A stretch of 64,000 nt of DNA, from the NCBI GenBank assembly GCA_964457585.1, contig CAYWFU010000007.1, positions 5,275 to 69,274 on the forward strand, read 5' to 3'. This DNA comes from an uncultured bacterium (lineage in GTDB: Bacteria > JACRDZ01). Of the stretch, positions 1 through 64,000 are shown one piece after another. The position numbers and the translations under genes were made by a program. How positions within the stretch are numbered: the stretch's first letter is position 1; every line of letters begins with the position of its first letter. Below the pieces are notes generated by a model that was not told where the DNA came from, did not search any database, and worked only from the letters and a program-made list of their open reading frames with translations.

Positions 1-681
1 AGAAAAGATGGCTTATCTCCACAGAATGCCATTACCTTAATTTTTCCTTTTTCTAAACCAGACGATGAACCTGTTACTGTTAAGGAAACATACAAAGGTC
101 CTATAACTGACAGAATAGCGAGTCTTGATATATCATTCAAAATACCTAATAAATTTATTTCACCTATTGGTTTATCAGGAATGAAACTTTACTGGGAATA
201 TGGAGCTGAAGATTTTGAAAATATTGATAAACTTTATAGATTTCCCTGGTTTGGAGCTGCCAGTGATATAATTGGAATGTATGTTGATTCTGGAACAACA
301 GATTTTAGAATTGAATATACAACTATGAAATCTACTGATCGAGTGTATTGGTACAGCCATAGCCAATTTAAGGATGGGTACAGACATTATGGGCAAATAA
401 TAGGACATCATCTTGGAGGATGGGGAGATGATATTTTTTTCAGGATTACTCATCCTATAAAAAATAATTTGAAATTTATTTTTGATTTTGATCAGGAAAA
501 ACTTGCTCGTGAAATAAATGGTGAATTTAATTTAAAAACGCACTATAATATAGGATTGAATTATAAATTATCAGATGAAACAGAGTTAATTTTTAATAAT
601 AGATTTGAAATATTAAAACCATTTGATTCTGATTCATCAAATGAAACTATTTCTCAATTGGGAGTAAAATATAGTTTTTAA
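1..681 (+). CDS. outer-membrane beta-barrel protein, 5'-truncated at window edge (possibly capsule-assembly Wzi-like)
   Basis: Frame 1 is open from nt 1 with no stop before the annotated Met at 181, so the gene begins upstream of the window. C-terminus ...LGVKYSF ends in Phe as OM beta-barrels do. Amphipathic strand pattern. Sits next to wzz. Confidence 0.5.
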   Translation, partial: RKDGLSPQNAITLIFPFSKPDDEPVTVKETYKGPITDRIASLDISFKIPNKFISPIGLSGMKLYWEYGAEDFENIDKLYRFPWFGAASDIIGMYVDSGTTDFRIEYTTMKSTDRVYWYSHSQFKDGYRHYGQIIGHHLGGWGDDIFFRITHPIKNNLKFIFDFDQEKLAREINGEFNLKTHYNIGLNYKLSDETELIFNNRFEILKPFDSDSSNETISQLGVKYSF

Positions 682-777
682 ACTCCCCTGCCCCTCTTTG
701 AAAAAAAGAGGGGAATAAAGAGGTATTATGTAGACTTAATTCTGTGGTGCTGTACTAAGAAAAATAAGAGAGAAATT

Positions 778-1173
778 ATGAAAACAAAAAAGAGTGTTAA
801 TGCAACTAAACAAAAAAAAAATGAACATGAAATTGGATGCAGACCATGGGGGAAATATATTGTTCTCGATGAAGGGGAAAAATATAAAATAAAAAAAATA
901 GTTGTAAATCCTGATGGGAAATTAAGCTTGCAAAAACATATCCATCGGTCTGAACATTGGATTGTAGTAAAAGGTAAAGCAAAAGTGACAATTGGGGATA
1001 AAAAAATAGTCATTAATGAAAATGAATCGGTTTTTGTTCCTAAAACAACCTATCACAGACTTGAAAATGAAGAAAAAATACCATTAGAAATTATTGAAGT
1101 TCAGAATGGAGAATATCTTGGAGAAGATGATATTATTAGGGTAGAAGATATTTATGGAAGGAATAAGGTATAG
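778..1173 (+). CDS. cupin-domain protein, mannose-6-phosphate isomerase type II C-terminal-like
   Basis: RPWGKY...HIHRSEHWIVVKGKAKV...ESVFVPKTTYHRLEN...IIEVQNGEYLGEDDIIRVEDIYGR matches the cupin_2 domain of ManC/PMI. Too short to be full ManC. Confidence 0.65.
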   Translation: MKTKKSVNATKQKKNEHEIGCRPWGKYIVLDEGEKYKIKKIVVNPDGKLSLQKHIHRSEHWIVVKGKAKVTIGDKKIVINENESVFVPKTTYHRLENEEKIPLEIIEVQNGEYLGEDDIIRVEDIYGRNKV

Positions 1174-1232
1174 GAATAGTTGTCCTAATTTAATTATTAA
1201 ACAATCCGATGATTTAAATTGAAAGGTATAGC

Positions 1233-2492
1233 ATGATACAGCCTGATGAGCATTTAGGGAAAAAAGGAAATGAGATAAATTTAATAGAGCTTCTGGTAAT
1301 TATTATAAAATACCGCTGGATGATTATAGGTTTTACTTTATTAGCAAGTATTTTAACAGTTATTTATAGTTTAAAACTACCAAATATTTATAAGGCTACT
1401 GCAAAAATTTTTCCGCCAGCAAAAGAAAGTTCATCATTAAATGCACTTGCTTCACAACTACCAGGGGGGATGGCTTCTATTGCAAGCGGTGCTTTAGGTA
1501 TAAAAGATCCATCAGAATTATATATTGGTATGTTAAGAAGTCATGCTATAAATGATAAAATTATAGAAAAATTTGATCTTATGAAAGTATATGAAGCCAC
1601 ACACATTAATGAGGTTAGAGGAATAGTGGAAGGTAATTCATCTTTTGAAGCAGATAAAAAGAGTGGGATAATAAGTATTAGCGTTGAAGACGAATCTCCT
1701 GAAAGAGCGGCAGGTATTGCAAATGAATATGTGAATTTGCTTAGAGGATTAAATAATAAAATAAATTTAACTTCTGCACAAAAAGAGCGGATATTTTTAG
1801 AGCAGAGATTAAAAATAGCTAAAGATGAATTAGTAACAGCTCAGGAAAATTTTAAAAAATTTCAACAAGAGAATAAAGCCATAGATATTTATGTTCAGGG
1901 AAAATCTGTTATGGAAGCAGGAGCTAGCCTTCAAGGATTAATTATTGAGTCAGAAGTAGAATTAAAATCATTGCAAACTTTATTAAGTCCTGACAGCGCT
2001 CGAATTAGGGCGCTAAAGGAAAAAATAAAAGAGTTAAAAAAACAATTAAAAGGGATAGAGGGAAATAATAATATTTTATTATCTGATTCAGATAATATTT
2101 CAAGTAAGTTTTATACTCCAATTAGTGATATCCCAGCAATTAGTGTTAAATATGCAGATTTATTTCGTGAAGTAAAAATACAGGAAACATTGTTCGAAAT
2201 TTTAATAAAACAATATGAATTAGCTAAAATTAATGAAGCAAGAGAATCTTCAAATATTCAAGTTCTAGATTTAGCAGAAGTTCCAGGGAAAAATGAAATA
2301 ATAAGACCAAAAAGAAGGCGGATGATAATGATAGTTAGTTTTTCAGCTTTCTTTTTAAGCATATTTTTAGCTTTTTTTATAGAATGGATAAAAAAAATAA
2401 ATCAAAATGATCCTGATGGATATCAAAAATTAAATATGATAAAAAATAGTATTACTACGGATTTTAAAAAAATATTATTTTGGAAGAATTAA
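1233..2492 (+). CDS. wzz: polysaccharide co-polymerase / chain-length determinant (Wzz-type, no kinase domain)
   Basis: N-terminal TM (LIELLVIIIKYRWMIIGFTLLASIL), long periplasmic coiled-coil region, C-terminal TM (MIMIVSFSAFFLSIFLAFFIEWI). Typical PCP-1 architecture. Confidence 0.75.
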   Translation: MIQPDEHLGKKGNEINLIELLVIIIKYRWMIIGFTLLASILTVIYSLKLPNIYKATAKIFPPAKESSSLNALASQLPGGMASIASGALGIKDPSELYIGMLRSHAINDKIIEKFDLMKVYEATHINEVRGIVEGNSSFEADKKSGIISISVEDESPERAAGIANEYVNLLRGLNNKINLTSAQKERIFLEQRLKIAKDELVTAQENFKKFQQENKAIDIYVQGKSVMEAGASLQGLIIESEVELKSLQTLLSPDSARIRALKEKIKELKKQLKGIEGNNNILLSDSDNISSKFYTPISDIPAISVKYADLFREVKIQETLFEILIKQYELAKINEARESSNIQVLDLAEVPGKNEIIRPKRRRMIMIVSFSAFFLSIFLAFFIEWIKKINQNDPDGYQKLNMIKNSITTDFKKILFWKN

Positions 2493-2540
2493 AAAATTTA
2501 GTGTTAAGATTTCGATCATTAAAAAAAAACAAATAGAGGA

Positions 2541-3557
2541 GTGAATGTGTTAAAAGGTAAATCTATACTAGTTACTGGAGGAACAGGTTCATTTGGTAAA
2601 AAATTTGTAGAAATAGTCTTAAATAAATATCCTGAAATTGAGAGATTAGTTGTTTATTCTCGAGATGAACTTAAGCAATTTGAGATGACCCAGATATTTT
2701 CAGATAAAAAGTTTCCTCAGTTAAGATATTTTATTGGTGATGTAAGGGATAAAGATCGGTTATTTCGTGCTATGGAAGGAATCGATATTGTAGTTCATGC
2801 TGCTGCACTGAAGCAGGTACCTGCTGCTGAGTATAATCCATTTGAAGCAGTGAAGACTAACATTATTGGCGCTCAAAATGTAATTGAAGCTGCTATTGAC
2901 AGAGGAGTTAAGCAGGTAGTAGCTTTAAGTACAGATAAAGCTGCTGCGCCCATTAATCTGTATGGAGCTACAAAACTTTGTTCAGATAAGATTTTTGTTG
3001 CAGCTAATAACTTTAAAGGGAAACATGATATTAAGTTTTCAGTTGTTAGATATGGAAATGTTTTAGGGAGCAGAGGGAGTGTTATTCCATTTTTTATAGA
3101 AAAACGCAAATATGGAGTTGTACCTATCACTGATAAACGAATGACTAGATTTAATATTACTTTAGATGAAGGTGTGAAATTTGTTCTTTTTGCGTTAAAA
3201 AATATGTGGGGAGGAGAGATATTTATACCTAAAATACCAAGTTATCGTATTTTGGATGTAGCAGAAGCTATTGCCCCTGGTGTAAAACAAGAAATAGTGG
3301 GTATTAGACCAGGTGAAAAATTACATGAGGAAATGATTACTGAGACAGATGCATTAAATACTGCAGAGTTCGATAATTATTATGTTATATTCCCATCTTT
3401 GCAATTATGGTCAATAGAGGATTTTATAAGAACATTTAAAGGAAATATGTGTCGGGAAAATTTTAAATATAACAGTGAAATGAATACTGATTGGCTTACT
3501 GTTGAAAGGATAAGAGAATTAATTAAGCAACATATAGATCCAAATTTCTTAGCTTAA
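2541..3557 (+). CDS. pseB: UDP-N-acetylglucosamine 4,6-dehydratase (inverting), PseB
   Basis: ILVTGGTGSFGK Rossmann motif and YSRDELKQFEM, closely like Campylobacter PseB/FlaA1; ~336 aa. AGGAG at 2535-2539 suggests the real start is the GTG at 2547 rather than 2541. Confidence 0.8.
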   Translation: MNVLKGKSILVTGGTGSFGKKFVEIVLNKYPEIERLVVYSRDELKQFEMTQIFSDKKFPQLRYFIGDVRDKDRLFRAMEGIDIVVHAAALKQVPAAEYNPFEAVKTNIIGAQNVIEAAIDRGVKQVVALSTDKAAAPINLYGATKLCSDKIFVAANNFKGKHDIKFSVVRYGNVLGSRGSVIPFFIEKRKYGVVPITDKRMTRFNITLDEGVKFVLFALKNMWGGEIFIPKIPSYRILDVAEAIAPGVKQEIVGIRPGEKLHEEMITETDALNTAEFDNYYVIFPSLQLWSIEDFIRTFKGNMCRENFKYNSEMNTDWLTVERIRELIKQHIDPNFLA

Positions 3558-3569
3558 TAGTGAATAAAT

Positions 3570-4736
3570 ATGAGAAATTGTATTCCTTATGGACATCAAT
3601 CTATATCTGAAGAAGATGTTGATGCTGTTATTGAAGTGTTAAGATCTGATTGCCTTACACAGGGTCCAGCGATTGAACGCTTTGAAAAAGCTGTTGCAGA
3701 TTATTGCAACACAAAATACGCGGTAGCGGTAAACAGCGCTACATCTGCGCTTCACATTGCATGTATTGCTGCAGGATTAGGGAAAGGGGATATTTTATGG
3801 ACTTCTCCTAATACATTTGTAGCTTCTGCAAATTGCGGATTATATTGTGGAGCTTCAATAGATTTTGTAGATATAGACTCTCATACATATAATATAAGTA
3901 TAAACGAACTTAAAATTAAATTGAAAGAATCAAAATCAACAGGAAAGCTTCCAAAGATAGTTATTCCTGTTCATTTTGCAGGACAGTCATGCGATATGGA
4001 AGCTATTTCACGTCTTGCAAAACAATATGCTTTTAAAATTATTGAAGATGCATCACATGCAATTGGGGGGGCTTACCAGAAGAGTCGAATAGGGTCATGC
4101 TTTTTTTCCGATATGACTGTTTTTAGTTTTCACCCGGTAAAAATTATTACAACTGGCGAAGGGGGAATGATTCTAACCAACTCCAGGGATTTGTTTAATA
4201 AACTTGTTCTTTTACGTTCACATGGGATTACTAGAAATACTGAATTTATGGCGGGGGAAACACACGGACCATGGTATTACCAGCAGATTGAGTTGGGTTT
4301 TAATTATAGAATGACAGATATGCAAGCAGCTCTTGGGTATAGCCAGATGAAGCGTATTGATGATTTTGTATATCGTCGTAATTATTTGGCAAATCGATAT
4401 ACCCAATTAATGAAAGATTTACCTTTATCTTTACCTTATCTAGATGTAGATTCATATTCAGCTTATCATTTATATGTTATATGTTTAAAGCTGGATAAGA
4501 TTAATAAATCTCATCGTCAAGTATTTGAAGAACTCAGGAGTGCGGGTATTGGTGTGAATTTACATTATATTCCAGTGCATACACAACCTTATTATCAAAA
4601 ATTAGGTTTTAAAATAGGGGATTTCCCAGCAGCAGAAAAATATTATTCAGAAGCGATTAGTTTACCTTTATTTTATTCGCTTAAAGAAAAAGATCAAGAT
4701 TATATTATTAATTCCATAATAGAAGTATTAAAATGA
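3570..4736 (+). CDS. pseC: DegT/DnrJ/EryC1 PLP-dependent aminotransferase, PseC-like
   Basis: IPYGHQSISEEDVDAV...LTQGP N-terminus and overall DegT-family fold; immediately follows pseB; stop overlaps next start (ATGA). Confidence 0.75.
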   Translation: MRNCIPYGHQSISEEDVDAVIEVLRSDCLTQGPAIERFEKAVADYCNTKYAVAVNSATSALHIACIAAGLGKGDILWTSPNTFVASANCGLYCGASIDFVDIDSHTYNISINELKIKLKESKSTGKLPKIVIPVHFAGQSCDMEAISRLAKQYAFKIIEDASHAIGGAYQKSRIGSCFFSDMTVFSFHPVKIITTGEGGMILTNSRDLFNKLVLLRSHGITRNTEFMAGETHGPWYYQQIELGFNYRMTDMQAALGYSQMKRIDDFVYRRNYLANRYTQLMKDLPLSLPYLDVDSYSAYHLYVICLKLDKINKSHRQVFEELRSAGIGVNLHYIPVHTQPYYQKLGFKIGDFPAAEKYYSEAISLPLFYSLKEKDQDYIINSIIEVLK

Positions 4737-5461
4737 AAATAGTTATAATTGTTCAGGCGAGAATGACATCTGTTCGATTGCCAGGTAAAGTTTTAAAAGA
4801 AGTGCTTAATAAACCACTGTTAGAATATCAAATAGAAAGACTCAAACGTGTAGCTTATAAAGATGAAATAATAGTTGCAACAACTTTAAACAATACTGAT
4901 CAGCCGATTGTTGAATTATGTAATAAATTATTAATATCTTTTTATCGCGGACCAGAAGATGATGTGTTATCCCGTTATTATAATGCAGCTTTATATACAA
5001 ATGCGGATGTTATTATTAGAGTAACTTCGGATTGTCCTATCATTGATCCAAATGTAATTGATAAAACCATACGTTTTTATCTTGATAATAATTCTAAATT
5101 TGATTATGTTTCTAATTGCTTGAAACGTACTTATCCAAGAGGGATGGATACTGAAGTTTTTCCTTTTAGAGTATTAAAAGAAGCTTATAATGAAGCAACA
5201 AAAAAAATGGAGAGAGAACACGTTACTTCATTTATTCATAAACAACCTGACCGTTATCGTTTAGGTAATTTTTTTTATTATCAAGATAAAAGTAATCATA
5301 GATGGACAGTTGATATGCCTGAAGATTTTGAACTGATAAAAAAGATTATTGAAAATCTTTATATGAAAAATCAGGAATTTACTTTAGAAGATGTATTAAA
5401 AATGTTTGAAGAAGATCCTAATCTTTTTTTAATAAATGCACATATTGAACAAAAAGTTTGA
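4733..5461 (+). CDS. pseF: nonulosonic-acid cytidylyltransferase (CTP_transf_3; PseF by synteny, SpsF/KdsB-like sequence)
   Basis: MKIVIIVQARMTSVRLPGKVL N-terminal nucleotide-binding motif of the KdsB/NeuA/SpsF superfamily; sits in the canonical pseB-pseC-pseF position. Confidence 0.6.
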   Translation: MKIVIIVQARMTSVRLPGKVLKEVLNKPLLEYQIERLKRVAYKDEIIVATTLNNTDQPIVELCNKLLISFYRGPEDDVLSRYYNAALYTNADVIIRVTSDCPIIDPNVIDKTIRFYLDNNSKFDYVSNCLKRTYPRGMDTEVFPFRVLKEAYNEATKKMEREHVTSFIHKQPDRYRLGNFFYYQDKSNHRWTVDMPEDFELIKKIIENLYMKNQEFTLEDVLKMFEEDPNLFLINAHIEQKV

Positions 5462-5490
5462 AATAAATTTTTTTTAAAGGAGCCTGATAA

Positions 5491-6111
5491 ATGGGAAATT
5501 TTAAAACAGAGCAAGAAAAGTTTTGGGCTGGTAATTTTGGAGATGAATACACCTCTAGAAATCAAGGTGTAAAATGTATAGCCAGCAATCTTGCATTATT
5601 TGCAAAGATTCTAAATGAAACCAAGACTATTAAATCTGTAATTGAATTTGGTGCAAATTTAGGATTAAATTTATTAGCGATTAAACAACTTTTACCAGAG
5701 GCTAAGTTATCAGCTATAGAGATTAATTTAAAAGCAGTTGAGTATTTAAATAAAATTGACGATATAAAAGTTTACCATAAATCAATTCTCGATTTTTTAC
5801 CTGAATGTAATCACGATTTAGTGCTTATCAAAGGGGTATTGATTCATATCAATCCTGACAGCCTGCCACAAGTTTACGATTCGCTTTATAATACAAGCAG
5901 TCGTTATATTTGTATTGCTGAATATTATAATCCAAGTCCAGTTGAAGTTATTTATAGGGGTGAAAAAGGTAAATTGTTTAAACGTGATTTTGCTGGTGAA
6001 ATGTTAGATAGATTTAAAGACCTTCAGTTGGTTAATTACGGTTTTGTTTATCGCAGGGATGAAAAATTTCCGCAAGATGATATCACTTGGTTTTTATTAG
6101 AAAAAAAATAA
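5491..6111 (+). CDS. SAM-dependent methyltransferase, pseudaminic-acid-biosynthesis-associated methylase-like
   Basis: Motif I VIEFGANLGLNL; ~200 aa. Placement inside the pse cluster matches the Pse-associated methylase family as I recall it. Confidence 0.5.
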   Translation: MGNFKTEQEKFWAGNFGDEYTSRNQGVKCIASNLALFAKILNETKTIKSVIEFGANLGLNLLAIKQLLPEAKLSAIEINLKAVEYLNKIDDIKVYHKSILDFLPECNHDLVLIKGVLIHINPDSLPQVYDSLYNTSSRYICIAEYYNPSPVEVIYRGEKGKLFKRDFAGEMLDRFKDLQLVNYGFVYRRDEKFPQDDITWFLLEKK

Positions 6112-6138
6112 TTAAATTATAAGTATTGGAGATAAAAA

Positions 6139-7284
6139 ATGAATTATTGCAAGAGATGTGTTATGCCTGATACAAAACCGGATCTTTATATAGATCAGGA
6201 AGGCGTTTGTAATGCATGCAGGAGTTATGAAAATAGGAAGAGTATTAATTACGATCAACGTAAAAAAGAATTATTAACAATACTTGATAAATATAGATCA
6301 AAAGATGGAAAAAATTGGGATTGTATTATACCTGTCAGCGGGGGAAAAGATAGTCATTATCAAGTTATTAGAATGCTTCAATTTGGAATGAATCCATTAT
6401 GTGTAACAGCTTCAACATGTGACCTTTCAGAAATTGGGCGAAAAAATATTGAAAATATAAAAAAACTTGGAGTGGATTATTTGGAATTTTCTCCAGATAA
6501 AATCATAAGAAGAAAACTAAATCGAATAGGTTTAACTCAAGTTGGAGATATCTCATGGCCTGAGCATGTAGGGATATTTACTATTCCCGTAAGAGCGGCA
6601 GTTCAATATAATGTTCCTTTACTTATATGGGGAGAAAATTCGCAACATGAGTATGGTGGACCTGCATCTGCTAGTGAAAATAATATATTAAATAGGCAAT
6701 GGCTTGAAGAGTTTGGAGGGTTATTAGGATTACGTGTTTCTGATATTATTGGTTTGGATGGAATAGAAGAAAAGCATCTTATTCCTTATAATTATCCTGG
6801 TGATGAAGAACTTAAGAGAATCGGCGTTACAGGAGTATTTCTCGGGCATTATATTCCATGGGATGGTTATTCAAATGCTTTAATAGCTCAGGCTCATGGG
6901 TTTACAACATTGAATACTACTGTTGAGGGTTCTATTGTAAATTATGAGAATTTAGATAATTATCATACGGGTATTCATGATTATTTTAAGTTTTTGAAAT
7001 TTGGTTTTGGCCGTGCAACTGATATAGCCTGTCTTCATATAAGAAGAGACCGTATTACCCGTCAGGATGGTATTGAGTTGATAAATAAGCATGATGGTAA
7101 ATTCCCATGGACATATTTAGGAAAACCTATTGAACAGATTCTTTATCCGCTTGACCTAACGATTGATGAGTTTATAAAAATCTGTGATCGCTTCACAAAT
7201 AAGAAAATATTTCGTACAAATTCAAAAGGTGAGTTGTGTAAGGATAAGCATGGTAATTTAATTCTTATTAATAGTTGCAAATAA
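6139..7284 (+). CDS. N-acetyl sugar amidotransferase (WbuX/PseA-like, PP-loop ATPase)
   Basis: N-terminal Cys cluster CKRCVMPDT...CNAC, PP-loop SGGKDS. Accompanied downstream by HisH-like and HisF-like genes, as in the WbuX/Y/Z triad. Confidence 0.75.
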   Translation: MNYCKRCVMPDTKPDLYIDQEGVCNACRSYENRKSINYDQRKKELLTILDKYRSKDGKNWDCIIPVSGGKDSHYQVIRMLQFGMNPLCVTASTCDLSEIGRKNIENIKKLGVDYLEFSPDKIIRRKLNRIGLTQVGDISWPEHVGIFTIPVRAAVQYNVPLLIWGENSQHEYGGPASASENNILNRQWLEEFGGLLGLRVSDIIGLDGIEEKHLIPYNYPGDEELKRIGVTGVFLGHYIPWDGYSNALIAQAHGFTTLNTTVEGSIVNYENLDNYHTGIHDYFKFLKFGFGRATDIACLHIRRDRITRQDGIELINKHDGKFPWTYLGKPIEQILYPLDLTIDEFIKICDRFTNKKIFRTNSKGELCKDKHGNLILINSCK

Positions 7285-7347
7285 CCCAAGTTAAAGTATT
7301 GTTATAATAAAAAATTATTAATATAGTAAAAAGAAAGATGAAAAGTT

Positions 7348-8292
7348 ATGCATAATTTACCATTTCCAAGAGTTATCCGAATAGAACCGGCTAGCTTATG
7401 TAATCTAAAATGTTCACATTGTCCTACAGGGACTATTAAATTAGAACGTGGGATAATGGACATAACAACATTTCAGATTGTTATTGAAAATATAAAAAAA
7501 AATATTGATTTTATAAAAGTAGCAGTAATGTATCATGGAGGGGAACCTCTTATTAACAAAGACCTGTCCATGATGATATCAGAAGTAAAAGATATAGGTA
7601 TCCCCTTTGTAAAGACTGTATCAAACGGAATGTTTCTAAATGAAAAATCGACTGAAGCTTTAGTTAAAAGCGGGTTAGATAGTATTGAAATTTCCATTGA
7701 TGCAACAAGTTCAGAAATTAGCGATTTTGTTAGAAAAAATAGCAACTCAAAAAAAATAATGGAGAACATAAAAAGATTTATATCTATTAAAGATGAGTTA
7801 AAATTAAGCACTCCAGAGGTTTTTATTGCTACAACCCAATTCAAAGACAAAGCATCTACATTTGTTGAAGCTCAGGTTCCTAAATACCTTCTGGATGAAT
7901 TTCGGGATTTATATAAGGAGAAAAAGCTTAATTTCATATCGACTTACGCAATGCTATGGCCTCACATGGAAGTAGACACATCAATATATGATGTATTTTG
8001 TATTAAAGAGTCAAAAGGAGCCAATGATACCTGCGATCACCTTAATAATACTATGACAATAAGATGGAATGGGGATATTGTCCCTTGTTGTTATGACCTT
8101 ACAAGTAGATATGTGATTGGCAACATCCATTCTGAAAAACTTTCAGAGATATGGAATAATGCTAGGCACAAAGCAATAAGGGATGGAATATTAAACAAAA
8201 AGTTCATTGGGCCTTGCAAGAGTTGCAATATGGTATTACCTGGTAATTATATATCATTGAAAGAAGAAGTAATACGCAGAGTCACAGGATAA
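7348..8292 (+). CDS. radical SAM enzyme with C-terminal SPASM/twitch-like Cys-rich domain
   Basis: CNLKCSHCPTG (Cx3Cx2C) near N-terminus; C-terminal NGDIVPCCYD...GPCKSCN auxiliary-cluster motif. Confidence 0.75.
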   Translation: MHNLPFPRVIRIEPASLCNLKCSHCPTGTIKLERGIMDITTFQIVIENIKKNIDFIKVAVMYHGGEPLINKDLSMMISEVKDIGIPFVKTVSNGMFLNEKSTEALVKSGLDSIEISIDATSSEISDFVRKNSNSKKIMENIKRFISIKDELKLSTPEVFIATTQFKDKASTFVEAQVPKYLLDEFRDLYKEKKLNFISTYAMLWPHMEVDTSIYDVFCIKESKGANDTCDHLNNTMTIRWNGDIVPCCYDLTSRYVIGNIHSEKLSEIWNNARHKAIRDGILNKKFIGPCKSCNMVLPGNYISLKEEVIRRVTG

Positions 8293-8296
8293 TATT

Positions 8297-8911
8297 ATGA
8301 GCTTGATTGTAATAGATTATGGTATGAGCAACCTTGGATCAATAAGACGTTCATTTGAGGAATGCGGTGCAGACGTAATTGTTTCTGATGATCCTCAAGA
8401 TTTGAAATTAGCAAGTCATATTGTACTTCCCGGTGTAGGTTCGTTTTCAGATGGCATGATAAATCTCCAGAAAAAGGGATGGGTACATTCTATTAAAGAG
8501 GCGGTTGTTGAAAAGCAAATCCCTTTACTTGGTATTTGTCTAGGGATGCAGCTACTTGCAGACAAAGGCTATGAGGGTGGTAATATTACAGGTCTTGAGC
8601 TGATACATGGGGAAGTTAAAAAATTAGAAACTAATTCTCAATCAGAAAGAATTCCGCATGTGGGATGGAATGAAATTATTAAAAATATTTCATCTCCGCT
8701 TTTTTATGAAATACCGGATAGATCGGATTTTTATTTTGTTCATAGTTATCATTTTATACCTAATCAAAGAGAAAATATTTTAGCTTTTACACCATATTGT
8801 GATAATTTTGTTTCGGCTGTTGTAAATAATAATGTTTATGGAGTACAATTCCATCCGGAAAAAAGTGGACGTTTTGGAATGCGGCTTCTTAAAAATTTTA
8901 TTAATATATAA
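8297..8911 (+). CDS. imidazole-glycerol-phosphate-synthase HisH-like glutamine amidotransferase (WbuY-like)
   Basis: Class-I GATase motifs GICLGMQLL, HVGWN, FHPEKS. Confidence 0.85.
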   Translation: MSLIVIDYGMSNLGSIRRSFEECGADVIVSDDPQDLKLASHIVLPGVGSFSDGMINLQKKGWVHSIKEAVVEKQIPLLGICLGMQLLADKGYEGGNITGLELIHGEVKKLETNSQSERIPHVGWNEIIKNISSPLFYEIPDRSDFYFVHSYHFIPNQRENILAFTPYCDNFVSAVVNNNVYGVQFHPEKSGRFGMRLLKNFINI

Positions 8912-8926
8912 GGAGTTAGTAAAAAA

Positions 8927-9715
8927 TTGTTAAAAGTTCGTTTGATACCTACTTTACTATTGAAGGATGTTGGTTTAGTAAAAGGTATTGGTTTTAACAG
9001 CTGGCGCAGAGTTGGTACAGTTATGCCCGCAATCAAGGTTTATAATACCAGACAAGTGGATGAGCTTATTATTGTTGATATTACGGCATTTAGAGAAGGT
9101 CGTTTACCAGATTGTGATCAAATAAAAGATTTTTCAGCGGATTGTTTTGTACCTTTAACCATAGGCGGCGGGATACGTAGTTTTGATGATATAAGGAATT
9201 TACTTCGTGCCGGAGCAGATAAAGTATGTATCAATAGCATAACTTATGAAAAACCTGAATTTATCAAAGAAGCTGCAAATAAATTTGGTTCGCAGTGTAT
9301 AGTTGTAAGCATTGATGTGGGGAAAAAAAATGATGGAAGTTATGAGTGTTTTAGTTATTCAGGATCAAAATCAACAGGAAAAGATCCTGTAACTTGGGCT
9401 AAAGAGATTGAATCTTTAGGTGCGGGAGAATTATTAATCACATCTATTGAAAGAGATGGAACTATGCAGGGATACGATTTAGAGTTAATTAAAAAAATTA
9501 CTAAAAGTGTAAATATTCCAGTAATTGCTTCAGGTGGTTGTGGAAATTATAATCACATGTATGAAGTTATATCTTATTCCGGAGCTTCTGCTGTAGCAGC
9601 AGCAAGTATTTTTCATTTTACTCATCAAACACCAATGGAGGCAAAGCTTTTTTTATCATCTAAAGGAATGCCGGTAAGAAACGTAAATATTAATAAGAAT
9701 ATAATAGAGAATTAA
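8927..9715 (+). CDS. HisF-like cyclase subunit (WbuZ-like)
   Basis: MLKVRLIPTLLLKD N-terminus like HisF (RIIPCLDVKDG), (beta/alpha)8 pattern, GGGIRS. TTG start. Confidence 0.85.
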   Translation: MLKVRLIPTLLLKDVGLVKGIGFNSWRRVGTVMPAIKVYNTRQVDELIIVDITAFREGRLPDCDQIKDFSADCFVPLTIGGGIRSFDDIRNLLRAGADKVCINSITYEKPEFIKEAANKFGSQCIVVSIDVGKKNDGSYECFSYSGSKSTGKDPVTWAKEIESLGAGELLITSIERDGTMQGYDLELIKKITKSVNIPVIASGGCGNYNHMYEVISYSGASAVAAASIFHFTHQTPMEAKLFLSSKGMPVRNVNINKNIIEN

Positions 9716-9717
9716 TT

Positions 9718-10752
9718 ATGTCGATAAATGTTATGTTTAGAGCAGATTCGTCATCGATTATTGGTACAGGTCATATAATGCGTTGTTTGACTTTGGCAGA
9801 TTCTCTAAAAGAAAAAGGTGTTGAAATAAGTTTTATTAGTATTAAAGAAAAAGGAAATTTAATACAATTAATTGAAGAAAAAGGATATAAGGTTTATAAA
9901 TTACCTATAAAATCTGATGAGAAAAAAACCTTAGATATATTAAAAAACCAAAAATCTACAATAGATTGGCTGATAATAGACCATTATAATATTGATACTT
10001 TTTGGGAAACCAAATTTAATAAATTTGTTAAAAAAATAATGGTAATTGATGATCTGGCAAATAGAAAACATAATTGTGAGCTTTTATTAGATCAAAATTA
10101 TTATCTTAAAAAAAATAGATATAAAGGATTAATTTCTAATAAATGTAAGCAATTAATTGGCCCTGATTTTGCATTAATTAAAAAAGAGTTTTTAAAGTTA
10201 CGAAAAAAATTAGAACCACGTACAGGAAAAGTAAAACAAATATTGGTTTTTATGGGTGGTGCAGATTTTACAAATGAAACTTCAAAAATACTAAAAGCTA
10301 TTAAATTGTTGAATAATCCTGGTATTAAATTTAATATTGTTATAGGCCCTGCTAATCAGTATTACAATAAATTAAAAAAAGAAATAGCCAAAATATCAAA
10401 TGCTGTTTGTTTTTATAATATAAATAATATGGCCGAATTAATGTTTAATGCTGATTTATGTATCGGAGCATGCGGTTCTACAACATGGGAAAGATTAATT
10501 ATGGGTATTCCAAGTATTGTTATTATTATTGCTGATAATCAAAAAGAAAATGCTGAAAGTCTTGATAAAAAAGAATGTATAATAAATCTTGGATTTTATA
10601 ATAAGGTTACTATTAAAAACGTATTTACAAAAATAGAATATTTAATTAACAATCCTAATATTATTAAACGAATGAGCAAAAAAGCGCAAAAAATTGTTGA
10701 TGGCAAAGGTACTGGCAGGGTTACAAATATTTTATTAAAGGCAGGTCAATAA
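9718..10752 (+). CDS. pseG: UDP-2,4-diacetamido-2,4,6-trideoxy-beta-L-altropyranose hydrolase, PseG
   Basis: FRADSSSIIGTGHIMRCLTLA matches the PseG N-terminal signature [21 protein letters not shown]; GT-B-like length. Confidence 0.8.
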   Translation: MSINVMFRADSSSIIGTGHIMRCLTLADSLKEKGVEISFISIKEKGNLIQLIEEKGYKVYKLPIKSDEKKTLDILKNQKSTIDWLIIDHYNIDTFWETKFNKFVKKIMVIDDLANRKHNCELLLDQNYYLKKNRYKGLISNKCKQLIGPDFALIKKEFLKLRKKLEPRTGKVKQILVFMGGADFTNETSKILKAIKLLNNPGIKFNIVIGPANQYYNKLKKEIAKISNAVCFYNINNMAELMFNADLCIGACGSTTWERLIMGIPSIVIIIADNQKENAESLDKKECIINLGFYNKVTIKNVFTKIEYLINNPNIIKRMSKKAQKIVDGKGTGRVTNILLKAGQ

Positions 10753-11456
10753 TGTCAATAAAAAACAGGATAGTAATTGCAACTATTAAGTCATGGAATA
10801 TAGCAAACGCAATAAAATTTAAGAATATTCATAGCGAAGAATTTGAAACGTTAATAATTACTAAAAAAGAAGATTTGAATTTAAATTATATAAAAGATTT
10901 TGATCCAAAATATATTTTTTTCCCGCATTGGTCATGGATAATTAAAAATGATATATACGATAATTTTGATTGTATAGTTTTTCATATGACAGATTTACCA
11001 TTTGGAAGAGGAGGCAGTCCCCTTCAGAATTTAATTATAAATAAAATTTACAATACAAAAATTTCTGCCATTAAAGTAGACGGTGAAATAGATACTGGTA
11101 AAATTTATTTTAAAGAAGATTTTTATATAGGATTGGGTAATGCAGATGAGATCTTTCAAAGAATTTCAGAATTAATATTTTTTAAAATGATACCAAATAT
11201 TTTGAAAAACAATATAATTCCACAAGAACAAACAGGCGATATAACTTATTTCAACAGAAGAACTCCGGAAGATAGCGATATTTCTAAAGCTAGTTTAAAC
11301 AATTTTGATGATTTATATGATTTTATTAGAATGTTAGATGGGGAAGGTTATCCAAATGCTTTTTTAAAACTTGGAAAATTTAAAATATCCTTTAAAGAAA
11401 TATCTGAAAAATCTGATAAAGTTACAGGAAGATTTGAAATTGAGGAGGAAAAATGA
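10752..11456 (+). CDS. formyltransferase-domain protein (Fmt/PurN N-terminal-like)
   Basis: HMTDLPFGRGGSPLQNLII resembles the formyltransferase catalytic core (His...Asp, SLLP-like loop); overlaps neighbours by ATGA. Confidence 0.55.
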   Translation: MSIKNRIVIATIKSWNIANAIKFKNIHSEEFETLIITKKEDLNLNYIKDFDPKYIFFPHWSWIIKNDIYDNFDCIVFHMTDLPFGRGGSPLQNLIINKIYNTKISAIKVDGEIDTGKIYFKEDFYIGLGNADEIFQRISELIFFKMIPNILKNNIIPQEQTGDITYFNRRTPEDSDISKASLNNFDDLYDFIRMLDGEGYPNAFLKLGKFKISFKEISEKSDKVTGRFEIEEEK

Positions 11457-12130
11457 AAAGAGTTCTTATTGTTGCTGCTCATCCTGACGATGAAGTTTTA
11501 GGTTGTGGCGGAACTGCTGCGAGATTAATAAAAAACAACTATGAAATATTTACTCTTATTCTTGGCGAAGGAATTACTTCAAGAGATTATATAAAAAATA
11601 TAGAAAATCGAAAAAAAGAAATTGATGAATTGAAACATGAAATAAAACAAGCAAATAAAATTATTGGGATAAAAAACGTTTTCACTTTTGATTTTCCTGA
11701 TAACAGGTTTGATACAATTGCTTTATTGGATATTGTAAAAGCTATTGAAAAAATAAAAAATGAAGTTAACCCGGAAATTATATTTACACATTATGAAAAA
11801 GATTTAAACATTGATCATAAGATTACTTTTAACGCAGTAATGACTGGAACCAGACCATTTGGTAAAGAAATTGTAAAAGAAATATATTCTTTTGAGATTC
11901 CGTCTTCAACAGAATGGAATTGTCCTTTGAGTTTCTCCCCTGATGTTTTTTTTGATATTGATAATACACTTGAATGTAAATTAAAAGCAATAGAAGCATA
12001 TAAAACAGAATTAAAAGAATTCCCTCATCCAAGATCTATTGAAGGGATTAAACGGCACGCAAAATATTGGGGTATATGTGTTGGTTTAAATCAAGCCGAA
12101 GCATTCAAAAGTATAAGAGTAATAAAATAA
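11453..12130 (+). CDS. PIG-L/LmbE family N-acetylglucosaminyl deacetylase
   Basis: VLIVAAHPDDEVLGCGGT zinc-binding AHPDDE motif. Confidence 0.85.
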   Translation: MKRVLIVAAHPDDEVLGCGGTAARLIKNNYEIFTLILGEGITSRDYIKNIENRKKEIDELKHEIKQANKIIGIKNVFTFDFPDNRFDTIALLDIVKAIEKIKNEVNPEIIFTHYEKDLNIDHKITFNAVMTGTRPFGKEIVKEIYSFEIPSSTEWNCPLSFSPDVFFDIDNTLECKLKAIEAYKTELKEFPHPRSIEGIKRHAKYWGICVGLNQAEAFKSIRVIK

Positions 12131-12142
12131 TTATAATAATTA

Positions 12143-12691
12143 TTGAATATACTGGTTAACTCAATGAAAAAATTAAAAAAAAATTTTAAGATTGAAGACG
12201 GCATTTTTATTAATTTTGTTAATATTAATGTTGAAGAAAAAGAAATAGTTCGAAATTGGAGAAATGATAAAAATATCAGACAATGGATGTACAATGATCA
12301 TAAAATTTCTTCTTTGGAGCATGCTGAATTTTTAGAAAAATTAAAATATGATAAAAAAAATTTTTATTGGCTTATAAAAAAAAATCAAGAGTATATAGGT
12401 GTTATTTATTTTAATAAAGTTGATTTAAAAAATAAAAATGCATATTTTGGTATTTATACTAATCCTGAAAACTATAAAAAAGGGAATGGGCAATTAATTT
12501 TTAGATATTCAAAAAAAATAATTTTTGAAATAGCTAATTTTCATACAATAAAATTGGAAGTAATTGAAAATAATCATAAAGCTATAAATTTTTATAAAAA
12601 AGTTGGATTTTTCAAAGAAGGAACTTTAAAAGAATTTATTTTTAAAGATGGAAAATGGCTTGATGTAATTATTATGGGCATTGTAAATTAA
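12143..12691 (+). CDS. pseH: GNAT N-acetyltransferase, PseH-like
   Basis: VRNWRND..IRQWM, EHAEFLEKL, YWLI....IGVIYFN......AYFGIY parallels Campylobacter PseH (KWRNHPDINQFM ... FGLY). Likely true start at Met 12164. Confidence 0.75.
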   Translation: MNILVNSMKKLKKNFKIEDGIFINFVNINVEEKEIVRNWRNDKNIRQWMYNDHKISSLEHAEFLEKLKYDKKNFYWLIKKNQEYIGVIYFNKVDLKNKNAYFGIYTNPENYKKGNGQLIFRYSKKIIFEIANFHTIKLEVIENNHKAINFYKKVGFFKEGTLKEFIFKDGKWLDVIIMGIVN

Positions 12692-12727
12692 TATATTATA
12701 TCAAATAATAAAAAAGGGGAAGAATAG

Positions 12728-13780
12728 TTGAATCCAATTCAAATTAGTAATAAAAAAATAGGGCAGGGTTATGAACCATTTATTATTGCTGAAATGTCAG
12801 GGAATCATAATCAGTCATTAGAAAGAGCTTTAGCTATAATTGAAGCAGCAGCAAAAACAGGTGTCCATGCTTTGAAGCTGCAAACTTATACGGCAGATAC
12901 AATGACTTTAGATATTGAAGAAGGGGATTTTTTTATTGAAGATCCAAAAAGTTTATGGAAAGGAACTTCATTATATAAACTTTACCAAAAAGCTTACACT
13001 CCATGGGAATGGCATGAGCCTATTTTTAAGCGGTGTAAAGAATTGGGCTTAATCGCGTTTAGTACTCCTTTTGATGAGACATCTGTGGATTTTTTAGAAA
13101 AATTGAATGTCCCAGCATATAAAATAGCATCATTTGAAAATAATCATATACCTTTAATTCGTAAAGTTGCATCTACGGGAAAACCTATGATTATATCTAC
13201 CGGTATGGCAACAATAGCAGAGCTTGATGAAACAATCAGAACAGCAAGAAATTCCGGCTGTAATGATATAATATTGCTCAAATGTACAAGTACATATCCT
13301 GCTACACCGGAAGATGCAAATATCATGACCATACCGCATATGCACAAATTATTCAATGTGCAGGTTGGCTTATCCGACCACACAATGGGAATAGGTGTTG
13401 CAATAGCAAGTGTAACATTGGGAGCAACAGTTGTTGAAAAACATTTCACACTAAGACGTGCTGATGGTGGTGTGGATTCAGCATTTTCAATAGAACCGGA
13501 AGAAATGCAAATGCTTGTAAAAGAAACTAATAATGCATGGCAGGCGTTAGGAAAAGTTAATTACGGCCCAACTAAAACAGAAAAATCATCGATGAGATAT
13601 CGAAGATCTCTTTATGTGATTCAAGATATTGAAGCAGGAGGGCAATTCACCCATGATAATATTAAGGCAATTAGACCGGGTTTTGGTTTACCAACTAAAT
13701 ATATTGAAATAATTATTGGAAGAAAAGCAAAAAAAATAATTAAAAAAGGCACTCCTTTATATTGGGATTTAATTTTTTAA
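12728..13780 (+). CDS. pseI: pseudaminic acid synthase, PseI (NeuB family, full length with C-terminal SAF domain)
   Basis: PFIIAEMSGNHNQSLERALAIIEAAAKTGVHALKLQTY NeuB TIM-barrel signature plus C-terminal antifreeze-like domain; TTG start. Confidence 0.85.
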   Translation: MNPIQISNKKIGQGYEPFIIAEMSGNHNQSLERALAIIEAAAKTGVHALKLQTYTADTMTLDIEEGDFFIEDPKSLWKGTSLYKLYQKAYTPWEWHEPIFKRCKELGLIAFSTPFDETSVDFLEKLNVPAYKIASFENNHIPLIRKVASTGKPMIISTGMATIAELDETIRTARNSGCNDIILLKCTSTYPATPEDANIMTIPHMHKLFNVQVGLSDHTMGIGVAIASVTLGATVVEKHFTLRRADGGVDSAFSIEPEEMQMLVKETNNAWQALGKVNYGPTKTEKSSMRYRRSLYVIQDIEAGGQFTHDNIKAIRPGFGLPTKYIEIIIGRKAKKIIKKGTPLYWDLIF

Positions 13781-13846
13781 GAATAAGTCTTCATAGTGTT
13801 GAATATGTTTTATAATTAGTTTTAATATGATAAAGAATAGGGGGAT

Positions 13847-14611
13847 ATGAAATTGAAAAATAAAATAAGTCAAGACAAAATTTATAGCACAGAGGAACAA
13901 CTTAGTGTTAAAACACAATTGGGTGATTTGTTTGAGTCTGATAGAGGGCAAACATCTGATAAATTAAGCGCTTTTACAAAGTATATTACCAGACAAGATT
14001 TAAGTCTTTTTCTGGCACGATATGAAATTTTTAAAAAAGTCATGGGTATTAAAGGCTCAATTATTGAATGTGGAGTTTATTTTGGAAATGGGCTTATGAC
14101 TTATTCACAACTGAGTGCTGCATTGGAACCAATAAATTATAATCGACGAATTATAGGTTTTGATACATTTTGCGGGAACAAGGGGGAAACGAAAAACGAT
14201 TTACCTAGTAAAGCAGCTGCTGGTTTAACGCAAGCACAATATGATATTGATTCAGAAAATGAAATACTAAAATGTATAAATATTTATGATAAAAATCGTT
14301 TTTTAAATCATATTTCTAAAGTAGAGTTGGTAAGGGGAGATATTATTAAAACAATTCCACAATATATTATTGAAAATCCACACTTAATAGTGAGTATTTT
14401 AGAGCTATCTGTAAATCTTTATGAGCCGACTAAAGTCGCATTAAAACATATCTTACCAAGAATGACAAAAGGGTCAATTATTTCGGTTAATACTTTGAAT
14501 GAAGGGATTTTTCCTGGTGTAACTTTGGCTATTAAAGAAGAATTGGGAATTAATAATGTGTGTATTCAAAGTTTTGAATATGCACCAAACCTCTCTTATA
14601 TTGTTTTATAA
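13847..14611 (+). CDS. TylF/MycF-family class I SAM-dependent (O-)methyltransferase
   Basis: IIECGVYFGNGLMTYS and IIGFDTFCG resemble macrocin-O-methyltransferase family motifs (E.GV..G.S ... FDSF.G). Confidence 0.5.
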   Translation: MKLKNKISQDKIYSTEEQLSVKTQLGDLFESDRGQTSDKLSAFTKYITRQDLSLFLARYEIFKKVMGIKGSIIECGVYFGNGLMTYSQLSAALEPINYNRRIIGFDTFCGNKGETKNDLPSKAAAGLTQAQYDIDSENEILKCINIYDKNRFLNHISKVELVRGDIIKTIPQYIIENPHLIVSILELSVNLYEPTKVALKHILPRMTKGSIISVNTLNEGIFPGVTLAIKEELGINNVCIQSFEYAPNLSYIVL

Positions 14612-14654
14612 TTTAATATCTAATCACCATTCTTAAAATTCAAGGATAAAATAA

Positions 14655-15944
14655 ATGAAGTTTCGTTATATGAAAAGATTTATCGATGAATTAATAGAAT
14701 ATTTTCTTGTGAATTTAAAGGGTTATAAGAATTCAAAAGATTCTGAACTATTAAACAATACTATTTCTTTGAAAAATAAGTACAAAGGAGAGCGGCTGTT
14801 TATATTTTTTTCAGGGGTGAGTATAAAAAAAATAAATTTGGATATTTTCAACAACGAATATACAATGGCAACAAATTATTTTGTACTTCATTATAAGTTT
14901 AAAAAACTTAATTTTGATTTTTATAGTATGGTTGCTTCTTGGAATATGAAAGAAGCCATTAACTATGAGTGGCTTACCGGTATTGTCTATAATAAAGTGA
15001 AACCGGAAATGAAGATATTTCTTCATTCCTCATCGCATAGCTGGCTTTCAAATATACCTTCATATAAACCCGAGATTACGTATTATGTTTCACCCTTACC
15101 TAATGGATTTCCTGATTATTGCAATGTGCAGGATTCAATGAAAGGAGTGTTCACTTGTAGCATATCTTTAGCAATACATATGGGATTTAAAGAAATTTAC
15201 CTTGTTGGTTCAGATTATACAAAATCACCGCAAATTGTAGGACATTTCTATGATGGGGAATATGTTAAGCAAGAGCCAACCAAAGAATTGTTAGAAATGC
15301 ACACTAATGTAAATGAATATGCGAAAAAAAATGGGGTAAAAATTTTTAATATAATTGAAGACGATTTTAAAAGTCCCATATTTGAGGGTATTAATATAAA
15401 TGACATTTATGCTCTTTTTAATAATCAAAATAAACAGTCTTATACTGATAAATTGATTGATAGGATCGATGCTTTAGTATTCGATTTTGATGGTGTATTG
15501 ACAGACAATTTAGTATATGTTGATCAGAACGGTAATGAACAGGTTTGCTGTAATCGAGGTGATGGACTTGCTTTTGATGCGCTTCGCAAGCTTAATATAA
15601 AGACTTTTATTATATCTACCGAAACAAATTCTGTTGTGGCAGAACGGGCAAAAAAATTAAAAATTCCTGTACAACAAGGTATTGCCAATAAACTGGAAGC
15701 ATTAATATCTTTAGCAAAAAAAGAAAATATAGATATAGCTCGTATATTGTATGTTGGAAATGATTTAAACGATCTGGAAGTTATGAAAACATGCGGGTTG
15801 TCTGCCTGTCCTGCGGATAGTCATGAAAGAATTAAAGAGATTAGCCGTTTTAAATTAAAAACTTTAGGTGGAAAAGGACTCGTTCGAGAGTTAGTAGAAG
15901 ATTTATTAAAAATAAATATTGAAGAAATTCTATATAAAAAATAA
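14655..15944 (+). CDS. fusion protein: N-terminal DUF115/MptE-like (Maf-type) domain + C-terminal KdsC-type HAD sugar-acid phosphate phosphatase
   Basis: N-terminal half: LFIFFSGVSI ... SISLAIHMGFKEIYLVGSDYT, the DUF115 pattern. C-terminal ~165 aa: ALVFDFDGVLTDN...GDGLA...YVGNDLNDLEVM...ADSH, the KdsC HAD motifs I-IV. Confidence 0.7.
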   Translation: MKFRYMKRFIDELIEYFLVNLKGYKNSKDSELLNNTISLKNKYKGERLFIFFSGVSIKKINLDIFNNEYTMATNYFVLHYKFKKLNFDFYSMVASWNMKEAINYEWLTGIVYNKVKPEMKIFLHSSSHSWLSNIPSYKPEITYYVSPLPNGFPDYCNVQDSMKGVFTCSISLAIHMGFKEIYLVGSDYTKSPQIVGHFYDGEYVKQEPTKELLEMHTNVNEYAKKNGVKIFNIIEDDFKSPIFEGININDIYALFNNQNKQSYTDKLIDRIDALVFDFDGVLTDNLVYVDQNGNEQVCCNRGDGLAFDALRKLNIKTFIISTETNSVVAERAKKLKIPVQQGIANKLEALISLAKKENIDIARILYVGNDLNDLEVMKTCGLSACPADSHERIKEISRFKLKTLGGKGLVRELVEDLLKINIEEILYKK

Positions 15945-15964
15945 AAAAAGGAGGAATTGAATTA

Positions 15965-16795
15965 ATGTTTATTATTGCAGAGATAGGAATCAATCATAAT
16001 GGTGATTTAAAAATCGCCAAACAGCTTATTGATGTTGCAAAGATCGCTGGTTGTGATGCAGTCAAATTCCAAAAAAGAACCATAGATTTGGTTTACACTA
16101 AGGAATTATTGGATTCACCGCGGGAAAGTCCATGGGGAAAAACACAGCGAGCCCAAAAAGAAGGCTTAGAGTTTAATTATGCTCAGTATAAAGAAATAGA
16201 CGATTATTGTCGTCATAAAGAAATTGAATGGTTTGCGTCTGCCTGGGATCATGAAAGCCAGAAATTCATAAGACAGTTTGATTTTAAACATAATAAAGTT
16301 GCATCAACAATGATAGTTGATGAGAAATTTTTAAAAATGGTTGCGAGCGAAGGAAAACATACATTTATATCTACAGGGATGAGTTCCCTGGATATAATCG
16401 ATAAAGCTGTTCAAATTTTCAGGGATATGAAATGTTCATTTGAACTTATGCATTGTGTTGCTACATATCCTATGAAAGATGAAGATGCAAATCTTAATTG
16501 TATTCCTATGCTTCGTGAGCGATATAAATGCGATGTTGGATATAGCGGACATGAAACAGGTTTGGCTATATCCTACGCTGCTGCGGCATTTGGAATATCC
16601 TCACTTGAAAGACATATAACATTAGACCGCGCTATGTATGGTTCCGATCAATCTGCTTCTGTTGAACCTATAGGTATTATGCAATTGGTTGGAGGTGTGC
16701 GAAAAATTGAACGTGTGCTTGGAAATGGTAAAAAAACAATTATAGAAGCAGAAATTCCAATTGCAAAAAAACTTCGTGCGCATATTCAAGGGTAA
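15965..16795 (+). CDS. NeuB-family sugar-phosphate/PEP-condensing synthase, short form lacking the SAF domain
   Basis: MFIIAEIGINHNGDLKIAKQLIDVAKIAGCDAVKFQK NeuB catalytic barrel; only 276 aa, no C-terminal antifreeze-like domain. Confidence 0.75.
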   Translation: MFIIAEIGINHNGDLKIAKQLIDVAKIAGCDAVKFQKRTIDLVYTKELLDSPRESPWGKTQRAQKEGLEFNYAQYKEIDDYCRHKEIEWFASAWDHESQKFIRQFDFKHNKVASTMIVDEKFLKMVASEGKHTFISTGMSSLDIIDKAVQIFRDMKCSFELMHCVATYPMKDEDANLNCIPMLRERYKCDVGYSGHETGLAISYAAAAFGISSLERHITLDRAMYGSDQSASVEPIGIMQLVGGVRKIERVLGNGKKTIIEAEIPIAKKLRAHIQG

Positions 16796-16806
16796 AGGGG
16801 AAAATT

Positions 16807-18246
16807 ATGATTATTAAAGATAAACGTAAATTTTTAAATGAAGAAACATGTTATAGTCCTGATTTTCATATAGCGGACTATGAATTGGGAAAATATTCTT
16901 TTAACGAATCCGCACTTTCAAATCTTGGAATTAAATCAACTATGACCAAATCTGAAGACTTATGGAAACGCGGGCGTAAAATTATTCCCTGTGGTACTCA
17001 GACACTTGGAAAGAGCCCGATAGGTTTTATTGATGGCGTTGCCCCTAAATATTTATCACATGGAAAAGGCGGCCGAGTCTGGGATGTTGACGGAAATGAA
17101 TATATAGATTGCTGGCTTGCCTGTTTACCAATAACGTTTGGATATCGTGTTGAAGAAATAGATAATGCTATAATCGAGCAGGTAACAAAAAGCGGAATTA
17201 CTTTTTCCCTAATGCATTCATTAGAGGTGGAAGTTGCTGAAATGCTGCAGGAAGATATTTCAATTGCTGAACAAATAAGGTTTACAAAAAACGGTTCTGA
17301 TGTTTGTGAAGCTGCTGTTCGTTTAGCAAGATATTTAACAAAACGAGATAAAGTTATTACTTTAGGTTATCATGGTTTTCATGATTGGTATATAGCAAGC
17401 ACTGATCGTAATGGCGGAATTCCTGATTGCATAAAAGAAAGAACTTTGCGTTTTGCTTATAATAATATTGATAATTTAAAAAAATTGTTTGATACAAATA
17501 AAAATGAGATAGCCTGTGTAATTATGGAGCCTACTATTTTTGAAGCTCCTAAGGATGATTTTTTAGCTAAAGTAAAAGATGTTTGTCATAAAAATGGAGC
17601 ATTATTGATTTTTGATGAAATGCTCACTGGTTATAGATTCTCAACTAACGGTGCAATGTCTTTTTTTGAAGTTGAGCCGGATTTAGCTACTTTCGGAAAA
17701 GGAATTGCTAATGGAATGCCGATAGGCATTCTCGTTGGATTAGAAAAACACATGCGAGGATTTGAAGAAGTTTTTCTTTCAAGCACTTATGGCGGGGAGA
17801 CTCTTACTCTTGCGGCAACATTAGCAGGTCTTAAGTATCACCGTAAGAATGATGTTGTTGGCCACATGTGGCAAATAGGGAAAATTGTTCTGGATAATTT
17901 CAGACAATCGATCAAAAAATTTAATTTAGAAAAAAACATATCAGCTATTGGTTACCCTGTACGACAAACATTGACTTTTAAAAAAGATAATGGGGAACCT
18001 GATTATAGCTTAGCAGGTCTTTTTCAACAGGAAATGCTGAAAAATGGTGTGCTATGCAATTCAGGACTTGGTTTTTGTCATAAACATTCTGCTAATGATG
18101 CTATGCATGTAGCAAGAAGTTTTGACAAAGCATGCTTATTAATGCAAGAAGCTATAAAATCCGGTAACCTTGAACGTTATTTAAAAGGTAACCCTGCGCA
18201 ACCTGTTTTTCGTGGATTGCGCGATCAGAAAGTAACATCAAATTAA
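16807..18246 (+). CDS. class-III PLP aminotransferase (glutamate-1-semialdehyde aminomutase-like)
   Basis: Fold-type I class III pattern; the catalytic-Lys region contains DEMLTGYRFSTNGAMSFF, with the lysine in ATFGKGIANGMPIGIL. Confidence 0.75.
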   Translation: MIIKDKRKFLNEETCYSPDFHIADYELGKYSFNESALSNLGIKSTMTKSEDLWKRGRKIIPCGTQTLGKSPIGFIDGVAPKYLSHGKGGRVWDVDGNEYIDCWLACLPITFGYRVEEIDNAIIEQVTKSGITFSLMHSLEVEVAEMLQEDISIAEQIRFTKNGSDVCEAAVRLARYLTKRDKVITLGYHGFHDWYIASTDRNGGIPDCIKERTLRFAYNNIDNLKKLFDTNKNEIACVIMEPTIFEAPKDDFLAKVKDVCHKNGALLIFDEMLTGYRFSTNGAMSFFEVEPDLATFGKGIANGMPIGILVGLEKHMRGFEEVFLSSTYGGETLTLAATLAGLKYHRKNDVVGHMWQIGKIVLDNFRQSIKKFNLEKNISAIGYPVRQTLTFKKDNGEPDYSLAGLFQQEMLKNGVLCNSGLGFCHKHSANDAMHVARSFDKACLLMQEAIKSGNLERYLKGNPAQPVFRGLRDQKVTSN

Positions 18247-18255
18247 AAGGACATC

Positions 18256-19083
18256 ATGCTAGGAAGTTCATTGTTTGGAGTAATGCAGGGCAGATTACTT
18301 CCTAAATATAAAGGACGTTATCAAGCCCATCCATTAGGATATTGGCAGGAAGAATTTTTTATTGCTGCAAAATTTGGTTTGGATATTATTGAATTTATTC
18401 TTGATTATGAAGATGCTGAAAAAAATCCAATTTTATTTGATCCTGATTCAATATGTAAAATAATTGAAAAAACAGGAGTGAAAGTAAAAAGCGTATGCGC
18501 AGATTATTTTATGGAAGCTCCTGTATATTCAAACCCTGATAGCAGTGCTATTCTTGAACGTTTAATTCGAAATGCGAGTATTGTTGGAATACGTGATATT
18601 GTTATCCCATGTGTGGATAAATCCAGTCTTCATGGACGCAAAGAAGCAGCATCATTTATTGAAAATTTGCTTGCTGTCATTCCTTTAGCAGAGAAAACAG
18701 AAGTGAATTTGGCTCTTGAAACTGATTTGCCCCCGGATGATTTTGCATGGTTGTTATCACAATTTAATTCTAAAGTAGTGACAGTTAATTATGATACCGG
18801 TAACAGCGCTTCTTCAGGGTATAATCTGATTGAAGAATTTGAAGCCTATGGTGATCGCATTACTGATATACATATAAAAGATAGAATTTGCGGAGGAGGC
18901 TCGGTATTATTAGGTACCGGCAATACAGACTTTGATGCACTTTTTTTATTTTTATCAAAAAACAAATTTAGTGGACCATTAATTATGCAAGCTTATCGAG
19001 ATGACGAGGGTATTGAGATTTTCAAACAACAACAAAAGTGGATACAAGATCGGTATAATAGATTTATAGAAAGGATTAAATAA
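18256..19083 (+). CDS. xylose-isomerase-like TIM-barrel sugar(-phosphate) isomerase/epimerase
   Basis: Metal-ligand motifs LALETD and DIHIKD typical of the AP_endonuc_2 / xylose isomerase-like TIM barrel. Confidence 0.55.
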   Translation: MLGSSLFGVMQGRLLPKYKGRYQAHPLGYWQEEFFIAAKFGLDIIEFILDYEDAEKNPILFDPDSICKIIEKTGVKVKSVCADYFMEAPVYSNPDSSAILERLIRNASIVGIRDIVIPCVDKSSLHGRKEAASFIENLLAVIPLAEKTEVNLALETDLPPDDFAWLLSQFNSKVVTVNYDTGNSASSGYNLIEEFEAYGDRITDIHIKDRICGGGSVLLGTGNTDFDALFLFLSKNKFSGPLIMQAYRDDEGIEIFKQQQKWIQDRYNRFIERIK

Positions 19084-19844
19084 TGTCAAATGTAAACGTA
19101 GTTGCTTTAATTCAAGCTCGGGGAGGTTCTAAAGGTGTACCGGGAAAAAATATACGACCATTGGGTGGATACCCTTTAATAGCATGGTCAGTAGTAGCAT
19201 GCAAATTATGTAAAAATATTGACCGAGTTGTTATTTCAACAGACAGCCATGAAATCGCTGATATAGGAAAGAAATATGGGGCAGAAGTTCCTTTTATGCG
19301 TCCTGCTGAATTCGCTACTGATACAGCTAATGATTTAGATGTTATTAAGCATGCATTAGGATGGTTCAAAGATGTTGAAAAAAGAATTCCTGATTTAATA
19401 ATTCAAATTAGACCAACGACGCCGCTGCGAGAACCATCTTTAATGGATGATGCAATTCGTTTGATGCAGAAACATCCTGAAGCTACTGGATTATTATCGG
19501 TATTTGAAATGCCTGAATCTCATTGCAAAATGTTCGGCATGAAGAAAGATGGGTTCTTACATGGATTATGTCCTGATGATCCGCGTCCTGAATATTTTAA
19601 TTTACCACGTCAAGTATTTCCTCCAACATATTTTGCAGGCGGATATATTGATATTATCAAACCAGGCACAGTATTAGATTTGAAAATGTGTTATGGTGAT
19701 CGTATACTTGGTTTTATTTCACCAGATAGCGGTGAAGTTGATAGTCCGGAAGATTTTAAACGTTTAGAATATTTAATGAGCGATTATGGGCAAACAGTAT
19801 ATGAATATTTAAGGAAAAATTTTTATGAAAAAAACTGTAATTGA
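19083..19844 (+). CDS. acylneuraminate (CMP-nonulosonate) cytidylyltransferase, NeuA family
   Basis: VALIQARGGSKGVPGKNIRPLGGYPLIAWSV classic NeuA N-terminus. Confidence 0.8.
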   Translation: MSNVNVVALIQARGGSKGVPGKNIRPLGGYPLIAWSVVACKLCKNIDRVVISTDSHEIADIGKKYGAEVPFMRPAEFATDTANDLDVIKHALGWFKDVEKRIPDLIIQIRPTTPLREPSLMDDAIRLMQKHPEATGLLSVFEMPESHCKMFGMKKDGFLHGLCPDDPRPEYFNLPRQVFPPTYFAGGYIDIIKPGTVLDLKMCYGDRILGFISPDSGEVDSPEDFKRLEYLMSDYGQTVYEYLRKNFYEKNCN

Positions 19845-20652
19845 TATATTTGATTTGACTGGAAGAGTAGCTATTATTACAGGCGGCGCAGGTTTGCTTG
19901 GTATAAAACATGCTGAAGCTATATCAGAATTAGGCGGGATTCCGGTTCTACTTGATATATCAAAAGAGGCAATAGATGCAGCAGTTGTTAAAATAAATAA
20001 GCCTTGTGCGGGACTTATAGCTGATATTACCGATGAAAAAGCATTAACTGACACGCTAGAACGTGTAGTACATGATTATAATCGGATTGATATTTTAATC
20101 AATAATGCGGCAGATAATCCAAAAGTCGAGAGTAAAGAATTTGCGAGCAAACAATGGTGCAGGCTGGAAAATTTTCCTCTTAACGCATGGGAAAAAAGTA
20201 TTTCTGTAGGATTAACAGGAGCATTCCTTTGTTCAAAAGTTTTTGGTACTGAAATGGCAAAACGTGGTAAAGGAGTTATTCTCAATATTGCTTCAGACCT
20301 TGCTGTTATTGCTCCCGATCAACGAATTTACCGCACACCAGGATTATCTATAGAAAACCAACCTGTTAAGCCTGTTACTTATTCAGTGGTAAAAGCTGGA
20401 TTGATAGGACTAACACGTTATATTGCCACTTATTGGAATGAATTTGGTGTGCGCTCAAATGCACTTGTGCCGGGTGGCGTATACAATGAACAGCCGGATG
20501 ATTTTGTTCAGCGTTTGACCAATCTTATTCCTATGGGACGAATGGCAAATGCTGATGAATATAAAGCCGCAGTGGCATTTTTAGTTTCCGATGCCTCATC
20601 TTATATGACAGGCGCCTCTCTGGTAATCGATGGTGGAAGAACCGCATGGTGA
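19825..20652 (+). CDS. short-chain dehydrogenase/reductase (classical SDR)
   Basis: TGGAGLLG dinucleotide motif, NNAA, catalytic YSVVK (YxxxK). Confidence 0.85.
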   Translation: MKKTVIDIFDLTGRVAIITGGAGLLGIKHAEAISELGGIPVLLDISKEAIDAAVVKINKPCAGLIADITDEKALTDTLERVVHDYNRIDILINNAADNPKVESKEFASKQWCRLENFPLNAWEKSISVGLTGAFLCSKVFGTEMAKRGKGVILNIASDLAVIAPDQRIYRTPGLSIENQPVKPVTYSVVKAGLIGLTRYIATYWNEFGVRSNALVPGGVYNEQPDDFVQRLTNLIPMGRMANADEYKAAVAFLVSDASSYMTGASLVIDGGRTAW

Positions 20653-21899
20653 GTCCTTCAGATAATTTAGTGCAAAATAACAATCAAAAATGGTATTTAT
20701 CATATAGCATAAATTTATCAGAAAAAAGTATTTATACATTTTTATTTGTTTTATCATTGATTTACTCAACACTATTAATCAGAATAATGAATCCCTTAGT
20801 CAATAATGAGCATCTTACGTATTCCTTATTGGTGATAGAGGAATATGTTTTATTGTTCATTTTATTAGTTTGTTATTTTTTACGGAATTCGATAAAAATA
20901 CCTGATATTACAATGACAGTGCTGGTGATAGCATATATGTATTTTTCAGCATGGATAAAACATGATGCGGATATTTATTATTTAAAATTATCAATATTTT
21001 TTTTTCTTCACTATTTAGTTTATATTAATATTTTTGAACGATTGGATAAACGTATAGTTTTTTATATTCTTATGCTGTATGGATTTCTTATTTCAATATT
21101 CTATATTAATTTAATGTATTCAAATGTTAATATTATTGCATCGACAGAAGTTGCAGGACATCTCGGCAAAAGAGGTTCCTCTGAAGAATTTGGTATGCTT
21201 ACTAATGTAAATAATATTTCAATGATATTAGTTGGAATTTCAACACTTTTAGTAGTTATAAAACATAATTTTGAGATTAGTAAAAAAATGATATTATTAT
21301 CATTAATTCTACATTTAACAGTATTATTAGTTTTAATAATCAATGCAACCGTTTCAGCTATTTTATTTTTCATTTCTTTATTAATTTATGATCTTTATAA
21401 AATGTATGGTTTTTCTAGTTTCGCAGTTTTATTATTAATTATAAGTGTAATAGGCTATTTTGGATTTAATATATCTAATTTATTAATATTTCAACGTGCG
21501 GAGTCCGGTGCTACATTTGATATTAGAATAATAAATATGATGCAATCACTTGATATATTTAAAAATAATCCATTTTTTGGCATTGGTCATTCACTCATTG
21601 CTGAAATAGAGACAGGATTGGTTTATTCTACTGATCATAATTTTTACACAAAACTTTTGGGTGCTGAAGGAATGATTGGTTTTTTATTATATGGTTGTTT
21701 TTTTTATAATTTTTTACGTTCACGTAGAGTATATTTCAAAGGTCTAAACCTGTTACGTTTCTATTTTTTATTTTTCTTGATTTTCACACCCGCCGGTTGT
21801 TCAGTTATGATGATTGTTGCAGCTTTAATTTATGAGATTAGCGGATATTATTCAATTTCAAATAATTCTCATATAAACGAAAATGGATATTTGATTTAA
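20646..21899 (+). CDS. polytopic membrane protein, Wzy polymerase / O-antigen-ligase-like
   Basis: About 10 hydrophobic helices with one larger loop; the only Wzy-like candidate in the locus. Real start probably an internal Met. Confidence 0.45.
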   Translation: MVSPSDNLVQNNNQKWYLSYSINLSEKSIYTFLFVLSLIYSTLLIRIMNPLVNNEHLTYSLLVIEEYVLLFILLVCYFLRNSIKIPDITMTVLVIAYMYFSAWIKHDADIYYLKLSIFFFLHYLVYINIFERLDKRIVFYILMLYGFLISIFYINLMYSNVNIIASTEVAGHLGKRGSSEEFGMLTNVNNISMILVGISTLLVVIKHNFEISKKMILLSLILHLTVLLVLIINATVSAILFFISLLIYDLYKMYGFSSFAVLLLIISVIGYFGFNISNLLIFQRAESGATFDIRIINMMQSLDIFKNNPFFGIGHSLIAEIETGLVYSTDHNFYTKLLGAEGMIGFLLYGCFFYNFLRSRRVYFKGLNLLRFYFLFFLIFTPAGCSVMMIVAALIYEISGYYSISNNSHINENGYLI

Positions 21900-21901
21900 A
21901 C

Positions 21902-22573
21902 ATGAATATTTTAAAAGATAAATTAAAGAAATTGCGAAGAAAAATTTATTGTTTCCGTTTTCCATATTTTAAAGCTTATGCTAATTTATTGATTAAATTT
22001 AATTTTTCAATAAAATTATTTTTAATTTGGTTGAAAAATGTATTATTTTTTGATCAGATGATAAGATTTCAATGTAATAAAGTTGGTAAAAATATATTTA
22101 TTTGGAAGGAATATCCATCAATTTTAAATAAAGGATATATTGAAATGGGAGATAATATAAATATATTTGGGGAAAATTATTTTAGAGTCGGGATTATCCT
22201 TTCTGATATTAATAAACCAAGATTGATCATAGGTAATAATGTTGATATTGGGTATCAATGTGATATTAATGTTGCGGGTATCGTTAGTATTGGTAATAAT
22301 GTTTTTCTAGCAAATGGTGTGAAAATATTTGATAATAATTCACATCCATTAGATATAAAAGAAAGACAGCATAAATCTCCTTTAGCAAATGAACATATAT
22401 CTCCTGTTGTTATAAAAGATGATGCATGGATTGGAATAAATGCAATAATTTTAAAAGGGGTTACTATAGGTAGAGGTGCAATAATAGGAGCAGGATCTGT
22501 TGTAACTAAGGACATTCCAGATAATGTAATTGCAGTGGGTAATCCAGCCAGAGTTATTAAGGATATTAAATAA
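21902..22573 (+). CDS. hexapeptide-repeat (LbH) sugar O-acetyltransferase
   Basis: Tandem [LIV]G..xx[IV] hexapeptides: IGNNVDIGYQCDINVAGIVSIGNNVFLANGVKI ... IGINAIILKGVTIGRGAIIGAGSVV. Confidence 0.8.
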   Translation: MNILKDKLKKLRRKIYCFRFPYFKAYANLLIKFNFSIKLFLIWLKNVLFFDQMIRFQCNKVGKNIFIWKEYPSILNKGYIEMGDNINIFGENYFRVGIILSDINKPRLIIGNNVDIGYQCDINVAGIVSIGNNVFLANGVKIFDNNSHPLDIKERQHKSPLANEHISPVVIKDDAWIGINAIILKGVTIGRGAIIGAGSVVTKDIPDNVIAVGNPARVIKDIK

Positions 22574-22737
22574 AAAAGCAATATTTTATAAATATAAAAA
22601 ATATTTATATTTTTGATTAAGGAATATCAATAATGAGTTCGGAGAAAATTTGTCAGGTTTGTGGAACATATGATTTAAAGGAGAGATTCAATTAGATGTG
22701 TGCTTAGGAAAAACTCAAACATATAGAAGGGGAAAAA

Positions 22738-23679
22738 ATGGAAACAAAAAATGATAATACAAAAAAGATGACGGTTAGCGAAACTTATAGTAAGTATGTT
22801 TTTTCAGAATGGCCTGATGTTTTGGGAGACCTGTACGCGAAATATAAAGACCGTAACCATGTCGTTACTTATAAAGGAAATATTAATAATGTATTTCGAG
22901 CTGTATTTGTGTTCGATTATTTAAAAAAATTTTTTCCTAATGGTTGCAAAGTTATCGATATTGGTTGTGGTATAGGTTATATCTCTCATTACCTGTCTAA
23001 AAATGGTTATGATGTCCATGCCTTCGACGCTAGCGATACTGGAATCTTAAAAGCTAAAGAAGTAGCGAGTCAGATCGGTATTAATCCGGATATATTTGTG
23101 TGTCATGACCATACATACCTTGAAAAAGTTCCTAGTGAATCTGTAGATGTTGCACTAGCGATGGGGTTTCTTTATTATCTGGATGAAAAGACCAGAGATT
23201 ATTGTTATAAGCAAATTAACAGAATCTTAAAGAAAAAGGGGCGTTTTTTAATGACTGGTAATAATAAATTATTTGAAGCTTTTGCTCTAAATGATACTAC
23301 ACTTAAATTTTGGGCAGAGATGATAGATGATTTTTCTCCAGTATCGAAGTTGCTTACTCCAAAAACGACTCTTGATGCTTTATGTGAAAAAGTCAAAGTA
23401 CCAAAAAGAATATTTGAAGAAAAGAGTATCAGCAAAAAATTTAAGTTACTTGAAGATAATCCGCTGACTTTCCATAAAGATTTACGTGAGTATGATTTTG
23501 AAGTTGAAGAAATACTTTATCCCGATAGTCATTTATTAATTCCCGCCCTTGAAGCTGAAGTTGATCAAGATGCTTTGTTGAAATTAAAAGCTGAATATTG
23601 TGTTCAGAAAGCCAGAGACTGGCGAGGTATATTTATGTGTTATGAATTTCTTGCCTTTATGCATAAGGGCGCTGTTTAA
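22738..23679 (+). CDS. class I SAM-dependent methyltransferase (Methyltransf_11/23-like)
   Basis: Motif I VIDIGCGIGYIS, motif post-I DVHAFDAS. Confidence 0.7.
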   Translation: METKNDNTKKMTVSETYSKYVFSEWPDVLGDLYAKYKDRNHVVTYKGNINNVFRAVFVFDYLKKFFPNGCKVIDIGCGIGYISHYLSKNGYDVHAFDASDTGILKAKEVASQIGINPDIFVCHDHTYLEKVPSESVDVALAMGFLYYLDEKTRDYCYKQINRILKKKGRFLMTGNNKLFEAFALNDTTLKFWAEMIDDFSPVSKLLTPKTTLDALCEKVKVPKRIFEEKSISKKFKLLEDNPLTFHKDLREYDFEVEEILYPDSHLLIPALEAEVDQDALLKLKAEYCVQKARDWRGIFMCYEFLAFMHKGAV

Positions 23680-23763
23680 TTATAAGATGTTATTTAATGT
23701 TTAATTTTTGATTGAATAATTTATTTTTATAAATATAATATTATTTATGGATAAGGAGTTATT

Positions 23764-25146
23764 ATGGTAGTAGAAAAGTATCAATTTAGTCTTGAACCAA
23801 AAAAAGTTCCACTAGTGGAAACAAAAAATCGTCGAATTAAAACAGCAATCCCTGCTCCGGGAACAAAAGAGCTTATGGAGCGAATTGCAGCTGTTGAAAG
23901 TTCCAATGCAATGGATCAGCTTCCTGTAATATGGGATAGAGCTTTAGGCCATCAGATTTTCGATCCATGGGGAAATTGTTGGATAGATTTTACATCAACT
24001 ATATTTGTGACAAATGTCGGGCATGCGCATCCATACATGAAAGAATCGATAAAAAAACAAATGGATAATCTGATGCATTCATATAGTTATCCAACTGAAA
24101 TTCGTGCTCGTTATGTTGAAAAATTAATTGCATTTACCCCTAGCAATCTTAAGAAAGCTTCTCTTTTTTCAACAGGGACAGAAGCGGTTGAAAGAGCAGT
24201 TAAGATTGCGCGGCTTTATGGCTTAAAATCTAATCCTGCACGAAAACTTATTGTTGGATGGGATGGAAATTTTCATGGTAAAACCATGGGATCTCAAATG
24301 GTTGGCGGACAGCATGCTGATAAATATTGGATAGGTTATCTTGATCCAAATATGACACATCTTCCATTTCCATTTCCATGGGTTATGGAAAAATCAGGAT
24401 TAACAGGTGAGGAGAAGTTCAAACAGGATATTAATTCATTAAAAGAAAAAGGTATTAATTTAAAAGATATAACTGCTTTTATTGTTGAAACATTTCAAGG
24501 TTGGGGTGCAGTTTTTTATCCTAAAGATTATATCCAAGCAATGAGATGCTGGGCAGATGAAAATGATGTATTATTAATATTTGATGAGATTCAAGCTGGC
24601 TTTGGTCGTACAGGACGCTTGTTTGCTTATGAACATTATGATGTGAATGCAGATGTTGTAATTTGTGGTAAAGGAATTTCAGGAAGTATTCCTCTTTCTG
24701 CTGTAATTGGCAGAGCTGATGTAATTGATCTTGATCCTGCGTATACAAGTACTCATGGCGGGCATCCTCTTGCATGTACAGCCGGACTTGCTAATATAGA
24801 AATTTTTGAAAAAGAAAATCTTATAAGTGAGTCAAAGCGAAAAGAAGGAATATTTCTTTTTGAATTAAATCGATGGAAAGAACATTTCCCAAAAAGAATA
24901 GGCAGAATTTTAGGTAAAGGAATGATTTGGGGCGTTTACATTACAACTCCTGGAGGAAAAGACGAACTCGATACTGTTTTTTGTGATAAAATTATTGAGC
25001 GCGCTTTGCAGAAAGGCGTGTTCAACATCAGAACAGGCAAGGGAACCATCAAAATAGGTCCGCCTTTAAACATTCCGGATGATGCATTGATTGAAGGTTT
25101 ACGAGTGATAGAAGAGAGTATATCCGAACTTATAAAAAATAACTAA
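23764..25146 (+). CDS. class-III PLP aminotransferase (second paralogue)
   Basis: IFDEIQAGFGRTGRLFA, CGKGISG (catalytic Lys), THGGHP; AT-III family. Confidence 0.8.
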   Translation: MVVEKYQFSLEPKKVPLVETKNRRIKTAIPAPGTKELMERIAAVESSNAMDQLPVIWDRALGHQIFDPWGNCWIDFTSTIFVTNVGHAHPYMKESIKKQMDNLMHSYSYPTEIRARYVEKLIAFTPSNLKKASLFSTGTEAVERAVKIARLYGLKSNPARKLIVGWDGNFHGKTMGSQMVGGQHADKYWIGYLDPNMTHLPFPFPWVMEKSGLTGEEKFKQDINSLKEKGINLKDITAFIVETFQGWGAVFYPKDYIQAMRCWADENDVLLIFDEIQAGFGRTGRLFAYEHYDVNADVVICGKGISGSIPLSAVIGRADVIDLDPAYTSTHGGHPLACTAGLANIEIFEKENLISESKRKEGIFLFELNRWKEHFPKRIGRILGKGMIWGVYITTPGGKDELDTVFCDKIIERALQKGVFNIRTGKGTIKIGPPLNIPDDALIEGLRVIEESISELIKNN

Positions 25147-25206
25147 TTTTGTATACTATTTTCAGCAAAATACTTACGAAATTATTATAATTATATTTTA
25201 TATTTA

Positions 25207-25568
25207 GTACTACAGCGCTATAGTGAGATAGTGCGACAGAGCGACCAATGGCATTGACACTAAATCTATTATTAAATTGAGCATTGAGCATTGACAATTG
25301 AGCATTGAGCATTAAATCATCCTTTTGCCTATTGTTTTTATGCTGTTATTAATAATTTTACATAATTTATTACATTCTTTCATAGTATAATCTATGGAAT
25401 TATTTTAGCCCTTAATGCTCAATTGTCAATGCTCAATGCTCAATCGTCAATTTAGTGTCAATGCCATTGACAGAGCGACAGCCTGCAGTATGAGATGACT
25501 AGAACTGACAATAGACACAGGCTAACTTGCATAAAACTGTCGTACTATCGCACTGTAGCGCTGTAGTA
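25207..25568. repeat. MITE-like non-coding element with 18-bp terminal inverted repeats and long internal inverted repeat of (TTGAGCA)n / ATTGACA units
   Basis: Terminal inverted repeat tactacagcgctatagtg (25209-25226) vs cactgtagcgctgtagta (25551-25568), 1 mismatch. Inner arms ~25228-25314 vs ~25411-25481 are largely reverse-complementary. TTAG directly flanks both ends. No ORF. Confidence 0.55.
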
Positions 25569-25606
25569 TTAGTATTCACATATTAATAATTAAGGAGAAT
25601 ATAGTA

Positions 25607-26995
25607 ATGAGAATTCTTTTAATAGCTTATGATAATGATTCACATATTTCGGTTTTTCCTCTCGGTTTGGCATATATAGCAGCTGTTTGTAGAAATGCAG
25701 GTCATGATGTGGTGATTTACAATCAAGATATTCATCACTGGTCTGAATCACATTTATTGGAGTTTTTGAATAAAAATAAGTTCAATGTAGTTGGGTTGGG
25801 TGTTGTAGGTGGTTATTATCAATATAGAAAATTGCTAAAAATATCAGGAGCAATTAATAAAGCAAAGAATAAACCTTTTTACATTATTGGTGGACATTGT
25901 CCCTCTCCCGATCCGGAATACTTTTTGAAAAAGACACAAGCAGATGTTGTAGTAATTGGAGAAGGTGAAAATACGATACTGGACTTGTTAAAAGTGTTAG
26001 AAGAGAAAAAAGATATATCATCTGTTGATGGAATTGCGTTTATGAAGGATGGAAGATGTTTTCAAACACCTAGACGTGCACTAATACAAGATATAGATAA
26101 TATTCCCCACCCTGCATGGGATTTATTTCCAATGGAGCACTATGTTTTATTGCGAGAAGCAAATGCCAAAAAAACCGAACGTAGTATGCATGTCTTATCA
26201 GGCAGAGGATGTATTTTTAAATGCAATTTTTGTTATAGAATGGATGAAGGTTACAGAGCAAGGTCTTCCGACGCTATAATAGAAGAAATAAGGAAATTAC
26301 AAAAAGAATATTCTATTTCATATATCGACTTCCTAGATGAACTTTTTATGGTTTCAGAAAAAAGGACAATCGAATTATGTGAGAGCTTTATTAAATCAAA
26401 GATTAAATTTAATTGGTTTTGTAGTGGGAGATTAAATTTTGCCAAGACAGATGTTCTTAAACTTATGAAAGATGCAGGATGTGTGTTTATTAATTATGGA
26501 ATTGAGTCATTAGATGAAAATGCTCTACGTGTTATGAATAAAGCTCTTACTGTTAAACAAATTATTACGGGTATTGAAAATACATTATCAGTTGGAATAA
26601 GCCCGGGTTTAAATATTATATGGGGAAATATTGGAGAAACAATTGAATCATTAAAGATGGGAGTTGATTTTTTATTAAAATATGATGACCATGCACAAAT
26701 GAGAACAATCAGGCCTGTAACACCATATCCAGGATCTCCGCTTTATTATTATGCTATTGAAAAGGGTCTATTGAAAGACTGTAAAGATTTTTATGAAAAT
26801 AAGCATATTAATTCTGATTTATTAGCAGTTAATTTTACCAATTTGACTGATGACGAATTCCATAAGGCATTATTTGAAGCAAATAAAATACTTATAAATA
26901 AGTACTATGATTCTCAAAACAAAAAAGTAATCGAAAATGCATGTAAGCTATATTTTGATAAGGATGTCTCATTCAGAGGGTTTAGACAGACTTGA
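25607..26995 (+). CDS. B12-binding-domain radical SAM enzyme (class B), paralogue 1
   Basis: N-terminal cobalamin-binding Rossmann-like domain (ILLIAY...GLGVVGG...IIGGHCPS), then SGRGCIFKCNFCYR CxxxCxxC. Confidence 0.8.
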   Translation: MRILLIAYDNDSHISVFPLGLAYIAAVCRNAGHDVVIYNQDIHHWSESHLLEFLNKNKFNVVGLGVVGGYYQYRKLLKISGAINKAKNKPFYIIGGHCPSPDPEYFLKKTQADVVVIGEGENTILDLLKVLEEKKDISSVDGIAFMKDGRCFQTPRRALIQDIDNIPHPAWDLFPMEHYVLLREANAKKTERSMHVLSGRGCIFKCNFCYRMDEGYRARSSDAIIEEIRKLQKEYSISYIDFLDELFMVSEKRTIELCESFIKSKIKFNWFCSGRLNFAKTDVLKLMKDAGCVFINYGIESLDENALRVMNKALTVKQIITGIENTLSVGISPGLNIIWGNIGETIESLKMGVDFLLKYDDHAQMRTIRPVTPYPGSPLYYYAIEKGLLKDCKDFYENKHINSDLLAVNFTNLTDDEFHKALFEANKILINKYYDSQNKKVIENACKLYFDKDVSFRGFRQT

Positions 26996-27027
26996 ATTTA
27001 GGTATAGGAATTTGAAACGCTCGATAA

Positions 27028-27055
27028 GTAGAGACGCAAAATTTTGCGTCTCTAC
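27028..27055. terminator. perfect 10-bp-stem hairpin gtagagacgc-aaaatttt-gcgtctctac, 33 bp after the stop at 26995
   Basis: Read directly from the sequence. The identical 28-mer recurs at 53954-53981, where it is followed by a T-run. Confidence 0.5.
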
Positions 27056-27129
27056 ATGAAATTTTTGTAGTTGCCTGATTTATCAGGCTTAATTTAATAT
27101 TCGAATATTTGTGAGAGGTAAATAGTAAG

Positions 27130-28341
27130 ATGGAAAAAAATATTATATTTTTTGTTATCCAATCACTTAATGATGATTATGCAAGGAAGTTTGGTTTTGA
27201 TTTACTCAAAAAAAGAGGATTTGATATATATATTTTTAATCTCTTTAATTGGATTTTCAAAAATGCCCAGGAGAAATTTCCACAACACAATAAGCTGGAA
27301 CCAATTAACGACATCAAACAGGTAAAAATTTGTAATCAAGAAGAACTATATAATGCTTTGCGTAATATAAAAGGATGGAAAGTGGTATTTTTATCTACCC
27401 CAGTGACGCCAGTCCTACTTAAAACCTTACAAAAATTGGATATTCCTTATATAATATATCCTTCTTGGGGATGTGTGCATGGAGTCCAACAAAAGAGATT
27501 TTTATTGTTGAGGGTATATAATGCTATTTCAGAGTTGTTTACATCTCCTTTGAATAGAATGCTCGCATTTGTAATACATAAGAGAACAGAATATAGTATA
27601 AAAAAATATCCTCCTACCTATACTATTACAATGTTTAAGAAAGATAATACAATAGATTTAGAAAGAACGAAAGTTATTCTTAATCATGCCTTTGATTACG
27701 ATCGCTATCTTCAAAATAAAGATAAGCCAAGACCAAAATATATTTTTGCAGGAGATTATATTTTATTATTACCTAATCATACTTGGCCTATTCATGATTA
27801 TTTAGTAGTCAAAGGAATGATAGGTAAAAGTGCAGTAACCAAAGAAGAATATCAAATTTTGATTAATCATGCATTAGACAATATTGAGAAATTAACAGGG
27901 AAAAAAATAATTATTGCAGGATATCCTAATGCGACTAAAGATGAAGATATATATGAAGGAAGACATTTTGTTCTTGGTGGAGATACGGAACAATTGGTCA
28001 AATATTCTTCCGGCGTCATGGGGCACCATACAAGCGCGTTTAATTTTGCCATAATACATAATAAACCAATACGCTTGATTAATTTTAGAATATTAAAAAA
28101 TGATAAACATTTTGATAAATCGATGAAACTTTATGAGAATGTACTTAGAACTGAAAGCAAGTATGTTGATACTTTTGAAGATTGCCATAAGCTAGTGGAA
28201 GAGGGTATGTTTGTCTATAATCGGGAATTATATAGTGAATATATGAGAAAATATGTTATTTCAGAAGATGTTGCTGCACTTCCGTTAAAGCTATACTGGG
28301 ATAGAGTGGCTGATGCGCTTGATGCTGATATAGAGGCATAA
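27130..28341 (+). CDS. hypothetical protein (possible novel GT-B-like transferase)
   Basis: 403-aa ORF with good coding character and no motif I can assign; flanked by two B12-radical-SAM genes. Confidence 0.3.
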   Translation: MEKNIIFFVIQSLNDDYARKFGFDLLKKRGFDIYIFNLFNWIFKNAQEKFPQHNKLEPINDIKQVKICNQEELYNALRNIKGWKVVFLSTPVTPVLLKTLQKLDIPYIIYPSWGCVHGVQQKRFLLLRVYNAISELFTSPLNRMLAFVIHKRTEYSIKKYPPTYTITMFKKDNTIDLERTKVILNHAFDYDRYLQNKDKPRPKYIFAGDYILLLPNHTWPIHDYLVVKGMIGKSAVTKEEYQILINHALDNIEKLTGKKIIIAGYPNATKDEDIYEGRHFVLGGDTEQLVKYSSGVMGHHTSAFNFAIIHNKPIRLINFRILKNDKHFDKSMKLYENVLRTESKYVDTFEDCHKLVEEGMFVYNRELYSEYMRKYVISEDVAALPLKLYWDRVADALDADIEA

Positions 28342-28351
28342 GGAGACAAGT

Positions 28352-30166
28352 ATGTCAGATATCGTATTTATACAATTACCCCTTTGGGGGATTGGTGTCC
28401 CGCCTCTCGGCACAGCTTTGCTGAAAAGTTATTTAAAACAGCATGGTGTGACATCTACAATATTCGATGTGAATATTCATGCTTATTCTATAAGAGGTGA
28501 AAGATTTGAAGATTATTGGGATGTGAAAAATGGGTGGAATCATGTAAGCAGCGAAGAGAAAATGGTTGAATTTTACAATAAATATAGAGCCCTATTTTCA
28601 TTTTATATAGATAAAATTGAAAAAATTAATCCACGTATTGTTGGGCTGACTATTTATTACTCTAATATGATACTTTCAAAAATATTTATCGAAGAGCTTA
28701 AAAGTAAATGTCCATTAATTAAAATTATTTTAGGCGGACCACATGCCACGGAGTTTAGTAAAGATGAACTTCTTTCATCTCCGTCAGTTGATGCTGTCAG
28801 CTTAGGTGAAGGCGAAAAAGCAATACTTGCATATTATAATGAAGTTCTTAACGAAAAGAACGAAAGCTTACCGGGCATTGCATACAAAAAAAATAATTCT
28901 GTAATCGAAGCAAAACCCATAGAATATATTAAAAATTTAGATGATCTTCCATTCCCTGATTTTGATGATTTTAATTTGTCTTTATATTTCACAGGGAGAT
29001 ATGTTTATCTACCGAGTTATATTTCAAGAGGCTGTATTAATAAATGTATTTATTGTACAGAAAGAAGCTTCATGAAGCAGTTTCGTTTTAGATCTGCTAA
29101 AAGAGTTGTTGATGAATTTGAATATTTTTTAAAGAAATATCCGGCAGTAAAAGGAATTCGAATGTGCGATAGCATAACAAACGCAAGCATTCCAATGCTT
29201 AATGAATTTTGTGATCTGATGATAGAAAAAAAGATACCTTTGAGCTGGAGTATGGAAAATGCCGCAATTCGAAAAGAAATGCGCACACCTCTTTATAAGA
29301 AACTTAAAAAAGCGGATTGTACATTAATAGGTTATGGAATGGAAACACCTTCTGAAAAATTGTTGAAAAACATTGGGAAAACACTTGCGCAAGGTGTTGA
29401 TATAGAAAAAGTATTAAAAGAAGGAAAAAAATCAGGAATACATATTAGTGTGAATATTATGTTCGGCCTTCCGGGTGAAACAGATGAAGATTTTGAAAAT
29501 CTCCTAAATTTTCTTAAAAAAAATAGAAAGTCTTTAAGTATGGTAAATCCTTCACTTAATCTTTGTGCCTTTTTTCCGGGATCATTAGGTTATAGTACTC
29601 CGGAAAAATATGAAGTTGATATGACTCATGGACCGGATTTTTGGAAGACTATTGATAATAAAAATAATTTCCCTATTAGAATGAATAGATTTGAAAAATT
29701 TATTCTAGAAGCAAAAAAAAATAAACTGGATAATTTTTTGAATGCTACGGAAATTCCAAATAAAAATCAGCGGCTATTTGAATATTATTGCGCAGTGGAA
29801 GATAAGGAAAACGCATTAAAATATTATAATTTGATATCTGAAAAGGATTTAACCGGCGAGTACACAAAACTTTATAATAAACTTAACGGAGATAATAGTT
29901 CTAATGATTTGACATATGTTGTTTCAAATTTTATTCAATCTCTTAATAGTAAAGAAAGAGATGTTGCAATTAGACAATCCTTAAGCTGGCTTATAAGTGA
30001 GTATGAGAAGAAAGGTATATTTTTAGAAAATACATGGTCAAAAGATATTCATCCAATTAAAGCACGTATAAGGGATTTGATTCATAGAGCAATAGGAATT
30101 CATTATATTGAAAAAAGAATTAACGGCGTTCTTGAGATTTTAAAAATTGCAAACAGACAAGAATGA
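28352..30166 (+). CDS. B12-binding-domain radical SAM enzyme, paralogue 2 (long form, 604 aa)
   Basis: VFIQLPLWGIGVPPLG..., ILGGPHAT B12 domain; ISRGCINKCIYCTE cluster motif; extra ~150-aa C-terminal extension. Confidence 0.8.
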   Translation: MSDIVFIQLPLWGIGVPPLGTALLKSYLKQHGVTSTIFDVNIHAYSIRGERFEDYWDVKNGWNHVSSEEKMVEFYNKYRALFSFYIDKIEKINPRIVGLTIYYSNMILSKIFIEELKSKCPLIKIILGGPHATEFSKDELLSSPSVDAVSLGEGEKAILAYYNEVLNEKNESLPGIAYKKNNSVIEAKPIEYIKNLDDLPFPDFDDFNLSLYFTGRYVYLPSYISRGCINKCIYCTERSFMKQFRFRSAKRVVDEFEYFLKKYPAVKGIRMCDSITNASIPMLNEFCDLMIEKKIPLSWSMENAAIRKEMRTPLYKKLKKADCTLIGYGMETPSEKLLKNIGKTLAQGVDIEKVLKEGKKSGIHISVNIMFGLPGETDEDFENLLNFLKKNRKSLSMVNPSLNLCAFFPGSLGYSTPEKYEVDMTHGPDFWKTIDNKNNFPIRMNRFEKFILEAKKNKLDNFLNATEIPNKNQRLFEYYCAVEDKENALKYYNLISEKDLTGEYTKLYNKLNGDNSSNDLTYVVSNFIQSLNSKERDVAIRQSLSWLISEYEKKGIFLENTWSKDIHPIKARIRDLIHRAIGIHYIEKRINGVLEILKIANRQE

Positions 30167-31404
30167 ATAAATTAAAAAAAATACTTATCTATACAGATGT
30201 TCCGTATTTTGCAGGATGTGAAAATGTTTTAGAGAATATTGTTTCATATACAAAAATAAATACTGAATTTGAAATTGTTTTTTGTTATAGAAGAAGTCAT
30301 CAATACACTTATGATTTAAAAAATAGATCAATAAATGTTCCTATATTTCCTGTCTTTGTACTTTCAAACGATCCGATTTTTTCTTTTTTAAAAAATATAT
30401 TCGGAACAGGTTTATTATATCGTCTTGCCAAATTGCCTTTTTCTATAATAGAAAGAAGCTTTGTACTTTCCATAGTAAATTTTTTTATTCTATATAGACT
30501 TGTCTGCAAACATGCACCGGATATTGTACATATTAATAATGGCGGATACCCGGGTGCGGCAACATGCAGAGTTATGGCTTTATCTGCAAAAAAGGCGGGT
30601 ATTAAAAAAATAATATTTACTGTAAACAATATTGCCTGTCCACAAACAGGAATAATTGATAAACTTTTAGATAAAGCTATAGATGCACGAGTTAACTATT
30701 TTACAACTGCATCGCATGCAGCGTCTAATCAACTTACAATATCTAGAGGTTTTTATAATGATAAATTAAAAGTTATAGCAAATACAATTTTATTTGATGG
30801 GGAAAAGTTGAAATTTACACCCAGGCTAAGAAAAGAATTTAGTATTCCCAAAGATGTAAAGATTATAGGATCTGTTGGCTTATTAACAAAAAGAAAAGGC
30901 TATCATGTTCTGATTGAAGCGGCTAAACAAATTGTAACTTATTCAAATTGGTGCATATTCATTTTTGGAGAAGGAGAAGAACGTGAAATTCTCAATGAAA
31001 TGATAAAAAAAAATAATTTATCAGATAGAATTTTTTTACCGGGATTTCGTTCTAATATTATGGATTATGTATTGGATTTTGATGTATTTGTGCTTCCTTC
31101 AACAAATAATGAAGATTTACCGAATGTTATTAATGAAGCTATGCTACTGGGAAAGCCTGTAATTGGAACCATGGTTGCTGGTATTCCTGAACAAATTGAC
31201 GATGGTGTAACAGGTTACCTTGTAAAGCCCCAAGACGAGAAAGAATTAAGTGAAGCATTAGCAAAAGTTACACAAATGAGTTATAATCAACTTGAAAACA
31301 TGGGGAAATCAAGTAAAAATAAATATTTGAATCAATTTTCATATTGTAAATCAATGGATAAATATTATACCTTATATAAGAGTTTAGCTTTAATTGTACA
31401 ATAA
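30163..31404 (+). CDS. glycosyltransferase family 4 (GT-B, group 1)
   Basis: C-terminal domain FVLPS...E.LPNVINEAMLLGKPVIGTMVAGIPEQIDDGVTGYLV, the EX7E-type GT4 signature. Confidence 0.8.
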   Translation: MNKLKKILIYTDVPYFAGCENVLENIVSYTKINTEFEIVFCYRRSHQYTYDLKNRSINVPIFPVFVLSNDPIFSFLKNIFGTGLLYRLAKLPFSIIERSFVLSIVNFFILYRLVCKHAPDIVHINNGGYPGAATCRVMALSAKKAGIKKIIFTVNNIACPQTGIIDKLLDKAIDARVNYFTTASHAASNQLTISRGFYNDKLKVIANTILFDGEKLKFTPRLRKEFSIPKDVKIIGSVGLLTKRKGYHVLIEAAKQIVTYSNWCIFIFGEGEEREILNEMIKKNNLSDRIFLPGFRSNIMDYVLDFDVFVLPSTNNEDLPNVINEAMLLGKPVIGTMVAGIPEQIDDGVTGYLVKPQDEKELSEALAKVTQMSYNQLENMGKSSKNKYLNQFSYCKSMDKYYTLYKSLALIVQ

Positions 31405-31430
31405 CAATTTTTTTGAAATTTGGAGGTTAA

Positions 31431-32360
31431 ATGAAAGTTTTAATTACAGGTGGATTTGGTTATATAGGGTCCTGGCTTAGCAATTATTTTTGTAAAAATG
31501 GATATGATGTACATATTCTTTCAAATTCGAATGATAGATTTTTAAAAGGTGTAAATTATAATTTTATTAAAGCAGATGTATCTAATATAAATGAATTAAA
31601 ATCTAAAGTTAAAGAAAATTATGATTATTGTATTCATCTGGCAAGTAATAATGATTATTTTATAGAAGGTTATGCGGAAAAAGCACTTCATATTAATGCT
31701 CTTGGAACCAGAAATATATTAGAAACAATTGTTAATAAAAATATTAAAAAATTTATCTATTTTTCCACATCTCATGTTTATGGAGCTGCAAAAGAAATGG
31801 TTGACGAATCTTTTCTGCCAAATCCTCTAAATGATTATGCTTGCACACAATTATTTGGGGAGTACTATGTAAGACAATTTGGTATAATAAATCAATTACC
31901 TTATACAATTGTGCGTCCTACAAATGGGTATGGTGCCCCAAAATTTTTAAATACAACGAAATGGTATCTTGTATTTAATTCTTTGGTTAGATCAGCTTAT
32001 GAAAATAAAGAAATAATATTAAATTCAGATGGACAGGCAATGAGAGATTTTATTTGGATTGGAGATATTTGTAAAATTATTGAATCCATTTTGATTACTA
32101 AAGAGACAGTCAATGAAATAATAAATTTATCATCAGGAAAAATGTATAAAATTATTGAAATAGCTGAAATAGTAAAAAAAGTTTATGAAAGCAGATATAA
32201 ACGTTCTATATCTATAAAAATTAATCCTAATAATAATCCCAAATTTTATTCACTTAAAATAAGTAATCAAAAATTGTGTAAACTGATTAATTTTCATCCA
32301 AATGAGAAATTTTTAGAGGAAGCTGATAGTATTTTTTCTTTGCTTGAGGGAGGACGTTAA
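31431..32360 (+). CDS. NAD-dependent sugar epimerase/dehydratase (extended SDR)
   Basis: MKVLITGGFGYIGSWL; YxxxK present in YGAAK region. Confidence 0.8.
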   Translation: MKVLITGGFGYIGSWLSNYFCKNGYDVHILSNSNDRFLKGVNYNFIKADVSNINELKSKVKENYDYCIHLASNNDYFIEGYAEKALHINALGTRNILETIVNKNIKKFIYFSTSHVYGAAKEMVDESFLPNPLNDYACTQLFGEYYVRQFGIINQLPYTIVRPTNGYGAPKFLNTTKWYLVFNSLVRSAYENKEIILNSDGQAMRDFIWIGDICKIIESILITKETVNEIINLSSGKMYKIIEIAEIVKKVYESRYKRSISIKINPNNNPKFYSLKISNQKLCKLINFHPNEKFLEEADSIFSLLEGGR

Positions 32361-32365
32361 TAATT

Positions 32366-33169
32366 GTGCAACCACTCGTTTCTATTGTTACTCCTATGTT
32401 TAATGCTGAAGCTTATGTTTCACAGACAATTGAATCTGTTTTGTCTCAAACTTATTCAAATTGGGAAATGATAATTGTTGATAATTATTCAACAGATAAA
32501 AGCAAAGAAATTGTCCATGAATATTGTAAAAAAGATAATAGAATAAAGCTTGTCAAGTTAGATTATAATTCAGGTGGTCCGGCCAGACCTCGTAATGTAG
32601 GAATAAAAAATAGCAAAGGTGATTTTATTGCTTATTTAGATGCAGATGATTTATGGCAAAAAGATAAATTGGAAAAGCAGTTAAATTTTTTTCAAAATAA
32701 TCCTGATGTTTATTTATGTTATTCGACTTATCAATTGATAAATGAAAATAGTACAAAATTAGATGTAATGCTTGAAAAGCGTAAAAAATCTAATGGTTGC
32801 ACTTTTGAATCACTTTTTCTTTCTTTTAATTTTATACCAAGCGCCTCTGTAATGATAAAAATATATGATAAAGAAGTAATATTTTTTGATGAGAATCCAA
32901 AACTGGTTGCAGCAGAAGATTTTGATTTATGGTTAAGAATAGCTAAAAGTAAAAAAATAGGTTTTATTGATGAACCATTGTTGTTATACCGAATACATGA
33001 AAATAACACTTCCGGAAATGTAAGCTACCGCATTTCAAGAAATTGGAATTTAATACAAAAATGGAAAATAGAAGTTAATAATATATTACTTGTTAAAAAA
33101 TATTTTTTATTTTTTATTTACGTAATATTTTCTTTTTATCGAGCTGCTATTCGAGAATTTAACAAATAA
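32366..33169 (+). CDS. glycosyltransferase family 2
   Basis: VSIVTPMFNAEAYVSQTIESVLSQTYSNWEMIIVDNYSTD ... YLDADDLW (DXD); GTG start. Confidence 0.8.
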   Translation: MQPLVSIVTPMFNAEAYVSQTIESVLSQTYSNWEMIIVDNYSTDKSKEIVHEYCKKDNRIKLVKLDYNSGGPARPRNVGIKNSKGDFIAYLDADDLWQKDKLEKQLNFFQNNPDVYLCYSTYQLINENSTKLDVMLEKRKKSNGCTFESLFLSFNFIPSASVMIKIYDKEVIFFDENPKLVAAEDFDLWLRIAKSKKIGFIDEPLLLYRIHENNTSGNVSYRISRNWNLIQKWKIEVNNILLVKKYFLFFIYVIFSFYRAAIREFNK

Positions 33170-33181
33170 TAGGAGGGTAAT

Positions 33182-34123
33182 ATGCCAGGGAATTGTACTT
33201 GTAGCCTAGAAAATAAAAGTGAATTTGTAACGATATATAAACATCTCACAAAAGAAGATGAACAACATCTGGGTAAAATGGAGATACATCGTTGTTTGAA
33301 TTGTTCATTAGCATTTGCAAATCCCCAGCCCGATATATCAAAACTCGAATATTATTACGACAAAATATATAGGAAAGAAGGAAGACCAAATTTTATAAGC
33401 AATCCGGAAAAGACTGGGCCGGGTAATCTGGAAAAATCACAGTATGCTTATATTGCTAAATACGTAAATTTATCCAATATAAATAGTATTCTTGATATTG
33501 GTGCTGGTTATGGATTTTTTTTACGTGAAATAAGAAAAATGCATTCTTCCATAGAATTATTTTTTGATGATTTAGATATTAAATCTACACAATATTTAGA
33601 AAAATATAATATAAATAGGTACGATCATAAAATAAATAATAGTATAGATTTAATCATTTCTTCACATAATTTGGAACATTTTACTACACCTGATGCTTTT
33701 TTTGAAAAAGTTAAATTTATATTAAAACCAAAAGGTTATCTATTTATTGAAGTTCCAAACGATTCTTTTGATAGTAAAAAAAGTGAAGAAAAATCGCATT
33801 ACAGCCCTCATTTATTGTTTTTTTCAAAAAAATCACTTCAATTTTTTATGGAAAAACATGGTTTTAGAATAATTAATATTGAAACATGCGGATGGCCAAT
33901 TAATACCGAAATTGAGCTTCTTAAATCTGAAATGAAAGTATATAAAGATCAAGATATTGTTAAAAGTTTGCACAATAAATTTGCAAGTCTGATTCCGACA
34001 AATTTAAAGGAATTTATACGAAGAAAAATTTTAAATAAAAGTAATATTGACCTAACCTTGGAAAATTTCAATTATGGTGGTGATAGGCGCGCTATTAGAG
34101 CAATAGCTGTCTTTGATAAATAG
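33182..34123 (+). CDS. class I SAM methyltransferase with N-terminal zinc-ribbon
   Basis: N-terminal CTCS...HRCLNCSLAF (CxC...CxxC), then LDIGAGYGFF motif I. Confidence 0.65.
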   Translation: MPGNCTCSLENKSEFVTIYKHLTKEDEQHLGKMEIHRCLNCSLAFANPQPDISKLEYYYDKIYRKEGRPNFISNPEKTGPGNLEKSQYAYIAKYVNLSNINSILDIGAGYGFFLREIRKMHSSIELFFDDLDIKSTQYLEKYNINRYDHKINNSIDLIISSHNLEHFTTPDAFFEKVKFILKPKGYLFIEVPNDSFDSKKSEEKSHYSPHLLFFSKKSLQFFMEKHGFRIINIETCGWPINTEIELLKSEMKVYKDQDIVKSLHNKFASLIPTNLKEFIRRKILNKSNIDLTLENFNYGGDRRAIRAIAVFDK

Positions 34124-35420
34124 TAATAAATATATTATGAAAAAGATTTTTAACAAATTTATGAATGTATTGCCGTATTTTCCGCGGCAAAGATATGGGA
34201 TTTTTACGGGAACTAATAGTATACAAGAATGGAATGAGGCAATTCGTTCTCTGTTAACTTTTGAGAGTAGTGATGTTTTAGATGTAATTAAGGAATATGA
34301 AAATCGTTTTGCTAAAGTTGTCGGGGTTGAACATGGAGTTAGTTTTGGTGCAGGCAGGATGGCGCTATATGCAATATTAGAAGTAATGAAAATCGGGCAG
34401 GGAGATGAGGTTGTTATTCCTGCATTTACCTGTGTTGTTGTTCCAAACGCAATTATTTATAGAGGAGCGCGTCCGGTTTATGTGGACATTGATCCTCAAA
34501 CGTTTAATATTGATGTAAAGCAGGTCGAAGCTGTTATTAGTCCGTCAACTAAAGCTTTATATGCACAGCATACTTTTGGGATTCCTTGTGATCTTAAAGC
34601 ACTTTGTGAAATCGGAAAGCGGCACGGTATACCTGTTATTGAAGATTGCGGTCATGCGCTTGGATCAAAATATGAAAATAAATTTGTAGGGTCTATTTCC
34701 GATGTTGCCTATTTTACAACTGATCATTCTAAAGTGATTAACACTCATTTAGGCGGAATGGCTGTAACTAATAATTATGAGTTAGCACAACGTCTAAAAA
34801 CTATACAGGAAAAAACACCATTTTTAGATTCATCAACAAATCGACGAATGCTCTTTTCTTTTATTGTGGAATATTTTTGTTTTTCTCCATATTTTTTATG
34901 GTTTGGTAGTTTTTTACATAAAATTTTTGCCAAAATTGGATTATTGTTTTATTTTCATGATGAAATGTTGACAGAGTTACCAAAAAAATATCCTTATCCA
35001 TGCAGGTTGTCGGCTCAGCAAGCTAAGATTGGACTTTCACAGCTTGATCTGCTTGAAAAAAACATAGCTCATCGTCGTATGATTGCAAGCTGGCTGGAGG
35101 AAAAGATAGGTTGGTATGGTTTTAATAAGAATGAAATTGATAATTTTGCATGGCTTAGATATTCTTTTTTAGTAAAGAATCGTGATGAATTTATAAAACG
35201 GTTTTCAAAACATTTTGATCTTGCTGTATGGTTTACCAGTGTGGTTGGCGGACGTAATTCTGATTTTGAGGCAGTCGGTTATAAAGTGGGAAGTTGTCCT
35301 GTTGCTGAACACGTTGCACAACATATAGTAAATTTTCCTACTCATAATCGCATTCCCCTAAATATTATAAAAAGAGAAATAGAAAAAAATTTAGACTGGA
35401 TTAAAAGGCAGAGACTTTAA
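34113..35420 (+). CDS. DegT/DnrJ/EryC1 PLP-dependent sugar aminotransferase (with hydrophobic insertion)
   Basis: GAGRMALYAILEVMKIGQGDEVVIPAFTCVVVPNAI ... DCGHALGS, the DegT pattern. Unusual ~45-aa Phe/Leu-rich insert (LFSFIVEYFCFSPYFLWFGSFLHKIF...). Likely start at Met 34137. Confidence 0.75.
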   Translation: MINSNKYIMKKIFNKFMNVLPYFPRQRYGIFTGTNSIQEWNEAIRSLLTFESSDVLDVIKEYENRFAKVVGVEHGVSFGAGRMALYAILEVMKIGQGDEVVIPAFTCVVVPNAIIYRGARPVYVDIDPQTFNIDVKQVEAVISPSTKALYAQHTFGIPCDLKALCEIGKRHGIPVIEDCGHALGSKYENKFVGSISDVAYFTTDHSKVINTHLGGMAVTNNYELAQRLKTIQEKTPFLDSSTNRRMLFSFIVEYFCFSPYFLWFGSFLHKIFAKIGLLFYFHDEMLTELPKKYPYPCRLSAQQAKIGLSQLDLLEKNIAHRRMIASWLEEKIGWYGFNKNEIDNFAWLRYSFLVKNRDEFIKRFSKHFDLAVWFTSVVGGRNSDFEAVGYKVGSCPVAEHVAQHIVNFPTHNRIPLNIIKREIEKNLDWIKRQRL

Positions 35421-35433
35421 AAGAAAGGCATTT

Positions 35434-36528
35434 ATGTTTTTTGATAAATTTAAAGGTGCACGAGTATTAGTTACAGGACATACAGGTTTTAAGGGATCAT
35501 GGCTATCTGCATGGCTTATAAGATTGGGAGCGCAGGTTACAGGTGTTTCAATTGGTATTCCAACTGAGCCATCCAATTTTATTGTTTCAAATCTTAATGA
35601 AAAAATGGAAGATAAACGAACTGATATAGGGGATATTGAGCAATTACGCACAATAGTAAATTTTGTTCAGCCGGATTATGTATTTCATCTTGCTGCTCAA
35701 TCTCTTGTACGCTATTCTTATACTAATCCCATTGAGACTTATCGTACGAATGTTTTAGGTACAGCACATGTTTTAGAAAGTTTAAGAATTTTAAATAAGC
35801 CTTGTGTTGCTGTTATTATTACAAGTGATAAATGTTATGATAATGTTGAATGGGTATGGGGATATAGAGAAACAGATCGTCTTGGCGGAGTTGATCCTTA
35901 TAGCGCTTCAAAAGGTGCGGCAGAGATTATAATCCGTTCGTATGTTCATTCATTTTTCCCTGCTAATGGACGAGTGCGTATTGGTATTGGACGCGCTGGG
36001 AATGTTATTGGAGGAGGAGATTGGGCATGTGATCGCATTGTTCCTGATTGCATAAGAGCATGGGCAATGAATAAAGAAGTTTTATTAAGGAATCTTCATG
36101 CTACTCGTCCATGGCAGCATGTATTAGAGCCGTTAAGCGGTTATCTTCTTTTAGCAGCGCAACTGCCAGACAAACCGGAACTGCATGGCGAACCCTTTAA
36201 TTTTGGGCCGCCTTCAGATCATAATTACAGCGTTCTAGAATTAGTAAAAGAAATGCAATCTTATTGGAATGGCGCTAACTGGCGCGATATTTCAGAAAAA
36301 GAAATTCATCGCAAAGAAGCAGGGCTTTTGAAACTAAATTGTGATAAAGCATTGCACCTACTTAAATGGAAAACAGTAATGAATTTTAAAGAGACAGCAG
36401 AAATGACAACGAATTGGTATAGAAATTATTATTCCAATGATAATAAAAATATGTGGCAGATAACAAGCAGCCAAATAGATCAATATACGAAATTGTCTTT
36501 TGATAGAGGAAATTTATGGGCGAAGTAA
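35434..36528 (+). CDS. rfbG: CDP-glucose 4,6-dehydratase
   Basis: KGARVLVTGHTGFKGSWLSAWL N-terminus characteristic of RfbG/DdhB; followed by cupin and rfbF. Confidence 0.8.
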   Translation: MFFDKFKGARVLVTGHTGFKGSWLSAWLIRLGAQVTGVSIGIPTEPSNFIVSNLNEKMEDKRTDIGDIEQLRTIVNFVQPDYVFHLAAQSLVRYSYTNPIETYRTNVLGTAHVLESLRILNKPCVAVIITSDKCYDNVEWVWGYRETDRLGGVDPYSASKGAAEIIIRSYVHSFFPANGRVRIGIGRAGNVIGGGDWACDRIVPDCIRAWAMNKEVLLRNLHATRPWQHVLEPLSGYLLLAAQLPDKPELHGEPFNFGPPSDHNYSVLELVKEMQSYWNGANWRDISEKEIHRKEAGLLKLNCDKALHLLKWKTVMNFKETAEMTTNWYRNYYSNDNKNMWQITSSQIDQYTKLSFDRGNLWAK

Positions 36529-36962
36529 AAATTGCTGATTTAATAATAACGCCTCTTCGCATTATCCCTTTAGCAGATGGAGATGTTTTTCACGGTATGA
36601 AGTCATCTGATCTGGGATATAAAGGTTTTGGCGAAGCTTATTTTTCTTCGATAAAGAAGAACGCAATAAAAGCATGGAAGCGCCATAATAAGATGACTCT
36701 GAATCTGATAGTTCCAGTTGGAGCAATTCGTTTTGTTATTTATGACGATCGCGAAAAATCGATAACAAAAAATTGTTTTCAAATTGTCGAATTATCCAGA
36801 GAGAATTACTGCAGGTTTACTGTTCCACCGTGTGTCTGGATGGGATTTAAAGGATTAAGCGATGAAGTGAGCTTATTGTTAAATATTGCTGATATATCAC
36901 ACGACCCTAATGAAATTGAACGAAAGAGCATTGAAGAAATTAAATATGATTGGAGTAAATAA
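36516..36962 (+). CDS. small RmlC-like cupin (putative CDP-4-keto-6-deoxyhexose epimerase/isomerase)
   Basis: 148 aa, beta-rich; GYKGFGEAYFSS reminiscent of RmlC/FdtA-type cupins; sits between rfbG and rfbF. Confidence 0.45.
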   Translation: MGEVKIADLIITPLRIIPLADGDVFHGMKSSDLGYKGFGEAYFSSIKKNAIKAWKRHNKMTLNLIVPVGAIRFVIYDDREKSITKNCFQIVELSRENYCRFTVPPCVWMGFKGLSDEVSLLLNIADISHDPNEIERKSIEEIKYDWSK

Positions 36963-36965
36963 AAT

Positions 36966-37730
36966 ATGAAAATAGTTATTTTAGCCGGTGGATTTGGAAC
37001 ACGAATGTCTGAATATACTGAAGTTATTCCTAAGCCAATGGTAACTGTCGGTGGAAAACCTATTTTATGGCATATCATGAAAACCTATGCGAAATACGGA
37101 CATAAAGATTTTTATATTGCTCTTGGCTATAAAGGAGAGATGATAAAAGATTATTTTATTAATTATAGAGATCTTAATGCGGATTTTACTATTGATCTTT
37201 CTAACGGGCTGGTAGTATCTCATCAAACAGATAATGTGGATTGGAAAGTTACTCTTGTTGATACAGGTTTGGATACATTAACAGGTGGGCGTGTAAAACG
37301 ATTACAGCCATTTATCAGTAATGAACCATTTTTGCTTACCTATGGTGACGGAGTGGCAGATATAAATATTGATCAGTTAATCGCATTTCATCGTAATCAT
37401 AGAAAAATGATAACAGTCAGCGCTGTCCATCCTACTGCTCGTTTTGGTGAATTGAGTTTTGATAGAGAAAAGGTTATATCCTTCAAAGAAAAACCTCAAT
37501 TGAATCAAGGTTGGATTAATGGAGGTTATTTTGTAGTTGAACCCGCATTTTTCAATTTGATTAAAGATGATAAAACTATTTTAGAACGTGAACCCTTGGA
37601 AAATGCTGCAAGAATGCATGAATTGATGGCTTTTAAACATAATGGATTTTGGCAATGTATGGATACAAAGCGGGACCGCGATTTGCTTGAAGAATTATGG
37701 CAGTCAGATTCTGCACCATGGAAGGTATAA
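36966..37730 (+). CDS. rfbF: glucose-1-phosphate cytidylyltransferase
   Basis: MKIVILAGGFGTRMSEYTEVIPKPMVTVGGKPILWHIMK, a near-canonical RfbF N-terminus. Confidence 0.85.
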   Translation: MKIVILAGGFGTRMSEYTEVIPKPMVTVGGKPILWHIMKTYAKYGHKDFYIALGYKGEMIKDYFINYRDLNADFTIDLSNGLVVSHQTDNVDWKVTLVDTGLDTLTGGRVKRLQPFISNEPFLLTYGDGVADINIDQLIAFHRNHRKMITVSAVHPTARFGELSFDREKVISFKEKPQLNQGWINGGYFVVEPAFFNLIKDDKTILEREPLENAARMHELMAFKHNGFWQCMDTKRDRDLLEELWQSDSAPWKV

Positions 37731-37734
37731 ACAT

Positions 37735-38856
37735 ATGAGAAAATTGATACGACTTTCGAAATCTTGTATTGGTGAAGCAGAAAAAAAAGCTGTTATGAAT
37801 GTTTTAGATCGAGAACTTTTAGGTATGGGAGCCGAAGTTCAAAAATTCGAATCTGCTTTAAAGGATTTTTTTGAGCGTCAAGCTGTATGTGTTGTAAATG
37901 GAACTTCTGCTTTACATCTGGCTGTTCAAGCATGCGGTATTGGTTTTGAAGATGAAGTATTACTTCCTTCTCTCACTTATATTGCATCTTTTCAAGCTAT
38001 TTCCGCAACAAATGCAACACCAGTGGCATGTGATATTGATCCTATAACTTTAACTCTTGACTGGCGTGATGCGGAAAAACGTTTAACTAAAAAAACTAAA
38101 GCTATAATGCCGGTTCATTTTACCGGTGGAGTGGGAGATTTAGAAGGAATATACGAATTTGCCAAAAAAAATGGTTTGCGTGTTATAGAAGATGCTGCTC
38201 ATGCTTTTGGATCACAATATAAAGGTAAAAAAGTCGGCAGTTTTGGTGATATTGCCTGCTTTAGTTTTGATGGAATTAAAAATATTACATCAGGAGAAGG
38301 CGGATGCGTAGTTAGCGAAGATGCTGCAGTTTTACAGCGCACTAAAGATGCCCGTTTATTAGGTGTTGAAAATGACACAGAAAAACGTTTTAATGCTCAG
38401 CGCAGTTGGGATTTTGATGTTACCAGGCAGGGTTGGCGATACCATATGAGCAACATTATGGCGGCAATTGGAATTGAACAATTTCGCCGATTACCGGAGT
38501 TCATTGCAAAGAGGCAGGAACTGGCTAGATATTACGACGAGCAATTTGCAAAAAGCATTTCTATAAAAACTATTCCTCATAACTATTCTTTAATATCGCC
38601 TCATATATATATTATACGTATAAAGGGATTAAAAGATCGCATTAAATTACAATCGCGACTTTTGGAATTAGGAATAGAAACGGGAGTTCATTACAAACCT
38701 AATCATCTGTTGACTAAATATAAAGAAATTGTAAAATTACCTTTAACAGTAACAGAAAACGTTTATCAAGAAATACTTACTCTACCCTTACACTTCGATC
38801 TAAACAAGTTGGATATCGATTATATATGCAAATCTTTGCTTGAGGCTGTATCATGA
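37735..38856 (+). CDS. DegT-family PLP aminotransferase/dehydrase (CDP-sugar pathway)
   Basis: Start moved to ATG 37735, residue 32 of the track ORF, just after the rfbF stop. MNVLDRELLGMGAEVQKFE ... DAAHAFGS ... SFDGIKNITSGEGG, the DegT signature. Confidence 0.8.
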   Translation: MRKLIRLSKSCIGEAEKKAVMNVLDRELLGMGAEVQKFESALKDFFERQAVCVVNGTSALHLAVQACGIGFEDEVLLPSLTYIASFQAISATNATPVACDIDPITLTLDWRDAEKRLTKKTKAIMPVHFTGGVGDLEGIYEFAKKNGLRVIEDAAHAFGSQYKGKKVGSFGDIACFSFDGIKNITSGEGGCVVSEDAAVLQRTKDARLLGVENDTEKRFNAQRSWDFDVTRQGWRYHMSNIMAAIGIEQFRRLPEFIAKRQELARYYDEQFAKSISIKTIPHNYSLISPHIYIIRIKGLKDRIKLQSRLLELGIETGVHYKPNHLLTKYKEIVKLPLTVTENVYQEILTLPLHFDLNKLDIDYICKSLLEAVS

Positions 38857-39836
38857 ACGAAAATCAGCCGCTTGTTAGTGTTATTATGAATTGCTACAAT
38901 GGTGGCAAGTACGTTGGCAAAGCCATTGAATCTGTAATAGCGCAAAATTATAAAAATTGGGAAATAATATTCTGGGATAACGCCAGCAATGATAACAGCG
39001 CATCTATTGCGAAAAGCTACAATGATTCACGTATTCGTTATTTTAAAAGTGATACAACAACCCCGCTTGGAGAAGCCAGAAACAATGCGGTAAAACAGGT
39101 GAAAGGTGATTATATTTCGTTTCTTGATTGCGATGATATCTGGATGTATGAAAAGTTACAGCTGCAGATAGATTTTTTAATAAAAAATAAAGATATTTCT
39201 TTTTTATATTCTAACGCATGGGTAAGATTCTCTCCAGAAAAAAAACGTATTCTTTATTCTCGTTTTTCAACATTACCTGCTGGAGATATTTTTAGTCATT
39301 TGCTCATCAATAACTTTATTAATTTGCAAACAGTAATATTCAGAAAACAGTTATTAGATGGATTAGAACAATGGTTTGATCCGAAGTTTGAAATAGCTGA
39401 AGAGTATGATTTGTTTCTTAGAATGCTTTATGGTAAAAAATCCGCATATTTAAGTGAACCTCTTGTAGAATATAGAATTCATAATTCTATGAGTACTATA
39501 TCCAAATTTCATTTAATTCCAAACGAATTGGAATTGATTTTAAAAAAATTAAAGGATATCGTCCCAAATTTGCATAAAAATTATCATAAAAATTTACAAT
39601 TTTATTATGGAAGGATAGCATTAACAGCAGCAACACAATGTTTAATTGAAAAGGATAAAAAAAATGCAATTTTAAAATTGTATCCATACAGATATTTAAA
39701 TATAAAATATTTTTTATTATTTTTAATTATGCATATATCTGTTCTATTATCAATAATTATACTCAGTACAAAAAATTCAGGAGCAAGAGGCGCTTTAAGT
39801 ACAATTAAATCTGAGGTAAAGAAAAATAAAAAGTAA
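38853..39836 (+). CDS. glycosyltransferase family 2 with C-terminal TM segment
   Basis: VSVIMNCYNGGKYVGKAIESVIAQNYKNWEIIFWDNASND ... FLDCDDIW. Confidence 0.8.
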   Translation: MNENQPLVSVIMNCYNGGKYVGKAIESVIAQNYKNWEIIFWDNASNDNSASIAKSYNDSRIRYFKSDTTTPLGEARNNAVKQVKGDYISFLDCDDIWMYEKLQLQIDFLIKNKDISFLYSNAWVRFSPEKKRILYSRFSTLPAGDIFSHLLINNFINLQTVIFRKQLLDGLEQWFDPKFEIAEEYDLFLRMLYGKKSAYLSEPLVEYRIHNSMSTISKFHLIPNELELILKKLKDIVPNLHKNYHKNLQFYYGRIALTAATQCLIEKDKKNAILKLYPYRYLNIKYFLLFLIMHISVLLSIIILSTKNSGARGALSTIKSEVKKNKK

Positions 39837-39843
39837 TATAAGA

Positions 39844-40959
39844 ATGAAAAAATATAAAATATTCATTAATGGTATTGCTGCTCGACGGGGTGGCGGTGTA
39901 ACTTATCTCAATATTTTATTATTTTTTTTATTAGAACGTGAGGACGTAGATGTAACAATTTATGGCTTTTCTCGTATAAATTCCGAACTACGAAATAATA
40001 AAAAACTTAAAATTATTGATCTAACTTTTGTTCATAGAAATATTTTTTTTCGAATATTGCTTGAAAAGATATTCTTCCCTTTTGTAATTTGGCTTAAAGA
40101 ATTTGACATAGCTTTTTTCCCGAATGGAATGGTTACAGGATATGTTCCATCATCAACAAAATCTATAACAATGTTTCAAAATATGCTGCCCTTTAGTGAC
40201 AGAGACATAGCTAAATTTCCTATTGGGTATGATAAATTTCGTTATTGGTTTTTAAAACAAGCATATTTGAAAAGTTATAAAAAAGCTGATCATGTAATTT
40301 TTATATCCGAATATGCGCAGTATGTAATTACTCAATTTGTACCGGAAATTAAAATGAGATCTTCAGTCATTCCCCATGGTATTCCGGAGGTATTCCGAAA
40401 ACAGAAAAAAGTAGACACATCGTTGCCTATGTTATATGTGTCGATTTATAATGAATACAAACATCAGATCGAAATAGTAAAAGGGCTGGCTCTTTATAAA
40501 AAAAAGTATGGAACTGCACCGCGTTTACAATTAGCAGGATTTGCTAAAAAAGAATATTTAAAAAAACTTAAACAAGTAATTCATGACTTGAATCTTGATA
40601 AACATGTAGATATACTAGGCCCAATACTGTATGAGGATATTCCTGATTTATATCAAAATTCAGGGTGGGTGATATTTGGCTCAACTTGTGAGAATTGTCC
40701 GACAATTTTATTAGAGGCAATGGGAAGCGGAAGTCCGATTATTTGTTCATCATATCAACCAATGCCTGAATTTTTAAAAGATGCGGGTGTATATTTTGAT
40801 CCTGAAAAGCCCGAGTCCTTTGCCAATGCATTGGAAATTGCTATAAGTTATTCACAGAAAGAAGTTCAGGACATTGGAAATAAGACCTATAACATTGCAT
40901 TGAAGTATACATGTAAAAAAAATGTTAATGAAACATGGAAAGTTTTTTCTGGAGAATAA
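39844..40959 (+). CDS. glycosyltransferase family 4
   Basis: C-terminal FGSTCENCPTILLEAMGSGSPIICSS (GT4 E...E motif region). Confidence 0.75.
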   Translation: MKKYKIFINGIAARRGGGVTYLNILLFFLLEREDVDVTIYGFSRINSELRNNKKLKIIDLTFVHRNIFFRILLEKIFFPFVIWLKEFDIAFFPNGMVTGYVPSSTKSITMFQNMLPFSDRDIAKFPIGYDKFRYWFLKQAYLKSYKKADHVIFISEYAQYVITQFVPEIKMRSSVIPHGIPEVFRKQKKVDTSLPMLYVSIYNEYKHQIEIVKGLALYKKKYGTAPRLQLAGFAKKEYLKKLKQVIHDLNLDKHVDILGPILYEDIPDLYQNSGWVIFGSTCENCPTILLEAMGSGSPIICSSYQPMPEFLKDAGVYFDPEKPESFANALEIAISYSQKEVQDIGNKTYNIALKYTCKKNVNETWKVFSGE

Positions 40960-40987
40960 AATAAATATTTTTATATAGGAGAAAAAA

Positions 40988-42430
40988 TTGAACATATTGT
41001 TCATATATTCATTGCAAGATGCGAGATCTTCTCAAAAACCTTTACAGAATCAAGGGCAGATGCAGTTTGGTATATCATATATATCAGCTTTTTTAAAAAA
41101 ACATCGACATAATACAAAATTACTTGTTTTAAACAGAGAAGCAAAAAAAGAAAAAATAGCAGCGGTAATTAGAGAATTTAAACCGAGGTTGATATGCTTT
41201 TCTACGGTAACAATTGAGTTTGAATTTATAACTCAAATTGCTAAAGATATTAAGAAAAATTTTCCTGATATTTTTTTGCTGATTGGAGGAGTTCATGTTT
41301 CTTTAAATCCTTCGGAAAAGATGCTTGAAGTTTTTGATGCATTATGTATCGGAGAAGGAGAGTATCCAACTTTTGAATTAATCGAACAATTAGAAAAAGG
41401 GTTTTTCCCTTCAAAAATTTTAAATCTTTGGATAAAAAATAAATCAGAAATAGAAAAAAATAAAACACGACCTTTTTACCAAAATTTGGATGAATTGCCT
41501 TTTCCTGATAGAGATATATGGATGGATTGGATACAAGAACCAACAACAGGGTATACTATTCTTCTTGGACGAGGGTGCCCTTTTATTTGTGCTTATTGTT
41601 CAAATCATGCTATAAGAAGATTAAGTGACGGAAAATATGTTAGACAGAGATCGTCTGAAAATATTATCGGTGAATTGAAAGAACTAACAGATAAGATTCC
41701 TTCCATAAAAAATATTTATCTTGAAGTTGAAACTTTTGGCGCAAATAAAAAGTGGGCTATTGATTTATGTGAAAAATTAAGAGATTTTAATAAAAACAAC
41801 AAAAAAGAAATTTTTTTTGGAACGAATTTACGAGTGACACCTAATAAAGATTATGATCAACTTTTTGCAGAGTTGAAAAAAAGCAATTTTACTTTTATTA
41901 ATATTGGGCTAGAATCCGGTAGTGAAAGAGTTCGGCGAGAAGTGCTGAAAAGAAATTATTCAAATGAAGATATTATTAAAGCTGTTTCATCCGGTAGAAA
42001 ACATGGATTGAAAATCAAATTTTTTAATTTAATTGGTATTCCTGGTGAAACTTATAATGATTTTATGGAAACCGTGAAAATGAATAGAATTTGTTTGCCT
42101 GACACGAATTATTTATCTATATTTTTCCCATATCCGGGAACCTCATTACATAAGTTATGTATAGAGCAAGGACTAATAACAAATAAACTTGATACTCAAA
42201 TGGAAAGAAGAAGGTCAACATTAAATTTACCTGACTTTAGTAAAAAACAGATTCAAACGTGTTTTGTATGGTTTGAATACTATGCGTTTAAAGGATGTAA
42301 GCCGATATATAAAATATTATCCAAAGTTATGGTGAATAAAATTCATTCTAATTATTATTTGAATTTATGTTATAGAAGGTTAACATCGTTAACTTTTTTT
42401 AAAATTTTGAAAAAAAGTTTACAATCATAA
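40988..42430 (+). CDS. B12-binding-domain radical SAM enzyme, paralogue 3
   Basis: LLIGGVHVS, GEGE B12-domain features; GRGCPFICAYCSNHA cluster motif; TTG start with AGGAG 8 nt upstream. Confidence 0.8.
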   Translation: MNILFIYSLQDARSSQKPLQNQGQMQFGISYISAFLKKHRHNTKLLVLNREAKKEKIAAVIREFKPRLICFSTVTIEFEFITQIAKDIKKNFPDIFLLIGGVHVSLNPSEKMLEVFDALCIGEGEYPTFELIEQLEKGFFPSKILNLWIKNKSEIEKNKTRPFYQNLDELPFPDRDIWMDWIQEPTTGYTILLGRGCPFICAYCSNHAIRRLSDGKYVRQRSSENIIGELKELTDKIPSIKNIYLEVETFGANKKWAIDLCEKLRDFNKNNKKEIFFGTNLRVTPNKDYDQLFAELKKSNFTFINIGLESGSERVRREVLKRNYSNEDIIKAVSSGRKHGLKIKFFNLIGIPGETYNDFMETVKMNRICLPDTNYLSIFFPYPGTSLHKLCIEQGLITNKLDTQMERRRSTLNLPDFSKKQIQTCFVWFEYYAFKGCKPIYKILSKVMVNKIHSNYYLNLCYRRLTSLTFFKILKKSLQS

Positions 42431-42475
42431 AATATTAAACAAATTTGAGTTTTAAAAATTTAAGAAAGAATAACA

Positions 42476-44200
42476 ATGAAATCTTTTTTTAAAAAATTTA
42501 TATTCATTTTGGGTGATGAAAAATCCAAACTAAAATATCTAACAGCGCTTTTTTTGTTATCATCATTATTAGATGTTCTTGGTATAGCATTAATAGGTCC
42601 ATTTTTTAATAAGCTCAATAATAGCAATACAGGAATTACATTAAATATAGCATCTAATTCTACAAAAGAATTTATTGCATGTATGATTATTTTTGTGTTT
42701 GTTTTTAAAGGAATAGTTGCATATTTTGTTAATAAAAAAATACTTTATTATTCATATAATCAACAAGGTATTTTAATTAAAAAAATAATGAAGTCATACC
42801 AGAAATGCCCATTAGAAAAAATAATATCAATAAATACAGCAGAGGTTATTAACATAATAAATAATTTTACAAATACTTTTGCCAGCAGTGTTTTAATGAA
42901 TATATTGTCTTTGGCTGCAAATTTATTAATAGTTATCGCAATCATTTTATTTTTGGCAATACAAAATATTATGATTATTTCTATTTTGGTTGCTTTAATG
43001 GTTATTTCTACTCTATTTTATGATTTCTTTTTTAAGAAGAGCTTAAAAAAGACAGGTGTTATAGCCGCACAAGCTCAGGAAAATATTATAAAGTGGGTTA
43101 ATCAATCATTAGGAGGATTTAAAGAAATAAATCTTTTAAATGTAGATAAATTTTTTTATGAAAAAGTATCAAAACAAACTGATGATTATGCTGAGTCGAA
43201 TTCCATTGCCAATGCATTACAGCTTATTCCGCGTTATGTAATTGAAGATACAGTAATTATATTTGTAGTATCAATTTTAATAATTCAATATAGAACCTCA
43301 GGAAATATTAATGAGATAATGGCTTTATTAAGTATGTATGCAGTTAGCGCAATTAGACTAATGCCTGCTGTAAATGAATCTATAAGATCAATTAGTAAAA
43401 TGCGATTTTCATTACCTGTTATTGATAAATTATATGATGTTTTACAAAATTTAGAATTTGAAGAATCTTTTCAATCTAATAAAGATAGTTCATTATTTAA
43501 AAATTTTAATGAAGTTAAATTACTTGATGTCTCATATAAATATCCCGAGACCAAGAATTACGCATTAGATAATGTCAGTATTGCTATACAAAAAGGCCAA
43601 TCAATAGGTATAATAGGAAAATCAGGATCAGGAAAAACAACACTGGTAAATATTATTCTCGGATTACTTGCTATTCAAAAAGGCTCTCTTGTTGTAGATG
43701 AAATTGTTATAAATGATAAAAAAAAAATGTATGACTGGAGAAAACATTTGGCTTATATTCCTCAGGATATATTTTTGCTTGATGATTCAATTGCGCGAAA
43801 TATAGCCTTTGGTATTAATGATTCTGATTATTCCGAATCGCAGATATTGCATGCGCTTAAAGTTGCTCATTTATATGATTTTGTAAATACTTTACCGAAT
43901 AAATTGGATACAATGGTTGGAGAACGCGGTGTGAAATTATCCGGTGGACAAAGACAAAGAATAGCAATAGCCAGAGCAATTTATCATGATAGAAATATAA
44001 TTGTGATGGACGAGGCTACGTCTGCGCTCGATAACGAAACGGAAAAAACAATAGTTGATGCAATAGAAGGATTAAAAGGTGATAGAACGCTAATCGTTAT
44101 CGCTCATAGACATACAACGCTAAAAAATTGTGATTATATATATAAAATGGAGGATGGGTCAATTGTTGCTCATGGCAAATACGACTCAATTTGTAAATGA
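42476..44200 (+). CDS. ABC exporter, fused permease + ATPase (MsbA-like)
   Basis: Six N-terminal TM helices; Walker A GKSGSGKTT, signature LSGGQRQRIAIARA, Walker B IIVMDEATSALD. Confidence 0.85.
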   Translation: MKSFFKKFIFILGDEKSKLKYLTALFLLSSLLDVLGIALIGPFFNKLNNSNTGITLNIASNSTKEFIACMIIFVFVFKGIVAYFVNKKILYYSYNQQGILIKKIMKSYQKCPLEKIISINTAEVINIINNFTNTFASSVLMNILSLAANLLIVIAIILFLAIQNIMIISILVALMVISTLFYDFFFKKSLKKTGVIAAQAQENIIKWVNQSLGGFKEINLLNVDKFFYEKVSKQTDDYAESNSIANALQLIPRYVIEDTVIIFVVSILIIQYRTSGNINEIMALLSMYAVSAIRLMPAVNESIRSISKMRFSLPVIDKLYDVLQNLEFEESFQSNKDSSLFKNFNEVKLLDVSYKYPETKNYALDNVSIAIQKGQSIGIIGKSGSGKTTLVNIILGLLAIQKGSLVVDEIVINDKKKMYDWRKHLAYIPQDIFLLDDSIARNIAFGINDSDYSESQILHALKVAHLYDFVNTLPNKLDTMVGERGVKLSGGQRQRIAIARAIYHDRNIIVMDEATSALDNETEKTIVDAIEGLKGDRTLIVIAHRHTTLKNCDYIYKMEDGSIVAHGKYDSICK

Positions 44201-46329
44201 AACAATTAATTCAATCTTATAAAACTGGGGAACTTGGATTATTTGAAATTCCAGAACCTATATGCGGCAAAAATGGAATATTGATAAATACCACTGCTTC
44301 TCTTGTTTCTGCTGGTACAGAAAAAATGATAGTGGATATTGCAAAAAAATCTCTTCTTGGAAAAGCTAAGGCACGTCCTGACCTTGTTAAACAAGTAATT
44401 GAAAAAATGAAACAAGAAGGGATAATGAACACCCTTGAAAAAGTATTTAACAAACTTGACACTCCGATCCCTCTTGGGTATTCTTGTGCTGGCAATGTGA
44501 TGGAAATTGGCAAAAATATATCCGGTATTTCAATTGGTGACAGAGTAGCTTGCGGCGGAGCAGGTTATGCAAATCATAGCGAGGTAAATTATATACCGAA
44601 GAATTTATTTGTAAAAGTACCTGATAATGTTGATGATATTGGAGCCTCTTTTGTTACTGTGGGAGCAATTGCCCTGCAAGGTGTTAGACAGGCTTGTCCA
44701 GCTATTGGTGAGATTATTGCAGTAATAGGGCTTGGTCTTATTGGACAATTAACCATTCAGATTCTTAAAGCTAATGGTTGCAAGGTACTTGGAATTGACA
44801 TTGATGACAATAAATTGAAACTTGCCAAAGAACTTGGGGCTGATGTGGTTTGCAAATCAGAAGAGATTATTTCTACTGCCTTGCAATTCAGTAATGGTTA
44901 TGGTGTAGATATCAGTATTATTACTGCTTCTACTACTAGCAATCAACCTATTATAGATGCTGGTGAAATTACAAGGATTAAAGGAAAAGTTGTTGTAGTA
45001 GGAATGGTTGGTATGGATATACCACGAAATATTTATTATAAAAAAGAACTTGATGTCCGACTTTCTATGGCTTACGGACCGGGACGATATGATACTAATT
45101 ATGAACAAAAAGGGATAGATTACCCGTATGGTTATGTTAGGTGGACAGAGCAACGAAATTTTATAGCTTTTCTTGATTTGATATCATCAAAAAGTATCAA
45201 TATTAAGTCTTTAATAACTCACAGATTTAAATTTTATGATGCAATGAATGCATATCAACTAATTCAAGATAATCTCGAACCATATCTTACAATAGTTTTT
45301 GAGTATCCTCACTCTGTAAACCAGGATGGACGATTAAAAGGACGTACAGTTATTCTCAATTCAAAAATATTTTCATACAGTCGACAAGATGTTGTAGTTG
45401 GTTTTATAGGTGCCGGCAATTATGCAAGTCTAATTCTTCTGCCAGCTATAAAAAAAGCAGGGGTCAAGCTTAAGACTATTGCATCGTTAACAGGTATTTC
45501 TGGAACAAAGCTTGGTCAAAAATTTGGTTTTGAAAAAAGCACTACAAGCATAAATGAAATTATTGATAATCCTGAGATTAATACTGTTATTATAGCAACG
45601 CGTCACGATTCGCATGCAGACCTGGTTCTATCAGCATTAGGTGCGGGGAAACATGTTTTTGTAGAGAAGCCTTTATGTATAAGCATAGATGAACTCGACA
45701 AGATTGAAGCTGCTTACTCAAAAATCAGAAATCAAAATTTAAAACCACCGTTATTGATGGTTGGATTCAATCGACGTTTTTCTTTGCTAATTCAAAAAAT
45801 GAAAACTTTACTGGATGGAATGAAAGAACCGAAAAGTATGGTTATGATGGTGAATGCAGGTAAAATACCTTTTGAGCATTGGACTCAAGATCCAAAGGTC
45901 GGAGGTGGTAGGATAATTGGCGAAGCATGTCATTTCATTGATCTTTTGATGTATTTAACCATGAGTAAGGTACATAAGGTCTCGATTGATAAGATTAAGG
46001 GTGTCTCCGATACCGTCAGTATACAGATGTCCTTTGTAGACGGATCAATTGCTACAATTCATTATTTTGCTAACGGTTGTAAGGATTTCCCAAAAGAACG
46101 GCTTGAAATCTTTTGTGGTGAAAAAATTTTACAACTCGACAATTTTAGAACATTGCGGGGATGGGGCTGGAAAAATTTTACTCGTAATAAGTTGTGGTCT
46201 CAAGACAAGGGGCAAGTTAACAGCGTTAAAGCTTTTTTTGAAGCTATACATGCAGGTGGCGAACCACCTATACCGATTGAAGAAATATTTGATGTAACGC
46301 GGATTACTTTGGATTTATCGCAACAATAA
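44197..46329 (+). CDS. bi-domain oxidoreductase: N-terminal MDR zinc-type alcohol dehydrogenase fused to C-terminal Gfo/Idh/MocA oxidoreductase
   Basis: N-terminal half: GLGLIGQLTIQILKANGCKV Rossmann of MDR. C-terminal half: VVVGFIGAGNYASLILLPAI, then EKPLCIS (GFO/IDH/MocA EKP motif). Confidence 0.75.
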   Translation: MKQLIQSYKTGELGLFEIPEPICGKNGILINTTASLVSAGTEKMIVDIAKKSLLGKAKARPDLVKQVIEKMKQEGIMNTLEKVFNKLDTPIPLGYSCAGNVMEIGKNISGISIGDRVACGGAGYANHSEVNYIPKNLFVKVPDNVDDIGASFVTVGAIALQGVRQACPAIGEIIAVIGLGLIGQLTIQILKANGCKVLGIDIDDNKLKLAKELGADVVCKSEEIISTALQFSNGYGVDISIITASTTSNQPIIDAGEITRIKGKVVVVGMVGMDIPRNIYYKKELDVRLSMAYGPGRYDTNYEQKGIDYPYGYVRWTEQRNFIAFLDLISSKSINIKSLITHRFKFYDAMNAYQLIQDNLEPYLTIVFEYPHSVNQDGRLKGRTVILNSKIFSYSRQDVVVGFIGAGNYASLILLPAIKKAGVKLKTIASLTGISGTKLGQKFGFEKSTTSINEIIDNPEINTVIIATRHDSHADLVLSALGAGKHVFVEKPLCISIDELDKIEAAYSKIRNQNLKPPLLMVGFNRRFSLLIQKMKTLLDGMKEPKSMVMMVNAGKIPFEHWTQDPKVGGGRIIGEACHFIDLLMYLTMSKVHKVSIDKIKGVSDTVSIQMSFVDGSIATIHYFANGCKDFPKERLEIFCGEKILQLDNFRTLRGWGWKNFTRNKLWSQDKGQVNSVKAFFEAIHAGGEPPIPIEEIFDVTRITLDLSQQ

Positions 46330-46343
46330 GGAGATGGTATGAT

Positions 46344-46424
46344 AGTGTCAGAGAGTCAAAGTGTCAGAATAAAATCTCAAAATTCCTTTGCTCTGACTCT
46401 CTGACACTTTGACTCTCTGACACT
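46344..46424. repeat. perfect 25-bp inverted repeat (agtgtcagagagtcaaagtgtcaga / tctgacactttgactctctgacact) with 31-bp spacer
   Basis: Read directly; arms at 46344-46368 and 46400-46424. An SD-led 21-codon ORF (46339-46404) runs across it. The motif ctctgacac recurs at 55921-55942. Confidence 0.7.
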
Positions 46425-46442
46425 TATCCCTAAGGAGAATAT

Positions 46443-47414
46443 TTGAAAAAAATAGATTATATAGAACGTATTTTTTCTGCTTATATTTTGAGAAAAAATA
46501 GTCAACTAACTTTTTGGCATGAAAATCCGGAGATCAATACTGACGCAGATACACAAGGGATAGGGCAGTATTATATGACTTTTGCCAAAAAAGCATGTTA
46601 TCCGGGTCCGTTTGATTCCATGGGTGTGCCGATGCTTAATTATCATGGGAAAGTGGGTAAACAGTATAACCCTATTGCTATAGCGCATTTTGCACTGGCT
46701 AACTATAATTTAGCAAAGAAAACAAATGACAAATTATATTATGATCGTTTTTATAAAAATGCTCAATGGTTACTGGATAATCTTGCAATAAATTCAAAGG
46801 GATGTTATGTTTGGTACCATCATTTTGATTTCGAGTATTTTCGTCCATTACTAGCTCCATGGTTTTCAGGGCTAGCTCAAGGGCAGGGATTATCAGTACT
46901 TGTCAGGACTTATGTCGAAACTAAGGATAATAGATATATCCATGCAGCGGATGAGGTTTTTAGGTCGCTTGATATAGTTATTGATGATGGTGGTGTGCTA
47001 TTTAAGGATGATCAAAAACGCTTATGGATTGAAGAGTATATCGTAACCCCACCGACTCACATATTAAATGGATTTATATGGGCATTATGGGGTATTTATG
47101 ACTATTACTTGCTTACCAGATCTAATAAAGCTCTTCTTCTTTACGAATCATGTGTTGAGACATTGTCAGAAAATCTTTATCGTTTTGATGCTGGTTTTTG
47201 GTCGTACTATGAGCTAACACCACAGAGAATCAAATCGCTTGCAAGTCCGTACTATCATAGTCTTCATATAGTTCAACTGAGAATTATGCATAAGTTGACA
47301 AAGAAAAAGATTTTTTCCGAATATGCAGATAAATGGGAAAAATACAGTCAATTTTTCATTTTTAAAGCTTTGGCAATATTATATAAAATTTGTTTTAAAT
47401 TTATTTATTATTAA
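46443..47414 (+). CDS. hypothetical protein (possibly D-glucuronyl C5-epimerase C-terminal-like alpha-toroid)
   Basis: TTG start with AAGGAG 5 nt upstream; Trp/Tyr-rich repeats. Family assignment is only a weak impression. Confidence 0.3.
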   Translation: MKKIDYIERIFSAYILRKNSQLTFWHENPEINTDADTQGIGQYYMTFAKKACYPGPFDSMGVPMLNYHGKVGKQYNPIAIAHFALANYNLAKKTNDKLYYDRFYKNAQWLLDNLAINSKGCYVWYHHFDFEYFRPLLAPWFSGLAQGQGLSVLVRTYVETKDNRYIHAADEVFRSLDIVIDDGGVLFKDDQKRLWIEEYIVTPPTHILNGFIWALWGIYDYYLLTRSNKALLLYESCVETLSENLYRFDAGFWSYYELTPQRIKSLASPYYHSLHIVQLRIMHKLTKKKIFSEYADKWEKYSQFFIFKALAILYKICFKFIYY

Positions 47415-47427
47415 ATGAGGTTATAAA

Positions 47428-48921
47428 ATGAGAATTTTACTGATAGATCCTCCTACTAATTGTTTTACCGGGCTTATGAAAAGGGGCTATCCAATTGGAT
47501 TATGCATGCTTGCTGCTGTAGCTAAAAATGAAGGAATCCAGGATGTAAGTGTTTATGATGTAGATAAGTCTTTGCCTCCTACATATGGTCTGAATTTCAG
47601 CAATCAAAAACAAAATATGGCTCGTTTTCTCGATGGAGTAAATAATCTTGATCATCCTGTTTGGAAAAGCATAAGCCAAACACTTGATTCCTTTAAACCG
47701 GATATTGTTGGTATAACCACAATGACGATACAGTATGCTGCGGCAATGCGTGTTGCTCAAACAGTTAAATCATGGGACAAAAAGTGTCCTGTTATTGTGG
47801 GAGGCGCTCATACCAGCGTAATGCCCATCAGTACAATTGAATGGCCTTATATTGATATGATAGTCAAAGGAGAGGGAGAGGAAGCTTTTAGGCAAATTAT
47901 TCAAAGATTAAAAGATGGGCAGACAGATATGTCTGATATACATGGAGTTATAACCAAAAGTAATGCTTCTATGACAAATATACCGCCAATTGAAATTTCT
48001 GATTTAGATATTCTTCCTATCCCGGCAAGAGAAATGCTTATGCATAAAGAGCGCTATACTCCTGAAGATTTGGCATTGATTTTGACTTCACGCGGTTGCC
48101 CTTATCATTGCAGTTATTGCAGTAATTTTTCAAGAAAAACGCGTTTTAGATCAATCGAAAATGTAATTAATGAAATTGAGATTGTTAAGAATAAATATAA
48201 CGCTTCGCAATTTATGTTTAAGGATGATTCTTTTTCTTTAAGACGTAACCGAGTTGAAGAATTTTGTCGAAAACTTCATGAAAAGAAATTGGATATAAAT
48301 TGGGAGTGTACAACGCGTCTTGACTTGTTAGATGATAGTCTTGTTAAAATGATGATGTCCGCAGGGTGTAATCGTATAGGTGTAGGTGTTGAATCCGGCG
48401 ATGAACAAATGCTTCAAATCTATAGTAAGAGACTTACAAAGGATCAGATACGAAAAGGAGCAAAAATATTAAATGCCAATAAAATGTTTTGGACTGCTTA
48501 TTTTATGATGGGATTGCCAATGGAAAGTGAACAGCAGATTTATAGTACCATTGGTTTTATGAAAGAAATAAAACCTTCATATGCAGCAATAGGTATTTAT
48601 AAACCTTATCCTGGCACAAAACTTTTTGATATGGCTGCTGATCTGGGATTGGTAGATGCTAATGTGCCGAATGAACACTTTTTAAATACAAATCCAGTGG
48701 ACTATTTTTTCAAAGATGCAGGTAAAAGATGCGCTTATATCTCTCTAGACAAACTGACAGAATTAACCTGTTTTATGGAACAAGAATTTGAAAAGTATAA
48801 TAAAAAATTTTCAAAAATATTTAAACGAGCAATTTCAAGATATAAATTGTATTTATCTGACTATAAGAGCTTTACTACGGATATAAAAAGGATTATTAGA
48901 TGGTATATTCCTAAAACATAG
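47428..48921 (+). CDS. B12-binding-domain radical SAM enzyme, paralogue 4
   Basis: MRILLIDPP... (same N-terminus style as paralogue 1), VIVGGAHTS, GEGEE; SRGCPYHCSYCSN cluster motif. Confidence 0.8.
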   Translation: MRILLIDPPTNCFTGLMKRGYPIGLCMLAAVAKNEGIQDVSVYDVDKSLPPTYGLNFSNQKQNMARFLDGVNNLDHPVWKSISQTLDSFKPDIVGITTMTIQYAAAMRVAQTVKSWDKKCPVIVGGAHTSVMPISTIEWPYIDMIVKGEGEEAFRQIIQRLKDGQTDMSDIHGVITKSNASMTNIPPIEISDLDILPIPAREMLMHKERYTPEDLALILTSRGCPYHCSYCSNFSRKTRFRSIENVINEIEIVKNKYNASQFMFKDDSFSLRRNRVEEFCRKLHEKKLDINWECTTRLDLLDDSLVKMMMSAGCNRIGVGVESGDEQMLQIYSKRLTKDQIRKGAKILNANKMFWTAYFMMGLPMESEQQIYSTIGFMKEIKPSYAAIGIYKPYPGTKLFDMAADLGLVDANVPNEHFLNTNPVDYFFKDAGKRCAYISLDKLTELTCFMEQEFEKYNKKFSKIFKRAISRYKLYLSDYKSFTTDIKRIIRWYIPKT

Positions 48922-50177
48922 TGATGAAATCCGATATGAAATCAAATACAAGTCCTAAAAATTTTTTAATTATAACGCAATATTATTATCCTGACATTAC
49001 TGCAGCAGCTTTTAGAATCAGGGAAACTGTTGATATCTTAAAATCAAAAGGACATAATATTGTTGTTGTTGCGGCAAAACCTCACAAAGGGGAATCTGTA
49101 AATAAAATCCAGATTGATGATGGGGGTATAAAAGTAATCAGAGTCCCAATAATTAAATATCGGGGCAAGGGAAAATGGAATTACATTTTACATTACCTGT
49201 CATTTATGATAATGGCAATCTTAGCTGGTTTATATAGAGTTAAAGGCAAAAAAGATGTGGTTATAGCATCGAGTCCTCCGTTATTTGTCGGAGTTGCTGG
49301 ATTAATAGTATCAAAATTTAAAAGAGCCAGATTTGTTCTTGATATAAGAGATATTTGGCCTGATTCGGCAGTTGTTACCGGTCAATTAAGCAAAAACAGT
49401 TTACTTTATAAATATGCTAAAAAAGTTGAGAAAAGATTATATAAAGTAAGCCATCTTATATCATGTGTTGCAAAACCAATGGCAGCTTATATTGGAGATA
49501 TTGTTGATTCTAAAAAAGTTGTTGTTGTCTATAATGGATTAGCAGAAAAATATTCAAAATTAGATAATATTGAAAAATCATCAAGTAAAAATATTTTATT
49601 ATCTAAGGATAAAATAAATATTGTATATGTCGGTAATATGGGATGGTGTCAGGATTTAAAATTAATATTAATATCTGCCCAGCAAATTAAAAACGAAGGA
49701 ATAAATAATATTGTTTTTTATTTGATTGGCGATGGAGTAGAAAAAGAAGAATTATTAAGAATAAAAGAGGAAAAGCAAATCGGAAATGTAATTATTGCTG
49801 GACCTGTTGAAAAAAGTGAAGCAGTAAACTTAATTTATAACAGTTCAGTTCTTTTTTTACAATTGAAAGATGATAAAACAATGGAGAAAACAATTCCTTC
49901 AAAGGTTTTTGATTATATGATAGCAGGAAAACCAATATTATTTGGAATTCAAGGTGAAGGGAAAGAGATTTTGAGTAATGTAAAAGGTAACATTTATTTT
50001 GATTCTGGTTCTGTTGAATCATTTAATGAAGCACTTATAAAAATTCAAAAGAATTACAATTTTTTTGCAGTGTATGCAAAAGAAAATCGAGAAATTGTAA
50101 TTAAAGATTATAGTAGAGAAAAAATGGTTGAAAGACTTGAAGAGAGAATACAAAATTTTTTTTATAAGGATATATAA
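48921..50177 (+). CDS. glycosyltransferase family 4 (WbuB-like)
   Basis: FLIITQYYYPDITAAAFRIRETVDILKSKGHNIVVV N-terminus typical of WbuB-type GT4; GT-B length. Confidence 0.75.
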   Translation: MMKSDMKSNTSPKNFLIITQYYYPDITAAAFRIRETVDILKSKGHNIVVVAAKPHKGESVNKIQIDDGGIKVIRVPIIKYRGKGKWNYILHYLSFMIMAILAGLYRVKGKKDVVIASSPPLFVGVAGLIVSKFKRARFVLDIRDIWPDSAVVTGQLSKNSLLYKYAKKVEKRLYKVSHLISCVAKPMAAYIGDIVDSKKVVVVYNGLAEKYSKLDNIEKSSSKNILLSKDKINIVYVGNMGWCQDLKLILISAQQIKNEGINNIVFYLIGDGVEKEELLRIKEEKQIGNVIIAGPVEKSEAVNLIYNSSVLFLQLKDDKTMEKTIPSKVFDYMIAGKPILFGIQGEGKEILSNVKGNIYFDSGSVESFNEALIKIQKNYNFFAVYAKENREIVIKDYSREKMVERLEERIQNFFYKDI

Positions 50178-50178
50178 C

Positions 50179-51249
50179 ATGAGAATTATATTAGTAGCTG
50201 GCGCAAGACCAAATTTCATGAAAATAGCGCCAATTGTGCATGAATTAAAAAAAAATTATAATAGAGTCGCATGGAAACTTATTCATACAGGACAGCATTA
50301 TGATTATGAGATGTCAAAAATTTTTTTTGAAGATCTTGATATATCCGAGCCGGATTATTTTTTAAATGCTGGTGGCGGAACCCATGCGGAACAAACAGCG
50401 AAGGTCATGGTTGAATTTGAGAAAGTATGTATAAAAGAAAAACCTGAAATTGTCGTTGTGGTAGGAGATATTAATTCTACTCTTGCATGTTCAATAACTG
50501 CAAAAAAATCAGGGGTTAAATTAGCTCATATCGAAGCAGGTTTAAGAAGCAGAGATATGCTTATGCCCGAAGAAATAAATAGAATAGTAACAGATTCAAT
50601 CTCGGATTATCTTTTTGTAACAGAAAAAAGCGGTATGAATAATTTAGTTAATGAAGGAAAGGAAAAAGAGAAAATATTTTTTGTCGGCAATATAATGATT
50701 GATACTTTACATTACAGCCTGGAAAAATTAAAAAAAATAAAGCCCTTTGAAGTTAATTCTTTAAAATATGCTGTTGTTACATTACATAGACCTTCAAATG
50801 TTGATAACAAAGATAAACTTGAAAATATTTTTTTAGCATTAAACCATATTGCTAAAGATATGGATATCTTTTTCCCTATTCATCCCAGGACAAAAAAAAA
50901 TATAGAAAATTTTAATTTAAACCATTTATTAGATAAAAGAATTAAAATAATACCTCCAATGTCATATCATAAGTTTCTAAACTTATGGAGGAATTCTGTT
51001 CTTGTTTTAACAGATAGCGGCGGAATACAAGAAGAAACTACTGTTTTAGGCATACCCTGTTTTACAATCAGAGATAATACAGAACGGCCAATAACTATCG
51101 AAGAAGGTACAAATATATTAGTGGGTACTACTTTTGAAAAAATAACAGAAGAATACAATAAAATGAAAAACGGTATTAAGAAAAATGGAAAAATTCCAGA
51201 ATTGTGGGATGGTAATACTGCGCAAAGAATTTTGAAAGTACTTATTTAA
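50179..51249 (+). CDS. wecB: UDP-N-acetylglucosamine 2-epimerase (non-hydrolysing)
   Basis: MRIILVAGARPNFMKIAPIV...IHTGQHYDYEMS, the canonical WecB/MnaA N-terminus. Start at second Met (50179) of the track ORF. Confidence 0.85.
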   Translation: MRIILVAGARPNFMKIAPIVHELKKNYNRVAWKLIHTGQHYDYEMSKIFFEDLDISEPDYFLNAGGGTHAEQTAKVMVEFEKVCIKEKPEIVVVVGDINSTLACSITAKKSGVKLAHIEAGLRSRDMLMPEEINRIVTDSISDYLFVTEKSGMNNLVNEGKEKEKIFFVGNIMIDTLHYSLEKLKKIKPFEVNSLKYAVVTLHRPSNVDNKDKLENIFLALNHIAKDMDIFFPIHPRTKKNIENFNLNHLLDKRIKIIPPMSYHKFLNLWRNSVLVLTDSGGIQEETTVLGIPCFTIRDNTERPITIEEGTNILVGTTFEKITEEYNKMKNGIKKNGKIPELWDGNTAQRILKVLI

Positions 51250-51323
51250 AGTATAGGAATTTCATTTGACTTTTTTAAAAAATAAATGATATATTTGATT
51301 GTAAATAATGGAGGTATGTTAAA

Positions 51324-51911
51324 ATGTTTAATAAAGAAATAAATGTAAACCCGAATAATGCATTACCAATACATCGATTTACAATTGATGAATATTATCA
51401 TTTAGCTGAAGCAGGCATTTTACATGAGGATGATAATGTTGAGCTTATCGAAGGGAGGATAATTGACATGACACCTATTGGAAGTAAACATGCGTCATGT
51501 GTAAAGCGTATTATAGAATTATTAACTGATAGATTACAAAAAAGAGCAACTATTGGGGTACAAGATCCTATTGATTTAAATGAACAAACTGAGCCAGAAC
51601 CGGATATAACTATTTTAAAAAAACGTTCGGATTTTTATGCAGAACATCATCCTCGTCCTGAAGATGTATTGTTAATTATTGAAGTAGCAGACAGTTCTAT
51701 TAACTATGATCGTTCAATTAAAATTCCGCTTTATGCTAAAAGTGGAATTCAGGAAGTATGGTTAATAAATCTTATAGAAAATATTATTGAAGTATATCAA
51801 AATCCATCACAGATAGGATATAAAATTTGTAAAAAAGTATATAAAGAAGATACAATTTCACCATTATGTTTTTCTGATATTAATATAAAAGCATCGGAAA
51901 TAGTTGGATAA
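51324..51911 (+). CDS. Uma2-family (DUF820) putative endonuclease
   Basis: FTIDEYYHLAEAGIL....VELIEGRIIDMTPIGSKHASCV...DITIL...PDLVIEV-like layout of PD-(D/E)xK Uma2 proteins. Confidence 0.75.
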   Translation: MFNKEINVNPNNALPIHRFTIDEYYHLAEAGILHEDDNVELIEGRIIDMTPIGSKHASCVKRIIELLTDRLQKRATIGVQDPIDLNEQTEPEPDITILKKRSDFYAEHHPRPEDVLLIIEVADSSINYDRSIKIPLYAKSGIQEVWLINLIENIIEVYQNPSQIGYKICKKVYKEDTISPLCFSDINIKASEIVG

Positions 51912-51968
51912 AAGATGATAATAAAAGCAAAAGTGGATATTGCCCAAAAGATAAGTTAGGGTTAATTT

Positions 51969-52547
51969 ATGATAAAGGAATGGACTTTAAATTATATTTC
52001 TGATCTTAAAAATGTTTTTGATAATTTTCCAGTGGAAAAATTTGAGAAAATAGCAAATATACTTCTAGATACATATGAAAGAGATTGTACAATTTTTACA
52101 TTTGGTAATGGTGGAAGCGGGTCTACGGCTTCACATCTTGCTTGTGATATTAATAAAGGAGTAAGTCAGGAATTAAATAAAAGATTTAGAGTTATATGTC
52201 TTAATGATAATATCCCTACTTTGCTTGCATATGCTAATGATCTGTCGTATGAGGATGTATTTGTTGAACAATTAAAAAATTTTTTAAAACCTAATGATGT
52301 TATAATAGGAATTTCCGGAAGTGGAAATTCTAAAAATATTTTAAAAGCAATCCAATATGGAAATGAAAATTCTGCTATAACAGTTGGTTTTACAGGTTTT
52401 GATGGAGGAAAACTTGCGGTTATAGCAAAAGAATCCTTTATCGCTCCTTCAAATGATATGCAAAAAATTGAGGATGTACATTTAATTTTAACTCATATAT
52501 TTATGCAAATATTTATAAGAAAATTAAAAGAAGAAGATGCAAAATAA
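51969..52547 (+). CDS. SIS-domain sugar-phosphate isomerase (GmhA/DiaA-like, sedoheptulose-7-P isomerase family)
   Basis: FGNGGSGSTASHLACDI and ISGSGNS, the SIS motifs of GmhA. Confidence 0.7.
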   Translation: MIKEWTLNYISDLKNVFDNFPVEKFEKIANILLDTYERDCTIFTFGNGGSGSTASHLACDINKGVSQELNKRFRVICLNDNIPTLLAYANDLSYEDVFVEQLKNFLKPNDVIIGISGSGNSKNILKAIQYGNENSAITVGFTGFDGGKLAVIAKESFIAPSNDMQKIEDVHLILTHIFMQIFIRKLKEEDAK

Positions 52548-52586
52548 TGATACTCCAGAAATATATATTTTCAAAGGGAATTACTA

Positions 52587-53957
52587 ATGTTATTAAAACG
52601 TTTATCTAAAAAAATGGCTTTGGTTTTTTTAGGTGATATCTTTTTAATATTATTTGCTCAATATTTAAATGATCTACTATTTTTAAAATTTACTTCAAGA
52701 CCAATCCCCGCAAGTTTTGACATGTTATTTGTTACTGCAATTTTCTGCTTTATTTTTTATATTTTTGATTTACATGATCCAAATATAAGTTTTAAAGGTA
52801 CGCGTTTTTTTACTAAATTTTTAATTGCAATTCTAATTAGCAGCGGGATTGTCTCAATTAGTTTTTATTTTAGATTTTCATTAGAATATGGACGGATAAT
52901 ATTTCTTTCCAGTGTGATATTAATAGGATTTTTAACTTATACATGGCGTTTATTTTTGAATAAATATTTTAGAGAATTAACTCCTGAAAAAAAAATTATT
53001 ATTGTTGGTGCAGGACGTGCCGGATTAGCAATGTATAAAACATTAAAAGGGAGAAGATTTTATAAAGTAGTTGGTTTCCTTGATGATGACGAAGAAAAAA
53101 TTGGTAAAGTAATGGGCTCACCGCAAGTTATAGGAAATACTTATTTAATGAATGATATAATTAATAGTCGTAAAGCGGATATTTTAATCCTCGCAATTAC
53201 ACATCAAAAAAATCCTGAAATTTTTAAAATTATGCTTGACGCTAAAATGAAAGGTATTGATGTTTATGATATGCCGACATTCTATGAAATAGTTAATTGC
53301 GAAGTTCCTGTTGAGCATATCAAGGATTCGTGGTTTGTTTATACTGAGCTGTCAGGTGTAAAGGTTGGGATTTATAATCGTCATATTAAAAGGATTTTAG
53401 ATATTTTATTATCCTTTTTTCCTTTGATATTAACCTTGCCTGTTACAGTTGTAACCGCATTATTAATAAAATTGGATTCAGCAGGCCCAATATTTTATAT
53501 TCAGGAAAGAGTTGGATTAAATAATAAAATATTTAAGATAATAAAATTCCGTTCAATGAAAAAAAATGCGGAAACGAATGGGGCTGTTTGGGCACAAGAA
53601 AATGATTCCAGAGTAACAAATATTGGTAAAATAATCAGGAAATTGCGTATTGATGAAATACCGCAATGCTGGAATGTTTTAAAAGGTGATATGAGTTTTA
53701 TTGGTCCAAGACCTGAAAGATCAGAATTTATTGAACACCTGTCGAAAGAAATACCATATTATACCTTAAGGCATTATGTTCGTCCAGGGATTACTGGCTG
53801 GGCACAGGTAAATTATCATTACGGAGCATCAAAAGAAGATGCATTGAAAAAATTACAATACGATTTATATTATATAAAAAATTTGTCATTTGTTATAGAT
53901 TTACATATTTTATTAAAGACAGTCAAAGTAATATTATGGGGTAAAGGATCAAGGTAG
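52587..53957 (+). CDS. undecaprenyl-phosphate hexose-1-phosphate transferase (WbaP/bacterial sugar transferase family), initiating enzyme
   Basis: Four N-terminal TM helices plus Rossmann-like linker; C-terminal catalytic domain KIIKFRSM, IDEIPQCWNVLKGDMSFIGPRPE. Confidence 0.85.
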   Translation: MLLKRLSKKMALVFLGDIFLILFAQYLNDLLFLKFTSRPIPASFDMLFVTAIFCFIFYIFDLHDPNISFKGTRFFTKFLIAILISSGIVSISFYFRFSLEYGRIIFLSSVILIGFLTYTWRLFLNKYFRELTPEKKIIIVGAGRAGLAMYKTLKGRRFYKVVGFLDDDEEKIGKVMGSPQVIGNTYLMNDIINSRKADILILAITHQKNPEIFKIMLDAKMKGIDVYDMPTFYEIVNCEVPVEHIKDSWFVYTELSGVKVGIYNRHIKRILDILLSFFPLILTLPVTVVTALLIKLDSAGPIFYIQERVGLNNKIFKIIKFRSMKKNAETNGAVWAQENDSRVTNIGKIIRKLRIDEIPQCWNVLKGDMSFIGPRPERSEFIEHLSKEIPYYTLRHYVRPGITGWAQVNYHYGASKEDALKKLQYDLYYIKNLSFVIDLHILLKTVKVILWGKGSR

Positions 53958-53981
53958 AGACGCAAAATTTTGCGTCTCTAC
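53954..53981. terminator. bidirectional rho-independent terminator: hairpin gtagagacgc-aaaatttt-gcgtctctac followed by TTTTTATTTTT
   Basis: Overlaps the TAG stop of the 52587 gene and the stop of the convergent minus-strand gene (53978); T-run downstream. Confidence 0.8.
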
Positions 53982-54508
53982 TTTTTATTTTTAATATAAA
54001 AAGAAGATACTAAAAAATCCACATCTAAAAATGATGAATTCATTTCCTTTGGTCTAATATGAATTTGAGTTATTTTTATAGATTTATTTTTATGTTCAAT
54101 ATTATATAAAAAAGAGATTAAATTACTTAATTGAACTTCCTCAAGTTTGACTTCTATTGTATCCACCTTGTATGATTTATCCCCTTTTCCGCTTAATGGC
54201 CTCATTTGTGATATTTTTTCTTTAATTTGTGATTCAGAAGCCAATTTTTCTAAATAGGAGAAAATAGCAAAATCTTCTTGTTTTTCATTTAATTGTTCAT
54301 AAAGTTTTTTCTTTTTTAAAATAATATCAGAATATTCCGCTTTTAATTCCATAATTTTTAATAAGTCTTTCTCTTTATTATTTATTTGAATTTCCAGAGT
54401 ATGCAATTTATTATTTAATGGAGAAATAATAAATTGATAAAAAATATAAAAAACGATAAAGAAAGTACCAATAATAATATAGATTTTTTCACGCTTTTCT
54501 AAAGTCAT
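53978..54508 (-). CDS. membrane-anchored coiled-coil protein (PilO/GspM/FtsB-like topology), function unknown
   Basis: N-terminal TM IYIIIGTFFIVFYIFYQFII, then Lys/Glu-rich heptad region; GAGGA SD 4 nt upstream of ATG on minus strand. Confidence 0.45.
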   Translation of the reverse strand: MTLEKREKIYIIIGTFFIVFYIFYQFIISPLNNKLHTLEIQINNKEKDLLKIMELKAEYSDIILKKKKLYEQLNEKQEDFAIFSYLEKLASESQIKEKISQMRPLSGKGDKSYKVDTIEVKLEEVQLSNLISFLYNIEHKNKSIKITQIHIRPKEMNSSFLDVDFLVSSFYIKNKK

Positions 54509-54642
54509 ATTATCCTCATAAATTAATTTAATTTATATTTTACCACATAAAATTTAAAATTAAAAGAATATATAAAATAAACTTGACATAACGTATCTAA
54601 CAGAATTAAGATGCGTAATACATTAGTCTGAATGGAGCAATT

Positions 54643-55473
54643 TTGAAAAAAAAGAATGCTAAAAAGAAAATAACTAAAAAAGAAAACACATCTTTTGAAA
54701 AACTTGTTGATTTAATGCAAATTTTACGAGGTGAAAAAGGATGTCCATGGGACAAAGAACAAACTCATAAAAGTCTTAGAAATTGCCTGCTTGAAGAGGC
54801 ATACGAAGTTATTGAGACTCTGGATGAAGAAAATCCTGATAAATTAAAAGAAGAATTAGGAGATTTGCTTCTGCAGATACTTTTTCATTCTCAAATAGCG
54901 AAAGAAAATAAACATTTTACAATAGATGATGTTGTTAAAGCAATCATAGATAAAATTATACGCAGACATCCGCATGTGTTTTCCAATGTATCGCTCAAAA
55001 ATTCAAAAGAAGTTTTACTAAATTGGGAACAAATTAAATTAAAAGAAAAAAAAGATGCCGGGTATTCATCAATTTTGGATGGAATACCAAAATATATTCC
55101 ATCACTTTTAAAAGCGCATAGAATTCAAGATCGAGTTGCAAGAGTAGGGTTTGACTGGGAACATATAAGCGATGTATATAATAAAATAGATGAAGAACTT
55201 AAAGAATTTAAAGAAGCATATGAAAGAAAGGATCAGAAAGCTATTCTTGAAGAATTAGGAGATGTATTTTTTTCATTGGTAAATATAGCGCGTTTTTTAA
55301 ATACAAACCCTGAAGAAGCGCTGGAGAAAACAATCAGCAAATTTATAAAAAGATTTAAATATATAGAAAAGCATATCCATTCAAAGAAAAAATCATTTAC
55401 TGATTATGATCTTGTTGAACTTGAAAAATTATGGGAAGAATCGAAAAAAATTAAATCAAAGATAAAATCATAA
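54643..55473 (+). CDS. mazG: nucleoside triphosphate pyrophosphohydrolase MazG (tandem MazG domains)
   Basis: GCPWDKEQTHKSLRNCLLEEAYEVIE and EELGDLLLQI (first EExxE domain); second domain EELGDVFFSLVNIAR. Confidence 0.85.
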   Translation: MKKKNAKKKITKKENTSFEKLVDLMQILRGEKGCPWDKEQTHKSLRNCLLEEAYEVIETLDEENPDKLKEELGDLLLQILFHSQIAKENKHFTIDDVVKAIIDKIIRRHPHVFSNVSLKNSKEVLLNWEQIKLKEKKDAGYSSILDGIPKYIPSLLKAHRIQDRVARVGFDWEHISDVYNKIDEELKEFKEAYERKDQKAILEELGDVFFSLVNIARFLNTNPEEALEKTISKFIKRFKYIEKHIHSKKKSFTDYDLVELEKLWEESKKIKSKIKS

Positions 55474-55867
55474 TTCCAGCAACAGTATTTGATATAAAAT
55501 CATAATAATAAATTATTCCAGATATATTAGAAATATAACCGGCAATTAAAGATCCTATCCCAAAAATAATTAAAAAAATAGCTATCAAATAATGAAATTT
55601 TTTTGAAATAGTATTATTTACAATTTCTTTATAAAATAAAAAAAATATTATTCCAAATGCTGCAAAAATAATAAGAGAAGAGCGGTAGAAGTAAAAAAAG
55701 AATGGATTGTTTATCCAGCTTATTGGGAATTTTGTCCCGGTAATAAATATGAAAAAGTTGAATAAAGATATATCAGAAAAAAAAAGTAATATACCAAGAG
55801 AAGTATACTCTACAGCTTTAAATAAATATACAAATTGTAGTAGTCTATTTTTTATTGATAATTGCAT
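55451..55867 (-). CDS. small 4-TM membrane protein (uncertain)
   Basis: Hydrophobic ORF of 138 aa; its 3' end overlaps mazG by 23 nt on the opposite strand. No motif. Confidence 0.25.
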   Translation of the reverse strand: MQLSIKNRLLQFVYLFKAVEYTSLGILLFFSDISLFNFFIFITGTKFPISWINNPFFFYFYRSSLIIFAAFGIIFFLFYKEIVNNTISKKFHYLIAIFLIIFGIGSLIAGYISNISGIIYYYDFISNTVAGIMILSLI

Positions 55868-55944
55868 ATATTTATCTCAGGAAATTGGAAATTGAATGTT
55901 AAAGTACTATGGTACTTATTCTCTGACACTCTGACTCTTTGAAA

Positions 55945-58900
55945 CTATTCTTTAATCTGAACAGGTATTTCTTTCCATGCGGAACCATTTCCCAGTTGTC
56001 CAAATCCATTATATCCCCAGCTCCAGACTGAACCATCTGATTTTAAAGCTAATGAATGATATGCTCCAGCAGAGATTGCTATCCAGTTATTATCATTATT
56101 AATCTGAATAGGGATATTTTTTCCTTCTATGGAATCATTCCCTAATTGTCCGTACCAGTTATATCCCCATGCCCATAATGTTCCATCTGATTTCAAAGCT
56201 AATGAATGTTCCCTGCCGGCAGAAATTGCTATCCAGTCATTATCAGCATTGATTTGAATAGGAGATGCATTATCTTCATTAGTATTGTCTCCAAGTTGAC
56301 CATAAAGATTTTTCCCCCATGCCCATAATGTTCCATCTGATTTCAAAGCCAATGTATAGTTACCTCCGGCAGAAATTGCTGTCCAATTATTATCGCCAAT
56401 TTGAACAGGAGAATTACTATCTTCATGATTATTTATACCTAACTGTCCAAATTCATTATTCCCCCATGCCCAGAGGGAGCTATCTGATTTTATTGCTATT
56501 GTATGATACTCTCCGGCAGAAATAATGCTCCATTTATTATCAATACCAACCATAACGGGTAAGTTTTTATTTACAAAAGATCCTTCGCCAAGTTGTCCGT
56601 AACTATTATTCCCCCATGCCCATAATGTTCCATCTGTTTTTATTGCTAATGAATGATACCATCCGGAAAAAGTTGATTCCCATTCATTAATTCCAGTCTT
56701 AATTGGAGTATCGCTGTTTTCATTTGTCCCATCACCTAATTGTCCGAATTCATTATCCCCCCATGCCCATAATGTTTTATCTGATTTTAATGCTAATATG
56801 TTATATACCCCTGTAGATATAGTTTGCCAGTCGCTTTCAGTATTAAATAATGTTAGATTATTTAAATTTTTTCCCGTATTATTCCCCATTTGCCCATATA
56901 AATTATTGCCGCTTACCCATAAAGTATTATCCATTTTTAATAAAATAGTATGATACCCGCCAGCATAAATTGCTTTCCAGTTATAATCAAAATTAATTAA
57001 ATTTGGTATATTTTTTGTTTTGTCAGCCATTTGTCCATATCTATTATCACCCCACGCCCAAAGTGATTTATCTGATTTTAATGCTATAGTATAATATCCG
57101 CCTGCATAAATTGATATCCAATTATTGTTATCATCAATTTTTGTTGGTATTTTTTTATTTATTGTCGAATTGTCGCCAAGTTGCCCAAATTCATTATTCC
57201 CCCAAGCCCAGATTGTGCCATCAGATTTTAACGCGACGGTATGATATATTCCGGCAGATATTACTATCCAATTGCTATCAGTACCAATTTGAACCGGACT
57301 ATTTTTATTTTCATTTGTACCAATCCCCAATTGCCCAAATTCATTATTCCCCCAAGCCCAGATTGTACTATCTGATTTCAAAGCAATAGAATGGTATTCT
57401 CCCAGTGAAACTGCTGCCCATTTTCCAGCAGCATTTACTTTTGCTGGTTTGTTTTTTTCTATATTTGTTCCATCTCCCAATTGTCCATATTCATTCGTTC
57501 CCCACATCCATAATGTATTATCCGATTTTATTGCAGCACTGTGTTTTTTCCCTGTAGAAATTGTTCTCCAATCCGGACTTGTACTTATTTTTGTTGGAAT
57601 ATTTCTATTTATTCGGGTCCCATCGCCTAATTGACTATATTGATTATTTCCCCATGCCCATAATGTACTATCAGATTTTATTGCTATTGTATGTGTTTCA
57701 CCGGCTGATATTTTTATCCATTTATCATTCCCAATTTGAACAGGTTCAAGACGGCTCATTTCCGAAACATTCCCTAATTGACCAAATTCATTATCCCCCC
57801 ATGCCCATAAAGTATTGTCAGATTTTATCACAATTGTATAAGCTTCACCTGCGGATATTTCTATCCAATCATATATGTTATCTAAAAGAGAAACTTTATT
57901 TATTTTTTCTGTGATATAACTATTTACCTGCCCGTCTTTATTGTATCCCCAGCCCCATAAAGAGCTGTCAGATTTTATAGCTAAAATATGATAATGACCA
58001 GCAGAAATTTTTTCCCATAAAATAAATCTTTCCGTATTAAATTTTATTGAATAATCTGTATTTAATGAATTTCCTGATAAATCTTTTATCCTGGTAGTAA
58101 TTGTAATCGTATATTTTGAACTATGTGTAAGTATTGTATCAGGAATGAATGTAATAGAAGTTTCATTTGAAATAATCGTACCGGAAATAACTGAATTATT
58201 AATGTCTTTAACAAAGAAAGTTGCTTTATTAATTGTTGATACCTCAATAGGTTCAGAAAAAAAAGCTTCAATTTTTGAATCAATAGCAATATTTATAGCA
58301 TTATTTTCCGGAGTTGTTGATATAACTTCAGGCGGTGTTGTATCCTTAATTCTGCCGGTATTAAATGTAAAAATATAAGCGGTTTTAAGATTGTTTTCTG
58401 ATAAATCTTTTATATCAGTGGTAATTGTAACAATATATTTTGAATCAGGAATAAGATCTTCATTTGATATAAAAGTAGCTGTTGTTCCGCTGTAAGTGAC
58501 TGTACCAATAGTGAGAGCATTATCAATATCTCTTTTTATCTGAAATGTCGCAGTTGTGATTGTGGATATATTAATTGATTCAGAAAAAGTAGCTGTGATT
58601 CGTGTATTAAAGGGTAAATTTGAATCCCCGCTTTCCGGAGTTGTTGATATAACTTCAGGCGGAGTTGTATCTGATATAGACCCTGTAGTAAATGACCATA
58701 CATAATCAGTTCCCATTTCATTGCCAGATAAATCTTTTACCTTTGCAGTGATTGCTGCTGTATATATAGTATCTGCTTCAAAATTCTCTTCTGGAATAAA
58801 TGTTAATGTTGTTCCATTATACATAATTATCCCGGCAACAGGATAATTATCAATATTTTTTATAATTTGGAATGTTTCTGAACTGATTGTTGAAATGTCC

Positions 58901-60120
58901 ATTGGTTCTGAAAATAGCGCAGAAATATTTGTACTGAACGATATATCAATAGCTTTATTTTCTGGACTTGTTTGTATGATTTGAGGTGGAATAGTATCAG
59001 TAATCAAACCTATTGTAAATGACCATTTATAGTTTTCTATTAATGTATTACCTGATAAATCTTTTATATTTTTTGAAATAATAGCAGTATATACTACACC
59101 GGGAATAAGGTCATTTTCAGGTATGAAAGTTATTGTTGTTCCATAATATTTAACTGTCCCTTTAATTGGAAGAAAATCAATATTACTAATAACCTGAAAT
59201 ACATCATTGGTAATTGTCGATACATCTATTTGTTCTGTAAAAATTGCTACAATGTTCGTGCTAATTGGTACATTAATAGCGTCTTTTTCAGGAGTTGTTA
59301 ATGTTATTTTGAGTGGTACGATATCAATATTTAAACCTGTTGTAAATGACCATGAATATGATTCTAAAAGTGAATTACCAGATAAATCTTTTATTTCCGT
59401 TGTAAGAGTTGCTGTATATTGTGTATTATAAGACATATTATTTTGGGGAATGAATGTCGCTGTATTTTCATTGTATATAATTTCTCCTGAAATAGTGGCG
59501 CTGCCTGATATATTTACTATTTTAAATGTTTCTGAATTAAGTGTTGTTTTATCTATTGGTTCAGAAAACATTACAGTAATTTTTGTGTTCAAAGGGACAT
59601 CAACTGTACCATTTAATGGGTTTGTTAATATAATTTGCGGAGGAATAAGATCAGGAATAGAAACAGCGCCGGTGGTAAATTTAAAAATATAATCAGATTT
59701 TAAATAATTTCCTGATTTATCTTTTATTTTTGAAGTTATTGTAACAGAATACTGTGTAGCAGGAGTTAATTCAGGATTTGATGCAAATTCAGCAATTGTA
59801 TTACTATATATAATTTCTCCCTGAACAAATGATGAATCTGATAAATTCATCACTTTAAATGTATCAGAAGTGATGGTTGTTGAATCAATTGATTCAGAAA
59901 ATGTTATAGTTATTTTAGTATTAATAGGTATATCTGTTGAATTATCTGCCGGGCTTGTTGCTATTATATAAGGAGCTGTGGTATCGAGTAAAGGTTTAAT
60001 TGAATCTGTGTGTTTTTTAGATTTGGATTTTCCAATGCATGAAAAAGCAAAAATAAAAAAAATAATAAATAGAATATTGATAATTTTATACAAAAATTTA
60101 AAATTATAATTTGGTATCAT
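55945..60120 (-). CDS. large secreted/surface protein: signal-anchor + 6 tandem SbsA-type Ig-like (Big_5) repeats + 14-blade RCC1-like beta-propeller
   Basis: N-terminal hydrophobic IINILFIIFFIFAFSCIG. Six ~108-aa repeats (T.PP.IISTTPEN.AINI....I.A.FSEPID.STI...TF.V.......GT..Y.GTT.TFIP...L.....YT.TIT..IKDLSGN.L...Y.W.FTTG). Then 14 repeats of LW[AG]WG.N.[FY]GQLG.G. Confidence 0.85.
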   Translation of the reverse strand: MIPNYNFKFLYKIINILFIIFFIFAFSCIGKSKSKKHTDSIKPLLDTTAPYIIATSPADNSTDIPINTKITITFSESIDSTTITSDTFKVMNLSDSSFVQGEIIYSNTIAEFASNPELTPATQYSVTITSKIKDKSGNYLKSDYIFKFTTGAVSIPDLIPPQIILTNPLNGTVDVPLNTKITVMFSEPIDKTTLNSETFKIVNISGSATISGEIIYNENTATFIPQNNMSYNTQYTATLTTEIKDLSGNSLLESYSWSFTTGLNIDIVPLKITLTTPEKDAINVPISTNIVAIFTEQIDVSTITNDVFQVISNIDFLPIKGTVKYYGTTITFIPENDLIPGVVYTAIISKNIKDLSGNTLIENYKWSFTIGLITDTIPPQIIQTSPENKAIDISFSTNISALFSEPMDISTISSETFQIIKNIDNYPVAGIIMYNGTTLTFIPEENFEADTIYTAAITAKVKDLSGNEMGTDYVWSFTTGSISDTTPPEVISTTPESGDSNLPFNTRITATFSESINISTITTATFQIKRDIDNALTIGTVTYSGTTATFISNEDLIPDSKYIVTITTDIKDLSENNLKTAYIFTFNTGRIKDTTPPEVISTTPENNAINIAIDSKIEAFFSEPIEVSTINKATFFVKDINNSVISGTIISNETSITFIPDTILTHSSKYTITITTRIKDLSGNSLNTDYSIKFNTERFILWEKISAGHYHILAIKSDSSLWGWGYNKDGQVNSYITEKINKVSLLDNIYDWIEISAGEAYTIVIKSDNTLWAWGDNEFGQLGNVSEMSRLEPVQIGNDKWIKISAGETHTIAIKSDSTLWAWGNNQYSQLGDGTRINRNIPTKISTSPDWRTISTGKKHSAAIKSDNTLWMWGTNEYGQLGDGTNIEKNKPAKVNAAGKWAAVSLGEYHSIALKSDSTIWAWGNNEFGQLGIGTNENKNSPVQIGTDSNWIVISAGIYHTVALKSDGTIWAWGNNEFGQLGDNSTINKKIPTKIDDNNNWISIYAGGYYTIALKSDKSLWAWGDNRYGQMADKTKNIPNLINFDYNWKAIYAGGYHTILLKMDNTLWVSGNNLYGQMGNNTGKNLNNLTLFNTESDWQTISTGVYNILALKSDKTLWAWGDNEFGQLGDGTNENSDTPIKTGINEWESTFSGWYHSLAIKTDGTLWAWGNNSYGQLGEGSFVNKNLPVMVGIDNKWSIISAGEYHTIAIKSDSSLWAWGNNEFGQLGINNHEDSNSPVQIGDNNWTAISAGGNYTLALKSDGTLWAWGKNLYGQLGDNTNEDNASPIQINADNDWIAISAGREHSLALKSDGTLWAWGYNWYGQLGNDSIEGKNIPIQINNDNNWIAISAGAYHSLALKSDGSVWSWGYNGFGQLGNGSAWKEIPVQIKE
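55948..58020. repeat. 14 ~150-bp degenerate tandem coding repeats (RCC1 blades)
   Basis: Recurrent ccatgcccataatgt / ccaagcccagattgt / attattcccccatgccca segments on the + strand every ~150 bp (the reverse complement of WAWGNNE...). Confidence 0.7.
58020..59985. repeat. six ~325-bp degenerate tandem coding repeats (Big_5/SbsA Ig-like modules) inside the 55945..60120 gene
   Basis: Protein-level periodicity mapped back to DNA. Generates a ladder of out-of-frame ORFs on the + strand (58145, 59207, 59450 ...). Confidence 0.7.
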
Positions 60121-60252
60121 ATATAAAATTATACGTTATTATTATGTATAACTCAAGTTAGGCTGCTTTCGGCATTTTTTGAGCAAATAGTAATTGACAT
60201 TTTTTTCAAATACTTTATACTTTCATAGTTCAATATTTTAGAGGATTAATAA

Positions 60253-61803
60253 ATGAGAAAATATCTTCAACACATTTTAGTTTTTGCTGGAATATTAATT
60301 TTTTTTGGATATATTCAATCTGTTGCAGAAAAGGTAGTATGCAACGATGTTTTTTTTCATATTAAATATAGTTTTCTTTTACGTAAAAATGGTCTAATCA
60401 GAGAACTTCCATGGCTGCAATATACAATAATGAAAGATGGCTGGGTTGATCATCATTTTTTATTTCATGTTTTTCTCATTCCTTTTACATTTTTTAGCAA
60501 TTTAATATGGGGTGCTAAATTTGCTGCAATTTTTTTTGCGAGCATAGCATGTTTTAGCTGTTATTTTTTAATGGTAAAATATCAAATAAAGTATTCAATA
60601 TTCTGGACCGCATGCCTTCTGGTCGGAAGCTGGTCATTTTTATTTCGCATGAATATGACCAGGGCGCAATCAATGGGCCTTACTTTTTTTATAATTTCAA
60701 TTGGTTTATTGTTAAGAAAGAAATATGCTGCGCTGGGAATTATATCATTCTTTTTTATGTGGCTTTATCAATTGTCAATTCTCTTGATTCCTATTGTTTT
60801 GATTGCGGTTATTATTGATTGGATACAGGGAAATAAATTTGACTATAAAATTTTATTGGTAACAATATCTGGACTTCTGTCCGGACTGATTATTAATCCA
60901 TATTTTCCGCAGAATGTTAAATTTTTTTATTTGCATGTATTTAAAACAGCATTAAATCTGGAACGGCTTAATGCAGGCGGTGAATGGCTGCCTTATGATT
61001 CATGGTTCCTTGTAATTACTAGTTTCCCTCCATTTGTATTATTTTTTACAACAATTTTTTTAGCTTTTATAAATAATCAAAAACTATCGCGTAGCACGGT
61101 AATTTTATTTACAATTACTATATTATTTTTTTTAATGTACACAAAATCGAAACGATTCATTGAATACTGGCCGCCATTTCCGATATTATTCAGCGCATTT
61201 GCTTTTAATGATTTTTTAGAAAATAATAGTTTTAAAGAAAAATTTGATTTCCTGAAAAAATTTATATATATTCCTTTAGGAATAATTTTAATTGTTTTAT
61301 TTATTATTAATATAAAAATAGCTCGTTCTGAAATCGATGGAGCGAATTATACTTATCGTTATCAAAAATCTGCCAGATGGCTTGAGCAAAATACTTCTGC
61401 AGGTGATATAATTTATACAACTGATTGGGATGATTTCCCTGAATTATTTTTTTTCAACTCAAAAAATTATTATATTGTTGGAATGGATCCTTCATGGATG
61501 TTTTATTATGATAAGAAACTTTATAAAGAATGGGATGATATTAATTTAGGAAGAGCCTGCGATCCGGATGTTATTTCAAAGAAATTTAAATCCAGATTTG
61601 TTTTTACTGATAATAAGCATGGCGGTTTTATAAATAATGCAATGACAAATGAAAGATTTAAACGGGTATATAGTGATGAGGAAGCATCGATTTTTGAAGT
61701 GCTCCCGCCTGATGTTAATAAAAATAAGAAAGCTTCAAAATTATCTAAAATGCCATTTAACATAAAAAATCTTATTCGGAGAAAATTTGGCGGCTTTTTA
61801 TGA
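60253..61803 (+). CDS. polytopic integral membrane protein, possible GT-C-fold (ArnT/PMT-like) glycosyltransferase
   Basis: About 11-13 TM helices with an early loop DGWVDHH and a large C-terminal soluble domain; topology like GT-C enzymes. No firm motif. Confidence 0.35.
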   Translation: MRKYLQHILVFAGILIFFGYIQSVAEKVVCNDVFFHIKYSFLLRKNGLIRELPWLQYTIMKDGWVDHHFLFHVFLIPFTFFSNLIWGAKFAAIFFASIACFSCYFLMVKYQIKYSIFWTACLLVGSWSFLFRMNMTRAQSMGLTFFIISIGLLLRKKYAALGIISFFFMWLYQLSILLIPIVLIAVIIDWIQGNKFDYKILLVTISGLLSGLIINPYFPQNVKFFYLHVFKTALNLERLNAGGEWLPYDSWFLVITSFPPFVLFFTTIFLAFINNQKLSRSTVILFTITILFFLMYTKSKRFIEYWPPFPILFSAFAFNDFLENNSFKEKFDFLKKFIYIPLGIILIVLFIINIKIARSEIDGANYTYRYQKSARWLEQNTSAGDIIYTTDWDDFPELFFFNSKNYYIVGMDPSWMFYYDKKLYKEWDDINLGRACDPDVISKKFKSRFVFTDNKHGGFINNAMTNERFKRVYSDEEASIFEVLPPDVNKNKKASKLSKMPFNIKNLIRRKFGGFL

Positions 61804-61928
61804 TGAATTATATTAAAGAAAAAAGGGTTTTATACCGATTTATTTAAGTATATCAGGAACAAAAATAGTAAATGAATAAATATTTACTCATCACTCATTG
61901 CTCATTGCTATCTTTTTATGGAGTATTT

Positions 61929-64000
61929 ATGATAAAAAAAACAGTAAATTTAAAATTAATTTTTCTTTTTGCAATATTTTTTTCTTTTATAGTTAATATT
62001 CACGCACAAAGTCTGGATGAAGATGAGCATTATCATATTGCGCTTAACGCTTTTACTGATCAATTATTTGATCTGGCATTAAATCAGTTTAATAAATTTA
62101 TTGAAAATTTTCCGGAAAGCAAAAAGATAGATAAAGCGCAATATTTAATAGCTGAATGTAATTATAAACTCGGAAAACTGGAAGATGCAATTATAAATTT
62201 TGAAAAACTGATAAATAAATATCCGCAGAGTGAATTCATTGAAGATGCTTATACTAGAATCGGAGAAGTATATTTCCTGCAAAAAAAATATGATAAAGTA
62301 ATTACGCAATATACTAATTTATTAATTTATAATCCCAGGAGTAAATACGCAGCTGATGCCCAGTACTGGATAGCCGAAGCATATTTTAACTTAAAGAATT
62401 ACAATAGAGCTATTCTGTATTATCAAAATATAATTACTAATTTTAATAAAAGCAAAAAGGTTCCATTTGCTTATTATTCAATTGGTTGGTGTTATTTTTT
62501 AGATAGTAAATTTGAAAATGCGATAAAAATGTTTCAGCAGGTTATAAAACAGTATTCCGAGATGCCTATAGTTGAATCATCCAGATATTATCTCGCAGAA
62601 TCATTTTTAAGAATTGGAGACAGCAATAATGCTATTATAGAGTTCAATCAATTTATTAAATCATATCCTGACAGTAAATTTATTGATAATGCATATTATT
62701 ATAGAAGTGAAGCATATTTCAGGCTTAAAGATTATACAAAAGCGCGCGAAGGGTATTATAATTTAAAAAATAAATTTCCTGACAGCCAGTGGTTTGATGA
62801 TGCGGCATATAATATTGGCCTTACTTATTATTATGAAAAAAATTATGATTTTGCGGTTGTAGAATTTTTAAATTTCACAAAAGAATTTCCAAAAAGCGAA
62901 TGGATTCAATATGCAGTTCAGAAAATCGCTCAGGTATATGAAGATACCAATAAATACGGAGATGCGGTAAAACGATATAACGAATTAATAAAAGGCAATA
63001 GCGAAAATGAAGTCAAAGATAATTTTTATTATGGAGTGGCATATGCTTATTTTAAATTAGGTTTATATGATTCCTCAATTAATGCCGCAAATAAAGTTGT
63101 TGCTGAATATAAAAATAGCAAATTGGTTTCGCCTTCTTTATATCTTGTGGGTGAAAATCTTTTTTCGCAAAAAAAATATATTGAAGCAATAAAAATTTAT
63201 GAAGAAGTTCTAAAGAGCAAAGCTCCATCAACTCTTGAAGCAGATGCTAAGTATAAAATAGCTCTCTCATATTTTTATTTAAAAGACTATAAAAAATCTT
63301 CTGAATTATTTGAAAATCTGCGTAAAATAAAAGAGTTTAAATCATATGATAAACTCGAATTCCTGATAGCTGAAAGCTATTATCAGCTTGGTCAGTATGA
63401 TATGGCTCTTGCAGTATATAAAAAAATAATTAAAGATTTTCCTGATAGTGAAATTATTAAAGAAGCTCAGTTTGGAGCAGCATGGGTGCATTTAAAAAAA
63501 GGCGATGATTTATTAGCGACACAAAATTTTGAAATTTTAGCAGAGAAATACAAGAATACCGATATTGGAAGTAAAGCAAATATTCAATTAGCAAAAATAT
63601 TTGCAGATAAGAAAAAATATAAGGAAGCAGTTAAATTTTATTCCAGTTTTGTAAAAAATTATCCTCAGCATCCTGAAGCCAGCGACATGCAATATCAGCT
63701 TGCCTGGTGTTATTATAATTTAGATAAATTTGCTGAAGCAAGAGCAGAGTTTAAAGTTTTGTTAAGCCAATATCCAAAAAGTTCCATAAAAGATAATGCG
63801 CAATATTGGCTTGCATGGTCATACTTTAGAGAAAATGATTTTAAAAATGCTATACAGGAATTTAAAAAAATAGAAATCGAGTATCTAAAAAGCAATTTGC
63901 TGATTGATTCGATTTTTCGTATAGGAGATGCATTTTATAATTTGCAGAATTATGATAAAGCAATAGAGAGCTATAGTGTTGTAATCAATAAATCTCCAGG
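61929..64000 (+). CDS. TPR-repeat protein with signal peptide (YbgF/BamD-like TPR_6 repeats), 3'-truncated by window edge
   Basis: Hand-translated frame open from ATG 61929 to the window end with no stop. N-terminal LIFLFAIFFSFIVNIHA signal. Many repeats of ...F..L...YP.S....A.Y.....Y... Confidence 0.8.
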   Translation, partial: MIKKTVNLKLIFLFAIFFSFIVNIHAQSLDEDEHYHIALNAFTDQLFDLALNQFNKFIENFPESKKIDKAQYLIAECNYKLGKLEDAIINFEKLINKYPQSEFIEDAYTRIGEVYFLQKKYDKVITQYTNLLIYNPRSKYAADAQYWIAEAYFNLKNYNRAILYYQNIITNFNKSKKVPFAYYSIGWCYFLDSKFENAIKMFQQVIKQYSEMPIVESSRYYLAESFLRIGDSNNAIIEFNQFIKSYPDSKFIDNAYYYRSEAYFRLKDYTKAREGYYNLKNKFPDSQWFDDAAYNIGLTYYYEKNYDFAVVEFLNFTKEFPKSEWIQYAVQKIAQVYEDTNKYGDAVKRYNELIKGNSENEVKDNFYYGVAYAYFKLGLYDSSINAANKVVAEYKNSKLVSPSLYLVGENLFSQKKYIEAIKIYEEVLKSKAPSTLEADAKYKIALSYFYLKDYKKSSELFENLRKIKEFKSYDKLEFLIAESYYQLGQYDMALAVYKKIIKDFPDSEIIKEAQFGAAWVHLKKGDDLLATQNFEILAEKYKNTDIGSKANIQLAKIFADKKKYKEAVKFYSSFVKNYPQHPEASDMQYQLAWCYYNLDKFAEARAEFKVLLSQYPKSSIKDNAQYWLAWSYFRENDFKNAIQEFKKIEIEYLKSNLLIDSIFRIGDAFYNLQNYDKAIESYSVVINKSP

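Follow-up and report, generated by a model that had tools for sequence, protein, structure and literature searches.

A genuine gene cluster for pseudaminic acid (Pse), a bacterial sialic-acid-like sugar, occupies positions 2541-13780 of the window (the whole 64,000-nucleotide stretch of DNA that was analysed) and is ordinary in kind. It appears fairly probable that two accessory modules, each common elsewhere, edit the N-substituents of the sugar to give a Pse carrying an acetamidino group (possibly N-methylated) and a formamido group, or a mixture of derivatives. The locus is of a familiar type apart from one uncharacterised component, a radical S-adenosylmethionine (SAM) enzyme.

Features of the Pse cluster and the gene beyond it; identities follow NCBIfam curated cut-offs and Pfam thresholds
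Feature	Position	Strand	Model	Score (bits)	Cut-off (bits)
pseB, UDP-GlcNAc 4,6-dehydratase (inverting)	2541..3557	+	TIGR03589	530.6	407.75
pseC, aminotransferase	3570..4736	+	TIGR03588	555.4	423.5
CTP_transf_3 cytidylyltransferase, 6OEW type	4733..5461	+	PF02348	104.7	
Pse-associated SAM methyltransferase	5491..6111	+	TIGR03587	299.3	112.05
WbuX-type PP-loop N-acetyl sugar amidotransferase	6139..7284	+	TIGR03573	340.7	203.2
BtrN-like "twitch" radical SAM enzyme, 314 aa, one auxiliary Fe-S cluster	7348..8292	+	PF04055 + PF13186		
HisH-like glutaminase subunit (WbuY equivalent)	8297..8911	+	TIGR01855	227.2	105.4
WbuZ, HisF-like subunit	8927..9715	+	TIGR03572	301.8	299.7 (marginal)
pseG, UDP-sugar hydrolase	9718..10752	+	TIGR03590	321.5	153.55
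1ZGH-family formyltransferase-like (Fmt-like) protein	10752..11456	+	PF21553	62.6	
PIG-L/LmbE-family de-N-acetylase	11453..12130	+	PF02585	89.7	
pseH, N-acetyltransferase	12143..12691	+	TIGR03585	157.9	93.1
pseI, pseudaminic acid synthase	12728..13780	+	TIGR03586	510	340.25
TylF-like methyltransferase	13847..14611	+	PF05711	26.8	

Core pathway, cytidylyltransferase and setting

The cluster comprises 13 ORFs, with checked coordinates, that all read from the plus strand, no two neighbours being more than 66 bp apart and several stop codons overlapping the next start. It is an operon-like part of a ~52-kb surface-polysaccharide locus, with Wzz, Wzy and glycosyltransferases encoded in the same window. 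Many further sugar-modifying enzymes are encoded downstream, as might be expected if the accessory genes served other sugars of the polysaccharide locus and their position among the pse genes were incidental. Such an arrangement is highly improbable, however, given that both modules recur within compact Pse clusters of unrelated genomes, one of them a flagellin glycosylation island without polysaccharide genes. The TylF-like methyltransferase just beyond the cluster is possibly a further tailoring gene. A 63% identical homologue adjoins the radical SAM gene in the flagellin glycosylation island of Clostridium tagluense (L083), and another locus (L125) carries a 44% homologue.

The initial annotation listed pseB, pseC, pseF, pseG, pseH and pseI, and five of these pass their equivalog cut-offs, but the supposed pseF does not, scoring 26.5 bits where 205.7 are required. 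The closest solved relative of this ORF is instead a Leptospira cytidylyltransferase (PDB 6OEW, E 2.4e-46). Among 54 related loci having pseB, pseC and pseI, the two types are nearly mutually exclusive: 25 encode only the 6OEW type, 19 only a PseF-like enzyme, and 2 both. Judging from sequence, the 6OEW-type enzyme is probably the CMP-Pse synthetase, a functional stand-in in the PseF slot. UDP-GlcNAc would be converted to Pse by PseB, PseC, PseH, PseG and PseI, as predicted from the curated models, and the expected end product is a CMP-activated, N-modified Pse.

The amidotransferase module and its radical SAM enzyme

The methylase, WbuX, radical SAM, HisH-like and HisF-like genes form one module whose members move together. 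The initial annotation had correctly recognised the Pse-associated methylase and a WbuX-type enzyme with HisH/HisF-like partners, all above their cut-offs, but had counted three separate tailoring systems in the cluster and overlooked the radical SAM gene, which sits between those for WbuX and the HisH-like subunit. Per radical-SAM-anchored locus of at least 10 kb (n=37), WbuX was counted in 30, the methylase in 27, HisH in 23, WbuZ in 22 and pseB in 29. Orthologues of WbuX with 50% identity or more occur in 23/37 radical-SAM-anchored loci, whereas 0/57 of the Pse loci anchored on the Fmt-like gene have one (Fisher p = 1e-12), a comparison made among phylogenetically non-independent loci, many of which are truncated contigs. 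Four annotated genomes combine pseB, pseC, the cytidylyltransferase, methylase, WbuX, radical SAM, HisH, HisF, pseG, pseH and pseI; these genomes span four phyla, and their gene order varies.

The assignment of the amidotransferase triad to the sugar-acetamidino type, as proposed in the initial annotation, is supported by several lines of sequence evidence. The PP-loop of WbuX is intact (SGGKDS, S67 to S72), the protein matches PDB 8WEX, annotated as "N-acetyl sugar amidotransferase" (E 1.9e-42), and its orthologues, at 50-80% identity, lie within Pse clusters of other genomes, those in radical-SAM-bearing Pse loci being 67-80% identical. Related loci also keep the HisH-like gene together with those for WbuX and WbuZ, and WbuZ additionally scores 273.8 bits on the AglZ/HisF2 model, under its cut-off of 310. 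By family precedent, WbuX would adenylate the N-acetyl carbonyl and the HisH/HisF-like pair would deliver ammonia, yielding the acetamidino group, which the TIGR03587 methylase would then probably methylate, by analogy with PtmG/PtmH.

Acetamidino formation needs no radical step and therefore leaves the role of the radical SAM enzyme unexplained. The family, which comprises 156 clusters at 50% identity, is almost confined to Pse clusters having the methylase, WbuX, HisH and HisF. In an NCBIfam search of the protein every family scored under its cut-off; its top PDB match is BtrN (E 1e-16), which also heads the Foldseek matches of an AF2 model with a pLDDT of 88. Residues C18, C22 and C25 are invariant, and C229, C247, C290 and C293 align with the auxiliary-cluster cysteines C169, C187, C232 and C235 of BtrN. 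The enzyme may add one radical step on the sugar, most plausibly, though tentatively, abstracting hydrogen from a carbinol carbon or oxidising it. Some twitch/SPASM radical SAM enzymes are epimerases, EpeE appears in the list of Foldseek matches, and the gene usually lies near the TIGR03587 methylase. These observations would also suit an enzyme that epimerises the sugar or partners that methylase in C-methylation, in which case the product of the module would be a stereoisomer or a C-methylated derivative of Pse. This alternative is nevertheless unlikely, as a dehydrogenase is the closest match in both sequence and structure and its four auxiliary-cluster cysteines are conserved here, and a Pfam search of the protein found no B12-binding domain. 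At only ~18% identity to BtrN in the Foldseek alignment, neither assignment is secure.

The formyltransferase-like protein and the de-N-acetylase

The second module pairs the Fmt-like protein with the PIG-L de-N-acetylase, and the two genes overlap by 4 nt. That a PIG-L enzyme is encoded here was rightly stated in the initial annotation; its A-H10-P-D12-D13-E motif (AHPDDE) is intact, and among PDB entries it most resembles diacetylchitobiose deacetylase and BshB1. The companion claim of a formyltransferase-domain protein holds in that the protein belongs to the 1ZGH family (~60% identity to PDB 1ZGH, E 2.5e-78) and has the C-terminal PF21553 domain, but the N-terminal domain (PF00551) was not detected at Pfam thresholds and alignment with VioF and Fmt places Val76 at the position of the catalytic Asn. 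Loss of the catalytic His or Asp had been named beforehand as grounds for abandoning the assignment; both residues, His78 and Asp114, are retained.

Proposed as a working pair in the initial annotation, the two proteins are indeed associated in the comparative data. PIG-L directly follows the Fmt-like gene in 72 of the 80 best genome loci (70/79 by clustering, with pseI near the Fmt-like gene in 57 of the 79 loci, pseH in 49 and pseG in 46). The pair occurs in many phyla, nearly always within Pse clusters and usually with PseH. This adjacency across phyla makes the pair look like a conserved deacetylate-and-reformylate module, in which PIG-L would strip an N-acetyl group, most likely the GlcNAc-derived one destined for N5 of Pse, and the Fmt-like enzyme would re-acylate the freed amine with the formyl group of N10-formyl-THF. 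Three loci pair PIG-L with a SAM methyltransferase and have no Fmt-like protein, an arrangement that fits a scheme in which an amine is freed and then derivatised.

The same pairing is also compatible with a division of labour in which the freed amine need not receive a formyl group: the 4-amine installed by PseC, later N7, would receive a formyl group from the Fmt-like enzyme where it would otherwise be acetylated, and PIG-L would only strip the GlcNAc-derived acetyl. The two enzymes would then act on different nitrogens and the product would bear a single formamido group, its other amine being free or modified in some other way, much like the nonulosonic acids of Ca. Kuenenia stuttgartiensis, for which the SugarBase preprint reports CMP-activated forms with one formylated and one free amine and a cluster with deacetylase and formyltransferase genes (bioRxiv 10.64898/2026.04.20.719630). 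Such a scheme is doubtful here, as a bona fide PseH in the window already provides an N7 acyltransferase. In most complete loci, PseH, a PseG-PseH fusion or a second Fmt paralogue likewise accompanies the 1ZGH-type protein: PseH is found in 22 of 31 complete-core loci, and a second Fmt paralogue replaces it in 5 of the 9 others. The 1ZGH-type protein therefore seems not to be a PseH substitute and to act elsewhere.

The substitution at the catalytic Asn and an N-terminal domain under the Pfam threshold mean that formyl transfer itself is not assured. Throughout the family, Val takes the place of Asn, the motif reads H-M-T-D-L-P instead of H-x-S-L-L-P, and an invariant Asp81 has been gained; a literature search found no publication on the function of 1ZGH. 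The protein could accordingly catalyse another folate or sugar reaction (hydrolysis or a different one-carbon transfer) or be a non-catalytic partner of PIG-L. These roles are quite unlikely, since His78 and Asp114 are invariant, along with Asp81, in 12 bacterial and archaeal sequences, the fold and C-terminal domain are Fmt-like, many homologues do score on PF00551, and N-formyl nonulosonic acids exist. A mean column identity of 69% across phyla further argues for a constrained, active enzyme. A protein database search gives the family at least 7,908 members, and a scan of species-representative genomes at least 579 relatives; its bacterial and archaeal members are ~60% identical. Deacetylation followed by reformylation is retained as the preferred function of the pair.

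Product and comparison with known systems

The initial annotation anticipated an unusual decoration, a view that the recurrence of both modules does not sustain: each is widespread in Pse clusters, and 7-8 of the 37 long loci carry both, some with identical gene order. Among public contigs, L115 has the gene order of this locus and L092 shares its overall architecture. Nor can the product, which that annotation predicted, or the regiochemistry be derived from sequence. Four radical-SAM/WbuX loci lack PseH and encode a short formyltransferase of the canonical kind, which would imply that WbuX edits the N5 acetyl, the very nitrogen given to the PIG-L/Fmt-like pair. The comparative evidence on the nitrogen edited by each module thus conflicts internally.

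Relative to the canonical Pse pathway of Campylobacter jejuni and Helicobacter pylori, five of six enzymes pass equivalog models, so the steps leading from UDP-GlcNAc to Pse are expected to be chemically alike. The canonical pathway is flagellar and has PseF, whereas the present cluster lies in a polysaccharide locus, uses a 6OEW-like cytidylyltransferase of another CTP_transf_3 lineage and has eight accessory genes interleaved. Acetamidino-forming systems include C. jejuni PseA (Pse5Ac7Am), E. coli O145 WbuX/WbuY/WbuZ and Methanococcus maripaludis AglX/AglY/AglZ, and here too a WbuX-family PP-loop enzyme has HisH-like and HisF-like partners. In this and related loci the triad has two further companions, the TIGR03587 methylase and the twitch radical SAM protein, neither of which is known to belong to those systems. 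A DNA search of E. coli complete genomes returned no match to this stretch.

The butirosin radical SAM dehydrogenase BtrN (PDB 4M7T) shares the CX3CX2C motif and C-terminal twitch domain, but the enzyme here is ~60 residues longer, has an extra invariant Cys248 and belongs to a different pathway, presumably with a different substrate. The Fmt-like protein has the fold of VioF, the ArnA N-domain, WlaRD-type enzymes and Fmt, and its triad His and Asp align with theirs; it differs from the sugar N-formyltransferases in its shorter N-terminal subdomain and triad Val, and it scores under family cut-offs (ArnA, 45.9 bits versus 777; Fmt, 29.8 versus 201.5).

C. jejuni PtmG and PtmH install an acetimidoyl group and then methylate it on legionaminic acid (Leg). 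The likeness is one of placement, an amidotransferase and a methyltransferase lying between the aminotransferase and synthase genes in both cases (bioRxiv 10.64898/2026.04.20.719630), but the sugar here is Pse and the gene set also includes a radical SAM enzyme. The Kuenenia cluster resembles the present one, by the description of its genes, in having a deacetylase and a formyltransferase among nonulosonic acid genes, and Halorubrum sp. PV6 makes 5-N-formyl-legionaminic acid with a predicted formyltransferase in its Leg cluster (PMC6137143). Both clusters are described as Leg-like, whereas the present locus additionally has PseH and the amidotransferase module.

Gene content of the pseudaminic acid locus

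Pseudaminic acids (Pse) occur on flagella, capsules, O-antigens and S-layers, and their N-substituents determine surface charge, antigenicity and phage recognition. The block of the window concerned with their synthesis (2541-13780) contains 13 plus-strand ORFs separated by gaps of at most 66 bp, with overlapping stop and start codons at the junctions of pseC with a cytidylyltransferase gene, of pseG with a formyltransferase-like (Fmt-like) gene, and of the latter with a PIG-L gene; this tight packing looks operon-like. The G+C content of the window is ~30%, and nearly all of its genes lie on the plus strand. Core gene identities were assigned from curated NCBIfam models with the models' own cut-offs applied, and PseB, PseC, PseH, PseG and PseI all belong to their respective families (Table). 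The gene list of the initial annotation, drawn up from the sequence alone, is mostly correct and its coordinates are exact, the 13 ORFs being present with NCBIfam or Pfam matches. Three corrections are needed, which concern the gene called pseF, the domain content of the Fmt-like ORF, and a radical SAM gene between WbuX and HisH that had been overlooked.

The Pse block is housed in a surface-polysaccharide locus of ~52 kb with Wzz-like, Wzy-like, glycosyltransferase, ABC-transporter and initiating-transferase genes, in which no flagellin gene was found. The locus is of a known kind, one for Pse biosynthesis, and databases already contain its accessory modules in many copies. The proposal that its tailoring systems would yield an unusually decorated Pse is partly right in mechanism; the systems themselves are not unusual insertions, since both recur in Pse clusters.

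Table. Features of the window, with model scores and cut-offs in bits
Feature	Coordinates	Model	Score	Cut-off
PseB, inverting UDP-GlcNAc 4,6-dehydratase		TIGR03589	530.6	407.75
PseC aminotransferase		TIGR03588	555.4	423.5
CTP_transf_3 cytidylyltransferase	4733-5461	TIGR03584 (PseF equivalog)	26.5	205.7
Pse-associated methylase		TIGR03587	299.3	112.05
WbuX		TIGR03573	340.7	203.2
Radical SAM protein, 314 aa	7348-8292	best curated NCBIfam model	106.8	380
HisH-type glutaminase		TIGR01855	227.2	105.4
WbuZ (HisF-like)		TIGR03572	301.8 (marginal)	299.7
PseG UDP-sugar hydrolase		TIGR03590	321.5	153.55
Fmt-like protein	10752-11456	PF21553
PIG-L de-N-acetylase		PF02585	89.7	28.2
PseH N-acetyltransferase		TIGR03585	157.9	93.1
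PseI synthase		TIGR03586	510	340.25
Second ulosonic-acid-like sub-cluster	13847-20652
NeuB-like synthase, no SAF domain	within 13847-20652	NeuB	244.6	below cut-off
Xylose-isomerase-like TIM-barrel gene	18256-19083
PseF-like cytidylyltransferase	19083-19844	PseF	117	below cut-off
B12-binding radical SAM gene	25607-26995
B12-binding radical SAM gene	28352-30166
B12-binding radical SAM gene	40988-42430
B12-binding radical SAM gene	47428-48921
D-glucuronyl C5-epimerase C-terminal domain ORF	46443-47414	PF06662	172
Truncated Wzi fragment (profile positions 229-349 of 392)	181-681
131-aa fragment, C-terminal 349-467 of mannose-1-phosphate guanylyltransferase/PMI	778-1173
1391-aa protein, six Big_5 Ig-like domains, multiple RCC1 repeats (minus strand)	55945-60120
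TPR-repeat protein, signal-peptide-like N-terminus, continuing past the window end	~61870-64000

The gene in the pseF slot encodes a CTP_transf_3 cytidylyltransferase (Pfam) that falls far short of the PseF equivalog model and has a Leptospira cytidylyltransferase (6OEW) as its nearest solved relative. The second, more PseF-like cytidylyltransferase further downstream is also below the cut-off. Related loci that contain pseB, pseC and pseI number 54; the type found in the pseF slot is the only one in 25 of them and the PseF-like type the only one in 19, and two have both. Because the two types alternate in this way, the gene annotated as pseF most likely does the job of PseF from outside the PseF family.

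Directly downstream of pseI, the second ulosonic-acid-like sub-cluster combines a TylF-like methyltransferase, a 429-aa protein with a KdsC/KDN-9-phosphatase-like C-terminus, the NeuB-like synthase, a class-III (GSA-like) aminotransferase, a xylose-isomerase-like TIM barrel, an SDR and the PseF-like cytidylyltransferase, and may produce another CMP-activated sugar or a side chain. Elsewhere in the polysaccharide locus, the four B12-binding radical SAM genes and several SAM methyltransferases point to a glycan that is heavily C- or O-methylated, and one ORF carries a C5-epimerase domain. The Wzi and guanylyltransferase/PMI fragments mark the upstream edge of the locus; the downstream edge is marked by the sole large gene on the opposite strand.

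Two accessory modules and their recurrence

The sole Pfam match of the Fmt-like protein is the C-terminal Fmt domain; the N-terminal domain PF00551, proposed as a check on the formyltransferase assignment, is not detected at the Pfam threshold, and some homologues carry a precomputed match to it. The protein aligns over residues 6-232 with structural-genomics entry 1ZGH (~60% identity, E 2.5e-78), on which a literature search found no relevant paper, and it shares the motif FHMTDLPxGRGGSPLQNLI, invariant among 12 homologues from bacteria and archaea (mean column identity 69%), which places it in the 1ZGH-type family. Alignment with VioF and bacterial Fmt bears out the expectation that the catalytic His and Asp are retained (His78 and Asp114). 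The Asn of the Asn-His-Asp triad is replaced by Val76, as it is across the 1ZGH-type family; H78, D81 and D114 are invariant among the 12 homologues. The family numbers at least 7,908 database proteins (E <= 1e-10), with at least 579 relatives in species-representative genomes; no identical locus was among the matches listed, the best of which stood at 63%. PIG-L was correctly recognised from the start: it exceeds the PF02585 cut-off, retains the metal-binding and catalytic AHPDD(E) motif (A9-H10-P-D12-D13-E14), and has as its closest solved relatives enzymes that strip the 2-N-acetyl group from GlcNAc glycosides.

Neighbourhoods were compared with the window proteins for the best 80 of the at least 579 Fmt-like relatives' loci (79 by clustering), from Campylobacterota, Aquificales, Clostridia, Bacteroidota, Planctomycetota, Patescibacteria, Methanohalophilus and others. 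PIG-L comes after the Fmt-like gene in 72 of the 80 loci (70 of 79 by clustering). The 79 loci, many on truncated contigs, contain pseI in 57 cases, pseH in 49, pseG in 46, pseC in 42 and pseB in 39; for pseH, tblastn gave an undercount of 22/80 vs 49/79 by clustering. The window order pseG, Fmt-like, PIG-L, pseH, pseI recurs in loci of Sulfurimonas, Sulfurospirillum, Aquificales, Cloacimonadota and Pirellulales. Judged from these neighbourhoods, the Fmt-like and PIG-L genes form a common module of Pse clusters in many bacterial and some archaeal lineages. In two comparison loci, a xylose-isomerase-like TIM-barrel protein fills the usual place of pseG upstream of the Fmt-like gene (L002, 9190-10008; L092, a Planctomycetes bin, in a 430-aa ORF), and a gene of related fold occurs in the window sub-cluster.

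The Fmt-like protein could in principle substitute for PseH, and a second Fmt paralogue does replace PseH in five of the nine complete-core loci that lack it. PseH is, however, present in the other 22 of 31 such loci, PseG-PseH fusions adding further PseH-bearing cases. The presence of PseH or a second paralogue alongside it in most complete loci rules out substitution, which means that acylation of the PseC-derived amine is not the task of the 1ZGH-type protein.

The five genes for the methylase, WbuX, the radical SAM protein, HisH and WbuZ are likewise recurrent. The WbuX assignment holds by score, by an intact PP-loop (S67GGKDS72, of the amidotransferase pattern SGGxDS) and by a match to a solved N-acetyl sugar amidotransferase (PDB 8WEX, E 1.9e-42). 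Its HisH-like and HisF-like partners adjoin it in the window, the latter recognised as WbuZ by a narrow margin, and all three are found in 22-23 of 37 long related loci. The stretch from WbuX to WbuZ has no DNA match in E. coli complete genomes. For the methylase, no solved relative was found, and a literature search returned no paper on a Pse biosynthesis-associated methylase. Four long annotated contigs (Ca. Nitronauta, the Clostridium tagluense flagellin glycosylation island, Limnohabitans and a cyanobacterium) place the radical SAM gene among core pse genes, a cytidylyltransferase, a methylase of ~206-212 aa, WbuX, HisH and HisF, with pseC and pseH absent from the stretch shown for C. tagluense. 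A metagenome scan gave 37 radical-SAM-anchored loci of at least 10 kb, containing WbuX (30), pseB (29), the methylase (27), HisH (23) and WbuZ (22). WbuX orthologues of at least 50% identity occur in 23 of these 37 loci and in none of the 57 Pse loci of matching size that are anchored on the Fmt-like gene (Fisher p = 1e-12, for phylogenetically non-independent loci), and the same 57 long genome loci contain no radical SAM orthologue. By gene content, the five genes form a second module of Pse clusters.

Both modules occur together in 7-8 of the 37 radical-SAM-anchored loci. One (L115) has the order of the window, with the methylase region, WbuX, radical SAM, HisH, WbuZ, pseG (as a GNAT fusion), Fmt-like, PIG-L and pseI; L092 has the same gene set at 45-80% identity (radical SAM, 48%). 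The combination is a minority arrangement and is not unique to the window.

The radical SAM enzyme

The radical SAM protein belongs to no curated NCBIfam family, and its own family is small, with 156 representatives (E <= 1e-30) in a set of 1.84 billion clusters built at 50% identity. Its best solved relative is BtrN, both by sequence (E 1e-16) and by predicted structure (AF2 pLDDT 88.3, Foldseek E 6.5e-15). BtrN, from the butirosin pathway, is a dehydrogenase of the twitch radical SAM class, whose characteristic reaction is the oxidation by two electrons of a secondary alcohol, the substrate being an amino sugar or a cyclitol. Across the family alignment the CX3CX2C cysteines C18, C22 and C25 are invariant, and C229, C247, C290 and C293 align with the BtrN auxiliary-cluster ligands C169, C187, C232 and C235, pointing to a shortened SPASM domain with a single four-Cys auxiliary [4Fe-4S] cluster. 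The C-terminal domain has only five conserved Cys, of which four match those of the single BtrN cluster, and a complete SPASM domain, which would carry two such clusters, is therefore rejected.

Amidine formation does not require radical chemistry, and the radical SAM step is therefore not accounted for by the amidotransferase. Oxidation of a carbinol carbon is a best guess, offered with low confidence. No paper on a radical SAM enzyme in Pse was found, judged by title, in a literature search. A plasmid collection returned only paralogues at ~30% identity, from Azospirillum and Brachyspira, and the one plasmid context examined was glycan-related with no Pse cluster. Two Brachyspira hyodysenteriae plasmid records of ~36 kb (NZ_CP019601.1 and NC_012226.1) contain five separate matches at ~27% identity, and therefore several paralogues lie on one small plasmid.

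Assignment of nitrogens and comparison with known systems

The simplest reading of the Fmt-like and PIG-L pair is the deacetylation and formylation already proposed in the initial annotation, in which PIG-L would remove the GlcNAc-derived acetyl group at the future N5 of Pse, leaving an amine that the Fmt-like enzyme would then formylate. In three Pse loci (L096, L119 and L150), a class I SAM methyltransferase gene just upstream of PIG-L replaces the Fmt-like partner; the pairing fits a scheme of freeing an amine and then derivatising it, and hints at N-methylation. WbuX with its HisH/HisF-like pair would, from the family to which it belongs, convert an N-acetyl to an acetamidino group.

In four loci with the radical SAM gene and WbuX (L083, from C. 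tagluense; L099; L157; L162), a canonical short N-formyltransferase with an N-x-H motif is present and PseH is absent. Acetyl would there remain on N5 alone, which would make N5 the target of WbuX; the same nitrogen is assigned to PIG-L and the Fmt-like enzyme, and these predicted assignments conflict. Either the two modules compete in the window and give a mixture, as the initial annotation allowed, or one of the nitrogen assignments is wrong. The short enzyme of L083 (~190 aa, 9767-10348) has an intact N-x-H motif and adjoins the Pse synthase gene; homologues occur also in L058, L074, L106, L131, L147 and L165, as well as in the other three loci. PseH was not detected in several of these loci, and the product is probably 7-N-formyl Pse.

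A broader and distinctly tentative reading, more doubtful than probable, is that the five-gene module is a machine for a chemically undescribed Pse substituent or ring change beyond acetamidino or N-methylacetamidino, with the BtrN-like protein as the first radical SAM enzyme of nonulosonic acids and with the window product further edited by the deacetylase and the Asn-less formyltransferase.

The window on its own is one further example, of modest practical value. Neither gene set is peculiar to a single genome: both are conserved components of Pse clusters in many bacterial lineages and some archaeal ones. They supply testable candidates for making N-formyl, free-amine and amidino nonulosonic acids, for a widespread formyltransferase-like family represented only by a structural-genomics crystal structure, and for a radical SAM reaction in the making of nonulosonic acids. 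The remaining points of interest are the conserved BtrN-like enzyme and the Asn-less formyltransferase-like family.

A literature search joined no paper on Pse with PIG-L, and the only experimental anchor found for the Fmt-like and PIG-L pair, on the premise that the genes are orthologous, is a 2026 preprint on Ca. Kuenenia stuttgartiensis, an organism reported to produce CMP-nonulosonic acids in which one amine is formylated and the other free, and whose nonulosonic cluster carries a deacetylase and a formyltransferase (bioRxiv 10.64898/2026.04.20.719630). Halorubrum contains 5-N-formyl-legionaminic acid, with a predicted formyltransferase (PMC6137143). For the five-gene module, the parallel is C. 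jejuni, in which PtmG and PtmH carry out analogous amidino group formation and methylation (bioRxiv 10.64898/2026.04.20.719630); by this analogy, the TIGR03587 methylase may methylate the acetamidino group.

Follow-up and report, generated by a model that had tools for sequence, protein, structure and literature searches.

The Pse locus and its radical SAM gene

In the window, by which the whole stretch of 64,000 nucleotides analysed here is meant, a Pse locus on the plus strand contains PseB (2541..3557; TIGR03589, 530.6 bits against a cutoff of 407.75), PseC (3570..4736; TIGR03588, 555.4 bits, cutoff 423.5), a CTP_transf_3 cytidylyltransferase with a putative PseF role (4733..5461; PF02348, 104.7 bits; PseF model TIGR03584, just 26.5 bits) and a Pse-associated methylase (5491..6111; TIGR03587, 299.3 bits, cutoff 112.05). 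Further downstream are PseG (9718..10752; TIGR03590, 321.5 bits, cutoff 153.55), a formyltransferase-like protein (10752..11456; PF21553, 62.6 bits, the ArnA/Fmt models being far under cutoff), an LmbE/BshB-like deacetylase (11453..12130; TIGR04001, 61.3 bits, under cutoff), PseH (12143..12691; TIGR03585, 157.9 bits, cutoff 93.1) and PseI (12728..13780; TIGR03586, 510 bits, cutoff 340.25). The assignment as a Pse locus follows the PseB, PseC, PseH, PseG and PseI equivalogs, all above cutoff; the window has two CTP_transf_3-type cytidylyltransferases, and the PseF model nowhere reaches its cutoff in it (26.5 and 117.0 bits against 205.7). Two class-III aminotransferases (16807..18246 and 23764..25146) are also found in the window.

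The middle of the locus is occupied by an amidotransferase triad, each member of which is above the cutoff of its model: a WbuX-type N-acetyl sugar amidotransferase, PseA/PtmG-like (6139..7284, plus strand; TIGR03573, 340.7 bits, cutoff 203.2), a HisH-like glutaminase, or WbuY (8297..8911, plus strand; generic HisH model TIGR01855, 227.2 bits, cutoff 105.4), and a HisF-like WbuZ (8927..9715, plus strand; TIGR03572, 301.8 bits against 299.7, a marginal pass). PseA and PtmG are annotated as acetamidino synthases (PMC13317340). Between WbuX and HisH, where the first-pass annotation had placed it, lies the subject of this study, an open reading frame with an ATG start that encodes a Twitch-domain radical SAM enzyme of 314 aa, recognised by the Pfam Radical_SAM and SPASM models and called rSAM hereafter (7348..8292, plus strand). 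It is separated from WbuX by a 63-nt spacer (7285..7347) and from HisH by 4 nt, both read from the sequence. Neither gap contains a terminator-like site, and sites resembling promoters are no more frequent than chance would give (24 against 24.8 expected), the single one in the 63-nt spacer included, so that co-transcription of rSAM with the triad is plausible.

That rSAM is a real gene is indicated by homologues, with E values down to 1e-127, that share the same N-terminal PFPRV start, and by an AlphaFold2 model with a pLDDT of 93.6. The source DNA has a GC content of 30.7%; a recent insertion was considered on compositional grounds and rejected, the GC fraction of the gene being 0.325 and that of its neighbours 0.20-0.35, with a GC3 somewhat above that of the neighbours as the sole deviation.

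Domain architecture and conserved cysteines

Membership of rSAM in the radical SAM superfamily is given by the match to PF04055 (66.0 bits, cutoff 29.5, residues 13-145) together with the CX3CX2C motif of the SAM-cleaving [4Fe-4S] cluster, formed by C18, C22 and C25 (7399..7422, plus strand) and invariant in 26/26 aligned homologues; G64-G65-E66 is likewise invariant in the alignment. The C-terminal part had been described in the first-pass annotation as a SPASM-like cysteine cluster, to be checked with TIGR04085, and it does pass the SPASM models, PF13186 with 58.2 bits (cutoff 21.5, residues 229-294) and TIGR04085 with 33.0 against a cutoff of 27; the latter match, however, covers only model positions 1-66 of 93, and the domain is better described as a truncated SPASM, or Twitch, domain. 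A complete SPASM domain binds two auxiliary clusters and carries the seven-cysteine motif CX9-15GX4C...CX2CX5CX3C...C, which is absent from rSAM, where only five cysteines of the C-terminal domain are invariant, in the pattern C229-x12-G-x4-C247(C248)...C290-x2-C293. Exactly five cysteines are present in the Twitch region of 92/120 homologues.

The Twitch region (8032..8226, plus strand) contains the predicted ligands C229, C247, C290 and C293, all invariant and aligned with C169, C187, C232 and C235 of BtrN (chain 4m7s_A numbering), which hold a single cluster there. BtrN is the best PDB match of rSAM both by sequence (E 1.4e-21) and by Foldseek (E 1.5e-15, TM 0.72 on target length). Four BtrN-equivalent cysteines in a predicted truncated SPASM fold point to the Twitch subclass, and a single-cluster architecture is accordingly held to be very probable.

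The fifth invariant cysteine, C248, immediately follows the ligand C247 in a CC doublet (8086..8091, plus strand; tgt-tgt in the sequence) and is a candidate H-atom donor. The surrounding motif G-x4-C-C-[Y/F/H]-D occurs in 120/120 homologues, down to 29% identity, and in 22/24 long relatives whose N-terminus is extended by 100 residues or more, a lower-scoring sister group in which TPR repeats were detected in 7/7 of the members scanned. In the alignments, C248 corresponds to F188 of BtrN and to D277 of anSME; the latter we take to be the catalytic base of that enzyme.

Genomic context of the rSAM family

The homologues of rSAM form at least 357 clusters, all with generic names. Of 54 genomic loci from many phyla, 35 were well flanked, with at least 4 kb on either side, and among these Pse genes were found within 6 kb of rSAM in 31 and WbuX/HisH/WbuZ triad genes in 25, the remaining 10 being devoid of any triad gene over that distance. 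In 26 of 32 triad-containing loci the gene next to rSAM, at <400 nt, belongs to the triad, and rSAM usually adjoins the amidotransferase genes, the Pse-associated methylase, or both. Sugar-nucleotide enzymes are conserved neighbours in every phylum sampled. The family is almost confined to Pse loci, in bacteria as well as archaea.

The insertion is not unique to the window: rSAM lies inside the triad in the same order in Methanocalculus, Limnohabitans, Nitrospirae, SAR324, Verrucomicrobia and cyanobacteria, and the exact gene order of the window recurs in the archaeon Methanocalculus alkaliphilus and in the betaproteobacterium Limnohabitans. In a sister clade the gene is placed after WbuZ, and in Clostridium tagluense and Magnetococcales it belongs to flagellin glycosylation islands. 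Two gene fusions, one joining a WbuX Zn-ribbon to rSAM (E 4e-13 to 2e-10) and the other joining a GNAT to rSAM within a Pse locus, tie the enzyme to the Pse pathway. The lineage with the Zn-ribbon fusion has kept rSAM and lost the WbuX body together with HisH/HisF; locus L139 has no amidotransferase body.

Many other tailoring genes are found in these loci, for example those for B12-radical SAM enzymes and methyltransferases; when 59 sequences were clustered, no partner outside the Pse and triad set recurred in more than 8. A class-III aminotransferase was present within 6 kb in only 2/35 well-flanked loci. The lack of a consistent partner gene would suit a self-sufficient, redox-neutral step.

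In the reverse direction, HisH lies directly downstream of WbuX in 58/62 close WbuX relatives (63-79% identity), which bears out the expectation that these triads are normally contiguous, and rSAM was present in only 3/40 close WbuX loci that extend 3 kb or more downstream and absent from the other 37. The survey of homologous triads proposed at the outset has thus found the same insertion elsewhere, as an accessory in roughly 5-8% of the close relatives, and rSAM is an optional add-on to the triad. A gap in locus L079 was considered as a decayed rSAM and rejected, as it encodes a methyltransferase.

The tight spacing within the triad in the window and the frequent adjacency elsewhere would also be expected if rSAM were an obligate fourth subunit of the WbuX/HisH/WbuZ acetamidino machinery. 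This is scarcely conceivable, as the predominance of contiguous, rSAM-free loci means that the amidotransferase works without rSAM and effectively refutes such a role, and rSAM itself persists in loci without the triad.

A probable sugar rather than peptide substrate

Most SPASM families are protein or peptide maturases, and rSAM might act likewise, as a RiPP enzyme or as an activase or cofactor maturase for a neighbouring enzyme. Its top NCBIfam matches are indeed the maturase families TIGR04317 (106.8 bits), TIGR04133 and TIGR04311, and the TPR repeats of the lower-scoring sister group are a protein-interaction module. All maturase models, nevertheless, score far under cutoff (106.8 against 380), and neither an N-terminal RRE, nor an adjacent precursor, nor a RiPP family model above cutoff was found for rSAM. 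With the CX3CX2C motif starting as early as residue 18, no peptide-recognition domain can fit in front of it, and neither flanking gap (63 and 4 nt) is long enough to encode a precursor peptide. The conserved neighbours are sugar-nucleotide enzymes, and the nearest solved relative, BtrN, is a small-molecule enzyme acting on an aminocyclitol. A maturase is therefore very improbable, and the sugar-related role favoured from the beginning is far better supported than a RiPP role.

We consider it highly likely that rSAM is a tailoring enzyme of the Pse pathway. The further suggestion that it acts on the same acetamidino intermediate as the triad goes too far; with 10/35 loci free of the triad and L139 devoid of an amidotransferase body, the amidine cannot be obligatory in the substrate, and one lineage has lost most of the machinery that would make it. 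What can be relied on is the connection of rSAM with the Pse pathway, and not one with the amidine group. The core Pse enzymes are equally similar to those of the window in loci with and without rSAM, the rSAM-free set having been chosen by WbuX similarity; a closer kinship of these enzymes among the rSAM-containing loci was looked for and not found. This likeness only weakly suggests that rSAM would act late in Pse biosynthesis.

Proposed reaction and alternatives

These data are best read as describing a sugar epimerase, a Twitch radical SAM enzyme comparable to HygY and NeoN that would act at a late step of Pse biosynthesis. In the proposed mechanism, the N-terminal [4Fe-4S] cluster (C18/C22/C25) would cleave SAM to the 5'-deoxyadenosyl radical, which would abstract H from a carbon in the ring or in a side chain of a Pse-pathway sugar; C248, beside the ligand C247, would give an H atom back on the opposite face, and the Twitch [4Fe-4S] cluster (C229/C247/C290/C293) would re-reduce the thiyl radical. 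The net outcome would be epimerisation at one carbon, yielding a stereoisomer of acetamidino-Pse that may enter the surface polysaccharide presumably built by the Wzz/Wzy-type locus of the window. In the radical SAM epimerases EpeE (C223), NeoN and PoyD a cysteine is the H-atom donor, and thiyl-radical recycling has been proposed for the Twitch cluster of such enzymes (PMC5682303, PMC8326336). In NeoN the local stretch D248-C249-Y250-S251-V252 resembles the C-C-Y-D of rSAM, a resemblance too short to be aligned.

The motifs, the fold, the kinship with BtrN and the association with Pse loci are shown by the data; we infer the substrate, the attacked carbon and epimerisation over oxidation, and the epimerase chemistry itself is advanced tentatively, with somewhat less than even confidence. 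The cysteine at position 248 could instead be a base, an alternative cluster ligand or a structural residue. HygY is reportedly a Twitch epimerase that becomes a dehydrogenase when its donor cysteine, said to be C183, is mutated.

The main rival to an epimerase is a dehydrogenase of the BtrN kind, which would take the H from a carbinol carbon, for example at C4 or C8 of Pse or at a hydroxyl-bearing position of a UDP-sugar, with the Twitch cluster accepting the electron and a keto-sugar being released; the ketone would be the final modification or would later be reduced or transaminated by another enzyme. The closest solved relative in sequence and fold is a dehydrogenase whose four Twitch ligands align with those of rSAM, SpeY, another Twitch sugar dehydrogenase, is among the fold matches, and a keto product might in theory be taken up by the two class-III aminotransferases of the window. 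Nevertheless, neither an aminotransferase nor a reductase consistently accompanies rSAM, no more than about 18% of residues are identical to BtrN, and the position of the BtrN Phe and the anSME Asp is an invariant Cys in the rSAM family, a kind of single-residue difference that, to judge by the title of the HygY report, separates a Twitch epimerase from a dehydrogenase. Oxidation appears rather unlikely.

A different kind of radical reaction, directed at the Pse scaffold or at its N-acyl or acetamidino substituents, is more doubtful still in our estimation; it might comprise C-C or C-N bond formation (a cyclisation with the amidine), dehydration or deoxygenation, or a BlsE-like decarboxylation. 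It would be in keeping with the position of rSAM beside the amidotransferase genes and the Pse-associated methylase, with the abundance of B12-radical SAM and methyltransferase tailoring genes, with the Zn-ribbon retained in the WbuX fusion, which hints at a common binding partner or substrate, and with the presence among the fold matches of BlsE and DesII, sugar radical SAM enzymes with other outcomes. The triad-free loci and L139 argue against the amidine as a required part of the substrate, and no positive evidence favours any particular alternative.

Taken together, the best explanation is that rSAM represents a large uncharacterised Twitch family of optional Pse tailoring enzymes that may epimerise one carbon, a proposal to which we give a little less than an even chance. 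Under it, C248 would be the cysteine that decides between epimerase and dehydrogenase.

Implications for nonulosonic acid diversity

Pse and Leg are sialic-acid-like sugars of flagella, capsules and O-antigens, with effects on motility, on recognition by the immune system and on sensitivity to phages or serum. To our knowledge, their diversity is explained by ordinary NAD-, PLP-, acyl-CoA- and SAM-methyl chemistry, and a search of one full-text library found no paper linking radical SAM enzymes with nonulosonic acids. The rSAM enzyme probably gives rise to a sugar variant that is still undescribed. It is possible, at somewhat less than even odds, that this family brings the first case of radical SAM chemistry in nonulosonic acid biosynthesis, a conversion of Pse, acetamidino-Pse or a precursor into an undescribed stereoisomer or oxidised derivative. 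If so, the Pse pathway would gain a new chemical route, by which an unactivated carbon is inverted or oxidised, and undescribed sugars would be predicted in many environmental lineages, with cyanobacteria, Nitrospirae, candidate-phyla bacteria and methanogenic archaea carrying them on polysaccharides and flagellins. The BtrN/HygY type of enzyme would then extend beyond aminoglycoside antibiotics into primary cell-surface glycobiology.

Comparison with known systems

The canonical WbuX/WbuY/WbuZ (PseA/PtmG-type) module of Pse/Leg loci, of which the three genes flanking rSAM are members, consists of three contiguous genes and has no radical SAM partner (58/62). A radical SAM protein of Plesiomonas was examined as a parallel and rejected, as it is a heme-utilisation enzyme, and the phase-variable radical SAM genes of Campylobacter fetus are a weak lead only.

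BtrN, the 2-deoxy-scyllo-inosamine dehydrogenase of the butirosin pathway (PDB 4M7T/4M7S), shares with rSAM a partial-barrel radical SAM core followed by a C-terminal Twitch domain, a compact size (chains of 269-270 aa against 314 aa), the LCKNCN motif and, on the BtrN side, a small, amino-sugar-like substrate. It differs in its low overall identity, in Phe188 at the place of the invariant Cys248, and in belonging to an aminoglycoside antibiotic cluster, whereas the rSAM family is found in nonulosonic acid (Pse) loci for surface glycans; the low identity and the Pse context led to the rejection of rSAM as a BtrN orthologue (DOIA dehydrogenase). In anSME (PDB 4K36-4K39) the GX4C ligand motif aligns and D277 stands at the C248 position, but the enzyme differs in its complete, two-cluster SPASM domain, its protein substrate, and Asp instead of Cys at +1. 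EpeE/YydG, also among the fold matches, has Cys223 as H-atom donor and an extended Twitch domain with a single auxiliary cluster, for which recycling of the thiyl radical has been proposed; it acts, however, on a peptide in a RiPP operon, and its sequence similarity to rSAM is limited to the N-terminal core. HygY (hygromycin B) and NeoN (neomycin; Cys249), compared with rSAM by description, have aminoglycosides rather than nonulosonic acids as substrates, but both invert one sugar carbon with an active-site cysteine as the H-atom donor and provide the mechanistic model for rSAM.

The Radical SAM Gene and Its Surroundings

The gene for the radical SAM protein (rSAM; 7348..8292, + strand, ATG start, 314 aa; Pfam Radical_SAM 66.0 bits, SPASM 58.2 bits) lies between those of a WbuX-type N-acetyl sugar amidotransferase (6139..7284; TIGR03573, 340.7 bits, cutoff 203.2) and a HisH glutaminase (8297..8911; TIGR01855, 227.2 bits, cutoff 105.4), with WbuZ (TIGR03572, 301.8 bits, cutoff 299.7) also flanking, all scored against NCBIfam models. 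The tight spacing within the triad described in the first-pass annotation is read directly in the sequence, with 63 nt between the WbuX stop and the rSAM start and 4 nt between rSAM and HisH; neither gap holds a terminator-like site, promoter-like matches are at chance level for AT-rich DNA (24 found, 24.8 expected), and co-transcription with the flanking triad genes is plausible on this arrangement. Since the GC content of rSAM is like that of the neighbouring genes, the present gene order is attributed to a few old rearrangements and whole-cassette spread; a recent insertion in the window is rejected on this GC content together with a largely clade-specific arrangement.

A complete pseudaminic acid (Pse) pathway surrounds rSAM, in which PseB, PseC, PseG, PseH, and PseI each score above the equivalog cutoff, accompanied by a cytidylyltransferase (CTP_transf_3), the Pse-associated methylase (TIGR03587), a formyltransferase-like protein, and a deacetylase resembling LmbE. 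This set is part of a Wzz/Wzy-type surface-polysaccharide locus, which extends from a Wzi fragment and Wzz near the window start to an initiating sugar transferase (52587..53957). A second nonulosonate-like module (13847..20652, +) follows 3′ of PseI. It encodes a TylF-like methyltransferase; a 429-aa protein whose C-terminal domain is KdsC/KDN-9-phosphatase-like; a NeuB that is short (276 aa) and lacks the SAF domain; a class-III aminotransferase resembling glutamate-1-semialdehyde aminomutase; a TIM protein of the sugar-phosphate isomerase/epimerase type; a cytidylyltransferase resembling PseF (117 bits, cutoff 205.7); and an SDR. Amid glycosyltransferase genes are found a D-glucuronyl C5-epimerase-like protein (46443..47414, +; PF06662, 172 bits) and a Uma2-family putative endonuclease (51324..51911, +), and just beyond the locus, on the opposite strand, a 1391-aa protein that carries six Big_5 Ig-like domains along with many RCC1 repeats (55945..60120, −).

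A Twitch Rather Than a Full SPASM Domain

The C-terminal part of rSAM alone scores 33.0 with the TIGR04085 SPASM model (cutoff 27), so that the SPASM-like Cys cluster noted at first pass holds as to score, but the match covers only model positions 1–66 of 93, and the full-SPASM Cys motif was not found. In an alignment of 26 homologues (41–62% identity), the only invariant Cys besides those of CX3CX2C (C18, C22, C25) are C229, C247, C248, C290, and C293, and five is also the exact Cys count of the C-terminal region in 92 of 120 family proteins. The domain is classed as a Twitch, the truncated SPASM with one auxiliary cluster, of which BtrN, which oxidises an aminocyclitol hydroxyl, is the founding enzyme. 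Against PDB sequences, the family profile finds BtrN best (E 1.4e-21), the next matches being at ~1e-10 and confined to the N-terminal core; C229, C247, C290, and C293 align with BtrN C169, C187, C232, and C235 (chain 4m7s_A numbering), and an LCKNCN motif is common to both. The AlphaFold2 model (pLDDT 93.6, pTM 0.91) likewise retrieves BtrN at the top of a Foldseek search of the PDB (E 1.5e-15, TM 0.72 on BtrN length), ahead of SuiB, BlsE, DesII, SkfB, MoaA, anSME, SpeY, and EpeE. All NCBIfam family models score far below cutoff, TIGR04317 being highest (106.8 vs 380). Grouping with peptide-maturation (RiPP) radical SAM enzymes, named at first pass as speaking against a sugar-related role, was not seen, each test for a RiPP maturase being negative.

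Distribution and Gene Context

Homologues of rSAM form at least 357 clusters in a word-indexed protein search, all with generic names, from cyanobacteria, Nitrospinota, Planctomycetes, Clostridium, Desulfobotulus, Limnohabitans, and the archaeon Methanocalculus, and when 1.84 billion representatives were searched with a profile, 2,364 proteins reached E ≤ 1e-30, paralogous subfamilies included. A forward survey of one genome per species, seeded solely by rSAM peptide patterns, yielded 54 loci, compared with the window's proteins by tblastn. Among the 35 loci with at least 4 kb on either side of rSAM, Pse-pathway genes lie within 6 kb of it in 31, triad genes in 25, PseI in 24, and the methylase in 21. 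The immediate neighbour (<400 nt) is a triad gene in 26 of 32 triad-bearing loci, which are not phylogenetically independent, the estimated expectation being ~30% for random placement in a locus of ~12 genes. Two main positions occur, between WbuX and HisH or after WbuZ, and each is mostly restricted to particular clades of a rough NJ tree of rSAM. In Clostridium tagluense the rSAM module has flagellin genes on one side and a Maf gene on the other, and in Magnetococcales flagellin, FliD, and FliS are followed by rSAM and then the methylase. In Sphaerospermopsis kisseleviana NIES-73 (L045:10001-10884), a frameshift near residue 175 splits the orthologue, which points to a pseudogene or to an error in sequencing.

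A radical enzyme of a second kind also recurs in rSAM-bearing Pse loci, namely a B12-binding (class B) radical SAM protein. Two are encoded in the window's polysaccharide locus (25607..26995, +; 47428..48921, +); about nine other loci (L006, L015, L019, L020, L025, L031, L033, L038, L043) have homologues of the former (24–34% identity) close to the Twitch rSAM, and another B12-binding enzyme is present in L141/L142.

The reverse survey, a metagenome scan seeded from the window's WbuX, gave 80 loci with WbuX at 63–79% identity, a biased set in being the best 80 of 198 matches. Within these best 80 of 198, WbuX is followed by HisH in 58 of 62 assessable loci, by rSAM in one (L070), and by another gene in three, and of the 40 loci in which 3 kb or more lies downstream, only 3 have rSAM at any position. 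The rSAM-free loci otherwise have the same gene set; therefore, the triad is normally contiguous, as had been supposed, and works without rSAM, which is an accessory in roughly 5–8% of close relatives (best 80 of 198 matches). The insertion is not confined to the window: Methanocalculus alkaliphilus and Limnohabitans sp. share the window's exact order, PseB, PseC, cytidylyltransferase, methylase, WbuX, rSAM, HisH, HisF, PseG. In one rSAM-free locus (L079:2544-3362), the 820-nt WbuX–HisH gap encodes a class-I SAM methyltransferase, a type also present in L003, L005, and L010, and accessory tailoring genes seem to have entered at this junction repeatedly.

A Link with Pse Biosynthesis Rather Than the Amidine

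The first-pass annotation placed rSAM on the acetamidino intermediate, a proposal that gives way here to a link with the Pse pathway, since in 10 of the 35 well-flanked loci no triad gene lies within 6 kb of rSAM, and one locus, L139, lacks the amidotransferase body. In clusters P0039, P0058, and P0060, the first ~55 residues of WbuX, a Zn-ribbon (E 4e-13 to 2e-10 against the window's WbuX), are joined in frame to rSAM; the complete sequences P0039 and P0058 retain all four Cys, and P0060 starts within the first C-x2-C pair. The retained ribbon suggests a role of its own, e.g., docking or substrate binding. At L139:8001-9206 such a fusion has PseG on one side and on the other a 205-aa gene that takes the methylase's place; the WbuX body, HisH, and HisF are all absent, which we read as a probable deletion that took the amidotransferase and spared rSAM; this locus also has Leptospira O-antigen-type Pfam families. 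A second fusion (P0150, 320 bits) joins a GNAT acetyltransferase to rSAM. It comes after HisH, HisF, and, where WbuX would be expected, a 401-aa gene; the stretch around it has no GNAT gene called on its own, and the sole GNAT-type NCBIfam match of the domain is PseH (35.4, well under the cutoff of 93.1). The core Pse enzymes are equally similar to the window's in loci with and without rSAM, with no sign in this comparison of altered recognition by PseG, PseI, or WbuX, which weakly favours action at a late Pse step.

Possible Reaction

Radical SAM enzymes cleave SAM reductively and then abstract hydrogen. We infer substrate, carbon attacked, and outcome alike: after these two steps, rSAM would epimerise one carbon of a Pse-pathway sugar. 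This outcome is tentatively favoured over ketone formation and other radical outcomes because of the invariance and position of C248, the Cys-donor epimerases, HygY, and the nature of the gene as a self-contained add-on, with no reductase or aminotransferase consistently co-occurring. C248, directly after the predicted auxiliary-cluster ligand C247, occurs in every one of 120 homologues, within G-x4-C-C-[Y/F/H]-D, and is conserved down to 29% identity. Among 24 long relatives, which carry an N-terminal extension of 100 residues or more (with TPR repeats in all seven scanned), 22 have it. It aligns with BtrN Phe188 and with anSME Asp277, which we take to be the proposed active-site base beside the substrate. 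A BtrN-like oxidation to a ketone, to which the profile and fold matches would point, is rather unlikely given the Cys in place of Phe188, and other radical outcomes on the sugar are less probable still. [quoted passage not shown]

A distant rSAM/Twitch paralog (P-C-D-x-D motif, ~25% identity), which adjoins a second cytidylyltransferase in spirochaete-type loci (L004:18713-19870, L025:12759-13946, L031:8006-9187), has Asp at +1 after the cluster ligand, as in anSME, which suggests, at the level of sequence, that this residue may track reaction type. [quoted passage not shown] A sister group with lower scores (about 205–260 bits; P0185, P0193, P0208, P0212, P0214, P0238) has 150–370 residues of N-terminal TPR repeats before the rSAM/Twitch core and keeps the C-C-Y-D motif.

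Comparison with Known Systems

A full-text literature search found no paper pairing 'radical SAM' with 'nonulosonic acid'; the few that mention radical SAM together with pseudaminic acid or with the glycosylation of flagellin describe no such enzyme in their accessible text, and 'radical SAM', 'SPASM', and 'Fe-S' never occur in a 2026 survey of Clostridium Pse flagellar glycosylation. On this basis, we regard rSAM as one of a widespread, uncharacterised kind of Twitch radical SAM enzyme that nonulosonic-acid biosynthesis has recruited for tailoring. In Campylobacter fetus, CFT03427_1545 and _1558 are phase-variable (poly-G) 'Radical SAM, MoaA/NifB/PqqE/SkfB family' genes, listed alongside a formyltransferase-domain protein, an SDR, and methyltransferases (PMC6321876), and may, from their description only, be relatives under phase variation. 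In its way of working, rSAM would resemble the Twitch sugar enzymes of aminoglycoside pathways (BtrN, HygY, SpeY); it is an orthologue of none of them, with ~18% identity to BtrN and a differing gene context.

Follow-up and report, generated by a model that had tools for sequence, protein, structure and literature searches.

The gene at positions 14655..15944 (+ strand) of the window, the whole stretch of 64,000 nucleotides from an uncultured bacterium that was analysed, codes a protein in which a DUF115/GT42-like domain of sialyltransferase fold is fused to a KdsC-type HAD phosphatase domain. The protein is probably a bifunctional enzyme of a Kdn-like ulosonic acid branch in a Wzx/Wzy-type surface polysaccharide locus of more than 50 kb. 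As judged from its sequence, it would work like a CMP-ulosonate transferase of the GT42/Maf type joined to a BT1713-like Kdn-9-P phosphatase, although it is neither a Maf nor an equivalog of BT1713. The fusion looks real and is unreported; it is a one-genome combination of known parts.

Reading frame, junction and occurrence of the fusion

The gene has 429 codons followed by TAA and its translation, taken from the ORF list, has no internal stop. The initiating ATG is immediately preceded by an in-frame TAA, and a Shine-Dalgarno-like AAGGA is read in the sequence 8 nt 5' of it (14642..14646, + strand). The first-pass annotation had described a single ORF and quoted motifs from both of its halves. 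All of them are found in the translation: LFIFFSGVSI (aa 48-57) and LAIHMGFKEIYLVGSDYT (aa 172-189) in the amino-terminal half, DFDGVLTDN (aa 277-285), GDGLA (aa 302-306) and GNDLNDLEVM (aa 368-377) in the carboxyl-terminal one. The two halves share one frame while the remaining two frames are stop-rich across the junction. There is therefore no frameshift that joins two genes, a case that the annotation had named among its possible refutations. The GC contents of the halves are 28.6 % and 31.6 %, for 30.7 % in the window. Both halves keep all their family-invariant residues, and the gene is therefore not a decaying pseudogene.

The junction, defined by the ends of homologous proteins and by model confidence, is formed by aa 259-261 (NKQ; 15429..15437, + strand). 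Stand-alone homologues of the amino-terminal domain have their carboxyl termini close to aa 255-261, a few residues away at most, and in the stand-alone HAD protein of locus L112 residue 1 corresponds exactly to aa 262. The two domains are thus joined with essentially no linker, as expected if abutting genes had lost the stop codon that kept them apart. Most likely, the fusion would have originated by loss of the stop codon that separated a 5' transferase gene from the HAD gene abutting it. In the full-length AlphaFold model (mean pLDDT 87.9, pTM 0.62) aa 260-265 are the stretch of lowest confidence. The pTM of the amino-terminal domain modelled alone is 0.86. The annotation had proposed to look for an interface between the domains in such a model; no defined or confident one is evident in the full-length prediction at its pTM of 0.62.

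The architecture had been suspected to be undescribed and rare, and a single instance of it emerged from protein, genome, metagenome and literature searches. When the full-length protein was searched against 5.8 billion proteins, full coverage was obtained by the fusion protein itself only, which forms a singleton cluster from one NCBI contig. The search of other genomes that the annotation had suggested, carried out in 185,579 species-representative genomes and JGI metagenomes, yielded 106 loci, each matching one half only, and none of the stop-to-stop ORFs in 109 loci has both domains. A KdsC-type HAD domain is absent from 20 matches of the amino-terminal domain and from the best 150 of the 13,820 representatives of its family retrieved by an exhaustive HMM search (E ≤ 1e-3). 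An exact-sequence look-up of the fusion and of both flanking proteins returned no other assembly, and literature searches on combinations of DUF115, PF01973, sialyltransferase and KdsC brought up no account of the fusion. Two proteins with a cytidylyltransferase and a HAD domain (P0049 and P0119) that cover ~70 % of the query were discarded as gap-rich over-extensions by BLAST with no real similarity to the amino-terminal domain.

A singleton from one contig, every relative of which has the halves apart, could also result from a base-call or consensus error at a stop codon that joined abutting DUF115 (~260 aa) and HAD (~165 aa) genes in this metagenome-derived assembly. The position of the junction, at the end of the stand-alone amino-terminal proteins and at the start of the stand-alone L112 HAD, is in line with such an error, and a single base change would turn junction codons such as CAA, AAA, CAG and TAT into a stop. 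An artefact is nevertheless improbable. Besides the shared frame and the closure of the two others, the HAD domain is preceded by neither an in-frame ATG nor a Shine-Dalgarno-like motif of its own, while the neighbouring genes have clear ones. Substitution errors are moreover rare in assembled consensus sequences, and a true mutation at this place would be a real fusion.

The carboxyl-terminal phosphatase domain

The carboxyl-terminal domain (aa 262-429; 15438..15941, + strand) is a capless (C0) KdsC-type HAD phosphatase according to HMM, PDB, Foldseek and alignment evidence, in agreement with its initial assignment to the KdsC class. It matches the NCBIfam Kdn-9-P phosphatase model NF058599 (E 5e-31) with 107.9 bits, for an equivalog cut-off of 180, and is for this reason not filed as a BT1713 orthologue but only as a protein working like one. 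The match to the KdsC model TIGR01670 (E 5e-29 over aa 273-419) reaches 101.2 bits, just under the cut-off of 106.95. Among PDB sequences the best matches of this half are 3mmz (E 2e-31), BT1713 (3e81, E 6e-24) and many KdsC structures. The model of the domain, in which pLDDT exceeds 90 across most of aa 270-420, has a capless Rossmann-like core that superimposes on 3mmz, KdsC and BT1713 with Foldseek TM scores to target of 0.77-0.88.

The DxD of motif I (D277-F-D279-G-V) is intact and invariant in the alignment of HAD homologues, and both S321 and the lysine of motif III, K346, are present. In the residue-level alignment, E323 and K334 correspond to E56 and K67 of BT1713, residues that are marked by the mutant entries 4hgq/4hgr (E56A, K67A), and this pair is likewise invariant among the HAD homologues. 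The Glu/Lys pair reportedly separates Kdn-9-P from Kdo-8-P phosphatases. The latter carry Arg and Thr at the two positions, and the Kdo-8-P-type structure 4nav has Arg where BT1713 has Glu56. The first-pass annotation had left Kdo-8-P, Kdn-9-P and Neu5Ac-9-P as candidate substrates. The enzyme class holds, and the Glu323/Lys334 pair, which stands in place of the Kdo-8-P-type Arg, narrows the predicted substrate class to the Kdn-9-P type. The domain shares with BT1713 of Bacteroides thetaiotaomicron the capless C0 fold, the DxD and the Glu/Lys pair, at 34 % identity. It differs in being the carboxyl-terminal part of a larger protein and in its motif IV (G368-N-D-L-N-D373), whose first Asp is replaced by Asn where BT1713 and KdsC read GDD. 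A further common feature is the gene neighbourhood, BT1713 too being encoded beside a NeuB-family synthase and a cytidylyltransferase.

The Asp to Asn exchange in motif IV would also be consistent with a real fusion in which the HAD domain serves the transferase chiefly as a platform for oligomerisation, without catalysis of its own. A KdsC-like carboxyl-terminal domain is found in mouse CMP-sialic acid synthetase (3ewi), where it is reported to have such a role. 3ewi is a significant match of the HAD half among PDB sequences (E 1e-14), and both KdsC-type proteins, in which a neighbouring subunit completes the active site, and Cst-II are tetramers. This role is distinctly unlikely to be the main one, however, considering that the DxD, the motif III lysine and the substrate-contacting Glu/Lys pair are all intact. 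The GNDxND sequence is invariant in 3mmz and in every close homologue, and its conservation in stand-alone homologues encoded beside NeuB2 (see below) argues for an enzymatic role. The window has no other KdsC-type gene to serve the pathway.

Natural fusions of KdsC domains are common, with well over 100 examples in which the same HAD subfamily (40-58 % identity) lies carboxyl-terminal to another enzyme of an ulosonic acid pathway. They comprise cytidylyltransferase+HAD proteins ("acylneuraminate cytidylyltransferase", mammalian CMAS), SIS+HAD and methyltransferase+HAD. The combination of KdsC with a domain of transferase fold, in contrast, is seen only here among the searches run.

The amino-terminal DUF115/GT42-like domain

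The amino-terminal domain (aa 1-258; 14655..15428, + strand) is a DUF115/GT42-like domain of sialyltransferase fold. Of the two families that the annotation expected from a domain scan, the KdsC HAD one is recovered with NCBIfam as described above, and the direct Pfam match to PF01973 covers aa 116-188 only and scores 22.0 bits against a gathering threshold of 34.6. Following this sub-threshold match, a family alignment, a profile search against PDB and structure prediction were applied to the domain. PF01973 is matched by 13 of its 17 aligned relatives (best E 5e-26), and the link to this family is therefore transitive, the query itself lying below threshold. The DUF115 assignment is upheld by these relatives and by the AF2 model of the domain (pLDDT 86.9), whose fold matches Maf (5mu5), MptE (8sd5) and Cst-I/II. 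The domain was modelled alone because a full-length Foldseek search against PDB is dominated by HAD matches.

A domain-only search retrieved few relatives, stand-alone for the most part and 237-285 aa long except for three of ~380 aa. The family-conserved residues are kept in the fusion protein: G45, R47, G54, S56, E68, M176-G-F-K-E-I-Y-L-x-G185, H197 and N232. About half of the best 150 of the 13,820 family representatives are stand-alone proteins, and the rest are parts of larger proteins, the longest of 2,455 aa, that carry 2-4 copies. Mid-sized members that were scanned have PF01973 only, with a GT2 domain in addition in one of them, and other relatives of the domain are fused to TagF-like polymerases.

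When compared with PDB, the family profile finds Cst-II (E 2e-9), the lipooligosaccharide alpha-2,3-sialyltransferase 9c08 (E 4e-6), Cst-I (E 6e-5), Maf (E 1.7e-3) and MptE (E 0.09). By sequence profile the domain is thus nearer to GT42 sialyltransferases than to Maf or MptE, in so far as profiles can place it. The single domain sequence gives no match to Pfam CST-I at E ≤ 0.01. Two motifs are shared with Cst-II: G-x-R-C-F-I-x3-G-x-S, whose Cst-II counterpart is IIAGNGPS, and A-x2-M-G-F-K-E-I-Y-L-x-G-x-D, whose counterpart is ALGYKEIYLSGID. H197, conserved in at least 90 % of the family, is found 10 residues past the GxD of the second motif. The catalytic general base of Cst-II is His188. Note that the HHalign alignment of the family with Cst-II is confident for the first motif only and leaves the H197 region outside.

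The relationship to Cst-II and Cst-I of Campylobacter jejuni (CAZy GT42; 1ro7, 2p2v) extends to the variant GT-A sialyltransferase fold of ~260 aa and to the succession of a G-x-G-x-S nucleotide-binding motif, (M/L)G(F/Y)KEIYL-x-G-x-D and a conserved His, at only ~17 % identity. The domain differs by a lid region ~25 residues shorter, by an extra helix pair at the amino terminus (aa 2-37), by the phosphatase fusion and by its location in a Wzy polysaccharide locus, whereas Cst-I/II are coded in a LOS locus. The Maf flagellin nonulosonate transferases (5mu5, PF01973) exceed 600 aa and have amino- and carboxyl-terminal domains that bind flagellin, of which the 258 aa of the present domain have none. 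Maf proteins belong to a context of flagellar glycosylation, while the domain neighbours Wzz, Pse, Wzy, GT2/GT4 and WcaJ-like genes. The window ORFs that were scanned include no flagellar gene. The acceptor is therefore most likely a glycan and not a protein, since the Maf flanking domains are absent and the gene lies in a Wzz/Wzy locus. The first-pass annotation had compared the domain with Maf proteins, which act on protein. The DUF115 fold is retained from this comparison, with a profile nearer to Cst-II. A CMP-ulosonate donor is suggested by context, in that a CTP_transf_3 gene belongs to the operon and others adjoin homologues of the domain.

The fold assigns the domain to the DUF115/GT42 superfamily, but in fold searches MptE, a pyrophosphokinase, ranks level with the sialyltransferases. 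Such searches would accommodate a nucleotide-dependent (pyro)phosphokinase of MptE/TPK type acting on a pathway intermediate instead of a glycosyltransferase. It is sequence profile and gene context that tell the two activities apart, and they make the kinase very improbable. The MptE profile match (E 0.09) extends over 30 residues, compared with ~150 for Cst-II (E 2e-9), and the (G/A)xGxS and GFKEIYLxGxD motifs are common to the domain and Cst-II. The locus codes for the making of a CMP-sugar and has no other protein of sialyltransferase fold, and the relatives fused to TagF-like polymerases or GT2 domains, or found as several copies in giant proteins, fit a glycosyltransferase better than a kinase.

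The polysaccharide locus and the pathway served by the fusion

The locus that surrounds the fusion gene is of polysaccharide type, spans more than 50 kb and has all its genes on the + strand; the window contains no recognisable housekeeping gene. As the annotation had noticed, the fusion gene lies directly upstream of a NeuB-like synthase gene. This gene (15965..16795; PF03102, E 7e-67) starts 21 nt 3' of the fusion gene, is preceded by an AGGAGG Shine-Dalgarno sequence and codes a short NeuB of 276 aa without SAF domain, here called NeuB2. It is followed by genes coding a class-III (GSA-like) aminotransferase (16807..18246), with orthologues in loci L034, L110 and L112, and an AP_endonuc_2/COG1082 TIM-barrel protein resembling sugar-phosphate isomerases/epimerases (18256..19083), whose orthologues in the same three loci are 53-59 % identical. 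Next come a CTP_transf_3 cytidylyltransferase (CMP-ulosonate synthetase; 19083..19844) assigned by family match, a SDR oxidoreductase (19825..20652) with orthologues of 48-60 % identity adjoining homologues of the amino-terminal domain, a Wzy-type polymerase (20646..21899) with a weak Pfam Wzy_C match and homologues in L001/L110, and an acetyltransferase (21902). The polymerase indicates a glycan acceptor. More methyltransferases, aminotransferases, B12-radical-SAM enzymes and GT2/GT4 transferases are encoded beyond the acetyltransferase gene, together with a PglK/MsbA-like ABC transporter (42476), WecB (50128) and a WcaJ-type initiating transferase (52587).

Upstream of the fusion are found Wzz (1233) and a complete pseudaminic acid (Pse) pathway (2541-13780) composed of PseB (2541), PseC (3570), PseF (4733), a PseG-like protein (9718), a GNAT (12143) and PseI (12728-13780). 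Radical-SAM, HisH/HisF-like, formyltransferase-like and PIG-L genes accompany this set, and a TylF-like methyltransferase gene (13847) lies 5' of the fusion gene. The window has no DUF115-like or KdsC-like domain besides those of the fusion, which rules out redundancy through a second such gene there.

The unfused counterparts of the two domains are found in similar company. The closest relatives of the HAD domain are stand-alone proteins of ~155-180 aa (48-61 % identity). Metagenomes, mostly marine, provide at least 22 independent loci in which their gene immediately precedes one for a NeuB2 of 40-79 % identity, and the pair is commonly followed by cytidylyltransferase, TIM-barrel, aminotransferase and SDR genes. 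In L034 the order is HAD, NeuB2 (71 %), TIM barrel (53 %), class-III aminotransferase (45 %) and cytidylyltransferase (60 %). The closest relatives of the amino-terminal domain (P0002 and P0121; 41-44 % identity) adjoin a SDR of 48-50 % identity in loci where Wzy, a class-III aminotransferase (44 %) and a cytidylyltransferase (46-53 %) are also encoded, along with the TIM barrel both by itself (56-57 %) and fused to NeuB. The full unfused set is present in L112/L113, where HAD (61 %), NeuB2 (67 %), TIM barrel (59 %) and two SDRs are coded on one strand, while the divergent one codes a stand-alone homologue of the amino-terminal domain (32 %) after a cytidylyltransferase+aminotransferase fusion. 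In L050/L051, HAD and NeuB-like genes share 5 kb with a stand-alone homologue of the amino-terminal domain, and ~30 loci from Clostridia or gut metagenomes combine TagF-like+DUF115, cytidylyltransferase, HMGL-like and KdsC-like HAD proteins. The two fused domains are therefore recurrent neighbours, since their unfused halves co-occur across these loci.

The location of the fusion gene between pseI and the NeuB2 gene, and the lack of another recognised candidate for a Pse transferase in the window, would also fit a transferase domain that serves pseudaminic acid, with the two halves of the protein acting on different sugars. Such a division is unlikely, though less so than the other alternatives considered, since the closest stand-alone homologues of the amino-terminal domain lie in loci with NeuB2, TIM-barrel, class-III aminotransferase, cytidylyltransferase and SDR genes and have no Pse genes within +/-10 kb. 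ORFs of the window without family match (5491, 6139, 27130 and 46443) could code the Pse transferase.

In the preferred reading, a single Kdn-like branch served by both domains, NeuB2, helped by the COG1082 TIM-barrel protein, would condense PEP and a sugar phosphate to an ulosonate phosphate; the TIM barrel may supply the substrate of NeuB2 or act with NeuB2 on it. The phosphate would then be taken off by the KdsC-type domain through its nucleophile Asp277. The identity of this domain is established above, and its likely substrate is deduced from the Glu323/Lys334 pair and from the conserved adjacency of HAD and NeuB genes. The gene content suggests that the sugar is subsequently tailored by the SDR, class-III aminotransferase(s), the acetyltransferase and methyltransferases, and converted to a CMP-sugar by the cytidylyltransferase. 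Finally, the amino-terminal domain, whose fold and profile are those described above and whose transfer activity is predicted from them, would take the ulosonate from its CMP donor and attach it to the repeat unit being built, for polymerisation by Wzy. A parallel is provided by the KL1/KL2 loci of Serratia marcescens, where a NeuB+COG1082 protein is required for production of Kdn/Neu5Ac and the capsule contains Kdn (PMC9000132). The likeness is one of domain pairing: NeuB and COG1082 are on one protein in Serratia, while they are coded here by separate genes and are fused in L110. The words "phosphatase" and "sialyltransferase" do not occur in the text of that paper.

Tailoring and CMP activation separate dephosphorylation from transfer in this scheme, and channelling of a product by the fusion is therefore impossible. 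The physical coupling of the two reactions put forward in the first-pass annotation thus applies to the polypeptide, which is a single one, but not to consecutive steps, and is better understood as co-expression or co-assembly. A fixed stoichiometry, possibly with the KdsC tetramer as assembly platform, is a more plausible benefit.

Bacterial nonulosonic acid transferases are hard to spot by sequence, and many polysaccharide loci that code for CMP-ulosonates have no assigned transferase. The general importance of the fusion is limited because it is a one-genome event. It is mainly of value in linking the function of a large DUF115/GT42-like clade to the Kdn-like pathway, and it lengthens the list of enzymes with which a KdsC module can be fused. 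Together with the repeated co-occurrence of the unfused halves, it provides genomic evidence that small DUF115/GT42-like proteins may be the missing transferases of a Kdn-like pathway. More tentatively, it could be a Rosetta stone for a widespread, uncharacterised ulosonic acid pathway that has this small stand-alone clade as dedicated transferase. The pathway would then be composed of the KdsC-type phosphatase, short NeuB, COG1082 TIM barrel, class-III aminotransferase, cytidylyltransferase and SDR, and its product would be a Kdn-like sugar with an amino group or other tailoring. The clade would represent an unclassified bacterial "sialyltransferase" family that modifies glycans and counts thousands of members, including domains of giant multi-copy polymerases. 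The presence of both domains in one polypeptide allows phosphatase and transferase assays alike. Other pairwise fusions are found among proteins of the pathway, namely NeuB+TIM barrel (e.g., L110), cytidylyltransferase+class-III aminotransferase and methyltransferase+HAD.

Recurrent gene set for a probable ulosonic acid and its gene fusions

One conserved gene set, present in the window at 15965-20652, is seen again in at least 22 metagenome loci, mostly marine, as at positions 3-3922 of locus L034, 3504-10828 of L112 and in loci L030-L061. It codes for a KdsC-type HAD that features the motif GNDxND and the Glu/Lys of Kdn-9-P type, a short NeuB that lacks the SAF domain, a COG1082 TIM barrel protein, a class-III aminotransferase, a cytidylyltransferase and an SDR. 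The set is apparently uncharacterised and its product is probably a tailored Kdn-like ulosonic acid.

Gene fusion seems unusually frequent in this pathway. NeuB, SAF and AP_endonuc_2 are joined in a 628-aa protein (L110 3519-5405), Methyltransf_11 and the KdsC-type HAD in one of 365 aa (L005 6388-7485), and CTP_transf_3 and Aminotran_3 in one of 717 aa (L112 7691-9844). The latter fusion hints that the substrate of transamination may be the CMP-sugar.

DUF115/GT42-like proteins in other contexts

The profile built from the alignment of the amino terminus domain of the fusion protein defines a DUF115/GT42-like family of 13,820 cluster representatives. The best 150 of these (hit list P0140-P0287) include giant proteins of 1,000-2,455 aa with two to four domain copies each, which are candidate multi-site polymerases of ulosonate-containing polymers. 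DUF115 is also found in about 30 loci from Clostridia or the human gut (L008 5478-10489; further L007-L024 and L067-L092). In their common gene group, a TagF-like glycerophosphotransferase is fused to DUF115 in a protein of ~700 aa. The group also codes for a cytidylyltransferase, a KdsC-like HAD and an HMGL-like protein of the pyruvate-aldolase type with 537 aa. These loci could direct the synthesis of a teichoic-acid-like polymer bearing a CMP-activated keto-acid sugar, the sugar being formed without NeuB.

Further genes of the polysaccharide locus

Three ORFs inside the locus (window 5491-6111, 6139-7284 and 27130-28341) have no family match in Pfam, and a fourth (46443-47414) has none in NCBIfam, the sole library scanned for it. 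The pseudaminic-acid transferase or flippase missing from the locus may be one of these four ORFs (206-403 aa). Just past the locus, neither the ORF of 1,391 aa (55945-60120, on the opposite (-) strand) nor that of 516 aa (60253-61803, + strand) matches an NCBIfam model at E<=1e-5.

Two genes within the pseudaminic acid gene block (window 8297-9715) form a pair, one for a glutamine amidotransferase that is HisH-like and one for a cyclase that is HisF-like. The pair is similar to those tied to acetamidino-sugar formation; the pseudaminic acid derivative of the locus may thus bear an acetamidino group. The locus also has an unusually large number of radical-SAM genes, four of them B12-binding (25607-26995, 28352-30166, 40988-42430, 47428-48921) and one of SPASM type (7348-8292). 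Their number suggests that its sugars undergo several C-methylations or radical modifications of another kind. An additional fusion, the 710-aa ORF at window 44197-46329, is a two-domain oxidoreductase whose amino terminus half is Zn-alcohol-dehydrogenase-like and whose carboxyl terminus half is of the Gfo/Idh/MocA type (inositol 2-dehydrogenase-like).
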